This document shows, one piece after another, positions 1 to 32,000 of a stretch of 32,000 nucleotides of DNA. The notes below the pieces were generated by a model. It was not told where the DNA came from. It saw only the letters and a program-made list of their open reading frames with translations, and did no database searches. The stretch is from an uncultured Erysipelotrichaceae bacterium (GTDB taxonomy: Bacteria; Bacillota_I; Bacilli_A; Erysipelotrichales; Erysipelotrichaceae). The stretch lies in contig OW818668.1 of the NCBI GenBank assembly GCA_942493105.1, positions 1,860,001 through 1,892,000 on the forward strand, in the 5' to 3' direction. Positions within the stretch are counted from its first letter, which is position 1. Every line of letters starts with the position of its first letter. Position numbers and translations under genes: made by a program.

Positions 1-946
1 TAGCTTGGATCAGTGATTTACCATGATATAGATATATCTTTACGACATATAAATGTGGCGTTTCTGCTGTCCACAGAGCTGGTTTTTCAATGAGCTTTTC
101 AAGGTGAGTTTGCATTGAATCCAGTTTGACTTGATGGATCACTTGATCCATGGTGTTTGATAATACGACTTTGAGATTTAAATCCGGATGATATTCACCA
201 TTAATTTGAATATCCAGTTTAAGTTGTGCATCTTTGTAATCATGGATCAGTTCACAAGCGGCATACGCATCAAAGATGTAGGTCTGTGGTTCTGCATAAA
301 CACTCACATCTCGGGTGATGCCTCCAAAAAACCACATGTCTTGATCTTCCAGATAAGTGCCATCTGAGTATTTATAAACCAAAACAGCAACTTTATTAGG
401 TCCTTCTTTAATATGCTGTGTGATCTCAAATTCATGTGATGTCATAGATGCTTTTGAGAATCCAACTTTATTACCATTGATCCATAATGTGAAAGCACTT
501 TTGACAGCTCCAAAGCGAATGAAAACACGTTGCTTATCCCAGGATTTTGGTAAAGTAAACGATTTGACATATGCTCCGGTTGGATTATCGGTATGTGAAA
601 TCGAAGGAATCTTGTTTTTACGGATATCGATTTGAGGTGGATAAGACTTTGCCAAATAATAAGGCGTTCCAAATCCTTGAAGTTCCCAGACTCCAGGTAC
701 TTTTATGTTGGACCAACTTTCACTGGTCTTATCATCCACACCACTAAACCATGACCCTACTTCATCCGGATTTCGATAAAGTTTGAATTTCCAGTCTCCA
801 TTAAGACTAAGGCTTGTTTTTTCTAGATCATTGTCGAGATCTTTTTGAGATAAAAAACTTAGTCCTTCAAAATGAGCATCCAGCTTATGTATCCCCAGAA
901 TTGTAGGATTTAGGTAATCAGAAACATCCGTGAATTTACTTCTCAT
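1..946 (-). CDS. Glycoside hydrolase family 2 beta-galactosidase-like protein, N-terminal ~315 aa (gene runs off the window start)
   Basis: Absent from the ORF track because it is open to base 1. My minus-strand translation from the ATG at 946-944 reads MRSKFTDVSDYLNPTILGIHKLDAHFEGLSF..SLSLNGDWKFKLYRNPDEV..SWSNIKVPGVWELQGFGTPYY..GAYVKSFTLPKSWDKQRVFIRFGAVKSAFTLWINGNKVGFSK..DMWFFGGITRDV. This matches the LacZ-type GH2 sugar-binding and following domain pattern. The gene sits directly upstream of the kinase and mutarotase genes. Confidence 0.8.
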   Translation of the reverse strand, partial: MRSKFTDVSDYLNPTILGIHKLDAHFEGLSFLSQKDLDNDLEKTSLSLNGDWKFKLYRNPDEVGSWFSGVDDKTSESWSNIKVPGVWELQGFGTPYYLAKSYPPQIDIRKNKIPSISHTDNPTGAYVKSFTLPKSWDKQRVFIRFGAVKSAFTLWINGNKVGFSKASMTSHEFEITQHIKEGPNKVAVLVYKYSDGTYLEDQDMWFFGGITRDVSVYAEPQTYIFDAYAACELIHDYKDAQLKLDIQINGEYHPDLNLKVVLSNTMDQVIHQVKLDSMQTHLEKLIEKPALWTAETPHLYVVKIYLYHGKSLIQA

Positions 947-950
947 AGCG

Positions 951-2228
951 TTACTGTGGCCACTGATAGACACCCTCTTGTCTAAGGCGAATCTTGATAA
1001 AACTATGTTTTCCAAAGACAGACTCCAGTGATGACTTGAGTGAAGCTGTCATCTCTTTTGGGATAAACATCAAGATCGTACCCGCAAAACCACCCCCATG
1101 AACACGCCAGGCGCCTTTGTTTTTGAGATGATCTTCTGCAATCATCAACGCAATGGCTAAGCCTTGCTGAGCAACATGCTTGTTCCAAGTATTTCGAAGA
1201 TAGGTATTAGATGAATTCCCAGAATCAACGATCAAAGACAGGAAACTAACAAGATCAGCCTGCTTCAATGCTTCCATCAAATCAAGGACACGTTGATTTT
1301 CCTGAAAGAAATGATGCGCCCGTAAAATTGCCCGTGAATCATATTTCTCATAGAGCTCTTTTAGTGAAGCATCAAACAGTTTCTTATCGACTCTAGACAA
1401 GACGTCTTGATTGAAATGTCTGGAGATCATTTTACAGTCAGTGAAGATTTCTGCATAATCTGCAGAAAGATCTGCATGTGACCCGCCTGTCTGTACCAAA
1501 CACAGATCCATTTGATCAAACATCGACTGACTGTCTAGTTTGGTCACGATCGGATTGTTTTTATCATAGAAATCAATGGCACAGAAGCCCCCATGGGCAA
1601 TGACCATTTGATCCATCAATCCACAAGGTTTATTGAAGTAGTTGTTTTCGGCCATCTGTGAAATGATTGCCATCAAACTGGGATCCAACTTGCCATGACC
1701 ATAATAGGATTCAAGGATCTTCACAATCAAAACTTCAACCGAAGCCGATGAGGATAATCCAGAACCGGATAAGACATCGCTTTCTACATACGCATCAAAT
1801 CCACCAATCACGCCATAGATTTCTTTGAAATAATAAGCTATTCCGCGAATCAATCCCATGGTCGTAAAGTATTCATCCTCATGAACATTTAAATTGTTGA
1901 GGTCAATGGGTTCGATTTTGTAGTTTTTTGAAACGAATCGGATGATGTTTTCTGTATTCTTAACGGTGAAAGCTACTGTATCTAAGTCGACTGCCATTGC
2001 TAAAACACGGCCTAATTGATGATCTGTATGATTGCCGCCAACTTCGATTCGTCCCGATGAAGAAAATATCTCAAAATCTTCTGCTTGTGGAAAATGATCA
2101 CAGAAACGAGAAAAGATTTGAAGATAACGCTCTTTTTGATGAACGATTGCTTCGTCTCCATATAATCGAATCAATGTCTTCTTAAAGTCTTCTGACTCAA
2201 CAACTTCATTAAATTGACTTTTCTTCAT
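951..2228 (-). CDS. galK: Galactokinase-family GHMP sugar-1-kinase (probable galactokinase)
   Basis: 425-aa ORF. It has the GHMP motif GSGLSSSASVEVL and a galactokinase-like N-terminal signature, GRIEVGGNHTDH, which diverges from the canonical GRVNLIGEHTDY. The stop lies 4 nt before the GH2 start. The 5' end overlaps the epimerase 3' end by 20 nt, so the genes form an operon. Confidence 0.75.
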   Translation of the reverse strand: MKKSQFNEVVESEDFKKTLIRLYGDEAIVHQKERYLQIFSRFCDHFPQAEDFEIFSSSGRIEVGGNHTDHQLGRVLAMAVDLDTVAFTVKNTENIIRFVSKNYKIEPIDLNNLNVHEDEYFTTMGLIRGIAYYFKEIYGVIGGFDAYVESDVLSGSGLSSSASVEVLIVKILESYYGHGKLDPSLMAIISQMAENNYFNKPCGLMDQMVIAHGGFCAIDFYDKNNPIVTKLDSQSMFDQMDLCLVQTGGSHADLSADYAEIFTDCKMISRHFNQDVLSRVDKKLFDASLKELYEKYDSRAILRAHHFFQENQRVLDLMEALKQADLVSFLSLIVDSGNSSNTYLRNTWNKHVAQQGLAIALMIAEDHLKNKGAWRVHGGGFAGTILMFIPKEMTASLKSSLESVFGKHSFIKIRLRQEGVYQWPQ

Positions 2229-3243
2229 GGGAATCTCCTTCGCTATAGGTATAGGTTGTTGTAGAAATCATAAGTGTATTGGCTCTTAAGATGGGTGCCT
2301 CATTCAAATCAAAGTTGATGCTGTTGGGTACATGCTGAGTTTCAAAACAAATCCCACCATATTCAATCAAAAATGGATAGTGGTTTCCATGTTTGATGGG
2401 TCCTAGATAATTACCGGTATAGATGTGTGCACCTGGTTTGGTGGTCGATACGCTAAGATTCAAGTCATCAACAGAACAAACGCAAAATAACGGTTCACTG
2501 ATATCTCTTTTTATAAAATAATGATCTAATCCTTTAACTCGTTTGATTTGCGGATAAGAAAAATCCAAAGCATCACGAACCTGCTTTAACTTCGAAAAAT
2601 CCAAGGGGGTATTGTTTATCAGGTGCTTATTTGCACCAGTACAACCATCTTCTTCGATCTCATAAAAATGATCACAATTGAGTCTCAATCGATGATTTAG
2701 AACAGATTTTGATGGATCCTCATTGAGATTGAAATAGGTGTGCTGGGTGGTGTCACACAAGGTGTCTTTGTCACTGATCGCAGTAGTCGTCATGATCAGA
2801 GATGAACCTTTCAAAACATAGGTGATCTTTAAATGTAAACTACCAGGATAACCCTGATCATTGTCACTGGAGTGAAGTGAAAGAATAAGTGAATCATCCA
2901 AGATTTCTGAGCTAAACCATTTCTGATCAAAACCAACTTTACCGCCATGTAAATGATGTTTCCCATTCATGGACAATTGGTACCTTTTCTCATTTAGAAT
3001 GAATTTCCCTGAATGGATCCGATTGGCGACTCGCCCAACGAGAGCTCCCAAATAGAATTTCTGATTTAAATAGTCTATGAAACTCTTAAAACCCAAAACT
3101 GTTTCTCTTTGGAGTGGTTTATAAATAATTGAAGTGATGGTAGCACCATAATCAAGAATGGATACACTTAAAAAACTATTTTCTAATACAAAAAGCGTAA
3201 CTTCTTTTTGATGATGGATCGCATAGGGATAACACTTGATCAT
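2209..3243 (-). CDS. galM: Aldose 1-epimerase (galactose mutarotase)
   Basis: 344-aa ORF of typical mutarotase length. Pattern: GRVANRI..F.L....Y.L..N...HLHGG..GFD.K.W, with a later HTYFNL. The neighbouring genes are for galactose catabolism. Confidence 0.8.
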   Translation of the reverse strand: MIKCYPYAIHHQKEVTLFVLENSFLSVSILDYGATITSIIYKPLQRETVLGFKSFIDYLNQKFYLGALVGRVANRIHSGKFILNEKRYQLSMNGKHHLHGGKVGFDQKWFSSEILDDSLILSLHSSDNDQGYPGSLHLKITYVLKGSSLIMTTTAISDKDTLCDTTQHTYFNLNEDPSKSVLNHRLRLNCDHFYEIEEDGCTGANKHLINNTPLDFSKLKQVRDALDFSYPQIKRVKGLDHYFIKRDISEPLFCVCSVDDLNLSVSTTKPGAHIYTGNYLGPIKHGNHYPFLIEYGGICFETQHVPNSINFDLNEAPILRANTLMISTTTYTYSEGDSHEEKSI

Positions 3244-3369
3244 CAGGTCACCTGTTTAACATCTTTGGTTTCATTATATCATTTTGAGTTTGAGAATATT
3301 AAGATGCATCGTTTACTAATTTTTAATTCAATCATTTGAGCTTAAAATTAAACCTCAATACGTAATCAA

Positions 3370-4815
3370 CTATTTTACTGCGAGTTCAACGACCCGATAG
3401 GCCCCATGATACACTTTGTTTTTATGATTATTTATGATCGATTCATTCATTAATTCTAAATGACTCGCTTGATTCAGCAATAGATCCATCATTTGGTTAG
3501 CCAAGTCAGGAGTTTCACACTCTATGGTTCCATCACCGATTTCACTGGAGTGGATTGCACCCCAAGCTTCATGCCCCCCTACTCTTTTAACAAACAATTT
3601 AGGAATTGGGTAAAATGCCAATTCACTCGGTTTTGTGACCAAAAGATCGCTTGATCTCATCAGTAAGTTCGTAGAGTAGACAGCCGCATAAATATCTTTA
3701 TGGTAGAACACGTGTATTCCAAAGACATCGTTGTCGATGGCTTGATGTGTAAATTCCTGAGTTTTTTCCCAATCATCAAAATGCAAGATTGCTGTTTGTT
3801 CAATTGTGGGTACTTTTTTCTTTAGTGATTCCCAAACATGAAGATGATCTCCAATATTGAGATATAGGGTTGCCTTATTGGATTGAACCGATGGAAGTAA
3901 GTTTTGGATCATGGCAGCATAGAAATCACTTTGAGCTCCTGCTCCACCTACCGTCATCAGGATCCTTTTAGATTTTCCTAAGTGAAGTCGATTTAAACGT
4001 TGTTTTGTATCATCTTCTAAGTTAACAACCAACTCATGATCGATGTAGTGACCGGTATAAACCAAATCAGCATCACCCATTGGAGTTTGAATCTTTTTTC
4101 CATTCATGCCTTTTAGAGTCTTGTATCCAAAATAAGAGGATGGGGTCTGAACGGTATGGATGCTTCCTTCGGAAAGATGTAGCGCCATAGGCCAGTTATC
4201 TGGAATCGCATTGACGACATGTTTCATGCCGGCATGAATGGCAGCCTGAGCAGGCCAAACATGCGTTGCAACAAAGGGGATCGTTTGTAGCAGATCACGA
4301 TATATTGGTACCATCAACTCCGCCATCTTCTGATCGGACGCATTGTAGCTTAATGCTTTGAATCCATCATAATTCAATGGTTCCCAATAAAATCGATTAA
4401 ACAAGGGATACTTCTGAGACCATCTTGATCCCATTGAATATAGCCCATTCAAATGTGAGATGATTTTGCCTCCCGTGGTGGTTTTAAATGAAGGTAAATC
4501 AAACCAATATGGCGTATAGCCCATCGCATGCGCACATGAGGCAATGGCCATCGAAATACGGTAGTGTCCATAGCCCATTCTAATGTTTCCAACGATCAGG
4601 GGTTTATCAGAACCAAGTGTCAACACTTGATCAGATAGCACCAAATTTTTGACATTAAAGTAAGGATACAAAACTTTATTTTCTTCTTCAGCAAGATGAT
4701 ATATCTGTTTAGAATCATCACCAAATTTCCTTGTTAACTTGTCAGCATTCTTTTCTGCCTTTTTTATAACGGCTTGCGTCATCGTATTGTTAAATATTGA
4801 TTTATGCTTTTCCAT
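3370..4815 (-). CDS. GT-B fold glycosyltransferase-like protein, MGDG-synthase/UgtP (GT28)-like
   Basis: 481-aa ORF. The N-terminal G-x-GH motif (GNIRMGYGHYRISMAIA) resembles UgtP NYGNGHVQVAK. The central glycine loop is LMTVGGAGAQ and the C-terminal motif is LLVTKPSELAFYP (compare ITKPGGITLTEA). The start ATG overlaps the TAA stop of the upstream alpha-galactosidase gene (TAATG). Confidence 0.5.
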   Translation of the reverse strand: MEKHKSIFNNTMTQAVIKKAEKNADKLTRKFGDDSKQIYHLAEEENKVLYPYFNVKNLVLSDQVLTLGSDKPLIVGNIRMGYGHYRISMAIASCAHAMGYTPYWFDLPSFKTTTGGKIISHLNGLYSMGSRWSQKYPLFNRFYWEPLNYDGFKALSYNASDQKMAELMVPIYRDLLQTIPFVATHVWPAQAAIHAGMKHVVNAIPDNWPMALHLSEGSIHTVQTPSSYFGYKTLKGMNGKKIQTPMGDADLVYTGHYIDHELVVNLEDDTKQRLNRLHLGKSKRILMTVGGAGAQSDFYAAMIQNLLPSVQSNKATLYLNIGDHLHVWESLKKKVPTIEQTAILHFDDWEKTQEFTHQAIDNDVFGIHVFYHKDIYAAVYSTNLLMRSSDLLVTKPSELAFYPIPKLFVKRVGGHEAWGAIHSSEIGDGTIECETPDLANQMMDLLLNQASHLELMNESIINNHKNKVYHGAYRVVELAVK

Positions 4816-6572
4816 TAGTCCTTGTCCTTTTTACTTTCAAAGGGTGCCAACACCTGATTCGAATTGGGATCTTTTATACTTTTTGAATTTAGGTTTATAA
4901 GATACGTTTCACCCGATGCCGTAGCCAATTTGATAAAATCTTTATTGGATTCAACATGTGTAACCATCGGTTTGGTTTCACTCATCCTGTCATATAACTC
5001 TCTTTGTTGATCGTTATATTCTGAAATATCATCAGAAGTAAACAGAAGTCCTCCAAAAAGCCAATTGGTCAACGCCAAAGTCTTCTTTTGATGGTAAGAC
5101 AGGCTTATATTGGATTCTCGCAGTAAGAAAACATCTGGATCATTCACAAATGCCCTTCCATTCAAATGTCTTCGTCCAATTGAGTTTTTAATCGAATGAA
5201 GGGTTGATATCCGCTCACGATGTAACATTCGCATATAAGGACGATCATTCCAATCCAGTCCAACATCACATCCGATCCGACAAAAATCAACCAAGCCGAA
5301 ACTTGAAGCCAAGGGTACTCCACAACCCAAGATATATTTATCTTTGACACACTCACGTACGAAGGTCATCGCTTCCCACATCAATTGTCCGCGTGACTTA
5401 TTGTTTCTAGGCATCATACAGGCTGCATACAGGAAATCCAGCTTGACCATGTCATAACCCCATTCATTGAGCACCACATCAAAGACAACCCTTAAATGAT
5501 CTCTGACAGCCGATAATTCTAGATCTAGCGCATAACAACCGCTCCAATTACCGCCTGCACTTAAAGGCTTGCCATTATAATCTTTGATGAACCAATCGGG
5601 ATGATTTTGAAAAAGATCTGATTTTGTTTCTGCCACAAATGGAGCCAACCAAATCCCAGCCTTGGTGCCTTGAGCATGGATTTGATCCACGATCGTTTTC
5701 ATCCCATGCGGAAACTTTATTGGATCAACACTTAACCAATCTCCTACTGACGTTTGATAACCATCATCGATCTGAAAGAAATCAAGATGATCTTCTTTCA
5801 CGAAATTTTTAAGATTCTTCTGAATAAGAGATTCAGAAATGTTTTGATAGTAATTGTACCAGCTTGTCCATCCCGAGGCTTGCTTGATTCTGGGTTTTGA
5901 TGTCCCAAGCAACTCAAAATAAGTATCATAAACTTCACTACTGGAACCATGAAGACATACCATATCTAAAACACAAATTGCTTCGCTTCCGATCCAACCT
6001 GCATTGTCCTTTATAAAAGACCATTTTCCTTTATCCTGTAAGTATTCTAAAATGGTGAAACCTGTCTTCTCATTAAGCGATCCAAAAAACAGTTTCTGTT
6101 GATCTGATCCTACAGTTGCATAAGTAAAACCATGAAAGTGACCTTTTCGATGAGAAAACGACCTGACAACCGTATCTCCATATCGGTCAAACTTATATTT
6201 ATCCATCAATGGTTTAGCCAAGATGGACAGATGGGGCATCTTATCATTAGCCGTTAACTCATGACTGTCTGTCCAAGACTGATACCCATTGAAGAAAAGG
6301 GTTTCTTTTTGATCGACTTTAAAATTCAAATCACAACGGACTTCTTCTAGTTGTACTTCACCATGAGGCTGAAAAATGATTTGCAGGCGAGTCCCAAATG
6401 CGACTTCCGATATTTCAAGCGTGGCTTGTGCATAGGGTGAACTCTCATAGAGACTTAAGGAATGAAAGGCACCTTCAGCTTGAAACTGGATTTCAAAGGT
6501 ACTCGTAGACCAATCTAAACTACTTAGATTTAGGTTCATCTTCAATGCCACGCAGTATGGCCGCTTCATCAT
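4815..6572 (-). CDS. Alpha-galactosidase (GH36/melibiase-type)
   Basis: 585-aa ORF with FQIDDGYQ..GDW, GIWLAPF, VKLDFLY and GCGVPL motifs, typical of melibiase/GH36-like alpha-galactosidases. An alternative start (MNLNLSS, ATG at 6539) would cut the overlap with the transporter gene from 53 to 20 nt. Confidence 0.75.
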   Translation of the reverse strand: MMKRPYCVALKMNLNLSSLDWSTSTFEIQFQAEGAFHSLSLYESSPYAQATLEISEVAFGTRLQIIFQPHGEVQLEEVRCDLNFKVDQKETLFFNGYQSWTDSHELTANDKMPHLSILAKPLMDKYKFDRYGDTVVRSFSHRKGHFHGFTYATVGSDQQKLFFGSLNEKTGFTILEYLQDKGKWSFIKDNAGWIGSEAICVLDMVCLHGSSSEVYDTYFELLGTSKPRIKQASGWTSWYNYYQNISESLIQKNLKNFVKEDHLDFFQIDDGYQTSVGDWLSVDPIKFPHGMKTIVDQIHAQGTKAGIWLAPFVAETKSDLFQNHPDWFIKDYNGKPLSAGGNWSGCYALDLELSAVRDHLRVVFDVVLNEWGYDMVKLDFLYAACMMPRNNKSRGQLMWEAMTFVRECVKDKYILGCGVPLASSFGLVDFCRIGCDVGLDWNDRPYMRMLHRERISTLHSIKNSIGRRHLNGRAFVNDPDVFLLRESNISLSYHQKKTLALTNWLFGGLLFTSDDISEYNDQQRELYDRMSETKPMVTHVESNKDFIKLATASGETYLINLNSKSIKDPNSNQVLAPFESKKDKD

Positions 6573-7884
6573 AACCCAGCAGCAAGATCATCCCAATAAA
6601 ACAGAAGACTGCTGCAGCGACAGCTGTCAAACGAATCCCAATTTCGTTAGAGCCATTTCGTTCAATCAATAAAAGTGCACTGATAATCAACATGGAAATC
6701 ATCTGACCCATTTTCGACATAAATGTCCTTGTCCCAAAGAACATCGCTTCACGACGAACACCTGTCTTACGGGCATCAAATTCCGCGATATCGGCGATAA
6801 CGGCATTTGGTAAGATTCCAAAGATTGCCATAGGAATACTTCCTAGACCCACCAGAATAAAGGCTTGAGTCATCGATACGACCGGCAAGGTTCCTAAGAA
6901 TGCTCCAAAACCATACGTTAAGATAAACAACATAAAGGCAACGATCAGCAGTTTCTTTTTACCAAACTTACGTGAAACCAGATTGACTGGTACATAGAAG
7001 ATAAAGGATCCTAGACCCAAGATGACCAACAAGGTCCCTGTTGTTTCTTCAGGTAAACTTAATAGAATTGTTACATAATAAATCAAAGCACTTTGGAAAA
7101 CCGTGACTGCGACCCAATAGACCAGATCGGAGGCAACAAATATGGTGAAATTCTTGTTTCTAAAAGTAGCCTTCATGGAATCGACCATATTGTCTTCTGA
7201 TGGGGTCGATACACAATAACGTTTCTCATCGATGGCCAAGACTGGGATATATAAGAAAACCAATGCAATCGCAGACAAAATGGTGAAAGCCAAACGCATG
7301 GCAGTTACTTTATCCATTCCTCCGCTTTCAAACATGGTCCACAATAGTGGTGCTTGAGAAGCTACCGCAAATCCTAAAAACCATGTTACAGAGATAAACG
7401 TCGATAGATTCAAACGTTCTTGTGGGGTATGTCCCAATTCAGACATCAAGGCAAAGAATGGGGTGACATACATGGTCAAGAACAAGTAGAAGAGCAGTAG
7501 ATTAATGGTCAAAACAACCGCATTGAGCCAGCTTATGCCTGCTGTTGGATGATAAAAAACCAACACTGTAAATAAAGCGAAAGGAACAGCAGATTTCTGC
7601 ATAAACGAAATCCTTCTTCCTTTTTTGGATTTACTGCGATCACTTAACGTTGCGATCCAAGGATCCGTGATGGCATCGAAAAATCTTCCCAACATCATGA
7701 TCATCCCAATGATGGTCAGAAATCCAAAAAAATTAACTTGAGGAATACTAACTGGAATACCTGATATAGCGGTTGGGATATAATAGAAAATCAAGTAAGT
7801 CCCAACTAAACCCGACAACAAAGACCATCCAAACTGACCTAAAGCATAAGCAATCTGCTTAGATAACGGCAACTTTTCTTTCAT
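6520..7884 (-). CDS. Glycoside-pentoside-hexuronide (GPH)/MFS sugar:cation symporter
   Basis: The protein is polytopic and hydrophobic, with about 12 predicted TM segments. It carries the GPH-like motif GRFFDAITDPWIATLSDR. The track ORF starts at 7926, but the ATG at 7884 (MKEKLPLSKQ) follows AGGAGG (rc of 7887-7892) at good spacing. Confidence 0.8.
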   Translation of the reverse strand: MKEKLPLSKQIAYALGQFGWSLLSGLVGTYLIFYYIPTAISGIPVSIPQVNFFGFLTIIGMIMMLGRFFDAITDPWIATLSDRSKSKKGRRISFMQKSAVPFALFTVLVFYHPTAGISWLNAVVLTINLLLFYLFLTMYVTPFFALMSELGHTPQERLNLSTFISVTWFLGFAVASQAPLLWTMFESGGMDKVTAMRLAFTILSAIALVFLYIPVLAIDEKRYCVSTPSEDNMVDSMKATFRNKNFTIFVASDLVYWVAVTVFQSALIYYVTILLSLPEETTGTLLVILGLGSFIFYVPVNLVSRKFGKKKLLIVAFMLFILTYGFGAFLGTLPVVSMTQAFILVGLGSIPMAIFGILPNAVIADIAEFDARKTGVRREAMFFGTRTFMSKMGQMISMLIISALLLIERNGSNEIGIRLTAVAAAVFCFIGMILLLGYDEAAILRGIEDEPKSK

Positions 7885-7901
7885 GGTTCCTCCTGAAAAA
7901 G

Positions 7902-8561
7902 TTATTTTGTACGGATGTAAGCACACATCATCTCTATCACAAGATGGATCTGTGCCTCCCCCGTTATTTCCAAATCACTATAGACAATCGTACCGCGCAA
8001 GATGAATTTCTGAATGATGCTCATCATGGTATGCATACTGGTCATATAAAAAAGTGAGAGATCAAAATCACTTCTAATAGTTCCATCCTGTCTTCCTTTA
8101 AGGATGGCTTTCGTAATGGGTTCTTTTAAAGTTAGCATCACGCGTTCTACCTCGACCAATTGTTCAAATCCAACGGACTCATTGGCAATGTAATTATCAA
8201 ATTGCTCAAGAAAACGAAAGACTTCCGGTGTTTTCTTATAATGAAAAATGAAGACTTCAAGAAGACTTTTAAATTGTTCAATACCACTCATATTTTCATA
8301 ATCTTTGGGCAAATATATGGGTAGTTGCATGAACTCTTGTTTCCATAAAATCGTTGCAGCATCGATGATCAATTGCTTTTTTGTGGGGAAGTATCTAAAT
8401 AAGGTCGCTATACCAATTTCAGAGGCATCTGCGATGTCTTTCATTGTTGTAGATTCTAGTCCTTGAGACATAAAAACAGTCAGGGCACAACTCAGGATAT
8501 GATCCTTTCGTTCGCCTTTTCTTTCTTCTCTTTCAGATTGTCTGATTTGCTGAAGTTTCAT
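7902..8561 (-). CDS. TetR/AcrR family transcriptional regulator
   Basis: 219-aa ORF with an N-terminal TetR HTH (ILSCALTVFMSQGLESTTMKDIADASEIGIATLFRYFPTKKQL). It is the first gene of the minus-strand sugar operon. Confidence 0.85.
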   Translation of the reverse strand: MKLQQIRQSEREERKGERKDHILSCALTVFMSQGLESTTMKDIADASEIGIATLFRYFPTKKQLIIDAATILWKQEFMQLPIYLPKDYENMSGIEQFKSLLEVFIFHYKKTPEVFRFLEQFDNYIANESVGFEQLVEVERVMLTLKEPITKAILKGRQDGTIRSDFDLSLFYMTSMHTMMSIIQKFILRGTIVYSDLEITGEAQIHLVIEMMCAYIRTK

Positions 8562-8575
8562 ACATCCTCACAATA

Positions 8576-8598
8576 TGATAGTATCGCTATCACTATGA
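8576..8598. promoter_or_regulatory. Imperfect inverted repeat (tgatagt-N9-actatga) in the TetR/deacetylase divergent intergenic region; candidate operator
   Basis: Seen directly, 15 nt upstream of the TetR start. The motif tatcact recurs at 8588 and 8608. No experimental support. Confidence 0.25.
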
Positions 8599-8696
8599 TA
8601 TCTATTATATCACTGTAAGCGCTATCCGCATAAAAATTTTTAGTTTTTTGACTAAAATATGAAGGTGTTGATTGGTATAAAAAAATATTTACTGAT

Positions 8697-9992
8697 TTGA
8701 TGAAAAGGAATATGATGGGCATAGGTGGTAACATGCGCAAAAAAACAAGAAAAATCAGGCGTCAAGCGGCTTGGATACTAGGGCTAGTATTCTTAATCAT
8801 AACAACTTCGGTGGGAGGATTCATTTTAATCAAGTCTGAAATAGACAAAAAGAACAAAGCGATACAGGAAGAAATAGAAAAAGCACGTGAAGTGAAACGT
8901 GTCGAATTGATCACTGAAGCAAGTTTAATGGTATCCGGTTATTACTATCAGGAAGCGATAGACCTTCTTAAAAGCAATTCTGATATTTATAATGACACAT
9001 TGAAAAACGAAGTAAAAAAGATTGAGGACTTCGTTGCTGATCTTGAACCTTACACCGGACGTATTGAACAAGTCTTTTTTCACACTTTGATTGTTTATCC
9101 TGAATTGGCATTTGGACCTAACAGTTCACAAGCTCAAGGATATAACTATTGGATGACAACCCAATTGGAATTTCAACGCATGTTGCCATTATTGATGGAA
9201 AGAGGCTATGTGTTGATTCGGATCAGTGATTTGTATGATGTTGATTCGCAAGGCAATGTAACCAAAAAAGACCTCTATCTTCCACAGGGAAAGCGACCAC
9301 TGCTCATGTCTGTCGATAATGTTGGATATCCTGAGTCAAGAAAAAAAGATGGTTTTGCTTCACGATTGATCATTGATGAGAATAATGAGGTGACAGCAGT
9401 AATCCGAAATCTTGAGGGAGTTGAAATTGTTTCTCGTACAGCAGAAGTTTTTCCAATTGTGGATGATTTCATAAAAGTCCACCCCGAATTCTCATATCGA
9501 GGCGCAAAAGGAATGATAGGGATCACAGGTAGTTGGGGTGTTATGGGTTATGATCCAAAAATTGCTTCAGAAGCAGCAATTGCGAAAAAAGTAGCTGATC
9601 GTCTAAAAGAGTTGGGTTGGGACTTTGTTTCACATAGCTATACTCATGCTGGTGGTCAGTATTTTAGTATAGATTCAACGCTTGAAGGAGTAAAAGAAGA
9701 TACCGAACTGTTTAAAAAGTGGATTGTTCCGATTATAGGAGATTCCAACGTGTTTATTGCTCCCTTTGGTGTGACTTTAAAAGGAGAACTGTATCAGTAT
9801 ATGATTGATGAAGGATATACGTTCTATCTTAACGTCGACAGGCGTTCACAACCAAGGATCATAGGGAAAAGTGTGTTGATGCCACGCGTCAATTTGGATG
9901 GATTTGTAATGAACAAAGATAAAGCATATATTACAGAGCATTTCTTTGATGTTGATAAAGTTTACGATTCACGAAGACCTGTTTTTCAATAA
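8697..9992 (+). CDS. Membrane-anchored polysaccharide deacetylase-like protein
   Basis: 431-aa ORF with one N-terminal TM (AAWILGLVFLIITTSVGGFILI), a coiled-coil linker and a C-terminal domain with HSYTH (NodB-type motif 2). The ATG at 8733 (MRKKTRK), preceded by aggtgg, is a likelier start than 8697. Confidence 0.55.
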   Translation: MMKRNMMGIGGNMRKKTRKIRRQAAWILGLVFLIITTSVGGFILIKSEIDKKNKAIQEEIEKAREVKRVELITEASLMVSGYYYQEAIDLLKSNSDIYNDTLKNEVKKIEDFVADLEPYTGRIEQVFFHTLIVYPELAFGPNSSQAQGYNYWMTTQLEFQRMLPLLMERGYVLIRISDLYDVDSQGNVTKKDLYLPQGKRPLLMSVDNVGYPESRKKDGFASRLIIDENNEVTAVIRNLEGVEIVSRTAEVFPIVDDFIKVHPEFSYRGAKGMIGITGSWGVMGYDPKIASEAAIAKKVADRLKELGWDFVSHSYTHAGGQYFSIDSTLEGVKEDTELFKKWIVPIIGDSNVFIAPFGVTLKGELYQYMIDEGYTFYLNVDRRSQPRIIGKSVLMPRVNLDGFVMNKDKAYITEHFFDVDKVYDSRRPVFQ

Positions 9993-9999
9993 ATTTATG

Positions 10000-10020
10000 A
10001 ACCTTTAAAAGGTTTTCTTC
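10000..10020 (+). terminator. Weak rho-independent terminator after the deacetylase-like gene
   Basis: aacctt-taa-aaggtt stem-loop followed by tttcttc. The stem is short and AT-rich. Confidence 0.35.
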
Positions 10021-10150
10021 AAAATAGACAGAGAAAAAGGTTTGTATAGCAACATCTTTTTAGACAATTTGCTAAGTTGGTTTTTAAAAAGTTAACAGTG
10101 AAATAGTCTCGAATATGTATTTTGGTCAATTTTTTGATGAATCAAAAATG

Positions 10151-10186
10151 AGAAAATAAAAAGCCTTGAATAAAGGCTTCTTTTGT
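10151..10186 (-). terminator. Rho-independent terminator (possibly bidirectional) immediately 3' of the tRNA fragment
   Basis: Stem aagcctt (10161-10167) pairs with aaggctt (10173-10179). On the minus strand it is followed by tttttattttct, on the plus strand by cttttgt. Confidence 0.55.
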
Positions 10187-10189
10187 AAC

Positions 10190-10206
10190 TGGTGCCCGGG
10201 GACGGA
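10190..10206 (-). other. tRNA 3'-end fragment (T-arm 3' side + acceptor 3' strand + discriminator + CCA); probable att-site remnant marking the island edge
   Basis: Plus strand is tggtgcccggggacgga, whose reverse complement is TCCGTCCCCGGGCACCA. That parses as ..TCCGT C / CCCGGGC / A / CCA. The match to tRNA architecture stops abruptly at 10207 (taataattt), and no D arm or anticodon arm follows. Confidence 0.6.
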
Positions 10207-10548
10207 TAATAATTTAATCGTTCTAAGATTGCATAAGACTGCATAACACTGTATTCTACAGCCTTATTTTACCATAGATGGCATAAGATTTAGCATGATT
10301 TCTTAAGAGCGTGCAAATAGCGTGCAAATGACATCTTGGGATTTTACAGGACACAAGTGGAAAAATAAATCTTAAATTCAATATTCAACCACTTCTGGCA
10401 ATTCCTAATTTGCTTCTGGCTTTTTGTTCCACTTTGATATTCTAAAAAAACTCTACTTTTCTCAACTCACCACCTAGGTTGTAAAATAATATTACTAGAA
10501 CCATTTTTCTTCTTACGTGTATAATTAAGTTAACTTACTGGGGGTAAT

Positions 10549-10968
10549 ATGGTAAAAATAGATGATAACTTGAACTCAGTTTTTGAATCTGTAGCCAAGA
10601 TAGGACAAAGTGTACAACAAAGTTTAAACAAGATGACGAAGGAAGCTAGTCAATATGTTATCGAACACCAAATTGGATTTACCCCCTCAACCCTGATGAT
10701 TAATCCTTATGAGAAATTGATGAGAATTGATATTCCTCCAAACCCACTTATAGCTTTGAATGAGGAATTTCTCATTGAAATAAAGCAGCTAAACTCATCT
10801 ATAGATATAATGAACAAGAAGATAATTGACCTTGAGAATAAAGCTAATGAAACTGAAAGGTCAAATATTAAACGTCAATGGATAATAGCGATAATTTCCA
10901 CTTTACTTGGAGCAATTACAGGTTCAGTTCTTACTATGTTCATTACCCTACTACTCACCCAGAATTAA
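10549..10968 (+). CDS. Hypothetical tail-anchored coiled-coil membrane protein
   Basis: 139-aa ORF with SD gggggt 4 nt upstream and a TATAAT at 10520-10525. It has a coiled-coil-like central part (IDIMNKKIIDLENKANETERSNIKRQ) and a C-terminal TM (WIIAIISTLLGAITGSVLTMFITLLL). I recognise no family. Confidence 0.6.
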   Translation: MVKIDDNLNSVFESVAKIGQSVQQSLNKMTKEASQYVIEHQIGFTPSTLMINPYEKLMRIDIPPNPLIALNEEFLIEIKQLNSSIDIMNKKIIDLENKANETERSNIKRQWIIAIISTLLGAITGSVLTMFITLLLTQN

Positions 10969-11013
10969 ATAGTATGTAGTTGAATGAATAAAAAAACAAG
11001 CGGAGGCAACGTT

Positions 11014-12105
11014 ATGAATAAAGCAACTAATAGAAAAATCAAGAAGTTACCATTTCGAGAAAGGGAAGGTTTAATCAAATTCCTTCCAGACATATTACAA
11101 CTCTTAGGATTTAGTTATGGTTTTTACCTTACATATAATCTTGATAATAAAATTGCTTCGATACTATGTGTATGTTATATATTGCTGTACCTATTTAGGA
11201 TTTTGGGTGTTGCTCAAAGTGATCAAATAAGAAAAGAAAATGAACTCAATACTAATATTGAAGAAACAGAAAAGAAAGACAGAATTGAGATAAGAACTAT
11301 ATGGAGTAATACATTAGTTAAAGTAGCTGAATTATCTGTAATTGCGTACATTATTCTGAATTTGGCTCGACACACTATTCCAATTATTTTTCATATCGGT
11401 TCTGTAGATGCATGGATTGGATTCTCTGGGTCCATTATTTCTGGAATAATTACAATGATGGCTTTATTATACACAATTATGCATGAGGCAAAGATTCGAG
11501 ATGAGGATAAGATACAGAAGAAGATTGAACTCGGATTACAGTTTATGCCAATCATCGAATTATCCTTTGAAAGTGATGGCCAGACAGGTTATGGTTTGAC
11601 ATCTCAAGGAGAACACGATGATGAAGTGGAAAGCTATGTTGCTCAGGCTTCAATAACACTTAATTTTAACAATACCTCTCCTTTTATTGCTCGAGCATTA
11701 TCGTTCACATCTTTCGATGTAGAACAACTTCATCAAAGCGGCTTTGAAGACGTGTTTGTTTACAATAGAAGTGATTTTCTATCAAAGAAATATAGTTTAA
11801 AAACTGAAGCTAATGAATGTATCCAAAACATAAAACTTATTCCAGGAAATGGTAAGAGTAGAACAACGATTACAATACCAATATATGAAGGAAAACTTGA
11901 TGGATTGTATATAAATTGCTTACTTGAGTATTTTGACTATAACAAAGCAATAAAGCATTCTGTTTTAGTCGAAGGCAATTTTTCTATAACATTTGAAGAA
12001 GTTACGCAATCACATGTTTATTTGGATAATGTAGATGTTCTTCAAGAGAAATCAAAGTTTATTAAACTCGAATACTATAGTGGATCATACTCATTTATTG
12101 ACTAG
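11014..12105 (+). CDS. Hypothetical 4-TM membrane protein with ~190-aa C-terminal soluble domain
   Basis: The track ORF starts at 10984, but the ATG at 11014 has GGAGG 7 nt upstream. There are four hydrophobic segments and then a beta-rich-looking C-terminal domain. The gene begins 46 nt after the previous stop, so it is a likely operon partner. I recognise no family. Confidence 0.6.
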   Translation: MNKATNRKIKKLPFREREGLIKFLPDILQLLGFSYGFYLTYNLDNKIASILCVCYILLYLFRILGVAQSDQIRKENELNTNIEETEKKDRIEIRTIWSNTLVKVAELSVIAYIILNLARHTIPIIFHIGSVDAWIGFSGSIISGIITMMALLYTIMHEAKIRDEDKIQKKIELGLQFMPIIELSFESDGQTGYGLTSQGEHDDEVESYVAQASITLNFNNTSPFIARALSFTSFDVEQLHQSGFEDVFVYNRSDFLSKKYSLKTEANECIQNIKLIPGNGKSRTTITIPIYEGKLDGLYINCLLEYFDYNKAIKHSVLVEGNFSITFEEVTQSHVYLDNVDVLQEKSKFIKLEYYSGSYSFID

Positions 12106-12515
12106 TTTTAAACGTATTTCGGGAATTAGTGTTATGACTTAAAGTTATTTCTTATCTATAAAAATAACTAATTAGCTTTTATTATTTAATTTCGAATTAC
12201 TGAATAAAAGATATCTATTAAAGATGGTTTAATCGGCCTTTTGGTACTGAGGTGTGCGACTTTATATTTTGACGTTCCTAAAACGATTTTCTTTGAAGTG
12301 AATTAGTTCGACTTTTTTAGAGTCACAATACTAAAGTTGAATGAATACAAATGGAGAACTAATCCAGTCACAACATTAATTATTAATTAACATGATAAAA
12401 CGAATATATCATGGCTAGGCGAAATATTAAATTAGAAACAAAGATAATGATAATTATTACCAATAGTTTCCAAAAGAAAAATGATCTATAAAAAATAAGG
12501 TTATGGTGAAACAAC

Positions 12516-14384
12516 TTAGAAATCGTCTTCTTTTGTAAGTTTCATTACATATGGTTTCTTTTTAAAATCTTCGATATCGATAACTTTCGGTAATAGACAA
12601 CATTCAGATACAGTGCAAACTCTCGGAATTTCATCATCAATCCACAAATCGGATTCCGAAGACCAAATATATTCAGTAAAAGGAGTTACCAAAATCGAAG
12701 TAATATAGTTAATGTTTTCATTGATAAAGAAGTTTCTACCTTTGTTGTGATTAAGTAACCATTTAACTTTATCTTCAACTTGATGAATACCTTCCAGATT
12801 CTTTTTTTGTCTATGCTGAAGAGTTGCTTTATTTCCCTCTATATATGTTATTGATTGGACATTAGCTTTCAATTCTGCAATAAACAAGATATCTCCAATA
12901 ATGAACGAAATATCAATTTCGCGTGAGGTGTTGTCATTTCCATAAAGTTTCTTTTTGTTTAACCACATTGGCACGCCAACTGTTTTTAATCTTTCTATAA
13001 CAACATCTTCAAACAAGTGACCCTTTTTGTCTTCGGTTGGCTTTAAAAAATGCATCATTGTCCTGAGAATAAAAATTACAGATGCATAATCAACATTTAT
13101 TCCATTGTCAACTGATGGAAAGATTAAGCATCTAGGTCCAATTGTATTTAGTGAAATATTGTTACGGTATGTTCTATTGTATGAGAGGTTCTTAAGTACA
13201 CTTAGTGCATCTTCCTTTGTTAATTTGTAGTCTGAAAGAGATGTAATTTTATCATGAGTTGAAATGAAGATCAAGTTATCAACAAGTTTATCAATGCTCG
13301 AAAATCTCCTGTATGCTCTTTTGAGCAATTCCCTCCCCACAGGTCGATCATCAGTTAAGCAGAAATAAACTTCACTTTGAATCAATGAATATAAAGTCTG
13401 TACGAATGCTTCAATTCTATATCCAAATGTTTTAAGAAACTCTTCACTATAAAATTCATTAGCCACGTAATAGTAGTCAAAGTTAAATGGTACCCATACG
13501 AAATTGTAGATTATCTCTTTATCACCATCATGCAAGAATCTACTTAGAAATAGTTGTTGTTGGGGATAATCGATTTCCGATATCTCATTACTATTATATT
13601 GCGGAACTAATGAAATGCCTTTATTGGCTTCAAGCAATTTGTGATTTAAAAGAACTCCACTCGAACTTGAGAAATCATCAAACTTTGTACCACGTTTATC
13701 ATAAATTCCAATTAACCTATCGGCTTCAGGATCGTTAAGTACAAAGTAACCAGTGCGATTGATGATAAGTTTTCCGCCTTTGTTCAAACGTCTATAACAT
13801 ACAGTTGTGTGCCAATACTCAAAGGCAAGTCTTTCAAGTTGATATATTTCAAGTGCGTCATTATAATCATATTTACCAAGGAAAATCCCTTCTTTTTTTT
13901 CATCAAACATTTTTTTGTTTGCCCCAGTATTAATTAGAGCTTTTTTGAAATGACCAGATGCAATTTCACTAGAGTTTATTAGATGCCCCGGCTTACTCAT
14001 TACTATCTCATTTCCGCAATTGATTTTTCCATATTTTAGAAATGCACATTCTAAAATGTTCCTATAAAGAATTAATGTTTGAGGATCCTCTCCAAAGGTT
14101 TCCTTTGGAGCAATTCTCCTATACAAATGAAACCAATAATAAATACCTTTTCTTGATATCATTTGACACATTTTGTCTTCTATCATATTCTGGATATCTC
14201 GAATCGCATTTACAGCATCGTCAAACTCAAGGGACTCCGAATCATCATATTTTCCAATAAATCTTCCTATAATTAGATTTGCTGGTCTATCTCTGTTTTT
14301 CTTTAAATTTCTTCTCAAGGACAAACCCATATATGAAAAAAGTACATTATGATAATCGAGTCCATAAATTGGTGTAGTTTTCAC
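12516..14384 (-). CDS. Large hypothetical protein with C-terminal NERD/PD-(D/E)xK nuclease-like motif
   Basis: 622-aa ORF with a GTG start. The C-terminal segment GHLFEDVVIERLKTVGV..(x)..SREIDISFIIGDILFIAELKANVQS fits the E...D...E-x-K layout of NERD/restriction-endonuclease-fold domains. The N-terminal ~450 aa has no motif I recognise and no Walker A. Confidence 0.65.
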   Translation of the reverse strand: MKTTPIYGLDYHNVLFSYMGLSLRRNLKKNRDRPANLIIGRFIGKYDDSESLEFDDAVNAIRDIQNMIEDKMCQMISRKGIYYWFHLYRRIAPKETFGEDPQTLILYRNILECAFLKYGKINCGNEIVMSKPGHLINSSEIASGHFKKALINTGANKKMFDEKKEGIFLGKYDYNDALEIYQLERLAFEYWHTTVCYRRLNKGGKLIINRTGYFVLNDPEADRLIGIYDKRGTKFDDFSSSSGVLLNHKLLEANKGISLVPQYNSNEISEIDYPQQQLFLSRFLHDGDKEIIYNFVWVPFNFDYYYVANEFYSEEFLKTFGYRIEAFVQTLYSLIQSEVYFCLTDDRPVGRELLKRAYRRFSSIDKLVDNLIFISTHDKITSLSDYKLTKEDALSVLKNLSYNRTYRNNISLNTIGPRCLIFPSVDNGINVDYASVIFILRTMMHFLKPTEDKKGHLFEDVVIERLKTVGVPMWLNKKKLYGNDNTSREIDISFIIGDILFIAELKANVQSITYIEGNKATLQHRQKKNLEGIHQVEDKVKWLLNHNKGRNFFINENINYITSILVTPFTEYIWSSESDLWIDDEIPRVCTVSECCLLPKVIDIEDFKKKPYVMKLTKEDDF

Positions 14385-14736
14385 GGTCGAACCATTTCCT
14401 TAGTGCAACTTTTCTTTCATTCCATAAACAAATATGGGTCCTATTCTAGTACTCTCATTTTCGCCTATCAAAACATGAATAAACCGCCCATCTATGCGGC
14501 TTTTTACTATATCCTTCTCATTACTTAAAATATTTGATGCCTGGGGACTGATGATGACTATTCCCGACATAAACACTCATAATGCCCATTAAAAGGCTTA
14601 AACGATGATATCTACACTTAAATTATACTAGATTTTCTTTAATTTTCATCCATTTCTAAAAATTCCAAGCAATTTCCAAGCAATTTTAAAATCCTAAGAA
14701 TTAACAGCGATTTAATATAATTTCGCCAGCAATGAC

Positions 14737-15501
14737 CTAGATACTTCTAGTTTTCGCTCTATCCAAAACAATACCATTCAAAACTGGAACGTATTCCTCA
14801 TTATTCATTGTCCAACAGATAATATCACTAAAAAAACTCAAACCCAATTTATTAATTGCGTCTGGGTTTATAAATGCAAAAGTATTTGTTCTATCATAAC
14901 GTTCGTGGAAGCTAGCTTTACTGTAAATTACCGCGGAAACAACATTATTCTTGAGACAATAAAAGAACTGTGAATTTATGGGTGCCCCGTTGTGTTTGAT
15001 GATTTCAGAATTATATATAAATTCAGACTTCACTTCATCATTATGTTCTATGTCATAATGCGTAACTTCATCACTTAGACCAATTAGTATTTCAAATAAT
15101 TCCATTCCATATTCTCGACCCCTGCTCTTGAATTGACCAACAAGCTCTCCTAGATGAATGAAGATAACATAAGGAAGATCTCTTTGCTTGGAATTCACTT
15201 TACTTCTGTTCTTAATAAATTGATCTACTTTATTATTCAATGAATTAGTTATTCGTGGTAGTATGTATGACCTTCTTGCATTTCCGTTAAAGTGACCAGA
15301 TCCGATAAATTTATCGTAACCTTCTATCAGTATATTTCCAAACGCCGGGCAAACACATTCAATATAGACCCCATCAGTTAGAAAATCTGGCCCATAATCA
15401 CTTTTATGATCCTCAGAAACGCTAATATCCCTCTTTAGTCCCAAAAAATAGTCAATACAATTAATTTCATGAGTTTTACTCCAATAATGATTCGATAGCA
15501 C
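14737..15501 (-). CDS. Hypothetical protein (start uncertain; frame open upstream to 15684)
   Basis: 254-aa ORF from a GTG with no SD. The same frame stays open for 61 more codons (..VVTKLDQNNLHFLKINFNQNIELIKTFPDYVFSSQERKFRLEVLKNLYTEACFTK) back to a strong SD (aaaggggga, rc of 15667-15675) and a TATAAT (rc of 15689-15694). A possible PD..E-x-x motif is present (DYGPDF..GVYIECV). I recognise no family. Confidence 0.55.
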   Translation of the reverse strand: MLSNHYWSKTHEINCIDYFLGLKRDISVSEDHKSDYGPDFLTDGVYIECVCPAFGNILIEGYDKFIGSGHFNGNARRSYILPRITNSLNNKVDQFIKNRSKVNSKQRDLPYVIFIHLGELVGQFKSRGREYGMELFEILIGLSDEVTHYDIEHNDEVKSEFIYNSEIIKHNGAPINSQFFYCLKNNVVSAVIYSKASFHERYDRTNTFAFINPDAINKLGLSFFSDIICWTMNNEEYVPVLNGIVLDRAKTRSI

Positions 15502-16102
15502 CTTTGTGAAACACGCTTCAGTATAAAGGTTTTTTAAAACCTCTAGCCGAAACTTCCGTTCTTGTGATGAAAAAACATAATCGGGGAATGTTTTAATTAA
15601 TTCAATATTCTGATTGAAATTGATCTTTAAAAAGTGCAGGTTATTCTGATCTAGTTTCGTAACAACTCCCCCTTTATGCCTTAACTACATTATACTATAA
15701 AAAAAACACTCTGAAGGATGGCTATGTTTCACTTGATGAGTCTTCGCAATGACCATATATTCAAAATATAGTATATTTTCACTAAAAATTTATAAATGCC
15801 GTTCCATCAAAAAGACGTGACAATTTCATGGATGAATATAGTATCAGAAATGTGAATCATTAAGACCTTGTTAATATCGGTAGTCTTCTGTGCGAATGGA
15901 ATGACGAGTAAAAAATCATTCCGCCAAATGGGGATGTCGAAAATTTATATTTGTTTTAGTAATAATCAAGTTATAATTAAATCAAATTAGGGGGGATAAA
16001 AAATGCAAAAATGCAATCAACAATTTAGACGGGTAGATAATCTATCAATACTTTAGTGTTTAGAATTACCAGACAAAGAACAAAACACTTTAAGGAGGAG
16101 AC

Positions 16103-16372
16103 ATGAAAAAATTGGTATTAGTTTTATGTGCATTTTTATTGGCAAGTTGTAGTGATGTAAAAAATAATCCAATAATTGAGAAACCAGTTGTTGAGAAACC
16201 AGTTGTTGAGAAACCAGTTGTTGAAACTGTAAGTCAAAGTAATGCTGTTCGTAAAGCAAAAGTCTATTTAGAAATTTCTGCATATTCAAGAAAAGGATTG
16301 ATTGCGCAATTGGAGTATGAAGGATTTACGAATGAACAGGCCATCCACGGTGTTGATTCTACTGGATTATAA
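16103..16372 (+). CDS. Lipoprotein with Ltp-like domain (phage superinfection-exclusion lipoprotein family)
   Basis: 89 aa with SD aaggagga. It has a signal peptide with a lipobox (LCAFLLASC), an (EKPVV)x3 linker and a C-terminal segment, AVRKAKVYLEISAYSRKGLIAQLEYEGFTNEQAIHGVD. That segment matches the 'host cell surface-exposed lipoprotein' Ltp repeat pattern. Confidence 0.7.
   Translation: MKKLVLVLCAFLLASCSDVKNNPIIEKPVVEKPVVEKPVVETVSQSNAVRKAKVYLEISAYSRKGLIAQLEYEGFTNEQAIHGVDSTGL
16178..16222 (+). repeat. Perfect 15-nt tandem repeat x3 (gagaaaccagttgtt) encoding EKPVV x3 in the lipoprotein linker
   Basis: Read directly. Units are 16178-16192, 16193-16207 and 16208-16222, followed by a partial fourth unit (gaaac). 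Confidence 0.95.
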
Positions 16373-16667
16373 TAATATATACATTTATATACAAACTATT
16401 TTACGCTCTCCCCAATTAGCCGATATTGATCATTACTGTTAGATAATTAATTGAACTCGAAATCTACAACGAGGAACTATTTCAATTTATCATTTGTGCA
16501 TATACTCAAGATGAACAGATTCTAGGTTTAAATACTCCGTTTATTTAAAAATAGACATCAAAAATAACCGGAACAATACTAGATAATTGGTTCCCCGTAC
16601 ATAAAAATGTATAAATATGCTAGTATTTCTTATATCAAAAGAATTTCTTCAAAGGGGGATAAAATGA

Positions 16668-19352
16668 ATGTCACTATCGTGGAATGAAATACAGGATAAT
16701 GCCATTGTCTTTTCGAAACGATGGTCAACTGCAAGTGATGAAAAATCTGAAGCACAATCATTTCTCAATGAATTATTCTCTGTTTTTGGAGTAGACAGAA
16801 AAAGAGTTGGAACATTTGAATATAATACACATCCTAATGACAAAAGTCATTTCATTGACTGTTTTTGGCCAGGTAGAATTATTATTGAAATGAAAAGCAA
16901 AGGAAAATCACTCGATAGGGCATACTCGCAAGCAAAACAATATGCATTTGAGATTAAATCAGATGAGGATTTACCACAATTTATTATGGTTTGTGATTTC
17001 GATCGAATTCACATTTACAACTTGATAACAAACCAAAACTGGGAATTTCAAGTTAAGGATTTGAAAAAGAACGTGAAGAAACTCTCAATTCTCACTGATC
17101 AAGCAACAAAATATAACTTTTTTGTTGATCAAGAGTTGAATACTAAGGCCGCATACAAAATGGCTTTATTGCATGATGAGTTAAAAAGAAACAAATACGT
17201 CGGCCATGACTTGGAAGTCTACCTTGTAAGACTTCTATTCTGTTTATTTGCTGATGATTCTGGCATATTCCCGCACAATTCATTTTACGATTATATCAGT
17301 AAGACTCAGAGCAACGGATCTGATTTGTCTGGAAGATTAGCTGTATTCTTTCAAACTCTAAATACAGACTATGAGTACAGACAATCATCGCTTAGCGATG
17401 AACTAAAGAACTTCCCTTACGTTAACGGAGGACTATTTAGCAAACCGTTGACTTTGCCTGCATTTAGTTCAAAAACAAGAGATATCCTACTTGAGTGTTC
17501 ATCCTTCGATTGGTCCAAAATTTCGCCATCTATTTTTGGCTCTATGTTTCAAGGTGTACTTGATGAAACTCAAAGAAGATCATTAGGTGCTCATTACACA
17601 AGCGAGCAAAATATCCTAAAAGTTATAAAGCCATTATTTCTAGACAATCTTTATCTTGAGTTCGAAAAAGTAAAACATAACATAAAATCTCTAGATGCTT
17701 TTCACCAGAAACTCGGCAAGTTGACTTTTTTCGATCCTGCTTGTGGTTGTGGTAATTTTCTCATCATCGCATATCGAGAATTAAGAATACTAGAGCTTGA
17801 AGTACTAAAAATGAAAATTAACGATAATCAAATGGGTTTCATCGAAATGTGGCAAGATAACATTATTGTTAATGTAGATCAATTTTTCGGCATAGAGTCA
17901 GAAGATTTCCCATGTGAAATTGCCAAAGTTGGAATGTGGCTAATGGACCATCTAATGAATAATATCATCTCCGATTACTATGGTCTTCCATTTTCTAGAT
18001 TACCATTAAAGAAAGGAGCAACTATAATTCACGGAAATGCTTTAAGACTTGATTGGGACAATTCCTTTAATAACATCAAGTTTGATTTTATCATTGGAAA
18101 TCCTCCATTTATTGGAAAAAAATATCAGAATTCTGATCAGAAGAATGATATGAGAATGGTTTTCGGAACAGATTTCTTAGGTGTTGGAAATCTAGATTAT
18201 GTATCTGCTTGGTATAAAAAAACAACTGAATACATGAACAAATTAACAAAAGCAGCCTTCGTATCAACTAATAGTATTGTTCAAGGCGAACAAGTACCAT
18301 ATTTGTGGAAACCGTTATTCAATGAAGGAATTCACTTTGATTTCTGCTATAGAACATTTGAGTGGAAAAATGATGCTAAACTTAACGCCGCAGTACATTG
18401 TGTGATTATAGGATTCTCTAAAAGTGAAAATGTAACTGAAAAATATATTTTTGATGATGTAAATATCAAAATAGTCGAGAACATTAACCCTTATCTAAAT
18501 GATGGGCCCACTGTATTTCTTGAGAATCGATCAAATCCAATATCAAAAGTTAATAAACTAGTTTACGGGAGTTTTGCGCTTGATAATGGAAATTATACTA
18601 TTTCTGAAGACGAATTCACTGAGTTCATAAATAAGGAGCCATATTCACAAGATTTTCTACGACTCTTTATTGGATCAGAGGAGTTCATCAATAACAAAAA
18701 AAGATTCTGTATCTGGTTGAAAGATGCCGATATTGATATTATCCAAAAATGCCCAACTATTATTGATAGAATTAGGAAAGTAAAGGAATGGAGATTAAAA
18801 AGTAATAGAAAGGAAACCAGGTCTGCTGCTGATTTTCCAAGTTTATTCGCAGAAATTCGGCAACCAAAAACAGATTATTTAGCTATTCCAATAACTAGTT
18901 CAGAGCGCCGAAAATATATCCCAATAGGATATCTAAGGGCTAATGTAATTGCCAGTAACCACTTACTAGTATTACCAAATGCATCATTATACGATTTTGC
19001 AATACTTACTTCAGCCATGCATATGGCTTGGGTTAAAACTGTAGCTGGTCGGTTGAAAAGTGATTATAACTATTCAGCAAGAATCGTGTATAATAATTTC
19101 CCGTGGCCTAATTCTAGTAAAGAGCAAATAGATGCAATTTCGTTACTTGGTGAGAGTATTTTACGAGTTCGAGCAAGTTTTACAAACAAGACTCTAGCAG
19201 CATTATATGACCCGTTATTTATGCCTGAAATTTTAATGCAGGCACATTTAAAACTAGACCGTGCGGTTGATAAACTATATGGTAAGACTTTTGAAAGTGA
19301 TGAATCTCGGGCTTCGTATCTTATGATGCTTTATGACAAGTTGATCAAATAG
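16668..19352 (+). CDS. MmeI-family type IIL restriction-modification enzyme (fused endonuclease, N6-adenine methyltransferase and specificity domain)
   Basis: 894 aa. The N-terminus MSLSWNEIQDNAIVFSKRW..SDEKSEAQSFLNELFSVFG is very close to the MmeI N-terminus as I recall it. The nuclease motif D-x9-E-x-K is present (FIDCFWPGRIIIEMK). Methyltransferase motif I is FFDPACGCGNFLI and motif IV is IIGNPPFIG. A long C-terminal TRD follows. Confidence 0.9.
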   Translation: MSLSWNEIQDNAIVFSKRWSTASDEKSEAQSFLNELFSVFGVDRKRVGTFEYNTHPNDKSHFIDCFWPGRIIIEMKSKGKSLDRAYSQAKQYAFEIKSDEDLPQFIMVCDFDRIHIYNLITNQNWEFQVKDLKKNVKKLSILTDQATKYNFFVDQELNTKAAYKMALLHDELKRNKYVGHDLEVYLVRLLFCLFADDSGIFPHNSFYDYISKTQSNGSDLSGRLAVFFQTLNTDYEYRQSSLSDELKNFPYVNGGLFSKPLTLPAFSSKTRDILLECSSFDWSKISPSIFGSMFQGVLDETQRRSLGAHYTSEQNILKVIKPLFLDNLYLEFEKVKHNIKSLDAFHQKLGKLTFFDPACGCGNFLIIAYRELRILELEVLKMKINDNQMGFIEMWQDNIIVNVDQFFGIESEDFPCEIAKVGMWLMDHLMNNIISDYYGLPFSRLPLKKGATIIHGNALRLDWDNSFNNIKFDFIIGNPPFIGKKYQNSDQKNDMRMVFGTDFLGVGNLDYVSAWYKKTTEYMNKLTKAAFVSTNSIVQGEQVPYLWKPLFNEGIHFDFCYRTFEWKNDAKLNAAVHCVIIGFSKSENVTEKYIFDDVNIKIVENINPYLNDGPTVFLENRSNPISKVNKLVYGSFALDNGNYTISEDEFTEFINKEPYSQDFLRLFIGSEEFINNKKRFCIWLKDADIDIIQKCPTIIDRIRKVKEWRLKSNRKETRSAADFPSLFAEIRQPKTDYLAIPITSSERRKYIPIGYLRANVIASNHLLVLPNASLYDFAILTSAMHMAWVKTVAGRLKSDYNYSARIVYNNFPWPNSSKEQIDAISLLGESILRVRASFTNKTLAALYDPLFMPEILMQAHLKLDRAVDKLYGKTFESDESRASYLMMLYDKLIK

Positions 19353-19542
19353 CAAGGTTTTAATTAGAACAAATTTCAATGATCTATTAGGAAAATATAC
19401 GAAACTCTATAAATCAATTCCTTAATGCTTATTAAAGTTCGTAATATCTTTGAGTTTTGGTAATGAAAGATAGTATTTCTTTTTTGAACATATGATTTCA
19501 ACGAAACTAACTCGTAGTAAAATGAATAAATCAACTAAAGAT

Positions 19543-19567
19543 GTCCTTATACAGTTAGGACTTTTTT
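19543..19567 (+). terminator. Rho-independent terminator downstream of the MmeI-like gene
   Basis: gtcct (19543-19547) pairs with aggac (19557-19561), followed by tttttt. The stem is only 5 bp. Confidence 0.4.
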
Positions 19568-19683
19568 CATAGTTATATAAGAATATAATAGTTTATCATC
19601 AAAATATTCTAACTTTTTTTGTAAATGAGATCTAAGTTAATAAATTAACAGCATCTGAAATTTGAGTTTTTTCTGTTTTAATT

Positions 19684-19899
19684 TCAGATTTTGAAATCAT
19701 CATCAACATACTCTATTATATCCCCCGGTTGTACATTCAGATATTTACATAGTTTATCAATTACCTCAAGACTTACCATATCATTACTTGAGAACTTAGC
19801 AATTGTATTAAAAGCTAAGTTCAATTCTGTTCTTAAACTTGATTTGTTAATTCCACGTCTATTAAGTGTATCAAGTAATTTATAGTATTTGATTGCCAT
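19684..19899 (-). CDS. XRE/Cro-CI family small HTH transcriptional regulator
   Basis: 71 aa with SD AAGGAGGG. The sequence is typical of a small XRE protein (KLLDTLNRRGINKSSLRTELNLAFNTIAKFSSNDMVSLEVIDKLCKYLNVQPGDIIEY). It is divergent from the zinc-ribbon nuclease operon. Confidence 0.85.
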   Translation of the reverse strand: MAIKYYKLLDTLNRRGINKSSLRTELNLAFNTIAKFSSNDMVSLEVIDKLCKYLNVQPGDIIEYVDDDFKI

Positions 19900-19942
19900 A
19901 ATATTCCCTCCTTAATTCATTATACTTCAAATCTATCGAAAA

Positions 19943-20031
19943 CTATAGAAATTATTGTTGACAATAAAGAAAATCTAGTGTAATCTATATTTATAGAGAG
20001 ATATTCTATACAATGTTATAGATATTCTATA
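19943..20031. promoter_or_regulatory. Divergent promoter region with a dense array of TATAGA/TCTATA half-sites (candidate XRE operators)
   Basis: TTGACA lies at 19958-19963, then a 17-nt spacer ending in tg, then taatct at 19981-19986. Half-sites: tataga 19944-19949, tctata 19983-19988, tataga 19992-19997, tctata 20005-20010, tataga 20017-20022, tctata 20026-20031. Two pairs form palindromes, tataga-N7-tctata and tataga-tat-tctata. Confidence 0.5.
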
Positions 20032-20043
20032 AAAGGAGGGTTT

Positions 20044-21543
20044 ATGACCCAATCACTTAAGGGAATGAGTTTCAAGGTTTGGTGTATTGAGAATCATAAG
20101 GATGAATTGCTTAGTCAGTGGCATCCTACAAAGAATGTAAGGTTGTCTCCGGATTCGATTACTTTCGGTAGTAATAAGAAAGCTTGGTGGGTGTGTTCAA
20201 AGGGACATGAGTGGGAAGCTACCATCTCCTCTCGTACCACGAATCAGCGTGGCTGCCCGTATTGCAAGGGAGTAAAAGTCATCGTCGGAGAAACCGATCT
20301 AGCCACTACTCATCCTACCCTTGCTTTAGAATGGCATCCGACTAAAAATTCGCTGACTCCTAAAGAACTCTCCGCCGGAAGCAACAAGAAAGTTTATTGG
20401 CTGTGTCCTAACGGCCACACCTACCTCAGTTCCCCATCCATAAGGTTACAGCCTTGTGGATGCTCGGTTTGTGCCAGGAAGATTGTAGAGGTAGGGGTCA
20501 ACGATCTGTTGTCTAGAAGCCCTGAGATCGCCTCAGAATGGCATCCGTCTCGTAACGGAGATTTGAAGCCTGAGATGGTGATGTTTCAAAGCAATAAGAA
20601 AGTTTGGTGGCTTTGTAAGAACGGCCATGAGTGGGAAGCTTCTCCAAACTCTAGACAAAAGAATGGATGTCCTATCTGTTACGGAAACACCCACTTCTCA
20701 CTTCGCGAGAAAACTGTCTTCTATTACGTCAAGAAACACTTTCACAACGCCATCAGCAGTTATCAGTTCAAGAGCGATCGTAAGCTTGAGATCGACATCT
20801 TTATTCCGGGGCTCAACATCGGAATTGAATACGATGGAACCTATTACCATCAGGATCCCTTAAAGGACCAACTCAAGGAAACGCTTATTACTGAAGAAGG
20901 CATTCAGCTCATCCGGATCAGAGAACCGAAAACGCCTGAAGTCAAAGACAACAGCACCGTGATCCAGCTCTTCGACCTTAGTGTCGAAGACCTCACACGA
21001 GCCATTAGAGAGCTTTTGGCGCTGCTTGAGAATCTATCTCATACTTCTCTAAGAAACGTCGAAGTCGTCATCAAAGACGATCTAAAGGACATCTATGCCA
21101 TGATGGATGATACGATCATCGAAGGATCGATCGCAGCCAAGAATCCGGCCGTTGCTTACGAGTGGCATCCTACCAAGAACCTGCCTCTAACCCCGGAAAA
21201 GGTCTACGCCAACTCTAAGATGATCGTGTGGTGGTTGTGTCCATTAGGGCATGAATACCAATCCAACGTCAATAACCGAAACAATGGAAAACGTTGCCCC
21301 TTCTGTTACGGGACTCACAGTTTGTTAGTTGGGGAAAACGATCTTCTTTCTCAAAGACCGAAACTGGCCGCTCAGTGGCACCCCACAAAGAACCTTCCTT
21401 TGATGCCGGATCAGATCCGCGCCTACAGTTCAAAGAAGGCTTGGTGGCTATGTGAGCACGGTGAAGAATGGGAATCGAAGATCAGTTCACGAGGCGATAC
21501 TTGCCGATGCAAAAACAAAGCCAATTTTTTTGGAAAATTTTAG
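20044..21543 (+). CDS. Protein with five treble-clef zinc-ribbon repeats (DUF4379-like) flanking a Vsr/DUF559-like PD-(D/E)xK endonuclease core
   Basis: 499 aa with SD aaaggaggg. Five repeats follow the pattern WHP(T/S)(K/R)N..P......S.KK.WW.C..GHEW......R....GCP.C, at aa 22-75, 93-144, 162-213, 370-422 and 441-489. The central aa ~217-295, REKTVFYYVKKHF..KLEIDIFIPGLNIGIEYDGTYYHQ..EEGIQLIRIRE, fits the E..D..IE.DG..H..R layout of Vsr-like/DUF559 nucleases. Confidence 0.75.
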   Translation: MTQSLKGMSFKVWCIENHKDELLSQWHPTKNVRLSPDSITFGSNKKAWWVCSKGHEWEATISSRTTNQRGCPYCKGVKVIVGETDLATTHPTLALEWHPTKNSLTPKELSAGSNKKVYWLCPNGHTYLSSPSIRLQPCGCSVCARKIVEVGVNDLLSRSPEIASEWHPSRNGDLKPEMVMFQSNKKVWWLCKNGHEWEASPNSRQKNGCPICYGNTHFSLREKTVFYYVKKHFHNAISSYQFKSDRKLEIDIFIPGLNIGIEYDGTYYHQDPLKDQLKETLITEEGIQLIRIREPKTPEVKDNSTVIQLFDLSVEDLTRAIRELLALLENLSHTSLRNVEVVIKDDLKDIYAMMDDTIIEGSIAAKNPAVAYEWHPTKNLPLTPEKVYANSKMIVWWLCPLGHEYQSNVNNRNNGKRCPFCYGTHSLLVGENDLLSQRPKLAAQWHPTKNLPLMPDQIRAYSSKKAWWLCEHGEEWESKISSRGDTCRCKNKANFFGKF

Positions 21544-21586
21544 GAAGTGTTTTGTTTATTGCGTATAAAGAACTTGGAGGTTCAAT

Positions 21587-21835
21587 ATGGGTCAACTAAA
21601 TATTGAAGTCACCTTTATAGAAGGTCCAAATAAGGGTCAAGTCTGGATTCACAATAATCTTTCTCTACCCGATATCTTCGAGTTTTACGAAAGCCGTACC
21701 CTTAGATTTATAAAAGAAACAGATGCTTTTGTATTCGATGAAAGTCACAGGATAGAACTCAGCGAATTCATGTATACCGTTATCAAGAAGATTGATCCTT
21801 TTATTGAAACGGTATCCGATCCTCACAAGCACTAA
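21587..21835 (+). CDS. Hypothetical small protein, co-oriented with the zinc-ribbon nuclease gene
   Basis: 82 aa with SD ggagg 7 nt upstream, starting 43 nt after the previous stop. A terminator follows. I recognise no family. Confidence 0.55.
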   Translation: MGQLNIEVTFIEGPNKGQVWIHNNLSLPDIFEFYESRTLRFIKETDAFVFDESHRIELSEFMYTVIKKIDPFIETVSDPHKH

Positions 21836-21900
21836 ATCAGATTATAGTTCCGTCTTATTCCCATTGTGAATATCCATCCATTATCCAAGTCTCAATAAAT

Positions 21901-21931
21901 GTCCCATCGTAATAATGGGGCTTTTCCTTTT
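21901..21931 (+). terminator. Rho-independent terminator of the zinc-ribbon nuclease / 82-aa operon
   Basis: gtcccat (21901-21907) pairs with atggggc (21915-21921), followed by ttttcctttt. Confidence 0.6.
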
Positions 21932-22065
21932 GACAATAAAACACTGGCTTTCAAGAACGAACAATAATGACTGTCTTATCTAAATGGGTTGATTTAATCC
22001 TTTTGGAATGAGTGTAAATAGTTATTACTGACATTTTCTAAAAAAACTGAATTAAATTTTAGAGT

Positions 22066-22150
22066 TTGCGAAGTGGATTATACCGCTTAAAATAAGGGAA
22101 TAATCAAAATCATAAATTCAAAACTCAATGGGACCATTTGGACCCGTAAA
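22066..22150. repeat. Cassette copy A (conserved flanks + hairpin GGGACC-attt-GGACCC)
   Basis: gtggattataccgcttaaaataagggaataatcaaaatcataaattcaaaactcaatGGGACCatttGGACCCgtaaa. It aligns with copies B and C. Relative to them it lacks about 25 nt between gtggat and tataccgc. Confidence 0.8.
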
Positions 22151-22211
22151 CCAACTAAAATAATTATTTTGTATAGTGCGTAAATTTGCATTGTCCCGTT
22201 ACTCAGTAATT

Positions 22212-22247
22212 ACGGGAACCAAAGGTCCCCGTCAGCTTTTTGCTTTT
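22212..22247 (+). terminator. Hairpin ACGGGAACC-aaa-GGTCCCCGT + T-rich tail (terminator-like), copy 1
   Basis: Read directly, followed by cagctttttgcttttg. The identical 25-nt string ttacgggaaccaaaggtccccgtcag recurs at 24060-24084. No plus-strand gene lies upstream, so it may end a small RNA. Confidence 0.4.
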
Positions 22248-23115
22248 GAAAATCAGAAATTCCTTTATTTATAAGGGTTTTTTCAATGTCACTTCTCTCA
22301 AAAATCATTTCAAAAAAAAGATATATTACTTCGAATTAGAACACAAAAAGACGTTATGCAAGTGAAATCTTTTCAAAATAGGTCGATTTATTACTCAAAT
22401 GTGAAAGTAACTCTTATATAGCAATACCAATTGAAACATGGGTTTGACTTTCAGACGTAATTATCACTACCAAGATCAATTAAAAGGTTAATTTTCGGCA
22501 TTTTTACACCTTGATCGATTGGAATTGGGACTTTTTCCCCAACCTAGCCTCCTGGAATACACTATATATAGGGTACTCTACTTTTGAGGTAAAAGTCACC
22601 GATCAAAATTTGAAAAGTTGATTATACGTCTATTTTACTGAAGATTTTCAATGTCTACATGTTGTACCCATAGTTTTTTGCTTTTCTGTTTTTATGGGTA
22701 CAGCTTTTTACTTAGTCTAAATGTTCAGAAAAGCCTTTATTATAACCGTATTAACTACTTTTCGGCTTGCCGAAAATGTTCAAAAAGCGTGGGTTGTACC
22801 CAACGCCTTATCCTGCTTACTAATTTCCAAAAAATATTGATTATCGTATTTCTTGGAAAAACTCATTTTCTGCAGATTTTGATGAGTATTTGGATCTTTC
22901 CCAAAACAATCATAAATATCCTGTTTCATTAGTGAAAACTTATTGAGAACTTGTAACTTGCCAATTCCATTATCACAACTTTTACTCTGAGTATTTAGAT
23001 ACTATAAACGAATATCTCTTGTGCCTTCTATGTCGAAATGTGATATAGAACCTATCCACTGTTGAATACATACATCCACCCTCTGAAGACACTCAAATAA
23101 ATCAAACATACTCAT

Positions 23116-23228
23116 AAAAGTGAACGTGAGTTCATGGGTTTTCAAATTGGGTTATAGGCTTAGAATAAAGAGATAATCGAAATTAAACATGCAAAACTTA
23201 GCGGGAACAGAGTGTTCCCGTAAATGAC
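23116..23228. repeat. Cassette copy B (more diverged; hairpin CGGGAACA-gag-TGTTCCCG)
   Basis: aaaagtgaacgtgagttcatgggttttcaaattgggttataggcttagaataaagagataatcgaaattaaacatgcaaaacttagCGGGAACAgagTGTTCCCGtaaatg. The hairpin lies 45 nt past the stop of the minus-strand HTH gene. Confidence 0.7.
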
Positions 23229-23264
23229 TAAATATCGGTAAATCACTTGGTATAAATTATGCTT

Positions 23265-23690
23265 TTAGACTATGTTAATGAAACCATCAAGAATCTTTAC
23301 TTCACTTTTCTCAATCCCAAGATATGCAGCTTTTAAACTAGTGTTCATTAGGTGGTACTCAGAGTATTTGGTGATTTCACCCGCTTCATCACGCTCAATC
23401 TTTTCTATGCATTTCAGCAAAGTGACATAAAGTCCTCTATCTGCCAAATTCGAATAATTCAATCTGTACACACCACGGCTTATTTTCGCTATGCATGGAT
23501 CATTCAAACTTAGTCTGGTATATAGTTGGCTAATTAAGCTTTGGGAGCATTTCAACTCTCTCGCAACTTCAGTTTGAGACATCATTATGGCTCCATTTTT
23601 ATCAGTGTTTTTCTTTAGTAAATCAACAAGCGCTTGAGAAGTTTCTCTGCTTTTATATAGTTCTCTTTTATAGATGGGTAAATTGATCAT
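23265..23690 (-). CDS. Hypothetical HTH/winged-helix DNA-binding protein
   Basis: 141 aa with SD agaggtg. The probable HTH is MSQTEVARELKCSQSLISQLYTRL. It is the only convincing ORF between 21.84 and 24.6 kb and lies between cassette copies B and C. Confidence 0.6.
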   Translation of the reverse strand: MINLPIYKRELYKSRETSQALVDLLKKNTDKNGAIMMSQTEVARELKCSQSLISQLYTRLSLNDPCIAKISRGVYRLNYSNLADRGLYVTLLKCIEKIERDEAGEITKYSEYHLMNTSLKAAYLGIEKSEVKILDGFINIV

Positions 23691-23869
23691 TGTGTCACCT
23701 CTTATTCTTCATCCATTATATATACTCCTTAGGAGTTTATCAGTGAAACCTTAATCGATCTATATAATCAGAGTACTAACTAATTACCGTTCTTGGAAAT
23801 GATGCAATCATTCTGTATAGATTCCAGAAAAGTAGAGATAAATCATTATCGAAACAGTCTAACATTTTG

Positions 23870-23980
23870 AAAAGTGGATAGAGAATCTGTGTAGTCGAAT
23901 TTGCATTATACCGCTTAAAATAAGGAAATTATCAATATTGAATACTCAAAAACTCAGCGGGTTGGATCCAACCCGTAATT
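23870..23980. repeat. Cassette copy C (hairpin CGGGTTGG-ATCC-AACCCG, perfect palindrome)
   Basis: gaaaagtggatagagaatctgtgtagtcgaatttgcattataccgcttaaaataaggaaattatcaatattgaatactcaaaaactcagCGGGTTGGATCCAACCCGtaattt. Confidence 0.8.
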
Positions 23981-24061
23981 TCATTTATATCGAGGATTTA
24001 TCTCAATGTTTACTTTATCATGTTAATCAATCGTTAAAAACTGTCGATATTTACTGTATTT

Positions 24062-24090
24062 ACGGGAACCAAAGGTCCCCGTCAGGTTTT
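24062..24090 (+). terminator. Hairpin ACGGGAACC-aaa-GGTCCCCGT, copy 2 (weaker T tail)
   Basis: The hairpin is identical to the one at 22212-22232. It is followed by caggttttcgag. Confidence 0.3.
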
Positions 24091-24287
24091 CGAGCTCCGA
24101 TGTTTAAAATACACTTAAAAACAAAGGGAATTATTAATATTCATATCTGTAATTTTGTTTTCATATTTTATTTGTATTTATTTTCAAACGCAATTTTGTA
24201 GGATCAATTCAACTTATCAGAACATCAACACAATTTCTACACAGGTTTTTAATATAGTGATGATGTCGAAAGACAAGGAGGTTATCA

Positions 24288-24383
24288 ATGCTTGGTTTAG
24301 CACTAGCAAATTGCATTCATTCCTGTGGGCTTCACGGGCAAGAATTAGATGCTTGTATTCAGATGATGATCAAAGGATTCTAA
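24288..24383 (+). CDS. Possible 31-aa Cys-containing small peptide (MLGLALANCIHSCGLHGQELDACIQMMIKGF)
   Basis: Below the ORF-track size cutoff. A consensus SD, aaggagg, lies at 24275-24281, 6 nt before the ATG at 24288. I recognise no family. Confidence 0.25.
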   Translation: MLGLALANCIHSCGLHGQELDACIQMMIKGF

Positions 24384-24662
24384 CAAACTTACTGCTTCGA
24401 ATTTTGGTGTAATTTAATTTCTTCATCCCTTTTCCCCCTTAAATGGTCCTTGAATTAACACAACCAAGCTTATTGACTAACTACGAAAAAGAGTTTATGC
24501 AGGATAAACTCTTTTTCATATTTGAAAGGAATCACTAACATTCTTAATCAATAAAAAAGCTAGGATTTGATTGCAGTAGTAAAGTAAAAGTAGACATTAA
24601 GAAAAGACAAGTTCTTTGATTAAAGTCTACTTTTTTCATATTCTATAAACAGGAGGAGACGT

Positions 24663-24779
24663 ATGGGAAGAAATAAAGGCGGAACAAACAGAAGATATAG
24701 TGTGGAAGACAAATTAGAGATTATAAAGCGGTATATAGATCAACATGAATCTCAAAGTGATCTGTGGATGAGAGCGTAA
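24663..24779 (+). pseudogene. Truncated IS3-family OrfA-like (HTH transposase) N-terminal stub
   Basis: SD aggagg lies at 24652-24657. The product is MGRNKGGTNRRYSVEDKLEIIKRYIDQHESQSDLWMRA*. The N-terminal 33 aa look like an IS3/IS150 OrfA. The reading frame ends where the IS256-like element begins. Confidence 0.5.
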
Positions 24780-26110
24780 AATGGTATGTGGGAATTCGAA
24801 ATTAATTAAAATAAAGGGACATATCTACTAGGATAAAGTTACGACACTAACCCAAGGAGAGTTGCCCATGTCCAATTCTACCTTAGATTTATTCAAATTA
24901 CTATCCTCGCCAGAGGAATTACGGGAGTCAATTCGCCAGATGGTTCAAGCAGCGATGAATGATCTGATGAAAGTAGAGTTGGATTCTGTCTTGGGTTATC
25001 AGAAATACAGCCGTAAAACTGAAGGCAGTGATAACTGCCGAAACGGAAGTTATCAGCGCACTTTCGATACTGAATATGGGTCTGTCGAACTGAACGTCCC
25101 CAGAGATCGAAAGAATGAATTCAATACTGCTCTGTTTGATGCTTACCAACGACGCAGTCATTGGTTGGAAGACATGGTGATCGCACTCTATCAGACAGGA
25201 TCTACGACCTCTGAGATCTGTGAGCTGATTGAGAAGTTGTATGGCCACCACTACACTAAGTAGACCATCAGTAATATTACCGAAGCGACTCAGGAGCTGG
25301 TGGAGCGCTTCAATCAGAGAGCGCTCAAGACGCGTTATAGTATCCTGTATATCGATGCCATCTTTACGAAGATTCGCCGTTCTACGGTCTCTAGTGAGGC
25401 GGTATACCTGGTTTTAGGTATTGATGAGGAAGGAAAACGAGAGATTTTGAGTTATTGTATAACGTCTCACGAATCCAGTGAGATCTGGAAGGATGTCTTT
25501 GAAGATCTCAGGAACCGAGGTGTGAAAGAAGTCTTACTGGGCGTCGTGGATGGATTGAAGGGATTAGATGAATCCTTCCTGAGTTATATCCCGAAGGCAG
25601 ATATCCAGCGTTGCACGGTTCACTTTATGCGTAATATCTGTAAGCGCGTTAGAGTTCAGGATCGTCTTGAGGTGGCCACAAATCTGAAAGAAATCTTCGC
25701 CAGTCATTCTGAAGCTCAAGCCTTAGAACGCTGTGAAGCGATGAAACGGAAGTGGAAGAAAGTCTATCCAAAGTTATTCGAAGATTACCTCAACCGGTCA
25801 AATATGTTTACTTACTTCAAGTATCCAAAGATGATTTGGGGATCAATCCGAACTACCAACAAGTTGAAAACACGAATAAGCAGCTGAAGCGTCAAATTAA
25901 GAAGAAGGAACAGTTTCCTAACGAAGGCTCCGCTGAATGCTTTCTGGTCAACTTATTTACGATCCAAAATGAGAAGCTGTCTGGTAGAATCATGAAGGGA
26001 TTTGAATTGGCTTACCCACGATTATCTGAAATGTTTGAAGAAAGAAGTGATTATTCTGGAAGTTCCCTATGAAAAAACACAACTTTCTTTACACTCCCAT
26101 TTGCACACTT
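24780..26110 (+). mobile_element. IS256-family insertion sequence, inactivated (boundaries approximate)
   Basis: It contains the Mutator/IS256-type transposase reading frames. The candidate imperfect terminal inverted repeats are gtaaaatggtatgtg (left, ~24775-24790) and acactcccatttgcac (right, ~26091-26106). They match only partially, so the ends are uncertain. Confidence 0.55.
24868..26072 (+). pseudogene. IS256-family (Mutator-type) transposase pseudogene: one in-frame TAG and one frameshift
   Basis: The three track ORFs 24862-25263, 25300-25887 and 25752-26072 join into one transposase (..NGSYQRTFDTEYGSVELNVPRDRKNEF.. / ..YSILYIDAIFTKIR..VYLVLGIDEEGKREIL.. / ..VENTNKQLKRQIKKKEQFPNEGSA..). 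The first two are in the same frame, separated by TAG at 25261-25263. The third needs a 1-nt shift near 25860 (IRTTN|QVENTN). Confidence 0.85.
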
Positions 26111-26270
26111 TTTTTGATGAAAGATAAATCTAATCATGTAACTCACGTCGGCTATCAACCAAGAACGCTTAATTAAAAGTGATTTTGCCGACTTTATGGC
26201 TTATAAACTTTATGCAATAGATCGGCCCTTCTTCTGATAGATTCTTGAATAGTGATCGAGGATGATATTT

Positions 26271-27674
26271 CTATTTACTCCTTTTATTCTTGCTAGATTT
26301 CTGATCATACATTCTGGTGTCTGCCACATTAATCAAATCGCTTGATGTTTGCCCATCTTTTGGATATGCAGCTATCCCATAACTAAATGAATATTTTAGT
26401 TCTATCGGTATTTGAGTCAAATCATTAATTGCTGGTTCCAAAGTAATTTGTGCTAATCTTTGTTCAATCTCTTCAGGTTCACAATGTAGAAAAACAGCAA
26501 TGAATTCATCACCACCAAAACGAGCTACAATATCACTCCGGCGTACAAGTTTTTGGAGCGTCTTCGCTAATGCCTTGATGATAAGATCTCCAGCAAGGTG
26601 ACCCTGATTGTCATTAACTATCTTTAAATTATCCAGATCGAACATTGCCAAACAAAAACGCTCATCGTACCGTTTAACTCTCTCAAGTATTCCATTAAAA
26701 TTCTCAACAAAAAAGTGACGATTATACAAGCCGGTCATGTGATCTGTAAGGGTTTGATTGGATCTTTCTAAAAAGGTTAGTTGATTCGATATAATTGTCT
26801 GGATATTGTCTCTTATAAAACGCATAACAATCAGGTCATTTTCGTCGTAAGCGTTGAATTGATTAGAATCAATCCCCAAGGTCCCATAAAGTGAGTCTTT
26901 ATAATAAATTGGTGCAACAATGGCTGATTTGATTATTGATACTTCGCCGGTGTTTGATTTGATCGGATAAATTTTGTAATTTGTACTTAAGTCGTTGATC
27001 ATAACCAAGTCATCCATTTTTCCATTTGTTGATTGATACAAAAATGAATCAGTTATGGGTAGAAGGAAATTATCGATGTCACTGCTATAACCTATGTTTG
27101 AGATGATTTTGAAATAATTCCCCTGAACAACAAATACGGCCCCAAAATGCCCGTTTTTAAATACTTTGATTGCTTCAGTGAGCACTAGAGATAAGGTTTT
27201 CCCTATGTCATCACCGATATCAATCGCATTATTCAACTTTAATAGTGCTAAGCTAACCTGTGTAATCTTCTCATAAGCTGATAGACCGCCTTGAAAAGCA
27301 GTTGATTTCGATAATACAAATAGTACAGCTTGATAGTTTAGATATACAACGTTAATTTTGCGAACCAAGTAATCATATTTGATGTCTTGATGTAATAAAA
27401 CTAAACTAAACTCGGACAATTCAGTTTGCAAGAAGTTGGTTTTCAATATATTAAGTACATTTTGATGACCAAACCGATCAAATTCATGAATAAATCGATC
27501 ACTTAAAAATAAGGGATCGACGATATTTAAAGATACAACAACCAAAGATTCCTCAAATAAAGGATCGATGGTTTTTAAAAATACTTCGCTAACCTCAACA
27601 TACTCGACCTTATTGCGATCAAATCTATTATCGGATCTAAAACTTTGTTCACTCATGGGTTTATCATAACGCAT
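26271..27674 (-). CDS. GGDEF-domain diguanylate cyclase with N-terminal sensor region (GAF-like)
   Basis: The C-terminal part is DHMTGLYNRHFF..FDLDNLKIVNDNQGHLAGD..RFGGDEFIAVF. The track ORF begins with TTG at 27722, inside the T-tract of the upstream terminator. The ATG at 27674 (MRYDKPMSEQ) or 27656 is more plausible. Confidence 0.85.
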   Translation of the reverse strand: MRYDKPMSEQSFRSDNRFDRNKVEYVEVSEVFLKTIDPLFEESLVVVSLNIVDPLFLSDRFIHEFDRFGHQNVLNILKTNFLQTELSEFSLVLLHQDIKYDYLVRKINVVYLNYQAVLFVLSKSTAFQGGLSAYEKITQVSLALLKLNNAIDIGDDIGKTLSLVLTEAIKVFKNGHFGAVFVVQGNYFKIISNIGYSSDIDNFLLPITDSFLYQSTNGKMDDLVMINDLSTNYKIYPIKSNTGEVSIIKSAIVAPIYYKDSLYGTLGIDSNQFNAYDENDLIVMRFIRDNIQTIISNQLTFLERSNQTLTDHMTGLYNRHFFVENFNGILERVKRYDERFCLAMFDLDNLKIVNDNQGHLAGDLIIKALAKTLQKLVRRSDIVARFGGDEFIAVFLHCEPEEIEQRLAQITLEPAINDLTQIPIELKYSFSYGIAAYPKDGQTSSDLINVADTRMYDQKSSKNKRSK

Positions 27675-27720
27675 TTCTGATAAAAGTACACATTTTCTAG
27701 TTCTACTTTCGAGAATATAC

Positions 27721-27766
27721 AAAAAAATAGAACCGACAGCGTTTATAGGGGTAACGTTGTCGGCTC
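27721..27766 (-). terminator. Strong rho-independent terminator (minus strand)
   Basis: The minus strand reads GCCGACAACGTT-acccctata-AACGCTGTCGGT, with 11 of 12 positions paired, followed by tctattttttt. Confidence 0.7.
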
Positions 27767-27922
27767 ACAAATACTACATCATCTCATCCCATGCCGTAAA
27801 TACACCAATTCAGGAAAAGCGCTAAGTGAATTTACTTCATAAAAGGGGATGAGAAATAGCGCTAGATTCTATGTCCACTATATCACTGGTTTACCGAATA
27901 TCACATCTGTTTCTCATAATTA

Positions 27923-28790
27923 CTATTGTTTGGCTTTATCTCTTGAAAGTTCCTCCCACCTGGTTATAATCACGTCCATATATCTCGGATCCAGTTTCAT
28001 CGCATAGCATTTCCGCTCTAATCGAAATGCAACTATGAGTGTTGAGCCAATGCCTGCGAAGGGTTCGTAGACGAGTTGACCCTTTATGCTAGAGTTCTTA
28101 ATCAGCTTTCCAATGAGCGGGATGCGCTTCATCGTTGGATGCAGATTACTTTTAAGCGGCTTATTTTCATAGAGGACGGTAGATTGCTGATCATCCATGA
28201 TCTTCTTGAGGATCTCAACGAGTTCTTCTTTCTTCATCTTCTCAATACTTTGAGTTTCGTCAAACACGGTGGCCTGGATCCGGTCATCCACGAATTAATG
28301 ACCTACCCCTTCCTTCCAACCATACAAAATCGGCTCATTTCTCAAGTGGTAATCATGCCGGTTGAGGTTGAACGAATTTTTCAACCAAATCAAATTCTTG
28401 GAGAATTTGAATCCGGCTTTCTGGAAGGCATAATCGAAGCTCAGTCGCTCAACATCACTATGTAAGACATAGATGACTCCATCGATCTTCAGGTGTTCAT
28501 ATGCGTGCGTATACATGGCTAAGATGAAATGATAGAAGTTGTTGCTGTACATGTGATCGTTGAGGATCTCATTATTCTTCCTTTGGCCATTTTTGAACAT
28601 CTTGTGGTAGTCAATCTTGTTTTCGTAGTTGACGTTGTATGGAGGATCAGTAACGATCAAGCCAGCCAGCAATCTTTACATCAGCATCAATTCATCGTTT
28701 GGATCAGTGCTATCGCCATACATCAACCGATGCTCACCGAGCTGATAGATACAGCCTCTTTTTGAATTCGGTTCCTCTATTGAGTAAATA
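27923..28790 (-). pseudogene. Beta-class (DPPY..FxGxG order) DNA N6-adenine/N4-cytosine methyltransferase pseudogene, two in-frame TAA stops and no start codon
   Basis: One continuous minus-strand frame reads ..KRGCIYQLGEHRLMYGDSTDPNDELMLM*RLLAGLIVTDPPYNVNY...ILYGWKEGVGH*FVDDRIQATVF..HPTMKRIPLIGKLIKNSS..VYEPFAGIGSTLIVAF..LDPRYMDVIITRWEE. The stops are at 28676-28678 and 28295-28297. No ATG lies upstream of KRGCIYQLGEHRL. Confidence 0.8.
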
Positions 28791-28907
28791 TGGAGGCTGT
28801 TCCCAAAATCATAGATAATCCCGATGTAAACATGATGTTACAGGTCTATTCTCGCATTCACAAAGAATCTGAAGAAAATTGAACAATATACAAAATAAGT
28901 AGTTTGT

Positions 28908-30071
28908 CTATTTTGCCATTTGGTAAACATCTATAATTGAACTATAGAAATGATCTAAATCATACTCTCTAGATTTCTTGTATGACATTTTAAGCATCTC
29001 ACTTTTTTCGTTCTCAGACATATTTCCATAGTATTCAAGTTTCTCAGCTAGCTCATTACTATTCTTAAAATAGAATCCTGTTTCGTTTTCTATAACTACA
29101 TCTTTTAATGCGGGATCTTCTCTCGCGAATAATGGGAGTCCACATGCCGCTGCCTCTACAAAAGTCATCCCTTGAGTTTCAGTTATTGATGGGGAGACGA
29201 AAACGTCAGCTGCCGAGTAATATCTTGCTACTTCAGACATTTCGACTTTTCCTACGAATAGTATGCTATTTTTCAAGTGTTCATCAATGCCGAACTTTAA
29301 ACTTTGTAAACTTGGACCATCCCCAACAATTAGCAATTTCGATGGTAGAATTGCTTGGTTAATTTTTTTGAAACCCTCAATCAAAAGCTCAATACTCTTT
29401 TCCGGCGCAACTCTTCCGACATAAATGATTAAAAGTTCATTGCTTTTTACTCCGAATGATTTTCTAATTTTCTGAATATCCTCATAGTCAGTACTTGATC
29501 TGTAAAAGGTATCAACATCTAGACCGGTTGGAACAACGAATATTCTTTTTGACACTCCGTAATTAATCAACATATTTCTGGTTTTTCTCGATGGAGTGAT
29601 TACAGCATTGCATTTATTACAAAGTTTTTTACTAACCTTCTCAACCGCAAGCCTTCCCACTTTATCAACCCAATTGAGCTTAAGTGGATTGATATAGTTG
29701 GTATAACTTTCAAATTCCGTATGGTAAGTAAATACAACCGGAATACCTAATTTACGTCCGCATCTTCTACCAAAAAGACCTACTCCAAAATCAGTATTTA
29801 CATGAATGATATCAAGACTTAATAATCTCACTAACTCGAATGCTTTTCTTTGAATAGGGCTCGAAGCTACATACCCATATAATGCCTTGATCTTTATACC
29901 AGGTAATCTTAAAACTCTATCTTTATTTTCAATTCTTAAAATACTTGGATGATTAGTAATAATAAATACTTCATGATTATTCGATTCAAGTGTTTGCTTT
30001 AGTGACTTAACTGATCGAACAACACCATTTACGTCTGGATCGTATGTATCCGTAAATATTCCGATTCTCAT
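28908..30071 (-). CDS. GT4 glycosyltransferase, 1,2-diacylglycerol 3-glucosyltransferase (alMGS)-like glycolipid synthase
   Basis: 387 aa. The N-terminus MRIGIFTDTYDPDVNGVVRSV is typical of the Acholeplasma/Firmicutes monoglucosyl-DAG synthase group. The C-terminal GT4 E-x7-E region is ETQGMTFVEAAACGLP. Confidence 0.75.
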   Translation of the reverse strand: MRIGIFTDTYDPDVNGVVRSVKSLKQTLESNNHEVFIITNHPSILRIENKDRVLRLPGIKIKALYGYVASSPIQRKAFELVRLLSLDIIHVNTDFGVGLFGRRCGRKLGIPVVFTYHTEFESYTNYINPLKLNWVDKVGRLAVEKVSKKLCNKCNAVITPSRKTRNMLINYGVSKRIFVVPTGLDVDTFYRSSTDYEDIQKIRKSFGVKSNELLIIYVGRVAPEKSIELLIEGFKKINQAILPSKLLIVGDGPSLQSLKFGIDEHLKNSILFVGKVEMSEVARYYSAADVFVSPSITETQGMTFVEAAACGLPLFAREDPALKDVVIENETGFYFKNSNELAEKLEYYGNMSENEKSEMLKMSYKKSREYDLDHFYSSIIDVYQMAK

Positions 30072-30094
30072 ACTTGTTCCTCCTGGTTATCAAC

Positions 30095-30691
30095 CTAACT
30101 TATCATTGCCACTCTAAACTTGTCGTAAATAATATCGCCTAATTTCATACTAGTTACAAACATAATGAATGAACCTTCATAGACTTTCTTTGTTTTGTTA
30201 GTTCTCGCGAAATCGTAGGGTTTTAAAAGCTCAATAGGTTTGTCGAAGCTAATAATCCCAGCATTCTGAAGTATCTCGCCAACGAATTGAGAGCAGAAGT
30301 ATGCATTTTTTCGCTTAATTGGATAGTTTACCACAAATCCTGCAAACCCAACAATGTTGTACTTGAAGTTAGCTTTGCTGTATTTAAACCTTCCAACTTC
30401 ATCTTCCAATTGCTTGTATTGAAGTTCAGTAACGTCAAGCTTCAGAATAAGACACTTTGTCTTCTCAAAATGATCATAAACTTTAGTTTCAAACTCATTT
30501 ACAAATCCCCCAATTACGGGGTTCCTCTTCTTTAGCCTTCCGAAACTGTATATCTCAGTAAAATCATCATTTAGCACCAGGGACACATGATTATAAGGCT
30601 CATTTGTGAACAGTCTTATTGATCTTGACAATAAACTTCTAGTATTAGTCAACAAGATGTAAACGACTTTATCATCGTTTTTCATTATCAA
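30095..30691 (-). CDS. Permuted papain-like (NlpC/P60 superfamily, YiiX/C92-like) protein
   Basis: 198 aa. The His-containing segment (EPYNHVSLVL) precedes the Cys segment (AYFCSQFVGEIL), as in permuted papain-fold amidases. The start overlaps the DegV stop by 4 nt. Confidence 0.45.
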   Translation of the reverse strand: MIMKNDDKVVYILLTNTRSLLSRSIRLFTNEPYNHVSLVLNDDFTEIYSFGRLKKRNPVIGGFVNEFETKVYDHFEKTKCLILKLDVTELQYKQLEDEVGRFKYSKANFKYNIVGFAGFVVNYPIKRKNAYFCSQFVGEILQNAGIISFDKPIELLKPYDFARTNKTKKVYEGSFIMFVTSMKLGDIIYDKFRVAMIS

Positions 30692-31557
30692 ATGGACTTT
30701 TTTCTAATGTACGAAATCACAAGTGTTCCGGGACCAGAATGACTTCCGATAACTGGGCCAAGATCGTTTAAAAAAATGTTTGAAGATTTCAATCTCATTT
30801 TGACGCGGTCACGTAGATCTGATGCCTCAGCGTAACAATCAGCATGATTGATAAAAATTGTCAAATCTAAACTTTCATCAATTTCTTCAACAACAGAATC
30901 AAAAAGAAAATTTATCGATTTTTTTCGACCCCTTACTTTTCCGAATGGAACTAATGCCCCAATCTCATTAATTTCAAGTATCGGCTTAACTTCAAGCAAA
31001 TAACCGAAAGCTGCGCTCGTTGCAGAGAGGCGACCGCCTCTTCTTAGATATTCAAGACTGTCAACTGTAAATATCGTCCTGATCTTTTTCTTTTCTTCTT
31101 CCAACAACTCAATCATTTCACCAAATGTTTTACCTTCTTTCAGAAACGATACAGCTTTGTGCACCAATAAACCTTGACCCGAGGAAGCCTGCCTAGAATC
31201 AATAATCGCTATATCCGCATCTGGATAGGATTCCAAAATACTTTTTCTAGCGAGACAAGCACTATTGTATGAACCACTTAAGGCGGATGAAAAACTAATG
31301 TAAACTACATCGGACCCTTCCTTTATGCACTTTAAGAATTCAATTTCAAACACTGATGGAGGAATAAGAGTTGTGGTTGACATCGAGCCAGATCTTAATT
31401 TCTTATAAAACTCCGAGTTTGAAAGTGTTTTAACAAAATCGTCTACATAGTCGGTTCCATCAATGGAATAATGAAAAGGGATAATTTCAATTTGGTTCTC
31501 TTTAAAATACTCAGGGGGAAGGTCGCAATTCGAATCTGTGATTAATTTTAGTTTCAC
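30688..31557 (-). CDS. DegV family fatty-acid-binding protein
   Basis: 289 aa. It has the typical DegV start (MKLKLITDSNCDLP), S-G-S/T motifs (SSALSGSYNSA) and typical length. Confidence 0.85.
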   Translation of the reverse strand: MKLKLITDSNCDLPPEYFKENQIEIIPFHYSIDGTDYVDDFVKTLSNSEFYKKLRSGSMSTTTLIPPSVFEIEFLKCIKEGSDVVYISFSSALSGSYNSACLARKSILESYPDADIAIIDSRQASSGQGLLVHKAVSFLKEGKTFGEMIELLEEEKKKIRTIFTVDSLEYLRRGGRLSATSAAFGYLLEVKPILEINEIGALVPFGKVRGRKKSINFLFDSVVEEIDESLDLTIFINHADCYAEASDLRDRVKMRLKSSNIFLNDLGPVIGSHSGPGTLVISYIRKKSI

Positions 31558-32000
31558 TATGTTAACTCCTTGGCTTTCATTTTGTTACGACTTAGGTCAG
31601 ATTTTCTCTTAATTTCATCAGCTACCTCTGCCCAATCAATCGATGCTTTTTTACACTTATCACATAGATCGCTAACATCTTCGGGATGTAGCATCTCTGT
31701 AGACCTGGCACCAGATTGTTTTACCATCATTTCCAGTTTTTCCGGATTATCAAGCAGGGGGCAAGGTCTTAAGTGGTTTTGATTGAATGGTTGATTTCTA
31801 TAATACTGCATAAAAAGCGGTGATTTATATGCCTGAAGTAATGTTTTTGAATTGATATTTGAATCAGAGTAATGAATAAAAGCACACGGTTCAATGTCAC
31901 CGTTAGCATTAATGTGCAGATAGCTTCTTCCTCCGGCTATACAACCCTGGACAAACTCACCATCATTCCAAAAGTCCATTGTAAACAAGGGCTTTTCGTT
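31557..32000 (-). CDS. Radical SAM protein, C-terminal part with auxiliary Cys-rich (SPASM/twitch-like) region; gene continues beyond window end
   Basis: The frame is open to base 32000 (NEKPLFTMDFW..). It contains CIAGGRSYLHINANGDIEPCAFIHY and ..LRPCPLLDNPE.., which are typical of the C-terminal half of radical SAM maturases. The N-terminal CxxxCxxC is outside the window. Confidence 0.6.
   Translation of the reverse strand, partial: NEKPLFTMDFWNDGEFVQGCIAGGRSYLHINANGDIEPCAFIHYSDSNINSKTLLQAYKSPLFMQYYRNQPFNQNHLRPCPLLDNPEKLEMMVKQSGARSTEMLHPEDVSDLCDKCKKASIDWAEVADEIKRKSDLSRNKMKAKELT

Follow-up and report, generated by a model that had tools for sequence, protein, structure and literature searches.

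Genes and features of the locus

The window, i.e., the whole 32,000-nucleotide stretch of DNA that was analysed, contained a low-GC island extending from about 10000 to 19950 (GC content of 0.32 versus 0.39 in the left flank). The following features of this island were considered:

12516..14384, minus strand: ORF A, 622 aa, GTG start and TAA stop, member of a rare family of proteins of about 610-660 aa with uniform architecture
14385..14736, minus strand: spacer between ORF B and ORF A, 352 nt, not structured as RNA (fold z-score 0.11)
14737..15660, minus strand: ORF B, a 307-codon frame for a predicted PD-T7-5-like PD-(D/E)xK protein, intact save for the start codon
16668..19352, plus strand: MmeI-type type IIG restriction-modification (R-M) enzyme, 894 aa, complete

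ORF A and ORF B lay at the positions given in the earlier note. The MmeI-type enzyme is encoded on the strand opposite to ORF A and ORF B and possesses all five MmeI domains, which agrees with the description of this enzyme as self-contained in the earlier note. A split N6_N4 methyltransferase was located 13 kb away from ORF A.

The C-terminal domain of ORF A is a predicted nuclease

The C-terminal part of ORF A comprised two features:

12519..13049, minus strand: NERD/Card1-like PD-(D/E)xK nuclease domain (predicted), residues 446-622, with Pfam, PDB profile and Foldseek matches
12867..13010, minus strand: catalytic motif span with E459 (13010-13008), D491 (12914-12912), E504 (12875-12873) and K506 (12869-12867), codons verified

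The motif string FEDVV...EIDISFIIGDILFIAELK corresponded to residues 458-506 (codons checked). It had previously been placed at the end of the protein; the string was indeed present in ORF A, but 116 residues still followed it towards the C-terminus. The comparison of 74 distinct full-length relatives from several phyla, sharing 21-60% identity, revealed that D491 was kept in all of them, E459 and E/D504 in 73 each and K/R506 in 70. The residue E571 (12674-12672) was identified as a further invariant acidic position.

PD-(D/E)xK nucleases are expected to show family-wide conservation of three elements: an acidic residue in helix 1, the D of strand 2 and the (D/E)-x-K of strand 3. The AF2 model of ORF A (pLDDT 89.7, pTM 0.89) predicted, with a pLDDT of about 90 in this part, helix 451-468, strands 473-481, 487-496 and 499-505, helix 519-544 and strand 560-567. 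This is the canonical alpha-beta-beta-beta-alpha-beta order, with the motif residues falling on the expected elements. The E / D / E-x-K arrangement claimed in the earlier note was real, near-invariant over the 74 relatives and placed on a predicted nuclease-type fold.

The match of ORF A to the Pfam NERD model (PF08378) reached 17.5 bits (E 0.006), which is under the gathering cut-off of 22.1 bits. The same model matched 19 of 27 relatives at E <= 0.1 (best 2.5e-6), one distant family member scored 22.6 bits and three carried a precomputed PF08378 match. Pfam also detected DUF4143 in 10 and Card1_endonuc in 4 of the 27 relatives. Due to the sub-cut-off score combined with the matches at the family level, ORF A was regarded as a divergent NERD relative and not as a formal member. 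A PDB profile search returned a match to the Can2 nuclease motif, and the top Foldseek matches were Can2, R2 endonuclease, VC1899 and McrC, the best ones all being PD-(D/E)xK nucleases. As all Foldseek matches were weak (best E of 0.009, whole-chain TM <= 0.23), the fold assignment rests on the motif, the topology and the HMM matches. These data support the prediction of a PD-(D/E)xK / NERD-type nuclease domain on a matching predicted fold at the C-terminus of ORF A.

The N-terminal region of ORF A has no recognised fold

The remaining part of the protein was delimited as follows:

13050..14384, minus strand: N-terminal region of ORF A, residues 1-445, mixed alpha/beta domain(s) with no recognised fold, proposed sensor or nucleic-acid-binding part

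Residues 1-445 gave no match in Pfam, NCBIfam or PADLOC, and the part of ORF A outside the nuclease domain had no fold match in PDB or BFVD (viral) structures by Foldseek. The same domain and fold searches detected no ATPase, methyltransferase or helicase domain in the first ~450 aa, in accordance with the earlier impression that motifs of these three kinds were missing from the front part, and nothing in residues 1-445 could be recognised as a reader of modified DNA. The region may contain a novel modified-DNA reader. Six of its residues (W84, R89, R90, R198, K202 and D229) were invariant in 74 of 74 relatives and a further six positions (H86, R108, E112, K117, G243 and D432) were near-invariant.

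Distribution and genomic company of the ORF A family

The ORF A family is rare. A set of 5.8 billion proteins yielded 27 clusters of it, and 12 of 185,579 species genomes carried a copy; such a patchy distribution argues against a housekeeping role. The comparison of homologue loci revealed no conserved neighbour of any kind. A methyltransferase was neither adjacent to ORF A in the window nor a conserved partner in the homologue loci, which indicates that ORF A does not belong to the classical type II R-M systems. The earlier claim to the same effect thus held at this locus and across the family.

Of the non-redundant Bacillota loci, about 8 of 10 held defence or mobile genes beside the homologue of ORF A (a qualitative count), a setting typical of defence islands and mobile elements. 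ORF A itself has the MmeI-type IIG enzyme for company in the window. One homologue was carried as cargo by a Tn7-like element, next to a type IIG R-M system, and another was found with a type III R-M system and Mrr. At other Bacillota loci, the homologue was accompanied by Eco57I and HsdM fragments with BovA of Borvo (E 7e-130), by PD-T7-4 (E 8e-84), by McrC, whose gene overlapped that of the homologue by 4 nt, by an Mrr-like gene, and by a Mob_Pre/ParB/TnpV element with an integrase. One family copy was carried on a Persicobacter plasmid. Distant members from Proteobacteria, Acidobacteria and Verrucomicrobia were located among housekeeping genes (GcpE, TilS/FtsH, xanthine dehydrogenase and beta-lactamase), so the association with defence is seen for the Bacillota clade only.

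ORF B has a conserved core and an altered start codon

The following features were identified within ORF B and upstream of its core:

15658..15675, minus strand: translation start region, with the Shine-Dalgarno sequence AAAGGGGGAG (15675-15666), 5 nt, and ACG (15660-15658)
15229..15471, minus strand: conserved core residues H64-E65 (15471-15466), D92 (15387-15385), E101 (15360-15358) and K144 (15231-15229), codons verified

The frame of ORF B was open up to 15684. Read from its first canonical start codon, GTG 15501, ORF B occupies 14737-15501 (minus strand) and encodes 254 aa; this codon is not preceded by a Shine-Dalgarno sequence and its use would cost 53 conserved residues. The size of '254+ aa' given in the earlier note was correct for this GTG, whereas the true frame has 307 codons and homologues align across it. 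A phmmer search identified 106 relatives of about 290-310 aa, with alignments beginning at residues ~6-30 of the 307-codon reading. Where the homologues have their Met, ORF B has the ACG at 15660, preceded by a strong ribosome-binding site. As the ATG had turned into ACG, ORF B is probably inactivated; judging from its start region, it is likely to be silent in this strain or translated at a very low level. The single-base change also explains why ORF B was missed by standard gene calling, the source annotation containing only a 122-aa C-terminal fragment (P0029) at this place.

The residues E65, D92, E101 and K144 were invariant in 50 homologues, the whole H64-E65/D92/E101/K144 set being invariant or near-invariant. 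The possible 'GPDF..YIECV' motif pointed out previously proved genuine, since D92 and E101 belong to it. The AF2 model (pLDDT 94.3) contained helix 57-74, strands 79-81, 93-95 and 98-103, helix 126-152 and strand 164-169, an order which fits alpha-beta-beta-beta-alpha-beta with K on the following helix. However, a Foldseek search with this model returned no nuclease match (best E of 0.62). The earlier note had proposed to check both proteins for conservation of the D/E/K residues and for a nuclease fold. In ORF A, the putative catalytic residues were kept among homologues and the predicted fold was that of a nuclease; in ORF B, the residues were conserved but no significant nuclease match was obtained by Foldseek.

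The ORF B copy from the window matched the PADLOC model of PD-T7-5 marginally (E 0.003, 14.7 bits), and the same model matched 39 of 50 ORF B relatives (best 4e-12). The matches covered profile positions from ~44/72 to 240 of 346, including the E/D/E/K core, and left the last ~100 positions unmatched. PD-T7-5 is a validated PD-(D/E)xK defence system (Vassallo et al. 2022, PMC9519451; PMC10952713). Judging from these profile matches, ORF B appears to be a remote relative of this single-gene defence protein and not a full-length member.

ORF A and ORF B as separate genes

The spacer between the two genes contained one additional feature:

14619..14641, minus strand: 23-nt box TAAAGAAAATCTAGTATAATTTA, including TATAAT at 14627-14622

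Both the 352-nt spacer and the TATAAT-like box had been reported before and were found as described. No Rfam match was detected in the spacer, and a weak 58-aa ORF within it (14400-14576) had no family match. A near-identical copy of the 23-nt box was located at 19965-19987 (plus strand), upstream of a gene encoding a 499-aa protein, and these 2 matches compare with 0 expected in 100 shuffles. Promoter-like sites in general showed no excess in the region (22 found versus 23.7 expected in shuffled sequence). On sequence grounds, the box is likely a promoter or operator of ORF A.

The earlier note had treated ORF B and ORF A as a paired module. In the window, the two genes are direct neighbours with the same orientation, and nuclease-type motifs occur in both products, which speaks for a two-gene defence system that is co-transcribed or acts together. 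However, a search with the ORF B family profile (hmmsearch) gave 0 matches in about 80 loci with an ORF A homologue, and the homologues have no conserved neighbour at all. The closest relative of ORF B follows a methyltransferase and a helicase instead, the two family profiles show no relationship (hhalign probability of 0.85%), the spacer with its own promoter-like box separates the genes, and ORF B has no canonical start codon. A joint system is thus highly improbable, and the pairing was abandoned. The other parts of the module claim stood, namely the conserved nuclease motif, the novel N-terminal region, the lack of a methyltransferase partner and the defence-type surroundings.

Proposed role of ORF A and alternative explanations

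The locus is interpreted, with slightly better than even confidence, as two independent single-gene nuclease loci within a decaying low-GC defence island, with ORF A as a stand-alone sensor plus nuclease and ORF B as a separate, probably silent relative of PD-T7-5. ORF A is best read as a stand-alone defence gene for a sensor-nuclease, given that it is solitary and, in Bacillota, accompanied by R-M, McrC, Mrr, Borvo and PD-T7-4 genes and mobile elements. Its C-terminal NERD/Card1-type domain (E459, D491, E504-x-K506 and also E571) would perform metal-dependent cleavage of nucleic acid, either DNA or RNA, whereas the N-terminal basic/aromatic cluster of W84, H86, R89, R90, R108, K117, R198 and K202 would recognise the target or license cleavage. 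As no methyltransferase shields the host, the discrimination between self and non-self must reside in what the N-terminal region binds. Candidates for what it binds are modified or otherwise unusual nucleic acids, replication or structure intermediates and phage factors. We tentatively propose, at somewhat less than even odds, that ORF A founds an undescribed, phylum-spanning single-gene immune family, in which a new fold of ~445 aa with an invariant W/H/R/K pocket recognises a feature of viral nucleic acid, or a viral ligand, and thereby gates the nuclease of NERD type.

Three other explanations of ORF A were weighed. It could be a ZwsA-like (Zowangsin) effector directed at RNA, i.e., a stand-alone NERD protein which cuts viral RNA and not DNA. 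The NERD effector ZwsA from P. aeruginosa is solitary and has 716 aa (bioRxiv 10.64898/2026.04.06.716636), and its catalytic residues (E535, D567, E580 and K582) have the same 32/13/2 spacing as E459/D491/E504/K506 of ORF A. However, Can2 has this spacing too, so that it is a feature of the NERD/Card1 clade rather than of a single family. None of the 36 (27 + 9) ORF A family members scanned showed a VHS, DUF647 or S4 domain as reported for ZwsA (E <= 0.1-1), and the scan of the 185,579 species genomes revealed no Pseudomonas locus for the family. To our knowledge, no ssRNA phages of Bacillota have been described, which also counts against this explanation, and it is considered unlikely. Alternatively, ORF A could be a signal-activated effector nuclease similar to Can2/Card1, whose N-terminal part binds a nucleotide second messenger produced by a system at another locus. 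In favour of this, the closest relatives of the nuclease domain in sequence and fold are Can2, Card1 and VC1899, and the N-terminal invariant Arg/Lys cluster could suit a phosphate-rich ligand. Nevertheless, neither CARF or SAVED nor another known sensor fold was detected in ORF A (Pfam, Foldseek), no CRISPR type III, CBASS or cyclase gene was found next to any ORF A homologue examined, and the similarity to Can2 was limited to the nuclease core (TM <= 0.23); such a role seems decidedly unlikely.

A role outside immunity, in DNA repair or recombination or in the service of a mobile element (its maintenance or the exclusion of rivals), would fit the distant members amid housekeeping genes as well as the several Bacillota copies carried as mobile-element cargo (Tn7-like, Mob_Pre/ParB) and the copy on the Persicobacter plasmid. 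It agrees less with the extremely patchy phyletic distribution, the repeated vicinity of R-M, McrC, Mrr, Borvo and PD-T7-4 genes, and the fact that no partner for repair or replication is conserved, so the chance of a non-immune function is judged to be low.

If ORF A is a stand-alone sensor-nuclease, the family would offer a clean case for studying how a nuclease discriminates without a methyltransferase, as it combines one architecture, a confident model and an unmatched N-terminal region. The question of how orphan DNase-like defence systems distinguish foreign nucleic acid from that of the host was posed by Vassallo et al. 2022 (PMC9519451). The N-terminal residues invariant across phyla are ready targets for mutagenesis. 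If confirmed, the family would extend the repertoire of defence systems by a new sensor fold, a recognition module beyond another nuclease, and, since PADLOC is blind to it, would provide a new family for defence-annotation tools. ORF B is a reminder that recently inactivated systems persist in defence islands.

Comparison with known systems

Type IV (modification-dependent) restriction enzymes such as Mrr and MspJI are single polypeptides with N-terminal recognition and C-terminal PD-(D/E)xK parts, act without a methyltransferase and occur in the same islands. ORF A, with its proposed N-terminal sensor, would be built likewise, but no winged helix, SRA, YTH or similar reader of modified bases was detectable in it.

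The best match to the core of ORF A was provided by Can2, Card1 and VC1899 (PDB 7bdv, 8q44 and 1xmx; Pfam Card1_endonuc), which share with it GxxFE ... E-x-D ... E-x-K and the same topology. These proteins possess an N-terminal CARF domain binding cyclic oligoadenylate and a type III CRISPR partner, whereas ORF A has a different N-terminal part of ~445 aa, no CARF in Pfam and no CRISPR neighbours. NERD defence proteins (PF08378; Nhi-like and Mokosh type I; PMC10952713) belong to the same nuclease superfamily as ORF A. Nhi and Mokosh couple NERD to helicase/ATPase modules, unlike ORF A, which has no NTPase domain. None of the PADLOC models matched ORF A at E <= 1.

ZwsA is reported to be an RNA endonuclease directed against ssRNA phages, which cleaves PP7 and MS2 RNA in vitro (bioRxiv 10.64898/2026.04.06.716636). 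Compared by its published description only, ZwsA resembles ORF A as a solitary large protein with an uncharacterised N-terminal part followed by NERD-type E...D...E-x-K with 32/13/2 spacing, and differs from it in the annotated VHS, DUF647 and S4 domains (an annotation that is partly structure-based) and in being ~95 aa longer.

ORF B is solitary in the window, similarly to PD-T7-5 and PD-T7-1, the single-gene systems of E. coli (PMC9519451; PADLOC PDLC04110 and PDLC04073). It differs from PD-T7-5 in the remoteness of the similarity, in ACG in place of ATG and in the link of its closest relative to a methyltransferase and a helicase.

Upx (PMC13099982) has 1272 aa and two nuclease domains and represents a separate AbiU-related lineage, unlike ORF A. 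Upx, which had no structural homologues when solved, is nevertheless, as proposed for ORF A, a single-protein PD-(D/E)xK defence system with large novel accessory domains.

ORF A encodes a conserved protein with a nuclease-type predicted fold

The ORF scan of the window revealed, where the earlier note had placed them, the two minus-strand genes that it regarded as a candidate paired stand-alone nuclease defence module, the predicted nuclease ORF A and the PD-T7-5-like ORF B upstream of it:

12516–14384, minus strand: ORF A, 622 aa, GTG start
14737–15501, minus strand: ORF B, 254 aa counted from the first GTG

The string FEDVV...EIDISFIIGDILFIAELK, proposed as the catalytic motif of ORF A, was found at residues 458–506 and is followed by 116 residues. 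Among 5.8 billion proteins searched, only 27 relatives were detected, all of them full length (~590–650 aa). A further 12 loci (in Bacillota, Verrucomicrobia, Mesorhizobium, Sphingomonas, Colwellia, Latescibacter and Acidobacteria) came from pattern scans of 185,579 species genomes, and such scans also contributed 57 metagenomic loci. Conservation was counted in 74 distinct full-length members with 21–60% identity to the window protein. D491 and E571 were kept in all 74 members, E459 and E/D504 in 73 and K/R506 in 70 of them. The AlphaFold2 model was confident (pLDDT 89.7, pTM 0.89) and placed E459, D491, E504, K506 and E571 on a core composed of a helix, three strands, a helix and a strand.

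ORF A is not a formal member of the Pfam NERD family, as it scored 17.5 bits against a cut-off of 22.1 bits. Among its 27 relatives, Pfam assigned NERD to 19, DUF4143 to 10 and Card1_endonuc to four. By sequence, the family profile matched the Can2 nuclease motif in the PDB (E 0.012), and the top Foldseek matches in the PDB, all weak (best E 0.009), were Can2, an R2 endonuclease domain, VC1899 and McrC. The motif conservation together with the model and these matches therefore indicates that the proposed catalytic motif is conserved in the family and lies on a nuclease-type predicted fold. PADLOC v2 holds no model for ORF A, and no description of the family was found in the literature searched.

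ORF A and ORF B are not a conserved pair

To assess co-occurrence, profiles of both families were built and run against every fetched locus. The ORF B profile found no member in any of the ~80 loci with an ORF A homologue, and an all-against-all BLAST of the neighbours of ORF A homologues gave no conserved partner; the upstream genes of several of these homologues were unlike ORF B and unlike each other. A common origin of the two nucleases was rejected as well (hhalign of the two family profiles, probability 0.85%). Since there was no co-occurrence and no conserved neighbour, and the families were unrelated, the two-gene module was rejected.

Gene order and promoter-like sequences in the window

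Both genes are located in a low-GC island (~10000–19950) with a GC content of 0.32 vs 0.39 in the left flank. Other features of the window are as follows:

10549–10968 and 10984–12105, plus strand: two adjacent genes of 139 and 373 aa, 15 nt apart
14619–14641, minus strand: 23-nt box, first copy, upstream of ORF A
16103–16372, plus strand: gene for a small Ltp-domain lipoprotein (Pfam 'Host cell surface-exposed lipoprotein', E 1.3e-10)
16668–19352, plus strand: MmeI-type IIG gene, 894 aa
19965–19987, plus strand: 23-nt box, second copy, upstream of the 499-aa gene
20044–21543, plus strand: 499-aa zinc-finger/Vsr-like protein in which the DUF4379 treble-clef zinc finger occurs as five repeats
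24862–26072, plus strand: Mutator/IS256-family transposase, split into at least two ORFs
27923–28672, minus strand: N6_N4 DNA methyltransferase, split into two ORFs

The MmeI-like enzyme is self-contained, as had been claimed, with all five MmeI domains in one protein, and the type IIG model matched it over its full length. The Ltp lipoprotein gene, which has ORF B on one side and the MmeI-type gene on the other, carries three tandem copies of a 15-nt repeat encoding EKPVV three times. The 139-aa and 373-aa products at the left edge of the island are predicted membrane or coiled-coil proteins with no significant match in Pfam, NCBIfam or PADLOC, and their genes may form another uncharacterised module.

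The spacer between ORF B and ORF A is indeed 352 nt long and contains TATAAT at 14627–14622. A regulatory RNA in this spacer was rejected, with no Rfam match and folding not above that of shuffled sequence. In the promoter scan, promoter-like sites showed no excess over shuffled sequence, the sole standout being the 23-nt box (TAAAGAAAATCTAGT[A/G]TAAT[T/C]TA), which has a -10-like hexamer inside and gave two matches vs none expected in shuffles. This duplication suggests a promoter or operator common to ORF A and the 499-aa gene. An HTH_26 gene (19684–19899) adjoins the second copy.

The 499-aa gene has a GC content of 0.46 inside the 0.32 island; its internal DNA repeats mirror the protein repeats, and members of its protein cluster bear the JGI name 'very-short-patch-repair endonuclease'. 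The region 21600–24800 comprises 3.2 kb nearly without ORFs, where a 50-nt direct repeat occurs at 22074, 23147 and 23902, each copy close to a GC-rich repeat of 33–35 nt, which is located at 22206 and 24056 and, inverted, at 23193.

ORF B has probably lost its start codon

The earlier note gave ORF B as at least 254 aa; the frame does extend further, being open up to 15684, and the size supported by its relatives is 307 codons. A strong Shine-Dalgarno sequence, AAAGGGGGAG (15675–15666), is followed 5 nt on by ACG at 15660 on the minus strand. With the 254-aa query, no match was obtained in the word-indexed protein database. When the 307-codon reading served as the query in a full HMMER scan of 1.84 billion representatives, 106 relatives of ~290–310 aa were obtained, with alignments starting at query residues ~6–30, upstream of the GTG, and in the alignment of 50 homologues ACG occupied the position of Met. 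We conclude that ORF B is best read as 307 codons with ATG changed to ACG, a probable one-base loss of the start codon (15658–15675, minus strand), so that the gene is probably silent in the window strain. Because ACG stands at the start position, gene callers annotated only a 122-aa C-terminal fragment, which was the sole self-match. The loss is consistent with other decay in the island, as the split transposase and the split methyltransferase are evidence of more gene decay in this variable region.

E65, D92, E101 and K144 were invariant in the 50 homologues. The ORF B model was confident (pLDDT 94.3) and had an order of secondary-structure elements compatible with a PD-(D/E)xK core and no significant Foldseek match. 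The PADLOC model of PD-T7-5 was matched over its core by 39 of the 50 relatives (best 4e-12) and that of PD-T7-1 by six. Both are single-gene systems from experimental selection (PMC9519451), described in a review as PD-(D/E)xK nucleases (PMC10952713), and ORF B is apparently a remote, inactivated relative of such a known system. Its closest homologue was located 28 nt downstream of genes for an N6_N4 methyltransferase and for a DEAD/ResIII helicase of 733 aa (L026, 3024–7897; L028, 133–3998). Given this linkage, the family may in some lineages provide a type III-like R-M system with a nuclease encoded by a separate gene.

Genomic company of ORF A homologues

The Bacillota homologues of ORF A were found in company typical of defence islands and mobile elements:

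L005, 1–17881 (Halalkalibacillus sediminis): homologue first among the cargo genes of a Tn7-like element
Bacillota locus: type III R-M system with Mrr
Bacillota locus: Eco57I and HsdM fragments with BovA (E 7e-130)
Bacillota locus: PD-T7-4 (E 8e-84)
Bacillota locus: Mrr-like gene
Bacillota locus: Mob_Pre/ParB/TnpV element with an integrase
L023, 319–2172: closest homologue (61% identity), overlapping by 4 nt the end of a McrC-like gene (2–322)

The Tn7-like element encodes TnsA, TnsB, TniB and two TniQ/TnsD proteins; after the homologue come the genes for a type IIG R-M enzyme of 1206 aa and for DUF5677 and HNH proteins, and a glmS-like gene lies at the far end. The McrC-like gene matched McrC sequences in the PDB (E 1.8e-8), and the overlap suggests that the closest homologue is co-transcribed with a McrBC system.

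A viral or plasmid origin of the two window genes was rejected. ORF A had no relatives in IMG/VR or GenBank phages and a single plasmid relative (Persicobacter, 26% identity), and ORF B had none in GenBank phages or the plasmid collection.

Proposed role of ORF A and comparison with known systems

The N-terminal region of ORF A (residues 1–445) gave no match in Pfam, NCBIfam or PADLOC, and Foldseek found nothing of similar fold to it in the PDB or BFVD. W84, R89, R90, R198, K202 and D229 were invariant in all 74 members, with H86, R108, E112, K117, G243 and D432 nearly so. The domain architecture was uniform across the family; the short metagenomic matches L078, L080 and L082 look like truncated remnants, neither alternative N-terminal architectures nor fusions to other effectors. 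The region is thus a candidate binding or sensing module.

ORF A is a defence candidate of the single-protein PD-(D/E)xK kind whose accessory region is novel. Of the earlier interpretation, the part concerning a nuclease defence candidate stood and the pairing fell. The reading slightly favoured here makes ORF A a stand-alone sensor-nuclease in a defence island, in which the N-terminal region would select or license a substrate for cleavage at the NERD/Card1-type site, the nuclease activity, the substrate and the immune role being presumed. A second-messenger-activated nuclease is an unlikely rival to which the Can2 matches point, but these alignments were limited to the nuclease core, and a CARF/Can2-like architecture was rejected. 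Another unlikely rival is a non-immune nuclease of repair or of mobile elements; distant family members, in contrast to the Bacillota homologues, had housekeeping neighbours. The find would not surprise a specialist; the ORF A family is compact, well conserved and well modelled, and suits asking how orphan nucleases recognise non-self.

The closest functional analogue, compared by description, is ZwsA of P. aeruginosa, a 716-aa solitary NERD effector that cleaves ssRNA phage genomes (bioRxiv 10.64898/2026.04.06.716636). The spacing of its catalytic residues (32/13/2) is that of ORF A. However, the VHS, DUF647 and S4 domains reported for ZwsA were not detectable in the ORF A family by Pfam scans, and the scan of 185,579 species genomes gave no Pseudomonas locus of the family. 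Judged from that description, ORF A is unlikely to belong to the ZwsA family, and an RNA-targeting effector of the ZwsA type is a similarly improbable reading. Upx differs in being a much larger dual-nuclease protein of a lineage other than that of ORF A.

Follow-up and report, generated by a model that had tools for sequence, protein, structure and literature searches.

We interpreted positions 19684 to 21835 of the window, the whole 32,000-nucleotide stretch of DNA that was analysed, as most likely a repressor-gated, site-specific nuclease cassette of the homing-endonuclease type. It would form a horizontally mobile unit of approximately 2.2 kb, in which an XRE-family repressor gates an operon for a sequence-specific DNA endonuclease and a small accessory protein. 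The role of the cassette may be selfish, exclusionary or defensive. The molecular identity of its nuclease is highly probable, and a homing or exclusion role is given a probability of about 45%.

Organization and control region of the cassette

The three open reading frames proposed in a first-pass annotation of this DNA were all found at their proposed positions. The gene of the 71-aa XRE-family repressor (19684..19899, reverse strand) is divergent from an operon on the forward strand, which comprises the 499-aa zinc-ribbon/EDxHD-Vsr-type endonuclease gene (20044..21543) and the gene of a mildly acidic 82-aa partner protein (21587..21835). The latter starts 43 nt past the nuclease stop codon and has its own GGAGG sequence; another GGAGG (20035-20039) precedes the nuclease gene. 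A terminator-like hairpin with a T-run, identified by a pattern match only, is located 66 nt past the stop codon of the 82-aa gene (21901..21931, forward strand). At dS values between 0.4 and above 1, dN/dS ranged over 0.07-0.12 in the nuclease gene and 0.06-0.16 in the 82-aa gene. Purifying selection on both is strong (dN/dS about 0.1), and they are therefore real genes rather than chance open reading frames.

The 71-aa protein belongs to HTH_26 (PF13443, E-value 2.7e-15), and its gene was found in every copy of the cassette. The divergent control region (19900..20043) was analysed by sequence reading and a repeat search. It contains three palindromes of the TCTATA..TATAGA type: TCTATC-N6-TATAGA (19932-19949), TCTATATTTATAGA (19984-19997) and TCTATA-N6-TATAGA (20005-20022). 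The operon promoter lies amid these sites, as had been described. It was also described as consensus-like; this holds for the −35 sequence, TTGACA (19958-19963), but not for the −10 sequence, TAATCT (19981-19986), which is weak. The spacing between the two is 17 nt.

At other loci, the palindromes around the promoter have the same layout and different sequences. Three or more XRE variants occur, and each has a distinct set of palindromes flanking the same promoter; thus, the XRE variants co-vary with the palindromes that bracket the operon promoter. The matching candidate operators of three variants support the earlier assignment of the XRE protein as the linked regulator. The regulatory module is exchanged between loci, with the break at the start codon of the nuclease gene.

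Zinc ribbons and nuclease core of the 499-aa protein

The 499-aa protein contains five copies of DUF4379 (PF14311; E-value 4.4e-86, 283 bits against a gathering cut-off of 24.5), at about residues 15-76, 77-146, 147-215, 363-424 and 425-499. The build read from the sequence, three ribbons followed by a core and two more ribbons, was thereby confirmed, and the motifs WHPTKN, WW.C..GHEW and CP.C are all present in the ribbons. Ribbons 1-3 (residues 15-215; 20086..20688) are basic (pI about 7-9) C-H-C-C treble-clef modules, and these ligands are conserved across 1116 DUF4379 repeats. In the ribbon logo, the most variable positions are located on both sides of an invariant Arg. Ribbons 4-5 (residues 363-499; 21130..21540) also match PF14311, with altered but conserved ligand spacing in ribbon 5. 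This ribbon reads CEHGEEW ... CRC, with GEEW in place of GHEW. The last knuckle had been called degenerate; CRC is indeed present, but since both CRC and GEEW recur unchanged in each of the five orthologues compared, this is a conserved feature and not decay. Diversifying selection on the ribbons was not supported, as every domain showed a dN/dS of 0.13 or less. DNA binding by the ribbons is a prediction, as DUF4379 domains have been solved only in mitoribosomal proteins and assembly factors of kinetoplastids (Trypanosoma; 6SGA chain Fd, 6YXX chain E2).

The motif residues of the core (residues 216-300; 20689..20943) are E222, E249, D251, E262, D264, H269, D275, K278, R291 and E294. All EDxHD residues are kept (E222, D251, D264, H269 and D275), and the previously noted motifs EIDIF and IEYDG..YYH are present. 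A profile of 30 homologous cores searched against PDB sequences matched 3R3P (I-Bth0305I) with an E-value of 7.7e-4. The EDxHD residues of I-Bth0305I are E170, D196, N208, H213 and D222 (PMC3239194). In the profile search, D196/N208/H213/D222 aligned column by column with D251/D264/H269/D275, and E222 was assigned to the motif solely by its position in the N-terminal helix. The E, D and H of the motif are invariant in the 30 homologues.

Sub-threshold Pfam matches among the 30 cores numbered 27 for MTES_1575, 23 for DUF2726, 18 for PvuRts1I_N and 15 for DUF559. The core in the window scored 16.4 bits with MTES_1575 (PF18741; curated cut-off 38.2) and 12.6 bits with DUF559 (PF04480; curated cut-off 20.6). 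As both scores are below the cut-offs, the relationship is at the clan level only. The Vsr model (PF03852) matched one of the 30 cores, with an E-value of 0.016. In the AlphaFold2 model of the 499-aa protein (mean pLDDT 89.6, pTM 0.65), the order of the core is helix-strand-strand-strand-helix-strand. Ribbon matches predominated in a Foldseek search of the full-length model against the PDB, and the nuclease part gave weak PD-(D/E)xK matches (E-value above 0.01). With all motif residues kept, the alignments and the predicted fold place the core in the Vsr-like EDxHD lineage. The proposed Vsr/DUF559-clade nuclease with conserved catalytic residues was thus borne out by the alignments of the 30 homologous cores. 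The core is followed by an acidic extension of a short strand and two long helices (residues 301-362; 20944..21129), which is conserved in the nuclease family and is possibly a dimerisation element.

I-Bth0305I of the EDxHD family (PDB 3R3P; PMC3239194) has a homologous core in which all five motif positions align, and both proteins have DNA-binding modules attached to the core, putative ones in the case of the ribbons. These modules are NUMOD/HTH in I-Bth0305I and zinc ribbons in the 499-aa protein. The nuclease is C-terminal in I-Bth0305I, whereas it is located mid-protein in the 499-aa protein, followed by the helical extension and two ribbons. I-Bth0305I is intron-encoded in phage recA; in contrast, the 499-aa gene is a free-standing gene of bacterial islands that is accompanied by a repressor and a small partner.

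The wider nuclease family and recurrence of the cassette

At least 8000 homologues of the 499-aa protein were found in bacteria, plasmids, phages and giant viruses. To our knowledge, no family member with DUF4379 ribbons has been characterised biochemically. Relatives were present in 110 phage records (tblastn; including a 'Hef-like homing endonuclease') and 157 plasmid records, with as many as 16 copies on one plasmid. A Foldseek search against viral models gave 166 matches with an E-value of 0.001 or less, including the 'Homing endonuclease' of Staphylococcus phage SEP9 and Bacillus phage Eldridge and a Marseillevirus 'restriction endonuclease'. ORF16 of Xanthomonas phage OP1 matched residues 19-294, which cover three ribbons and the core (BLASTP E-value 2e-16). 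Like the 499-aa protein, this ORF16 and gp303 of Tenacibaculum phage PTm1 have at least three ribbon modules ahead of the same core, and both genes are located among structural genes. The phage homing endonucleases differ in that their ribbons lack the WHP..KN signature and they have no C-terminal ribbons, XRE or 82-aa partner. Phage-type relatives are located among phage structural genes or inside introns, unlike the cassette.

Multi-ribbon 'zinc-ribbon domain-containing proteins' of Bacillota/Actinomycetota plasmids and ICEs and DUF4379 'restriction endonucleases' of giant viruses are members of this family, with about 40% identity and the same core set between ribbons. However, they have 8-10 or more ribbons and 700-1400 aa, adjoin relaxase, FtsK or recombinase genes, and are without the divergent XRE and the 82-aa gene. 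Distant homologues were found next to relaxases, FtsK/SpoIIIE proteins and recombinases. Neither a divergent XRE nor an 82-aa partner was found with those in conjugative or mobilisable elements and phages; the exceptions among distant homologues are a fused HTH domain (P0069) and a same-strand HTH gene upstream (L039).

A paper of 2025 describes this architecture as a large outgroup of the EDxHD/Vsr homing endonucleases that had gone unrecognised, and reports CapR/DUF4379/DUF723-like domains together with an EDxHD/Vsr domain in group II intron homing endonucleases (PMC12350094). The statement that the domain combination had no assigned function therefore did not hold: the architecture is common, its phage annotation is homing endonuclease, and it is covered by that paper. 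The nuclease family is large and already suspected to consist of selfish nucleases. The claim of an undescribed module held for the regulated XRE/nuclease/82-aa cassette, which appears to be undescribed.

The XRE, nuclease and 82-aa genes were found together in seven unrelated contexts from several uncultured bacteria, all within a narrow group of uncultured Bacillota, so that the contexts may not be independent. A scan of representative genomes with a single protein gave three distant loci only. blastn of the cassette gave only short ribbon matches against plasmids and nothing against phage records, and a scan of viral contigs gave no cassette. The conserved unit consists of the three genes only; neighbouring methylases vary between loci, and between-locus similarity ends at the cassette edges. 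No terminal repeats or target-site duplications were found around it. The three genes are kept together in unrelated islands under purifying selection. Their proposed linkage is thus valid for the cassette clade, in islands mostly with defence genes, but not for distant homologues, which are without both partners; the three-gene module is specific to one narrow clade.

Of the six zinc-ribbon contexts whose flanks could be read, five adjoin defence genes. In the window, the adjoining gene (16668-19352) has all five MmeI domains and matched the PADLOC type IIG model over its full length, consistent with the restriction-modification (R-M) gene annotated beside the cassette. The neighbours elsewhere are type III R-M (L001), BREX BrxA/B/C/PglX (L008), Abi_2 with a TIR_2 gene close by (L011), HATPase_c_3 (L007), and PIN_12 with a 1208-aa unknown protein (L020). 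In a variant cassette (L028), which adjoins C5-MTase, HNH_2 and HATPase_c_3 genes, the slot between the homologous XRE and small-protein genes is taken by a nuclease of a second homing-endonuclease class, GIY-YIG-like (PF01541, E-value 3.7e-4; phrog_5123, E-value 0.002), an assignment that is below the Pfam curated cut-off and comes from one locus family. This swap of the nuclease class parallels the replacement of T4 mobC/mobE by SegH/Hef, as named in a title cited in PMC3239194. No empty, cassette-free allele was found among close relatives of the small protein: each of the eight contexts that could be read carries a nuclease, which therefore looks obligatory rather than an occasional invader.

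The 82-aa protein forms seven 90% clusters among 5.8 billion proteins, and a profile search added about nine small distant relatives; for two of these, the contigs were too short for the context to be informative. Two larger proteins matched by the profile (P0171 and P0172) are repetitive and were probably matched by chance. A metagenome scan with the alignment of the 82-aa protein gave two loci only, including one that was known before. Residues E7, F10, G13, Q18, W20 and N24 are invariant. Domain and family searches gave no family or fold match, and the AlphaFold2 model is poor (pLDDT 53). The pI is 5.0, and a distant member (P0168) is about neutral; a DNA-mimic function was not supported, the net charge being modest and not conserved. 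The first-pass annotation had suggested an inhibitor or immunity partner of the nuclease. This is weakened by L028, where the homologue frames a GIY-YIG-like fold: as the family is kept with a different nuclease fold, a fold-specific inhibitor is less likely than a role together with the regulator or in what follows cleavage.

Function of the cassette and competing explanations

In the preferred reading, the ribbons would act as modular DNA readers of a long target site, by analogy with the NUMOD or CapR-like modules in phage homing endonucleases. The XRE protein would bind the palindromes and hold the nuclease off in an established host. On entry into a repressor-free cell, a burst of nuclease would cut target-bearing DNA, which may be an allele without the cassette or a rival mobile element. 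The cut DNA would then either undergo gene conversion (homing, in which adjacent island genes are co-converted) or be excluded. In C protein-regulated type II R-M systems, as predicted for the cassette, a small HTH protein and palindromic operators time nuclease expression in a mobile unit, which may allow an expression burst in a naive host. However, they include a cognate methyltransferase and an upstream, co-oriented C gene, whereas the cassette has no methyltransferase and a divergent HTH_26 regulator.

The homing or exclusion reading is based on the EDxHD/Vsr identity of the core and on the same architecture in annotated phage homing endonucleases. It also draws on the selfish-type distribution of the family (plasmid copy numbers and relaxase/FtsK/recombinase neighbours), on the mobility of the cassette (similarity ending at its edges, the regulatory swap and the GIY-YIG-like slot in L028), and on the predicted regulation by XRE and palindromes together with the ribbon logo. 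Counting against homing, the nuclease looks obligatory, and we know of no described free-standing homing endonuclease with a dedicated repressor or a conserved small partner.

Since defence genes lie beside five of the six zinc-ribbon contexts and the GIY-YIG-like locus, a defence role fits equally well. In a three-component anti-phage or anti-plasmid system, the XRE protein would set the expression level, the nuclease would be an exchangeable effector that degrades invader DNA, and the 82-aa protein would be a sensor, an adaptor or a brake released on infection. The neighbours given above for the zinc-ribbon contexts and L028, the long-term purifying selection on all parts and the constant presence of the nuclease (8/8 contexts) are consistent with such a system, as is the swap of the effector inside a conserved XRE and small-protein frame, which occurs in many defence systems. 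However, none of the three proteins matches a PADLOC-DB 2.0 model (library of 2023), the cassette shows no evident self/non-self mechanism because it is without a methyltransferase, and the wider nuclease family is found in conjugative elements, phages and giant viruses rather than in defence islands. Adjacency to defence genes is weak evidence, as islands also collect selfish DNA, and the narrow sampling of contexts applies here too. We consider this explanation possible, though on the unlikely side.

More doubtful is a new mobile defence or exclusion family with exchangeable homing-type effectors and a potentially re-codable DUF4379 reader, in which the variable residues next to the invariant Arg of each ribbon would recognise a few bp. 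If this is true, natural arrays in their thousands, with 3 to more than 10 modules each, would be open to decoding.

The nuclease gene followed by a small, mildly acidic protein in one operon recalls colicin DNase-immunity pairs, and together with a predicted tightly repressed promoter and the location on mobile islands is also consistent with a toxin-antitoxin (TA)-like addiction module that stabilises the island, with the nuclease as toxin, the 82-aa protein as antitoxin and an autoregulating XRE. The cassette shares with colicin DNase-immunity and type II TA pairs the order of a nuclease and an approximately 80-aa acidic protein, and a repressor. In contrast to them, it has no translocation or receptor domain, and its small-protein family is kept with two unrelated nuclease folds, which is unexpected for a specific antitoxin. 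The charge of the small protein is not kept in distant members, the regulator is a separate divergent gene rather than the antitoxin, and a 499-aa nuclease with five candidate DNA-reading modules does not resemble known type II toxins. No TA family matched the cassette proteins, and the 82-aa protein gave no family match. An addiction module is thus unlikely.

Binding of RNA by the ribbons, with action on RNA or a ribonucleoprotein, would accord with the mitoribosomal location of the solved DUF4379 domains, but is very improbable, since characterised members of the EDxHD/Vsr lineage cut DNA (PMC3239194) and the phage relatives occupy homing-endonuclease positions. An ordinary very-short-patch (Vsr) mismatch-repair endonuclease, suggested by the common fold class and by the IMG name of cluster members ('very-short-patch-repair endonuclease'), is hardly tenable given the single PF03852 match, the five extra zinc ribbons, a distribution of the mobile-element type, and the lack of a partner C5 methyltransferase in the cassette, which in the window adjoins an MmeI enzyme of the N6-adenine type.

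As a compact, clearly bounded and apparently functional unit with its own switch, the cassette is a convenient entry point to what the ribbons read, to whether nucleases of the homing type influence how defence islands are shuffled, and to whether a methylase-free, repressor-gated nuclease is used for exclusion or defence. If the ribbons are modular DNA readers, the nuclease family would be of interest for protein engineering.

A conserved two-hairpin element (22756..22832) had no Rfam match; it accompanies the cassette in six of the seven contexts, with compensatory changes in 6 of its 12 predicted pairs.

Gene content and recurrence of the cassette

All three ORFs proposed by the first-pass annotation were present exactly at the predicted positions. 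The 71-aa HTH_26 XRE-family regulator gene (19684-19899, minus strand; HTH_26 E 2.7e-15) lies beside the 499-aa nuclease gene (20044-21543, plus strand) and the 82-aa gene (21587-21835, plus strand), which has its own GGAGG and starts 43 nt past the 499-aa stop codon. Five matches to DUF4379 ('probable treble clef zinc finger'; E 4.4e-86) were found in the 499-aa protein, three before residue 215 and two after residue 363, in agreement with the predicted 3 + 2 zinc-ribbon repeats around a core. The 82-aa protein had no match in Pfam, NCBIfam, PADLOC or PHROGs. The G+C content of the 499-aa gene is 45-47%, compared with 29-33% in the flanks, a difference that could stem from a foreign origin or from ribbons rich in Trp, Cys, Gly and Pro.

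A set of 5.8 billion proteins contained no more than seven 90% clusters of the 82-aa protein. In every readable context, a nuclease of ~500 aa precedes the 82-aa gene, and an HTH_26 gene is divergent upstream; the three genes recur together in seven contexts, as expected of the proposed module. The cassette flanks are unrelated between loci, and both nucleotide and translated similarity is limited to the cassette. The upstream neighbor in the window is a complete MmeI-type IIG restriction-modification (R-M) enzyme gene (16668-19352), the known R-M gene noted at first. The other neighbors are a type III R-M system within an integrase-bearing island (L001), HATPase_c_3 (L007), BREX genes (BrxA, BrxB, BrxC, PglX) on one side and ParB, ParA and integrase genes on the other (L008), Abi_2, an EcoRI-methylase fragment and a TIR gene (L011), and PIN_12 and a 1208-aa unknown protein (L020); L032 is a short contig. 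The dN/dS ratio was 0.07-0.12 for the nuclease gene (≤0.13 for each nuclease domain) and 0.06-0.16 for the 82-aa gene. The three-gene cassette is genuine, though narrowly distributed, and PADLOC and the literature searches gave no earlier description of such a regulated unit with an exchangeable nuclease.

The nuclease core and its family

Residues 216-300 of the 499-aa protein had no Pfam match above threshold. Of 120 homologues, 100 keep this stretch, and in each of them it lies between ribbons. In an alignment of 30 cores, S219, E222, D251, E262, D264, G265 and H269 were invariant, and E249, K278, R291 and E294 nearly so. Searched against solved structures, the 30-core profile gave one match, 3R3P (E 7.7e-4), which is the catalytic domain of the prototypic EDxHD homing endonuclease, I-Bth0305I (PMC3239194). 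D196, N208, H213 and D222 of I-Bth0305I align with D251, D264, H269 and D275; the EDxHD motif residues have been equated with Vsr D51, H64, H69 and D97, and the N-terminal E170 is the counterpart of Vsr E25 (PMC3239194), a position that E222 suits. Single cores converged on Vsr-clan families, with sub-threshold matches to MTES_1575 (27/30), DUF2726 (23/30), the PvuRts1I N-terminal nuclease (18/30) and DUF559 (15/30). In the AlphaFold2 model, which is confident (mean pLDDT 89.6, pTM 0.65), the core is predicted to run helix, three strands, helix, strand, the order of the restriction-endonuclease-like fold, followed by two long helices. Because the profile match, motif alignment, clan matches and modeled fold order agree, the core is Vsr/DUF559-like with intact catalytic residues, as first proposed.

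The last ribbon is unusual (CEHGEEW ... CRC) and identical in all five orthologues compared. Among 1116 DUF4379 repeats from 120 homologues, N1, W14, N19, W36, W37, C39, H43, R52, C58 and C61 were invariant. Positions 48, 50, 51, 53, 54 and 56, around the invariant Arg on a short helix, were among the most variable, a pattern that would be expected of a recognition surface. Solved DUF4379 domains come only from Trypanosoma mitoribosomal proteins.

At least 8000 proteins are homologous to the 499-aa protein. Most are 700-860 aa long with ~40% identity and 8-10 ribbons; names given to some of them are 'zinc-ribbon domain-containing protein' and 'very-short-patch-repair endonuclease'. Among predicted viral structures, the AlphaFold2 model had 166 matches (E ≤ 0.001), including Marseillevirus 'restriction endonucleases', Listeria phage 'treble clef' proteins, and 'homing endonucleases' of Staphylococcus phage SEP9 and Bacillus phage Eldridge. 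Using tblastn, relatives were found in 110 phage records, several labeled 'Hef-like homing endonuclease', and in 157 plasmids, a single one of which can carry as many as 16 copies. Xanthomonas phage OP1 ORF16, which aligned over residues 19-294 (three ribbons and core; E 2e-16), is located between fragments annotated as tape-measure protein, and Tenacibaculum phage PTm1 gp303 is flanked by capsid and baseplate genes. Phage group II introns were reported in 2025 to carry endonucleases with 3-5 CapR/DUF4379/DUF723-like domains and an EDxHD/Vsr-like domain (PMC12350094). The initial view that this domain combination had no assigned function therefore did not hold: the nuclease is a member of a large, recently noticed, biochemically uncharacterized branch of EDxHD/Vsr nucleases.

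Relatives of 700-1400 aa adjoin Mob_Pre, relaxase and SSB, FtsK/SpoIIIE or tyrosine recombinase genes of plasmids and integrative elements, and neither a divergent XRE gene nor the 82-aa gene was found beside those examined. Linkage to both, named beforehand as a test of the module, holds in the narrow clade and not in these relatives, so that the association with a regulator and small partner is a property of one clade. The bacterium from which the window comes is probably an Erysipelotrichaceae-like member of the Bacillota. One distant homologue, P0069 (L019 6001-8178; 725 aa, eight ribbons), has a fused HTH_3/HTH_31 domain and adjoins relaxase and SSB genes, an independent link of the family to XRE-type DNA binding.

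Exchange of regulator and nuclease, and possible function

At least three XRE variants were distinguished, differing chiefly in the predicted recognition region. The palindromes flanking a conserved TTGACA have the same layout for all variants, but their sequences are particular to each: TCTATA-N6-TATAGA in the window, L008 and L032; TTTCAAATATCT and AGATATTTGAAA in L020; and CTAATATTAATTA and TAATTAATGTTAG in L001, L007 and L011. Such co-variation argues well, on comparative grounds, for control of the nuclease operon by the divergent XRE protein, in line with its earlier designation as regulator, and we infer that this protein binds the palindromes. The nuclease gene closest to that of the window is in L007 (90% nucleotide identity), whereas the window regulator and operators correspond to L008, with the breakpoint at the start codon of the nuclease gene.

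When 1.84 billion representative proteins were searched with a profile, about nine further small proteins proved to be distant relatives of the 82-aa protein and to share E7, F10, G13, Q18, W20 and N24. One of them, P0167, belongs to a sister cassette of the same layout (L028 6590-8249), in which a homologous HTH_26 gene is divergent from a two-gene operon encoding a 290-aa GIY-YIG-like nuclease and the small protein. The only matches of the 290-aa protein were GIY-YIG PF01541 (E 3.7e-4; 21.2 bits, below the 22.6 cut-off) and the PHROG 'homing endonuclease with GIY-YIG motif' (E 0.002). By tblastx, similarity to the window cassette was limited to the XRE and small genes and did not include the middle gene. 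C5-methylase, HNH_2 and HATPase_c_3 genes flank L028 on one side, the last in common with L007, and a ParB_N gene on the other. Thus, the XRE and small proteins make up a conserved frame in which the nuclease is exchangeable; the zinc-ribbon and GIY-YIG-like enzymes are both of classes known from homing endonucleases.

There is good support for identifying the cassette as an operon, gated by a repressor, that encodes an EDxHD/Vsr-type DNA endonuclease with a zinc-ribbon array. We tentatively favor a homing or exclusion nuclease (probability roughly 0.45). In a new cell without repressor, the nuclease would be made and would cut a long target in cassette-free DNA; repair would then copy the cassette and neighboring island genes, or the cut DNA would be lost, and the repressor would afterwards turn the operon off. 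This reading fits the family distribution, the sharp recombination boundaries and the replacement of one nuclease class by another in a single slot. It also agrees with a report that nuclease genes in phages mark where genetic exchange begins and ends (PMC10448857). A dedicated defense system, which fits the cassette neighborhoods, the invariable presence of a nuclease and long-term purifying selection, is less likely. A toxin-antitoxin function is weakened by the nuclease swap and is distinctly improbable; ordinary Vsr repair and an RNA-directed role are also unlikely. Overall, the domain build, core, XRE linkage and recurring cassette of the first interpretation stand. Its unassigned domain combination does not, and a fold-specific inhibitor role of the 82-aa protein is argued against because the small protein also frames a GIY-YIG-like nuclease.

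Elements surrounding the cassette

A conserved two-hairpin element of ~75 nt (window 22756-22832) was present in six of the seven zinc-ribbon cassette contexts (L007 3967-4031, L008 10479-10553, L011 ~10296-10360, L001 ~11848-11912 and L020 ~11846-11910). It has a conserved tail, CCTTATCYTGCTWA, and compensatory changes at 6 of 12 predicted pairs, and had no match in Rfam. It lies ~920 nt downstream of the small gene in the window compared with ~50-230 nt in the other loci. The extra ~690 bp is partly due to a short palindromic repeat, GGGACCnnnnGGnCCCGTAA, a REP- or MITE-like element (six matches observed, 0.22 expected) in intergenic regions right of the cassette (22130-22234, 23204-23223 and 24060-24084).

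Directly upstream of the MmeI gene, 8697-15501 contains five ORFs (431, 139, 373, 622 and 254 aa; 29-33% G+C) with no match in Pfam. PADLOC gave only two weak matches, both to the 254-aa ORF (E ~0.002-0.003); the five ORFs may be uncharacterized island or defense genes. An IS256/Mutator-family transposase (24862-25887) and an N6/N4 DNA methyltransferase (27923-28672) are each broken into two ORFs. Both genes appear to have decayed and so mark ~8.7-28.7 kb as a variable island.

What the first reader, a model, noticed from the sequence alone, without database searches (positions are those of the whole stretch)
22066..23980. Three copies of a ~85-115-nt cassette whose central hairpin covaries (structure conserved, stem sequence changed)
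Copies A (22066-22150), B (23116-23228) and C (23870-23980) share flanks: ..(g)ttata(cc/gg)(g)ctta(a/g)aataa(g/a)g..at(a/t)atc(a/g)a..aaaact(c/t)a.. then a hairpin, then cccgtaa(a/t). The hairpin stems differ while keeping their pairing: GGGACC/GGACCC in A, CGGGAACA/TGTTCCCG in B, CGGGTTGG/CCAACCCG in C. Between B and C, four stem positions changed with full compensation. That argues for selection on structure, either an RNA element or a protein-bound cruciform/dyad, rather than simple duplication. There are two readings. (i) On the minus strand, each hairpin is followed by (c/a)t(t/a/g)agtttt, which is terminator-like, and then about 50 nt later by TTGAT(T/A)-N19-TATAAT (degenerate in B). That makes a portable terminator+promoter cassette. 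Copy C would then drive the HTH gene through a ~200-nt leader, and copy B's hairpin would terminate it. (ii) On the plus strand, A and C each continue into a second hairpin plus T-tract, giving ~170-200-nt candidate small RNAs. I cannot match the motif to any RNA family I know. No RT, Cas, TnpB/IscB or recombinase gene is adjacent.
Basis: seen in the sequence. Interest (0 to 1): 0.7.

Follow-up and report, generated by a model that had tools for sequence, protein, structure and literature searches.

The report
Repeated terminator-plus-promoter cassettes in island
A ~2.5-kb, almost gene-free remnant of an integrated element in a low-GC bacterial chromosome carries at least six copies of a ~90-135-nt repeat, an AT-rich promoter-like box joined to a GC-rich terminator hairpin, which most likely acts as an ordinary regulatory and recombination cassette and not as a new structured RNA.

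Summary
A, B and C are true direct copies (3 pattern hits, 0-0.3 expected by chance). The "second hairpins" after A and C are inverted partial copies (A', C'), and a degenerate inverted copy D lies at 22664-22775. All hairpins keep a CGGG/CCCG foot with a changing interior: 88.9% of cells paired, four pairs with changes on both sides, 0 of 500 shuffles as good.

Every copy, including D with its unrelated hairpin, keeps an A-run 3-5 nt before the hairpin. That makes the hairpin an intrinsic terminator on the opposite strand. B's hairpin lies 43 nt after the HTH gene's stop.

Close relatives are mosaic, with junctions at the cassettes. One variant carries a ToxN module flanked by two direct cassette cores.

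No Rfam match turned up, and no real copy in the genome, metagenome, viral, plasmid or phage collections. The family is lineage-restricted.

Best reading (0.45): terminator plus promoter cassettes that also serve as recombination points, functionally like the PeSL cassettes of T4-type phages. The promoter strand is unresolved, because the plus-strand -10 (TAnAAT) is the better conserved, so antisense or convergent small RNAs remain a live rival. Stem covariation is what terminators, or template switching, would give. Modest interest.

The parts
22040..22156 (+). Cassette A. AT-rich box 22062-22119, containing plus-strand TTGCGA-16-TAAAAT (22066-22093) and minus-strand TTGATT-19-TATAAT (22107-22077). 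A-run 22120-22123. Imperfect hairpin H1A 22129-22146.
22208..22297 (-). Cassette A', the inverted partner of A. Hairpin H2A 22212-22232 (ACGGGAACC-AAA-GGTCCCCGT, one A.C mismatch) with a plus-strand T-run at 22237-22241, followed by the cassette-like AT-rich box. TTGAAA-18-TATAAG was read by eye on the plus strand at about 22245-22274.
   Evidence: D12; nhmmer 22270-22208, E = 0.0012
22664..22775 (-). Cassette D, inverted and degenerate. An unrelated hairpin GTACCCATA...TATGGGTAC at 22664-22701, a plus-strand T-run at 22705-22709, and the core CCTTTATTATAACCGTATTAAC at 22734-22755. It is the junction of mosaicism in L003 and L005.
22782..22806 (-). Canonical minus-strand intrinsic terminator (GCGTTGGGT-ACA-ACCCACGC followed by TTTTT) abutting D. 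It lies outside the cassette core, yet relatives carry a different hairpin here (GGGGTG...CACCCC) with identical flanks.
23112..23228 (+). Cassette B. Plus-strand TTTTCA-16-TAGAAT (23139-23166). Minus-strand TCGATT-18-TATAAC (23180-23151). A-run 23193-23196. Hairpin H1B 23202-23220, which lies 43 nt past the stop of the HTH gene on the minus strand.
23265..23690 (-). 141-aa HTH protein gene, the only intact gene between cassettes. It has its own promoter-like site at 23743-23715.
23866..23986 (+). Cassette C. Plus-strand -10 TAAAAT at 23906-23911. Minus-strand TTGATA-19-TATAAT (23925-23895). A-run 23938-23942. Hairpin H1C 23948-23965, a perfect 18-nt palindrome with a GGATCC centre.
24058..24150 (-). 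Cassette C', the inverted partial partner of C. Hairpin H2C 24062-24082 with a plus-strand T-run at 24087-24090. The box beyond it is only weakly cassette-like.
   Evidence: D12; nhmmer 24113-24055, E = 0.0021

Best explanation
The repeats are a lineage-specific family of composite regulatory cassettes in a decayed integrated-element or defence island.

Each cassette has two halves:
- a GC-rich hairpin that works as an intrinsic transcription terminator on the strand opposite to the cassette's written orientation (hairpin, 3-5 nt, then a T-run);
- directly behind it, a 60-100-nt AT-rich box with promoter-like hexamers that restarts transcription for the next small unit.

Because the same ~100-nt sequence recurs at unit boundaries, it also gives homologous recombination a foothold. 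Modules can then be swapped, inserted or lost between relatives.

The stem covariation is what is expected of a terminator hairpin whose pairing is kept while its sequence turns over. The turnover could come from selection for pairing, from template switching within the quasi-palindrome, or from both.

Shown: the repeats, their hairpin pairing, the conserved T-run geometry, B's position after the HTH stop codon, and mosaic junctions at cassettes.

Inferred: terminator activity, promoter activity and its strand, and the recombination role.
For: - **Terminator geometry is conserved.** Across 10 aligned copies (six in the window, plus L015-B, L015-D, L003-D and L003-F), an A-run followed within 3-5 nt by the hairpin holds in nine, including D-type copies whose hairpin is unrelated; in L015-D the A-run lies inside the hairpin loop.
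- **Scan results.** The terminator scan flags H1A, H1B and H1C on the minus strand. It finds 7 terminator-like sites in 21500-24900 against 1.6 in shuffles.
- **Position of B.** H1B is the only terminator-like hairpin after the HTH stop codon, 43 nt downstream on the minus strand.
- **Homologous modules.** H1 read on the minus strand and H2 read on the plus strand are the same module, TTACGGG...CCCGYYARSTTTT (I9, 45, 61, 62).
- **Pairing is maintained with turnover**.
- **Tidy transcription units on this reading:**
  - C, then the HTH gene, then B's hairpin;
  - B, then the 49-aa ORF region, then the canonical terminator at 22787-22806;
  - A', then a decayed reading frame (...WNTLYIGY, kept in L005 and L015), then D's hairpin;
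  - C', then a 31-aa ORF with an AAGGAGG ribosome-binding site, then the terminator at 24479-24523.
- **Mosaicism at cassettes.** L005 and L003 are 100% identical to the window to the right of about 22811. To the left, L005 is 54-95% identical and L003 becomes unrelated, so both break at D.
- **Flanked module.** In L003 a 1.8-kb ToxN module is flanked by direct copies of the cassette core (1818-1845 and 3618-3645).
- **Contig ends.** By my count, 7 of 12 ends of the short metagenome contigs L003-L008 fall in or next to a cassette, the 22787-22806 terminator or an indel point, as expected at population-level junctions.
- **Functional precedent.** PeSL cassettes of T4-type phages are conserved over about 100 bp, combine a sigma-70-like promoter with a stem-loop terminator whose stem is "generally GGGG...CCCC", flank orphan genes, and mediate modular shuffling (PMC2839356, PMC4122927).
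- **DNA-level route to paired stems.** Template switching can create and maintain paired stems without stepwise compensation (PMC8794818). C and L005-A are loop-less perfect palindromes. The A/A' pair shares variants within each genome: TTAC and AAA(T) loops in the window, TCAC and ATA(T) loops in L005.
Against: - The minus-strand promoter has a 19-nt spacer (18 in B), outside the usual 16-18. Its -10 is good only in A and C.
- The promoter scan picks only the plus-strand hexamers of A and B, and overall finds no more promoter-like sites than shuffles do (11 against 14.3).
- The plus-strand -10 (TAnAAT) is intact in all six better-preserved copies and is the best conserved hexamer. That favours transcription toward the hairpin.
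- The T-run starts 4-6 nt after the stem, not 0-2 nt.
- In the A/A' and C/C' pairs the two terminators are in "crossed" order: each transcript passes the other hairpin first. That order is more natural for convergent small RNAs.
- Most units flanked by cassettes have no intact gene.
- In L003, D and F point the "wrong" way for this reading relative to toxN.
- No expression data.
- Only a handful of independent copies, from one lineage.
Confidence: 0.45

Rival explanations
1. Plus-strand (cassette-orientation) promoters make small non-coding RNAs. In the A/A' and C/C' pairs, two convergent promoters each produce an RNA of about 140-160 nt that runs through both hairpins and ends at the partner's hairpin and T-run. 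The result is a fully complementary sense/antisense pair. Solo copy B would make an RNA antisense to the 3' end of the HTH mRNA.
For: - TAnAAT is intact in all six better-preserved copies (A, B, C, L015-B, L015-D, window D), while the minus-strand -10 decays.
- The scan lists TTGCGA-16-TAAAAT (A) and TTTTCA-16-TAGAAT (B) at 9 of 12 matches.
- The crossed order of the terminators in the pairs is explained naturally.
- The predicted RNAs fold better than shuffles: z = -3.5 for A and -2.1 for C on the plus strand, -2.3 and -2.6 on the minus strand.
- In L003, D points toward the ToxN module, whose 1-kb upstream stretch has G>C skew on that same strand.
Against: - The plus-strand -35 is poor in C, L015-B and the D copies, and there is no extended -10 TG.
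- B has no plus-strand terminator before running 425 nt antisense through the HTH gene.
- The conserved A-run before solo hairpins (B, D, F) has no role on this strand.
- No Rfam match even at E up to 10.
- The long-range H1-H2 pairing of the window's A is not kept in L005.
- The cassette is no better conserved between orthologues than its neighbours: B is 73-78% identical to L015, within the range of the surrounding noncoding DNA (65-90%) and the HTH gene (72-98%). L015-B carries a stem-breaking change.
Confidence: 0.25
2. A selfish non-autonomous repeat of MITE or REPIN type. The A/A' and C/C' inverted pairs are the elements, with terminal inverted repeats that contain the hairpins. Solo copies are half-elements. 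An enzyme encoded elsewhere in the genome would move them.
For: - Two tail-to-tail inverted pairs separated by 55-75 nt.
- The A pair folds into one long hairpin.
- The two arms of a pair share variants within a genome.
- Contig breaks occur at the repeats.
Against: - All copies lie within 2.2 kb, with none in the other 30 kb of the window.
- No target-site duplication is visible and no clean empty site was found.
- The spacers are not conserved between A and C.
- No true copy was found in the species-representative genomes, the metagenome contigs, the viral contigs, plasmids or phages.
- No matching IS end. The nearby IS256 remnant shares nothing with the cassette.
Confidence: 0.1
3. Recombination sites of an unrecognised cassette-exchange system, analogous to integron attC or to reiterated att sites. 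The hairpins, with conserved feet and variable tops, would be recognised as folded DNA by a recombinase encoded outside the window. Modules such as HTH and ToxIN would be the mobile cassettes.
For: - Direct repeats A, B and C are spaced 0.75-1.07 kb apart, the size of gene cassettes.
- The ToxN module in L003 is flanked by direct cassette cores.
- Junctions of mosaicism fall at cassettes.
- Structure is conserved while sequence varies.
Against: - No integrase or recombinase in the 32 kb other than an IS256 pseudogene.
- No RYYYAAC/GTTRRRY core sites.
- Mixed orientations of the copies.
- Copies are 60-80% identical over about 100 nt, which is enough for ordinary homologous recombination.
- The hairpins carry T-runs, as terminators do.
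Confidence: 0.07
4. Operators or dyad sites bound by the neighbouring 141-aa HTH protein.
For: Two cassettes flank the HTH gene, and each hairpin is a dyad.
Against: - The dyad sequences differ between copies, so one sequence-specific protein could not read them all.
- No 9-mer or longer from the cassette cores recurs in the HTH gene's own promoter region.
- HTH homologues in L014 (60% identical) and L078 (51% identical) have no cassettes around them.
Confidence: 0.03

Closest known systems
PeSL (promoter-early stem-loop) cassettes of T4-type phages (Arbiol et al. 2010, PMC2839356; Comeau et al. 2014, PMC4122927)
   Same: A composite intergenic repeat conserved over about 100 bp. It joins an AT-rich promoter region to a G/C-rich stem-loop that acts as a terminator or attenuator. 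PeSL stems are "generally GGGG...CCCC"; these are CGGG...CCCG. Several copies cluster in a hyper-variable region next to small orphan genes. Differences between close relatives map to the cassettes, and a module is flanked by two direct copies.
   Different: No sequence homology. The host is a low-GC bacterial chromosome (a remnant of an integrated element), not a lytic T4-type phage. In PeSLs the stem-loop usually lies within or overlapping the promoter; here it lies about 25-30 nt outside it. Inverted tail-to-tail pairs are not a described PeSL feature. Promoter and terminator activity and mini-circle formation were shown by experiment for PeSLs and are untested here. The promoter strand is ambiguous here.
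Ordinary rho-independent (intrinsic) terminators
   Same: A GC-rich stem of 7-9 bp, a loop of 2-4 nt, a downstream T-run and an upstream A-run in some copies. Position after a gene's stop codon (B). Pairing is kept while sequence drifts.
   Different: The T-run starts 4-6 nt after the stem. The hairpin is embedded in a 90-135-nt repeat with a conserved AT-rich box. Stem position 6 is unpaired in 4 of 8 copies.
REPIN/REP doublets and MITEs such as Correia or RUP elements
   Same: Short palindromic units that occur as inverted doublets 55-75 nt apart and can fold into a long hairpin. Some such elements carry promoters or terminators.
   Different: No dispersal, no target-site duplication, no RAYT or transposase partner seen, no conserved GTAG-type foot. 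The copies are confined to one 2.2-kb stretch.
3'-overlapping type I toxin-antitoxin and cis-antisense RNA loci of Firmicute prophages (txpA/ratA, bsrG/SR4, par of pAD1; from my own knowledge, not looked up here)
   Same: Convergent promoters with overlapping 3' ends and shared terminator hairpins. Located in prophage remnants. Repeated sequence shared by the two RNAs.
   Different: No conserved small hydrophobic ORF. The 34-aa ORF across A (22191-22087) is cut to 12 codons in C.
Integron attC sites
   Same: Direct repeats between gene-sized cassettes. Structure conserved with variable sequence. Toxin-antitoxin modules among the cargo.
   Different: No R''/R' core sites, no IntI integrase, mixed orientations, and T-runs typical of terminators.

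Membership tests
PeSL-type composite promoter/terminator cassette | G/C-rich stem-loop able to terminate or attenuate transcription | tested here: met
   Met at sequence level only. Hairpins were flagged as terminator-like. Pairing is kept in 88.9% of cells. The A-run/T-run geometry is conserved in nine of the 10 aligned copies.
PeSL-type composite promoter/terminator cassette | Strong sigma-70-like promoter (-35, 16-18 nt spacer, -10) with an AT-rich upstream region in the same repeat | tested here: inconclusive
   On the minus strand, TTGAT(T/A) with an 18-19-nt spacer and TATAAT only in A and C. On the plus strand, TAnAAT is conserved but the -35 is weak. The scan finds no excess of promoter-like sites (11 against 14.3).
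PeSL-type composite promoter/terminator cassette | Multiple copies flanking small orphan genes in a hyper-variable region; indels and replacements between close relatives map to the cassettes | tested here: met
   At least six copies within 2.2 kb. The L003 and L005 junctions fall at D. The ToxN module in L003 is flanked by direct cores.
PeSL-type composite promoter/terminator cassette | Resides in a T4-type phage genome | tested here: not met
   The window is a bacterial chromosome with galK, galM, alpha-galactosidase, DegV and GGDEF genes. No match in the phage collection.
PeSL-type composite promoter/terminator cassette | Demonstrated promoter and terminator activity and mini-circle formation | not testable with these tools
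   Needs reporter fusions and inverse PCR.
Any curated RNA family (Rfam 15), including tracrRNA and known Firmicute sRNAs | Covariance-model score at or above the gathering threshold | tested here: not met
   No hit at gathering thresholds in the whole window. In 21800-24300 at E up to 10, only chance-level hits at E of 0.3 or worse.
tracrRNA (considered because of TTAAAATAAGG...TTATCAA) | Anti-repeat complementary to a nearby CRISPR repeat; cas9 in the locus | tested here: not met
   No CRISPR-like array among the repeat families, and no ORF longer than 894 aa, which is an MmeI-type enzyme. Under the plus-strand promoter reading the would-be anti-repeat is not even transcribed.
MITE or IS end | Terminal inverted repeats, target-site duplication, dispersed copies, similarity to the ends of an IS | tested here: not met
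   Inverted pairs exist. No duplication was seen at their borders. There are no copies elsewhere in the window or in the public collections. The whole source genome could not be scanned.
REP/REPIN | Hundreds of dispersed palindromes with a conserved tetranucleotide foot, plus a RAYT gene | tested here: inconclusive
   Doublet geometry is present. Dispersal is absent in the 32 kb. The RAYT gene and genome-wide copy number could not be tested.
Integron attC | R'' (RYYYAAC) and R' (GTTRRRY) core sites, uniform orientation, an IntI integrase or an attC cluster | tested here: not met
   By inspection the core sites are absent and the orientations are mixed. No tyrosine recombinase in the window.
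Type I toxin-antitoxin | Conserved small hydrophobic toxin ORF with a ribosome-binding site, plus an overlapping antisense RNA | tested here: not met
   The 34-aa ORF across A and the 28-aa ORF across B share a tail only because the DNA is homologous. The frame stops after 12 codons in C, and there is no Shine-Dalgarno sequence.
Type III ToxI antitoxin RNA | Tandem 34-36-nt repeats directly upstream of a toxN/abiQ gene | tested here: not met
   The window has no toxN gene and no tandem array. ToxN occurs only in variant L003, with its own single 35-nt unit unrelated to the cassette.

The most novel reading that the evidence does not exclude
The cassettes are a dedicated module-exchange device of low-GC bacterial islands. 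The folded hairpins, with their conserved CGGG/CCCG feet and free tops, would be recognised as structure by a recombinase or replication-linked process not yet identified. Small defence or regulatory modules (ToxIN, HTH) could then be shuffled between elements, a Firmicute counterpart of integron attC or PeSL mini-circles. Alternatively, the inverted pairs encode a new class of convergent, fully complementary small-RNA pairs that act as a switch.
Probability: 0.1. Interest if true: 0.7.

Novelty: new member of a known kind. Interest (0 to 1): 0.3.

Why it matters
If the best reading holds, composite terminator/promoter repeats that insulate small modules and let them be swapped by homologous recombination are not limited to T4-type phages. 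They would also occur in integrated-element and defence islands of low-GC bacteria. That would help explain how small defence modules such as ToxIN move in and out of such islands.

It is also a cautionary case. Compensated stem changes in a repeated hairpin need not mean a novel structured RNA, because terminators and template switching produce the same pattern.

The family is tiny and lineage-restricted, most of the flanked units are decayed, and nothing here is surprising mechanistically. The practical value is modest.

Tried and rejected
- **Rfam.** Nothing at gathering thresholds in the window, nor in L001-L003. Only chance-level hits at E up to 10 across the region.
- **Species-representative genomes.** The 26-nt core pattern hit only two related Zambryskibacteria MAGs. 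Similarity is limited to about 30 nt of AT-rich core, with no cas9 or CRISPR array nearby and a terminator on the same strand. I judged it chance, or an unrelated small-RNA gene.
- **Metagenome contigs.** The composite pattern gave 51 hits. None has the upstream core or the hairpin context, so all look like chance.
- **Viral contigs.** Three scans gave chance hits or nothing.
- **Annotated phages and plasmids (blastn).** No match in phages, and one 29-nt chance hit in a Bacillus plasmid.
- **tracrRNA idea.** It rests on an 11-nt identity with the SpCas9 tracrRNA nexus region, recalled from memory. Rejected: no CRISPR array, no cas9, no nexus hairpin, no Rfam hit.
- **Lambda nut (boxA/boxB) idea.** Rejected because the loops are not conserved, the spacing is wrong, and the boxA resemblance needs three gaps.
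- **Type I toxin idea.** Rejected because the hydrophobic ORF across A is not kept in C.
- **HTH operator idea.** No shared motif with the HTH promoter, and no cassettes around the HTH homologues.
- **G.U wobble test for the functional strand.** Contradictory: the outer G.T pairs of H1 favour the plus strand, while the A.C mismatch in H2 favours the minus strand.
- **Base-composition skew.** Uninformative.
- **Search for more copies through neighbouring proteins.** The DUF4379 module recurs elsewhere without cassettes. The 82-aa protein is not on record.
- **Organism name.** Could not be recovered.
Full report
**Setting**

The window is a piece of a low-GC bacterial chromosome. The exact proteins are on record from a 2,032,407-bp NCBI contig. 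On the left are galactose and alpha-galactoside genes, a TetR regulator and membrane proteins. The middle holds a variable, defence-like stretch:
- an MmeI-family type IIG restriction-modification enzyme at 16668-19352;
- a DUF4379 zinc-finger protein at 20044-21543;
- a NERD-like protein.

To the right lie a split IS256/Mutator transposase (24862-25887), a GGDEF protein, methyltransferase-like ORF fragments (not scanned against any library), a glycosyltransferase and DegV.

The finding lies in 21848-24860. This ~3-kb stretch has only one convincing gene, a 141-aa HTH protein (23265-23690, minus strand). The module to its left (19697-21847) recurs at 85-89% nucleotide identity in other contigs, and the homology stops 12 nt after the stop codon of the 82-aa gene. 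The stretch with the repeats is therefore a separate unit.

Yes. The repeat finder returns the three copies (family D2) and a second two-copy repeat, D12, which is the "second hairpin" after A and C. A core pattern hits exactly three times against 0.29 expected, and a composite pattern three times against 0.00. The hairpins are as described, except that A's stem has an A.A mismatch and a T.G closing pair.

- A profile built from A, B, C and an orthologue of B finds the H2 hairpins plus their downstream flanks as inverted partial copies: 22270-22208 and 24113-24055, E about 1e-3. A/A' and C/C' are therefore tail-to-tail inverted pairs 55-75 nt apart.
- Comparison with relatives reveals a degenerate inverted copy D at 22664-22775, with an unrelated hairpin.
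- H1 read on the minus strand and H2 read on the plus strand are the same module, TTACGGG-stem-loop-stem-CCCGYYARSTTTT (I9, 60-62).

**Covariation**

I aligned eight hairpin modules in register: five from the window, two from L005 and one from L015.
- 88.9% of cells are paired.
- Four of nine pairs have changes on both sides (12 cells).
- The covariation score is 0.46 against 0.14 for shuffles, with 0 of 500 shuffles reaching it.
- The signal disappears when partners are slid by one column or more.
- Stem position 6 is unpaired in 4 of 8 modules.

Between paralogues the flanks are 59-76% identical, against 18-45% for the hairpin interior.

**Relatives**

The HTH protein has almost no relatives: 3 in the word-indexed search and 36 at E < 1e-3 among 1.8 billion representatives. 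Exact copies lie on six short metagenome contigs, L003-L008.
- L005 is 100% identical to the window from about 22811 to 23973 but only 54-95% identical to the left.
- L003 is 100% identical to the right of about 22811, about 60% identical across D, and unrelated beyond 22662.

Two independent mosaic junctions therefore sit at D and its adjacent terminator.

In L003 the replacing segment is a 1.8-kb ToxN/AbiQ module flanked by two direct copies of the cassette core, at 1818-1845 and 3618-3645.

L005 carries different hairpins at A (CGGGCCGATATCGGCCCG) and A' (CGGGGTCC-ATA-GGGACCCG). Both L005 arms have TCAC where both window arms have TTAC, so the two arms of a pair evolve in concert.

L015, at about 77% identity, has an orthologue of B with a stem-breaking change, a fragmented HTH gene, an intact D copy, and an IS3-type insertion where A and A' would be.

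By my count, seven of the twelve ends of L003-L008 fall in or next to a cassette, the 22787-22806 terminator or an indel point, as expected if populations branch there.

More distant HTH homologues sit convergent to a tyrosine integrase at the edge of integrated elements, with no cassettes: L014 (60% identical) and L078 (51% identical, right after tRNA genes). A terminator-like piece downstream of the L014 integrase matches window 22248-22283. The stretch is best seen as the decayed edge of an integrated element.

**Searches elsewhere**

- Rfam finds nothing.
- The core pattern hits only two related Zambryskibacteria MAGs among the species-representative genomes. The similarity covers 30 AT-rich nucleotides and I regard it as chance.
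- 51 metagenome hits and 5 viral hits are all chance by inspection.
- The annotated phage and plasmid collections give nothing.

The family is restricted to this lineage, so a larger covariation study was not possible.

**What the hairpin is**

In the ten-copy alignment, an A-run followed within 3-5 nt by the hairpin holds in nine copies, even where the hairpin itself is unrelated (D type); L015-D is the exception. On the opposite strand this reads hairpin, 3-5 nt, T-run, which is an intrinsic terminator.
- The scan flags H1A, H1B and H1C on the minus strand, and the region has 7 terminator-like sites against 1.6 expected.
- H1B is the only such hairpin after the HTH stop codon, 43 nt downstream.
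- A plain minus-strand terminator at 22787-22806, outside the cassette core and directly abutting copy D, shows the same behaviour. Relatives carry a different, equally paired hairpin there with identical flanks.

Compensated stem turnover is therefore a general property of terminators in this locus. It is not a mark of a special RNA.

Two hairpins, C and L005-A, are perfect 18-nt palindromes with self-complementary "loops" (GGATCC and GATATC centres). RNA-level selection has no reason to produce that, but template switching within a quasi-palindrome would, and it creates compensated stems in one step (PMC8794818). That point, and the concerted change of the A/A' arms, are inference.

**What the AT-rich box is**

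This is the weak point. The two strands compare as follows.

| Strand | -35 element | Spacer | -10 element |
|---|---|---|---|
| Minus | TTGATT, TCGATT, TTGATA (well kept) | 19, 18, 19 nt | TATAAT, good only in A and C |
| Plus | Weak (best: TTGCGA in A, TTTTCA in B) | 16 nt in A and B | TAnAAT, intact in six better-preserved copies |

The plus-strand TAnAAT is the best conserved hexamer of the cassette.

The minus-strand reading gives tidy units:
- C, then the HTH gene, then H1B;
- B, then the 49-aa ORF region, then the terminator at 22787-22806;
- A', then a decayed frame (...WNTLYIGY, shared with L005 and L015), then D's hairpin;
- C', then a 31-aa ORF with an AAGGAGG ribosome-binding site, then the terminator at 24479-24523.

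The plus-strand reading better explains the crossed order of the hairpins in the inverted pairs. It would give convergent, fully complementary RNAs of 140-160 nt whose predicted folds are better than shuffles, with z from -2.1 to -3.5. Wobble-pair asymmetry and base skew did not discriminate. I give the terminator-plus-promoter cassette 0.45 and the small-RNA reading 0.25.

**Comparison with known systems**

The closest functional precedent is the PeSL of T4-type phages. It is a composite repeat conserved over about 100 bp: a sigma-70-like promoter plus a stem-loop terminator, with stems "generally GGGG...CCCC". PeSLs cluster in hyper-plastic regions next to orphan genes, and recombination between copies inserts, deletes or replaces modules (PMC2839356, PMC4122927).

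The present cassettes share the architecture, the clustering, the junction behaviour and a module flanked by direct copies. They differ in five ways:
- the host is a bacterial chromosome, not a phage;
- there is no sequence similarity;
- the hairpin lies outside the promoter;
- there are inverted pairs;
- there is no experimental evidence.

They work like PeSLs but are not members of that family. The MITE/REPIN, integron attC, tracrRNA, type I and type III toxin-antitoxin, lambda nut and HTH-operator readings were each tested against their defining features and not met (see the membership table).

**Verdict**

The covariation does not call for a novel RNA or a protein-bound dyad. It is a new, lineage-restricted example of a known kind of element, of modest interest. 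The promoter strand and the recombination role remain to be shown by experiment.

Noticed in passing
L003:1909-3538 (variant of this locus; replaces the window to the left of 22662): A ToxN/AbiQ-family gene (PF13958) is preceded by TTGACT-17-TATAAT, a single 35-nt ToxI-like unit and a terminator. The 51%-identical relatives L068-L071 have three tandem units (L068 5843-5946). Upstream of that lies about 1 kb of GC-enriched noncoding DNA with internal repeats. It folds far better than shuffles (z = -5.1) and has no Rfam match. L068 also has about 450 nt of GC-rich noncoding DNA upstream of its ToxI array.
   Followed up: partly
window 19697-21847: A module of HTH_26 (71 aa), a DUF4379 protein with five treble-clef zinc fingers (499 aa, with internal DNA repeats D1, D3, D4 and D11) and an 82-aa ORF. 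It recurs at 85-89% nucleotide identity in unrelated contexts (L072-L077), next to a 1,200-aa protein and a PIN_12 protein. Homology ends 12 nt after the stop of the 82-aa gene. It looks like a mobile, defence-like module.
   Followed up: partly
window 24288-24383 and 24479-24523: A 31-aa cysteine-rich ORF (MLGLALANCIHSCGLHGQELDACIQMMIKGF) with a strong AAGGAGG ribosome-binding site, also called as a gene in L003. It is followed by a strong bidirectional terminator (AAAAAGAGTTTAT...ATAAACTCTTTTT).
   Followed up: no
window 24862-25887: An IS256/Mutator-family transposase split into two ORFs (133 and 195 aa), i.e. a pseudogene. Two adjacent minus-strand ORFs at 27923-28672 (122 and 125 aa) look by eye like a fragmented DNA methyltransferase; they were not scanned against any family library.
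   Followed up: no
window 23265-23690; L014 7523-8101; L078 297-776: The 141-aa HTH protein belongs to a very small family (36 hits at E < 1e-3 among 1.8 billion representatives) with no Pfam match. Its homologues sit convergent to a tyrosine integrase at the edge of integrated elements; in L078 this is directly after tRNA genes.
   Followed up: partly
L001 3004-3029 (-) and L002 492-517 (+), Candidatus Zambryskibacteria MAGs: GCTTAAAATAAGG..ATCAAAAT is followed about 45 nt later by a strong same-strand terminator (AAACCCGCC...GGCGGGTTTGTTTTT). It could be a small-RNA gene of about 75 nt. There is no Rfam match. The similarity to the cassette was judged to be chance.
   Followed up: partly
window 16166-16224: A 15-nt tandem repeat (AAACCAGTTGTTGAG, about 3 copies) inside the 89-aa ORF at 16103-16372.
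   Followed up: no
window 23948-23965; L005 (orthologue of 22129-22146): Two cassette hairpins are perfect 18-nt palindromes centred on restriction-type sites, GGATCC and GATATC.
   Followed up: no
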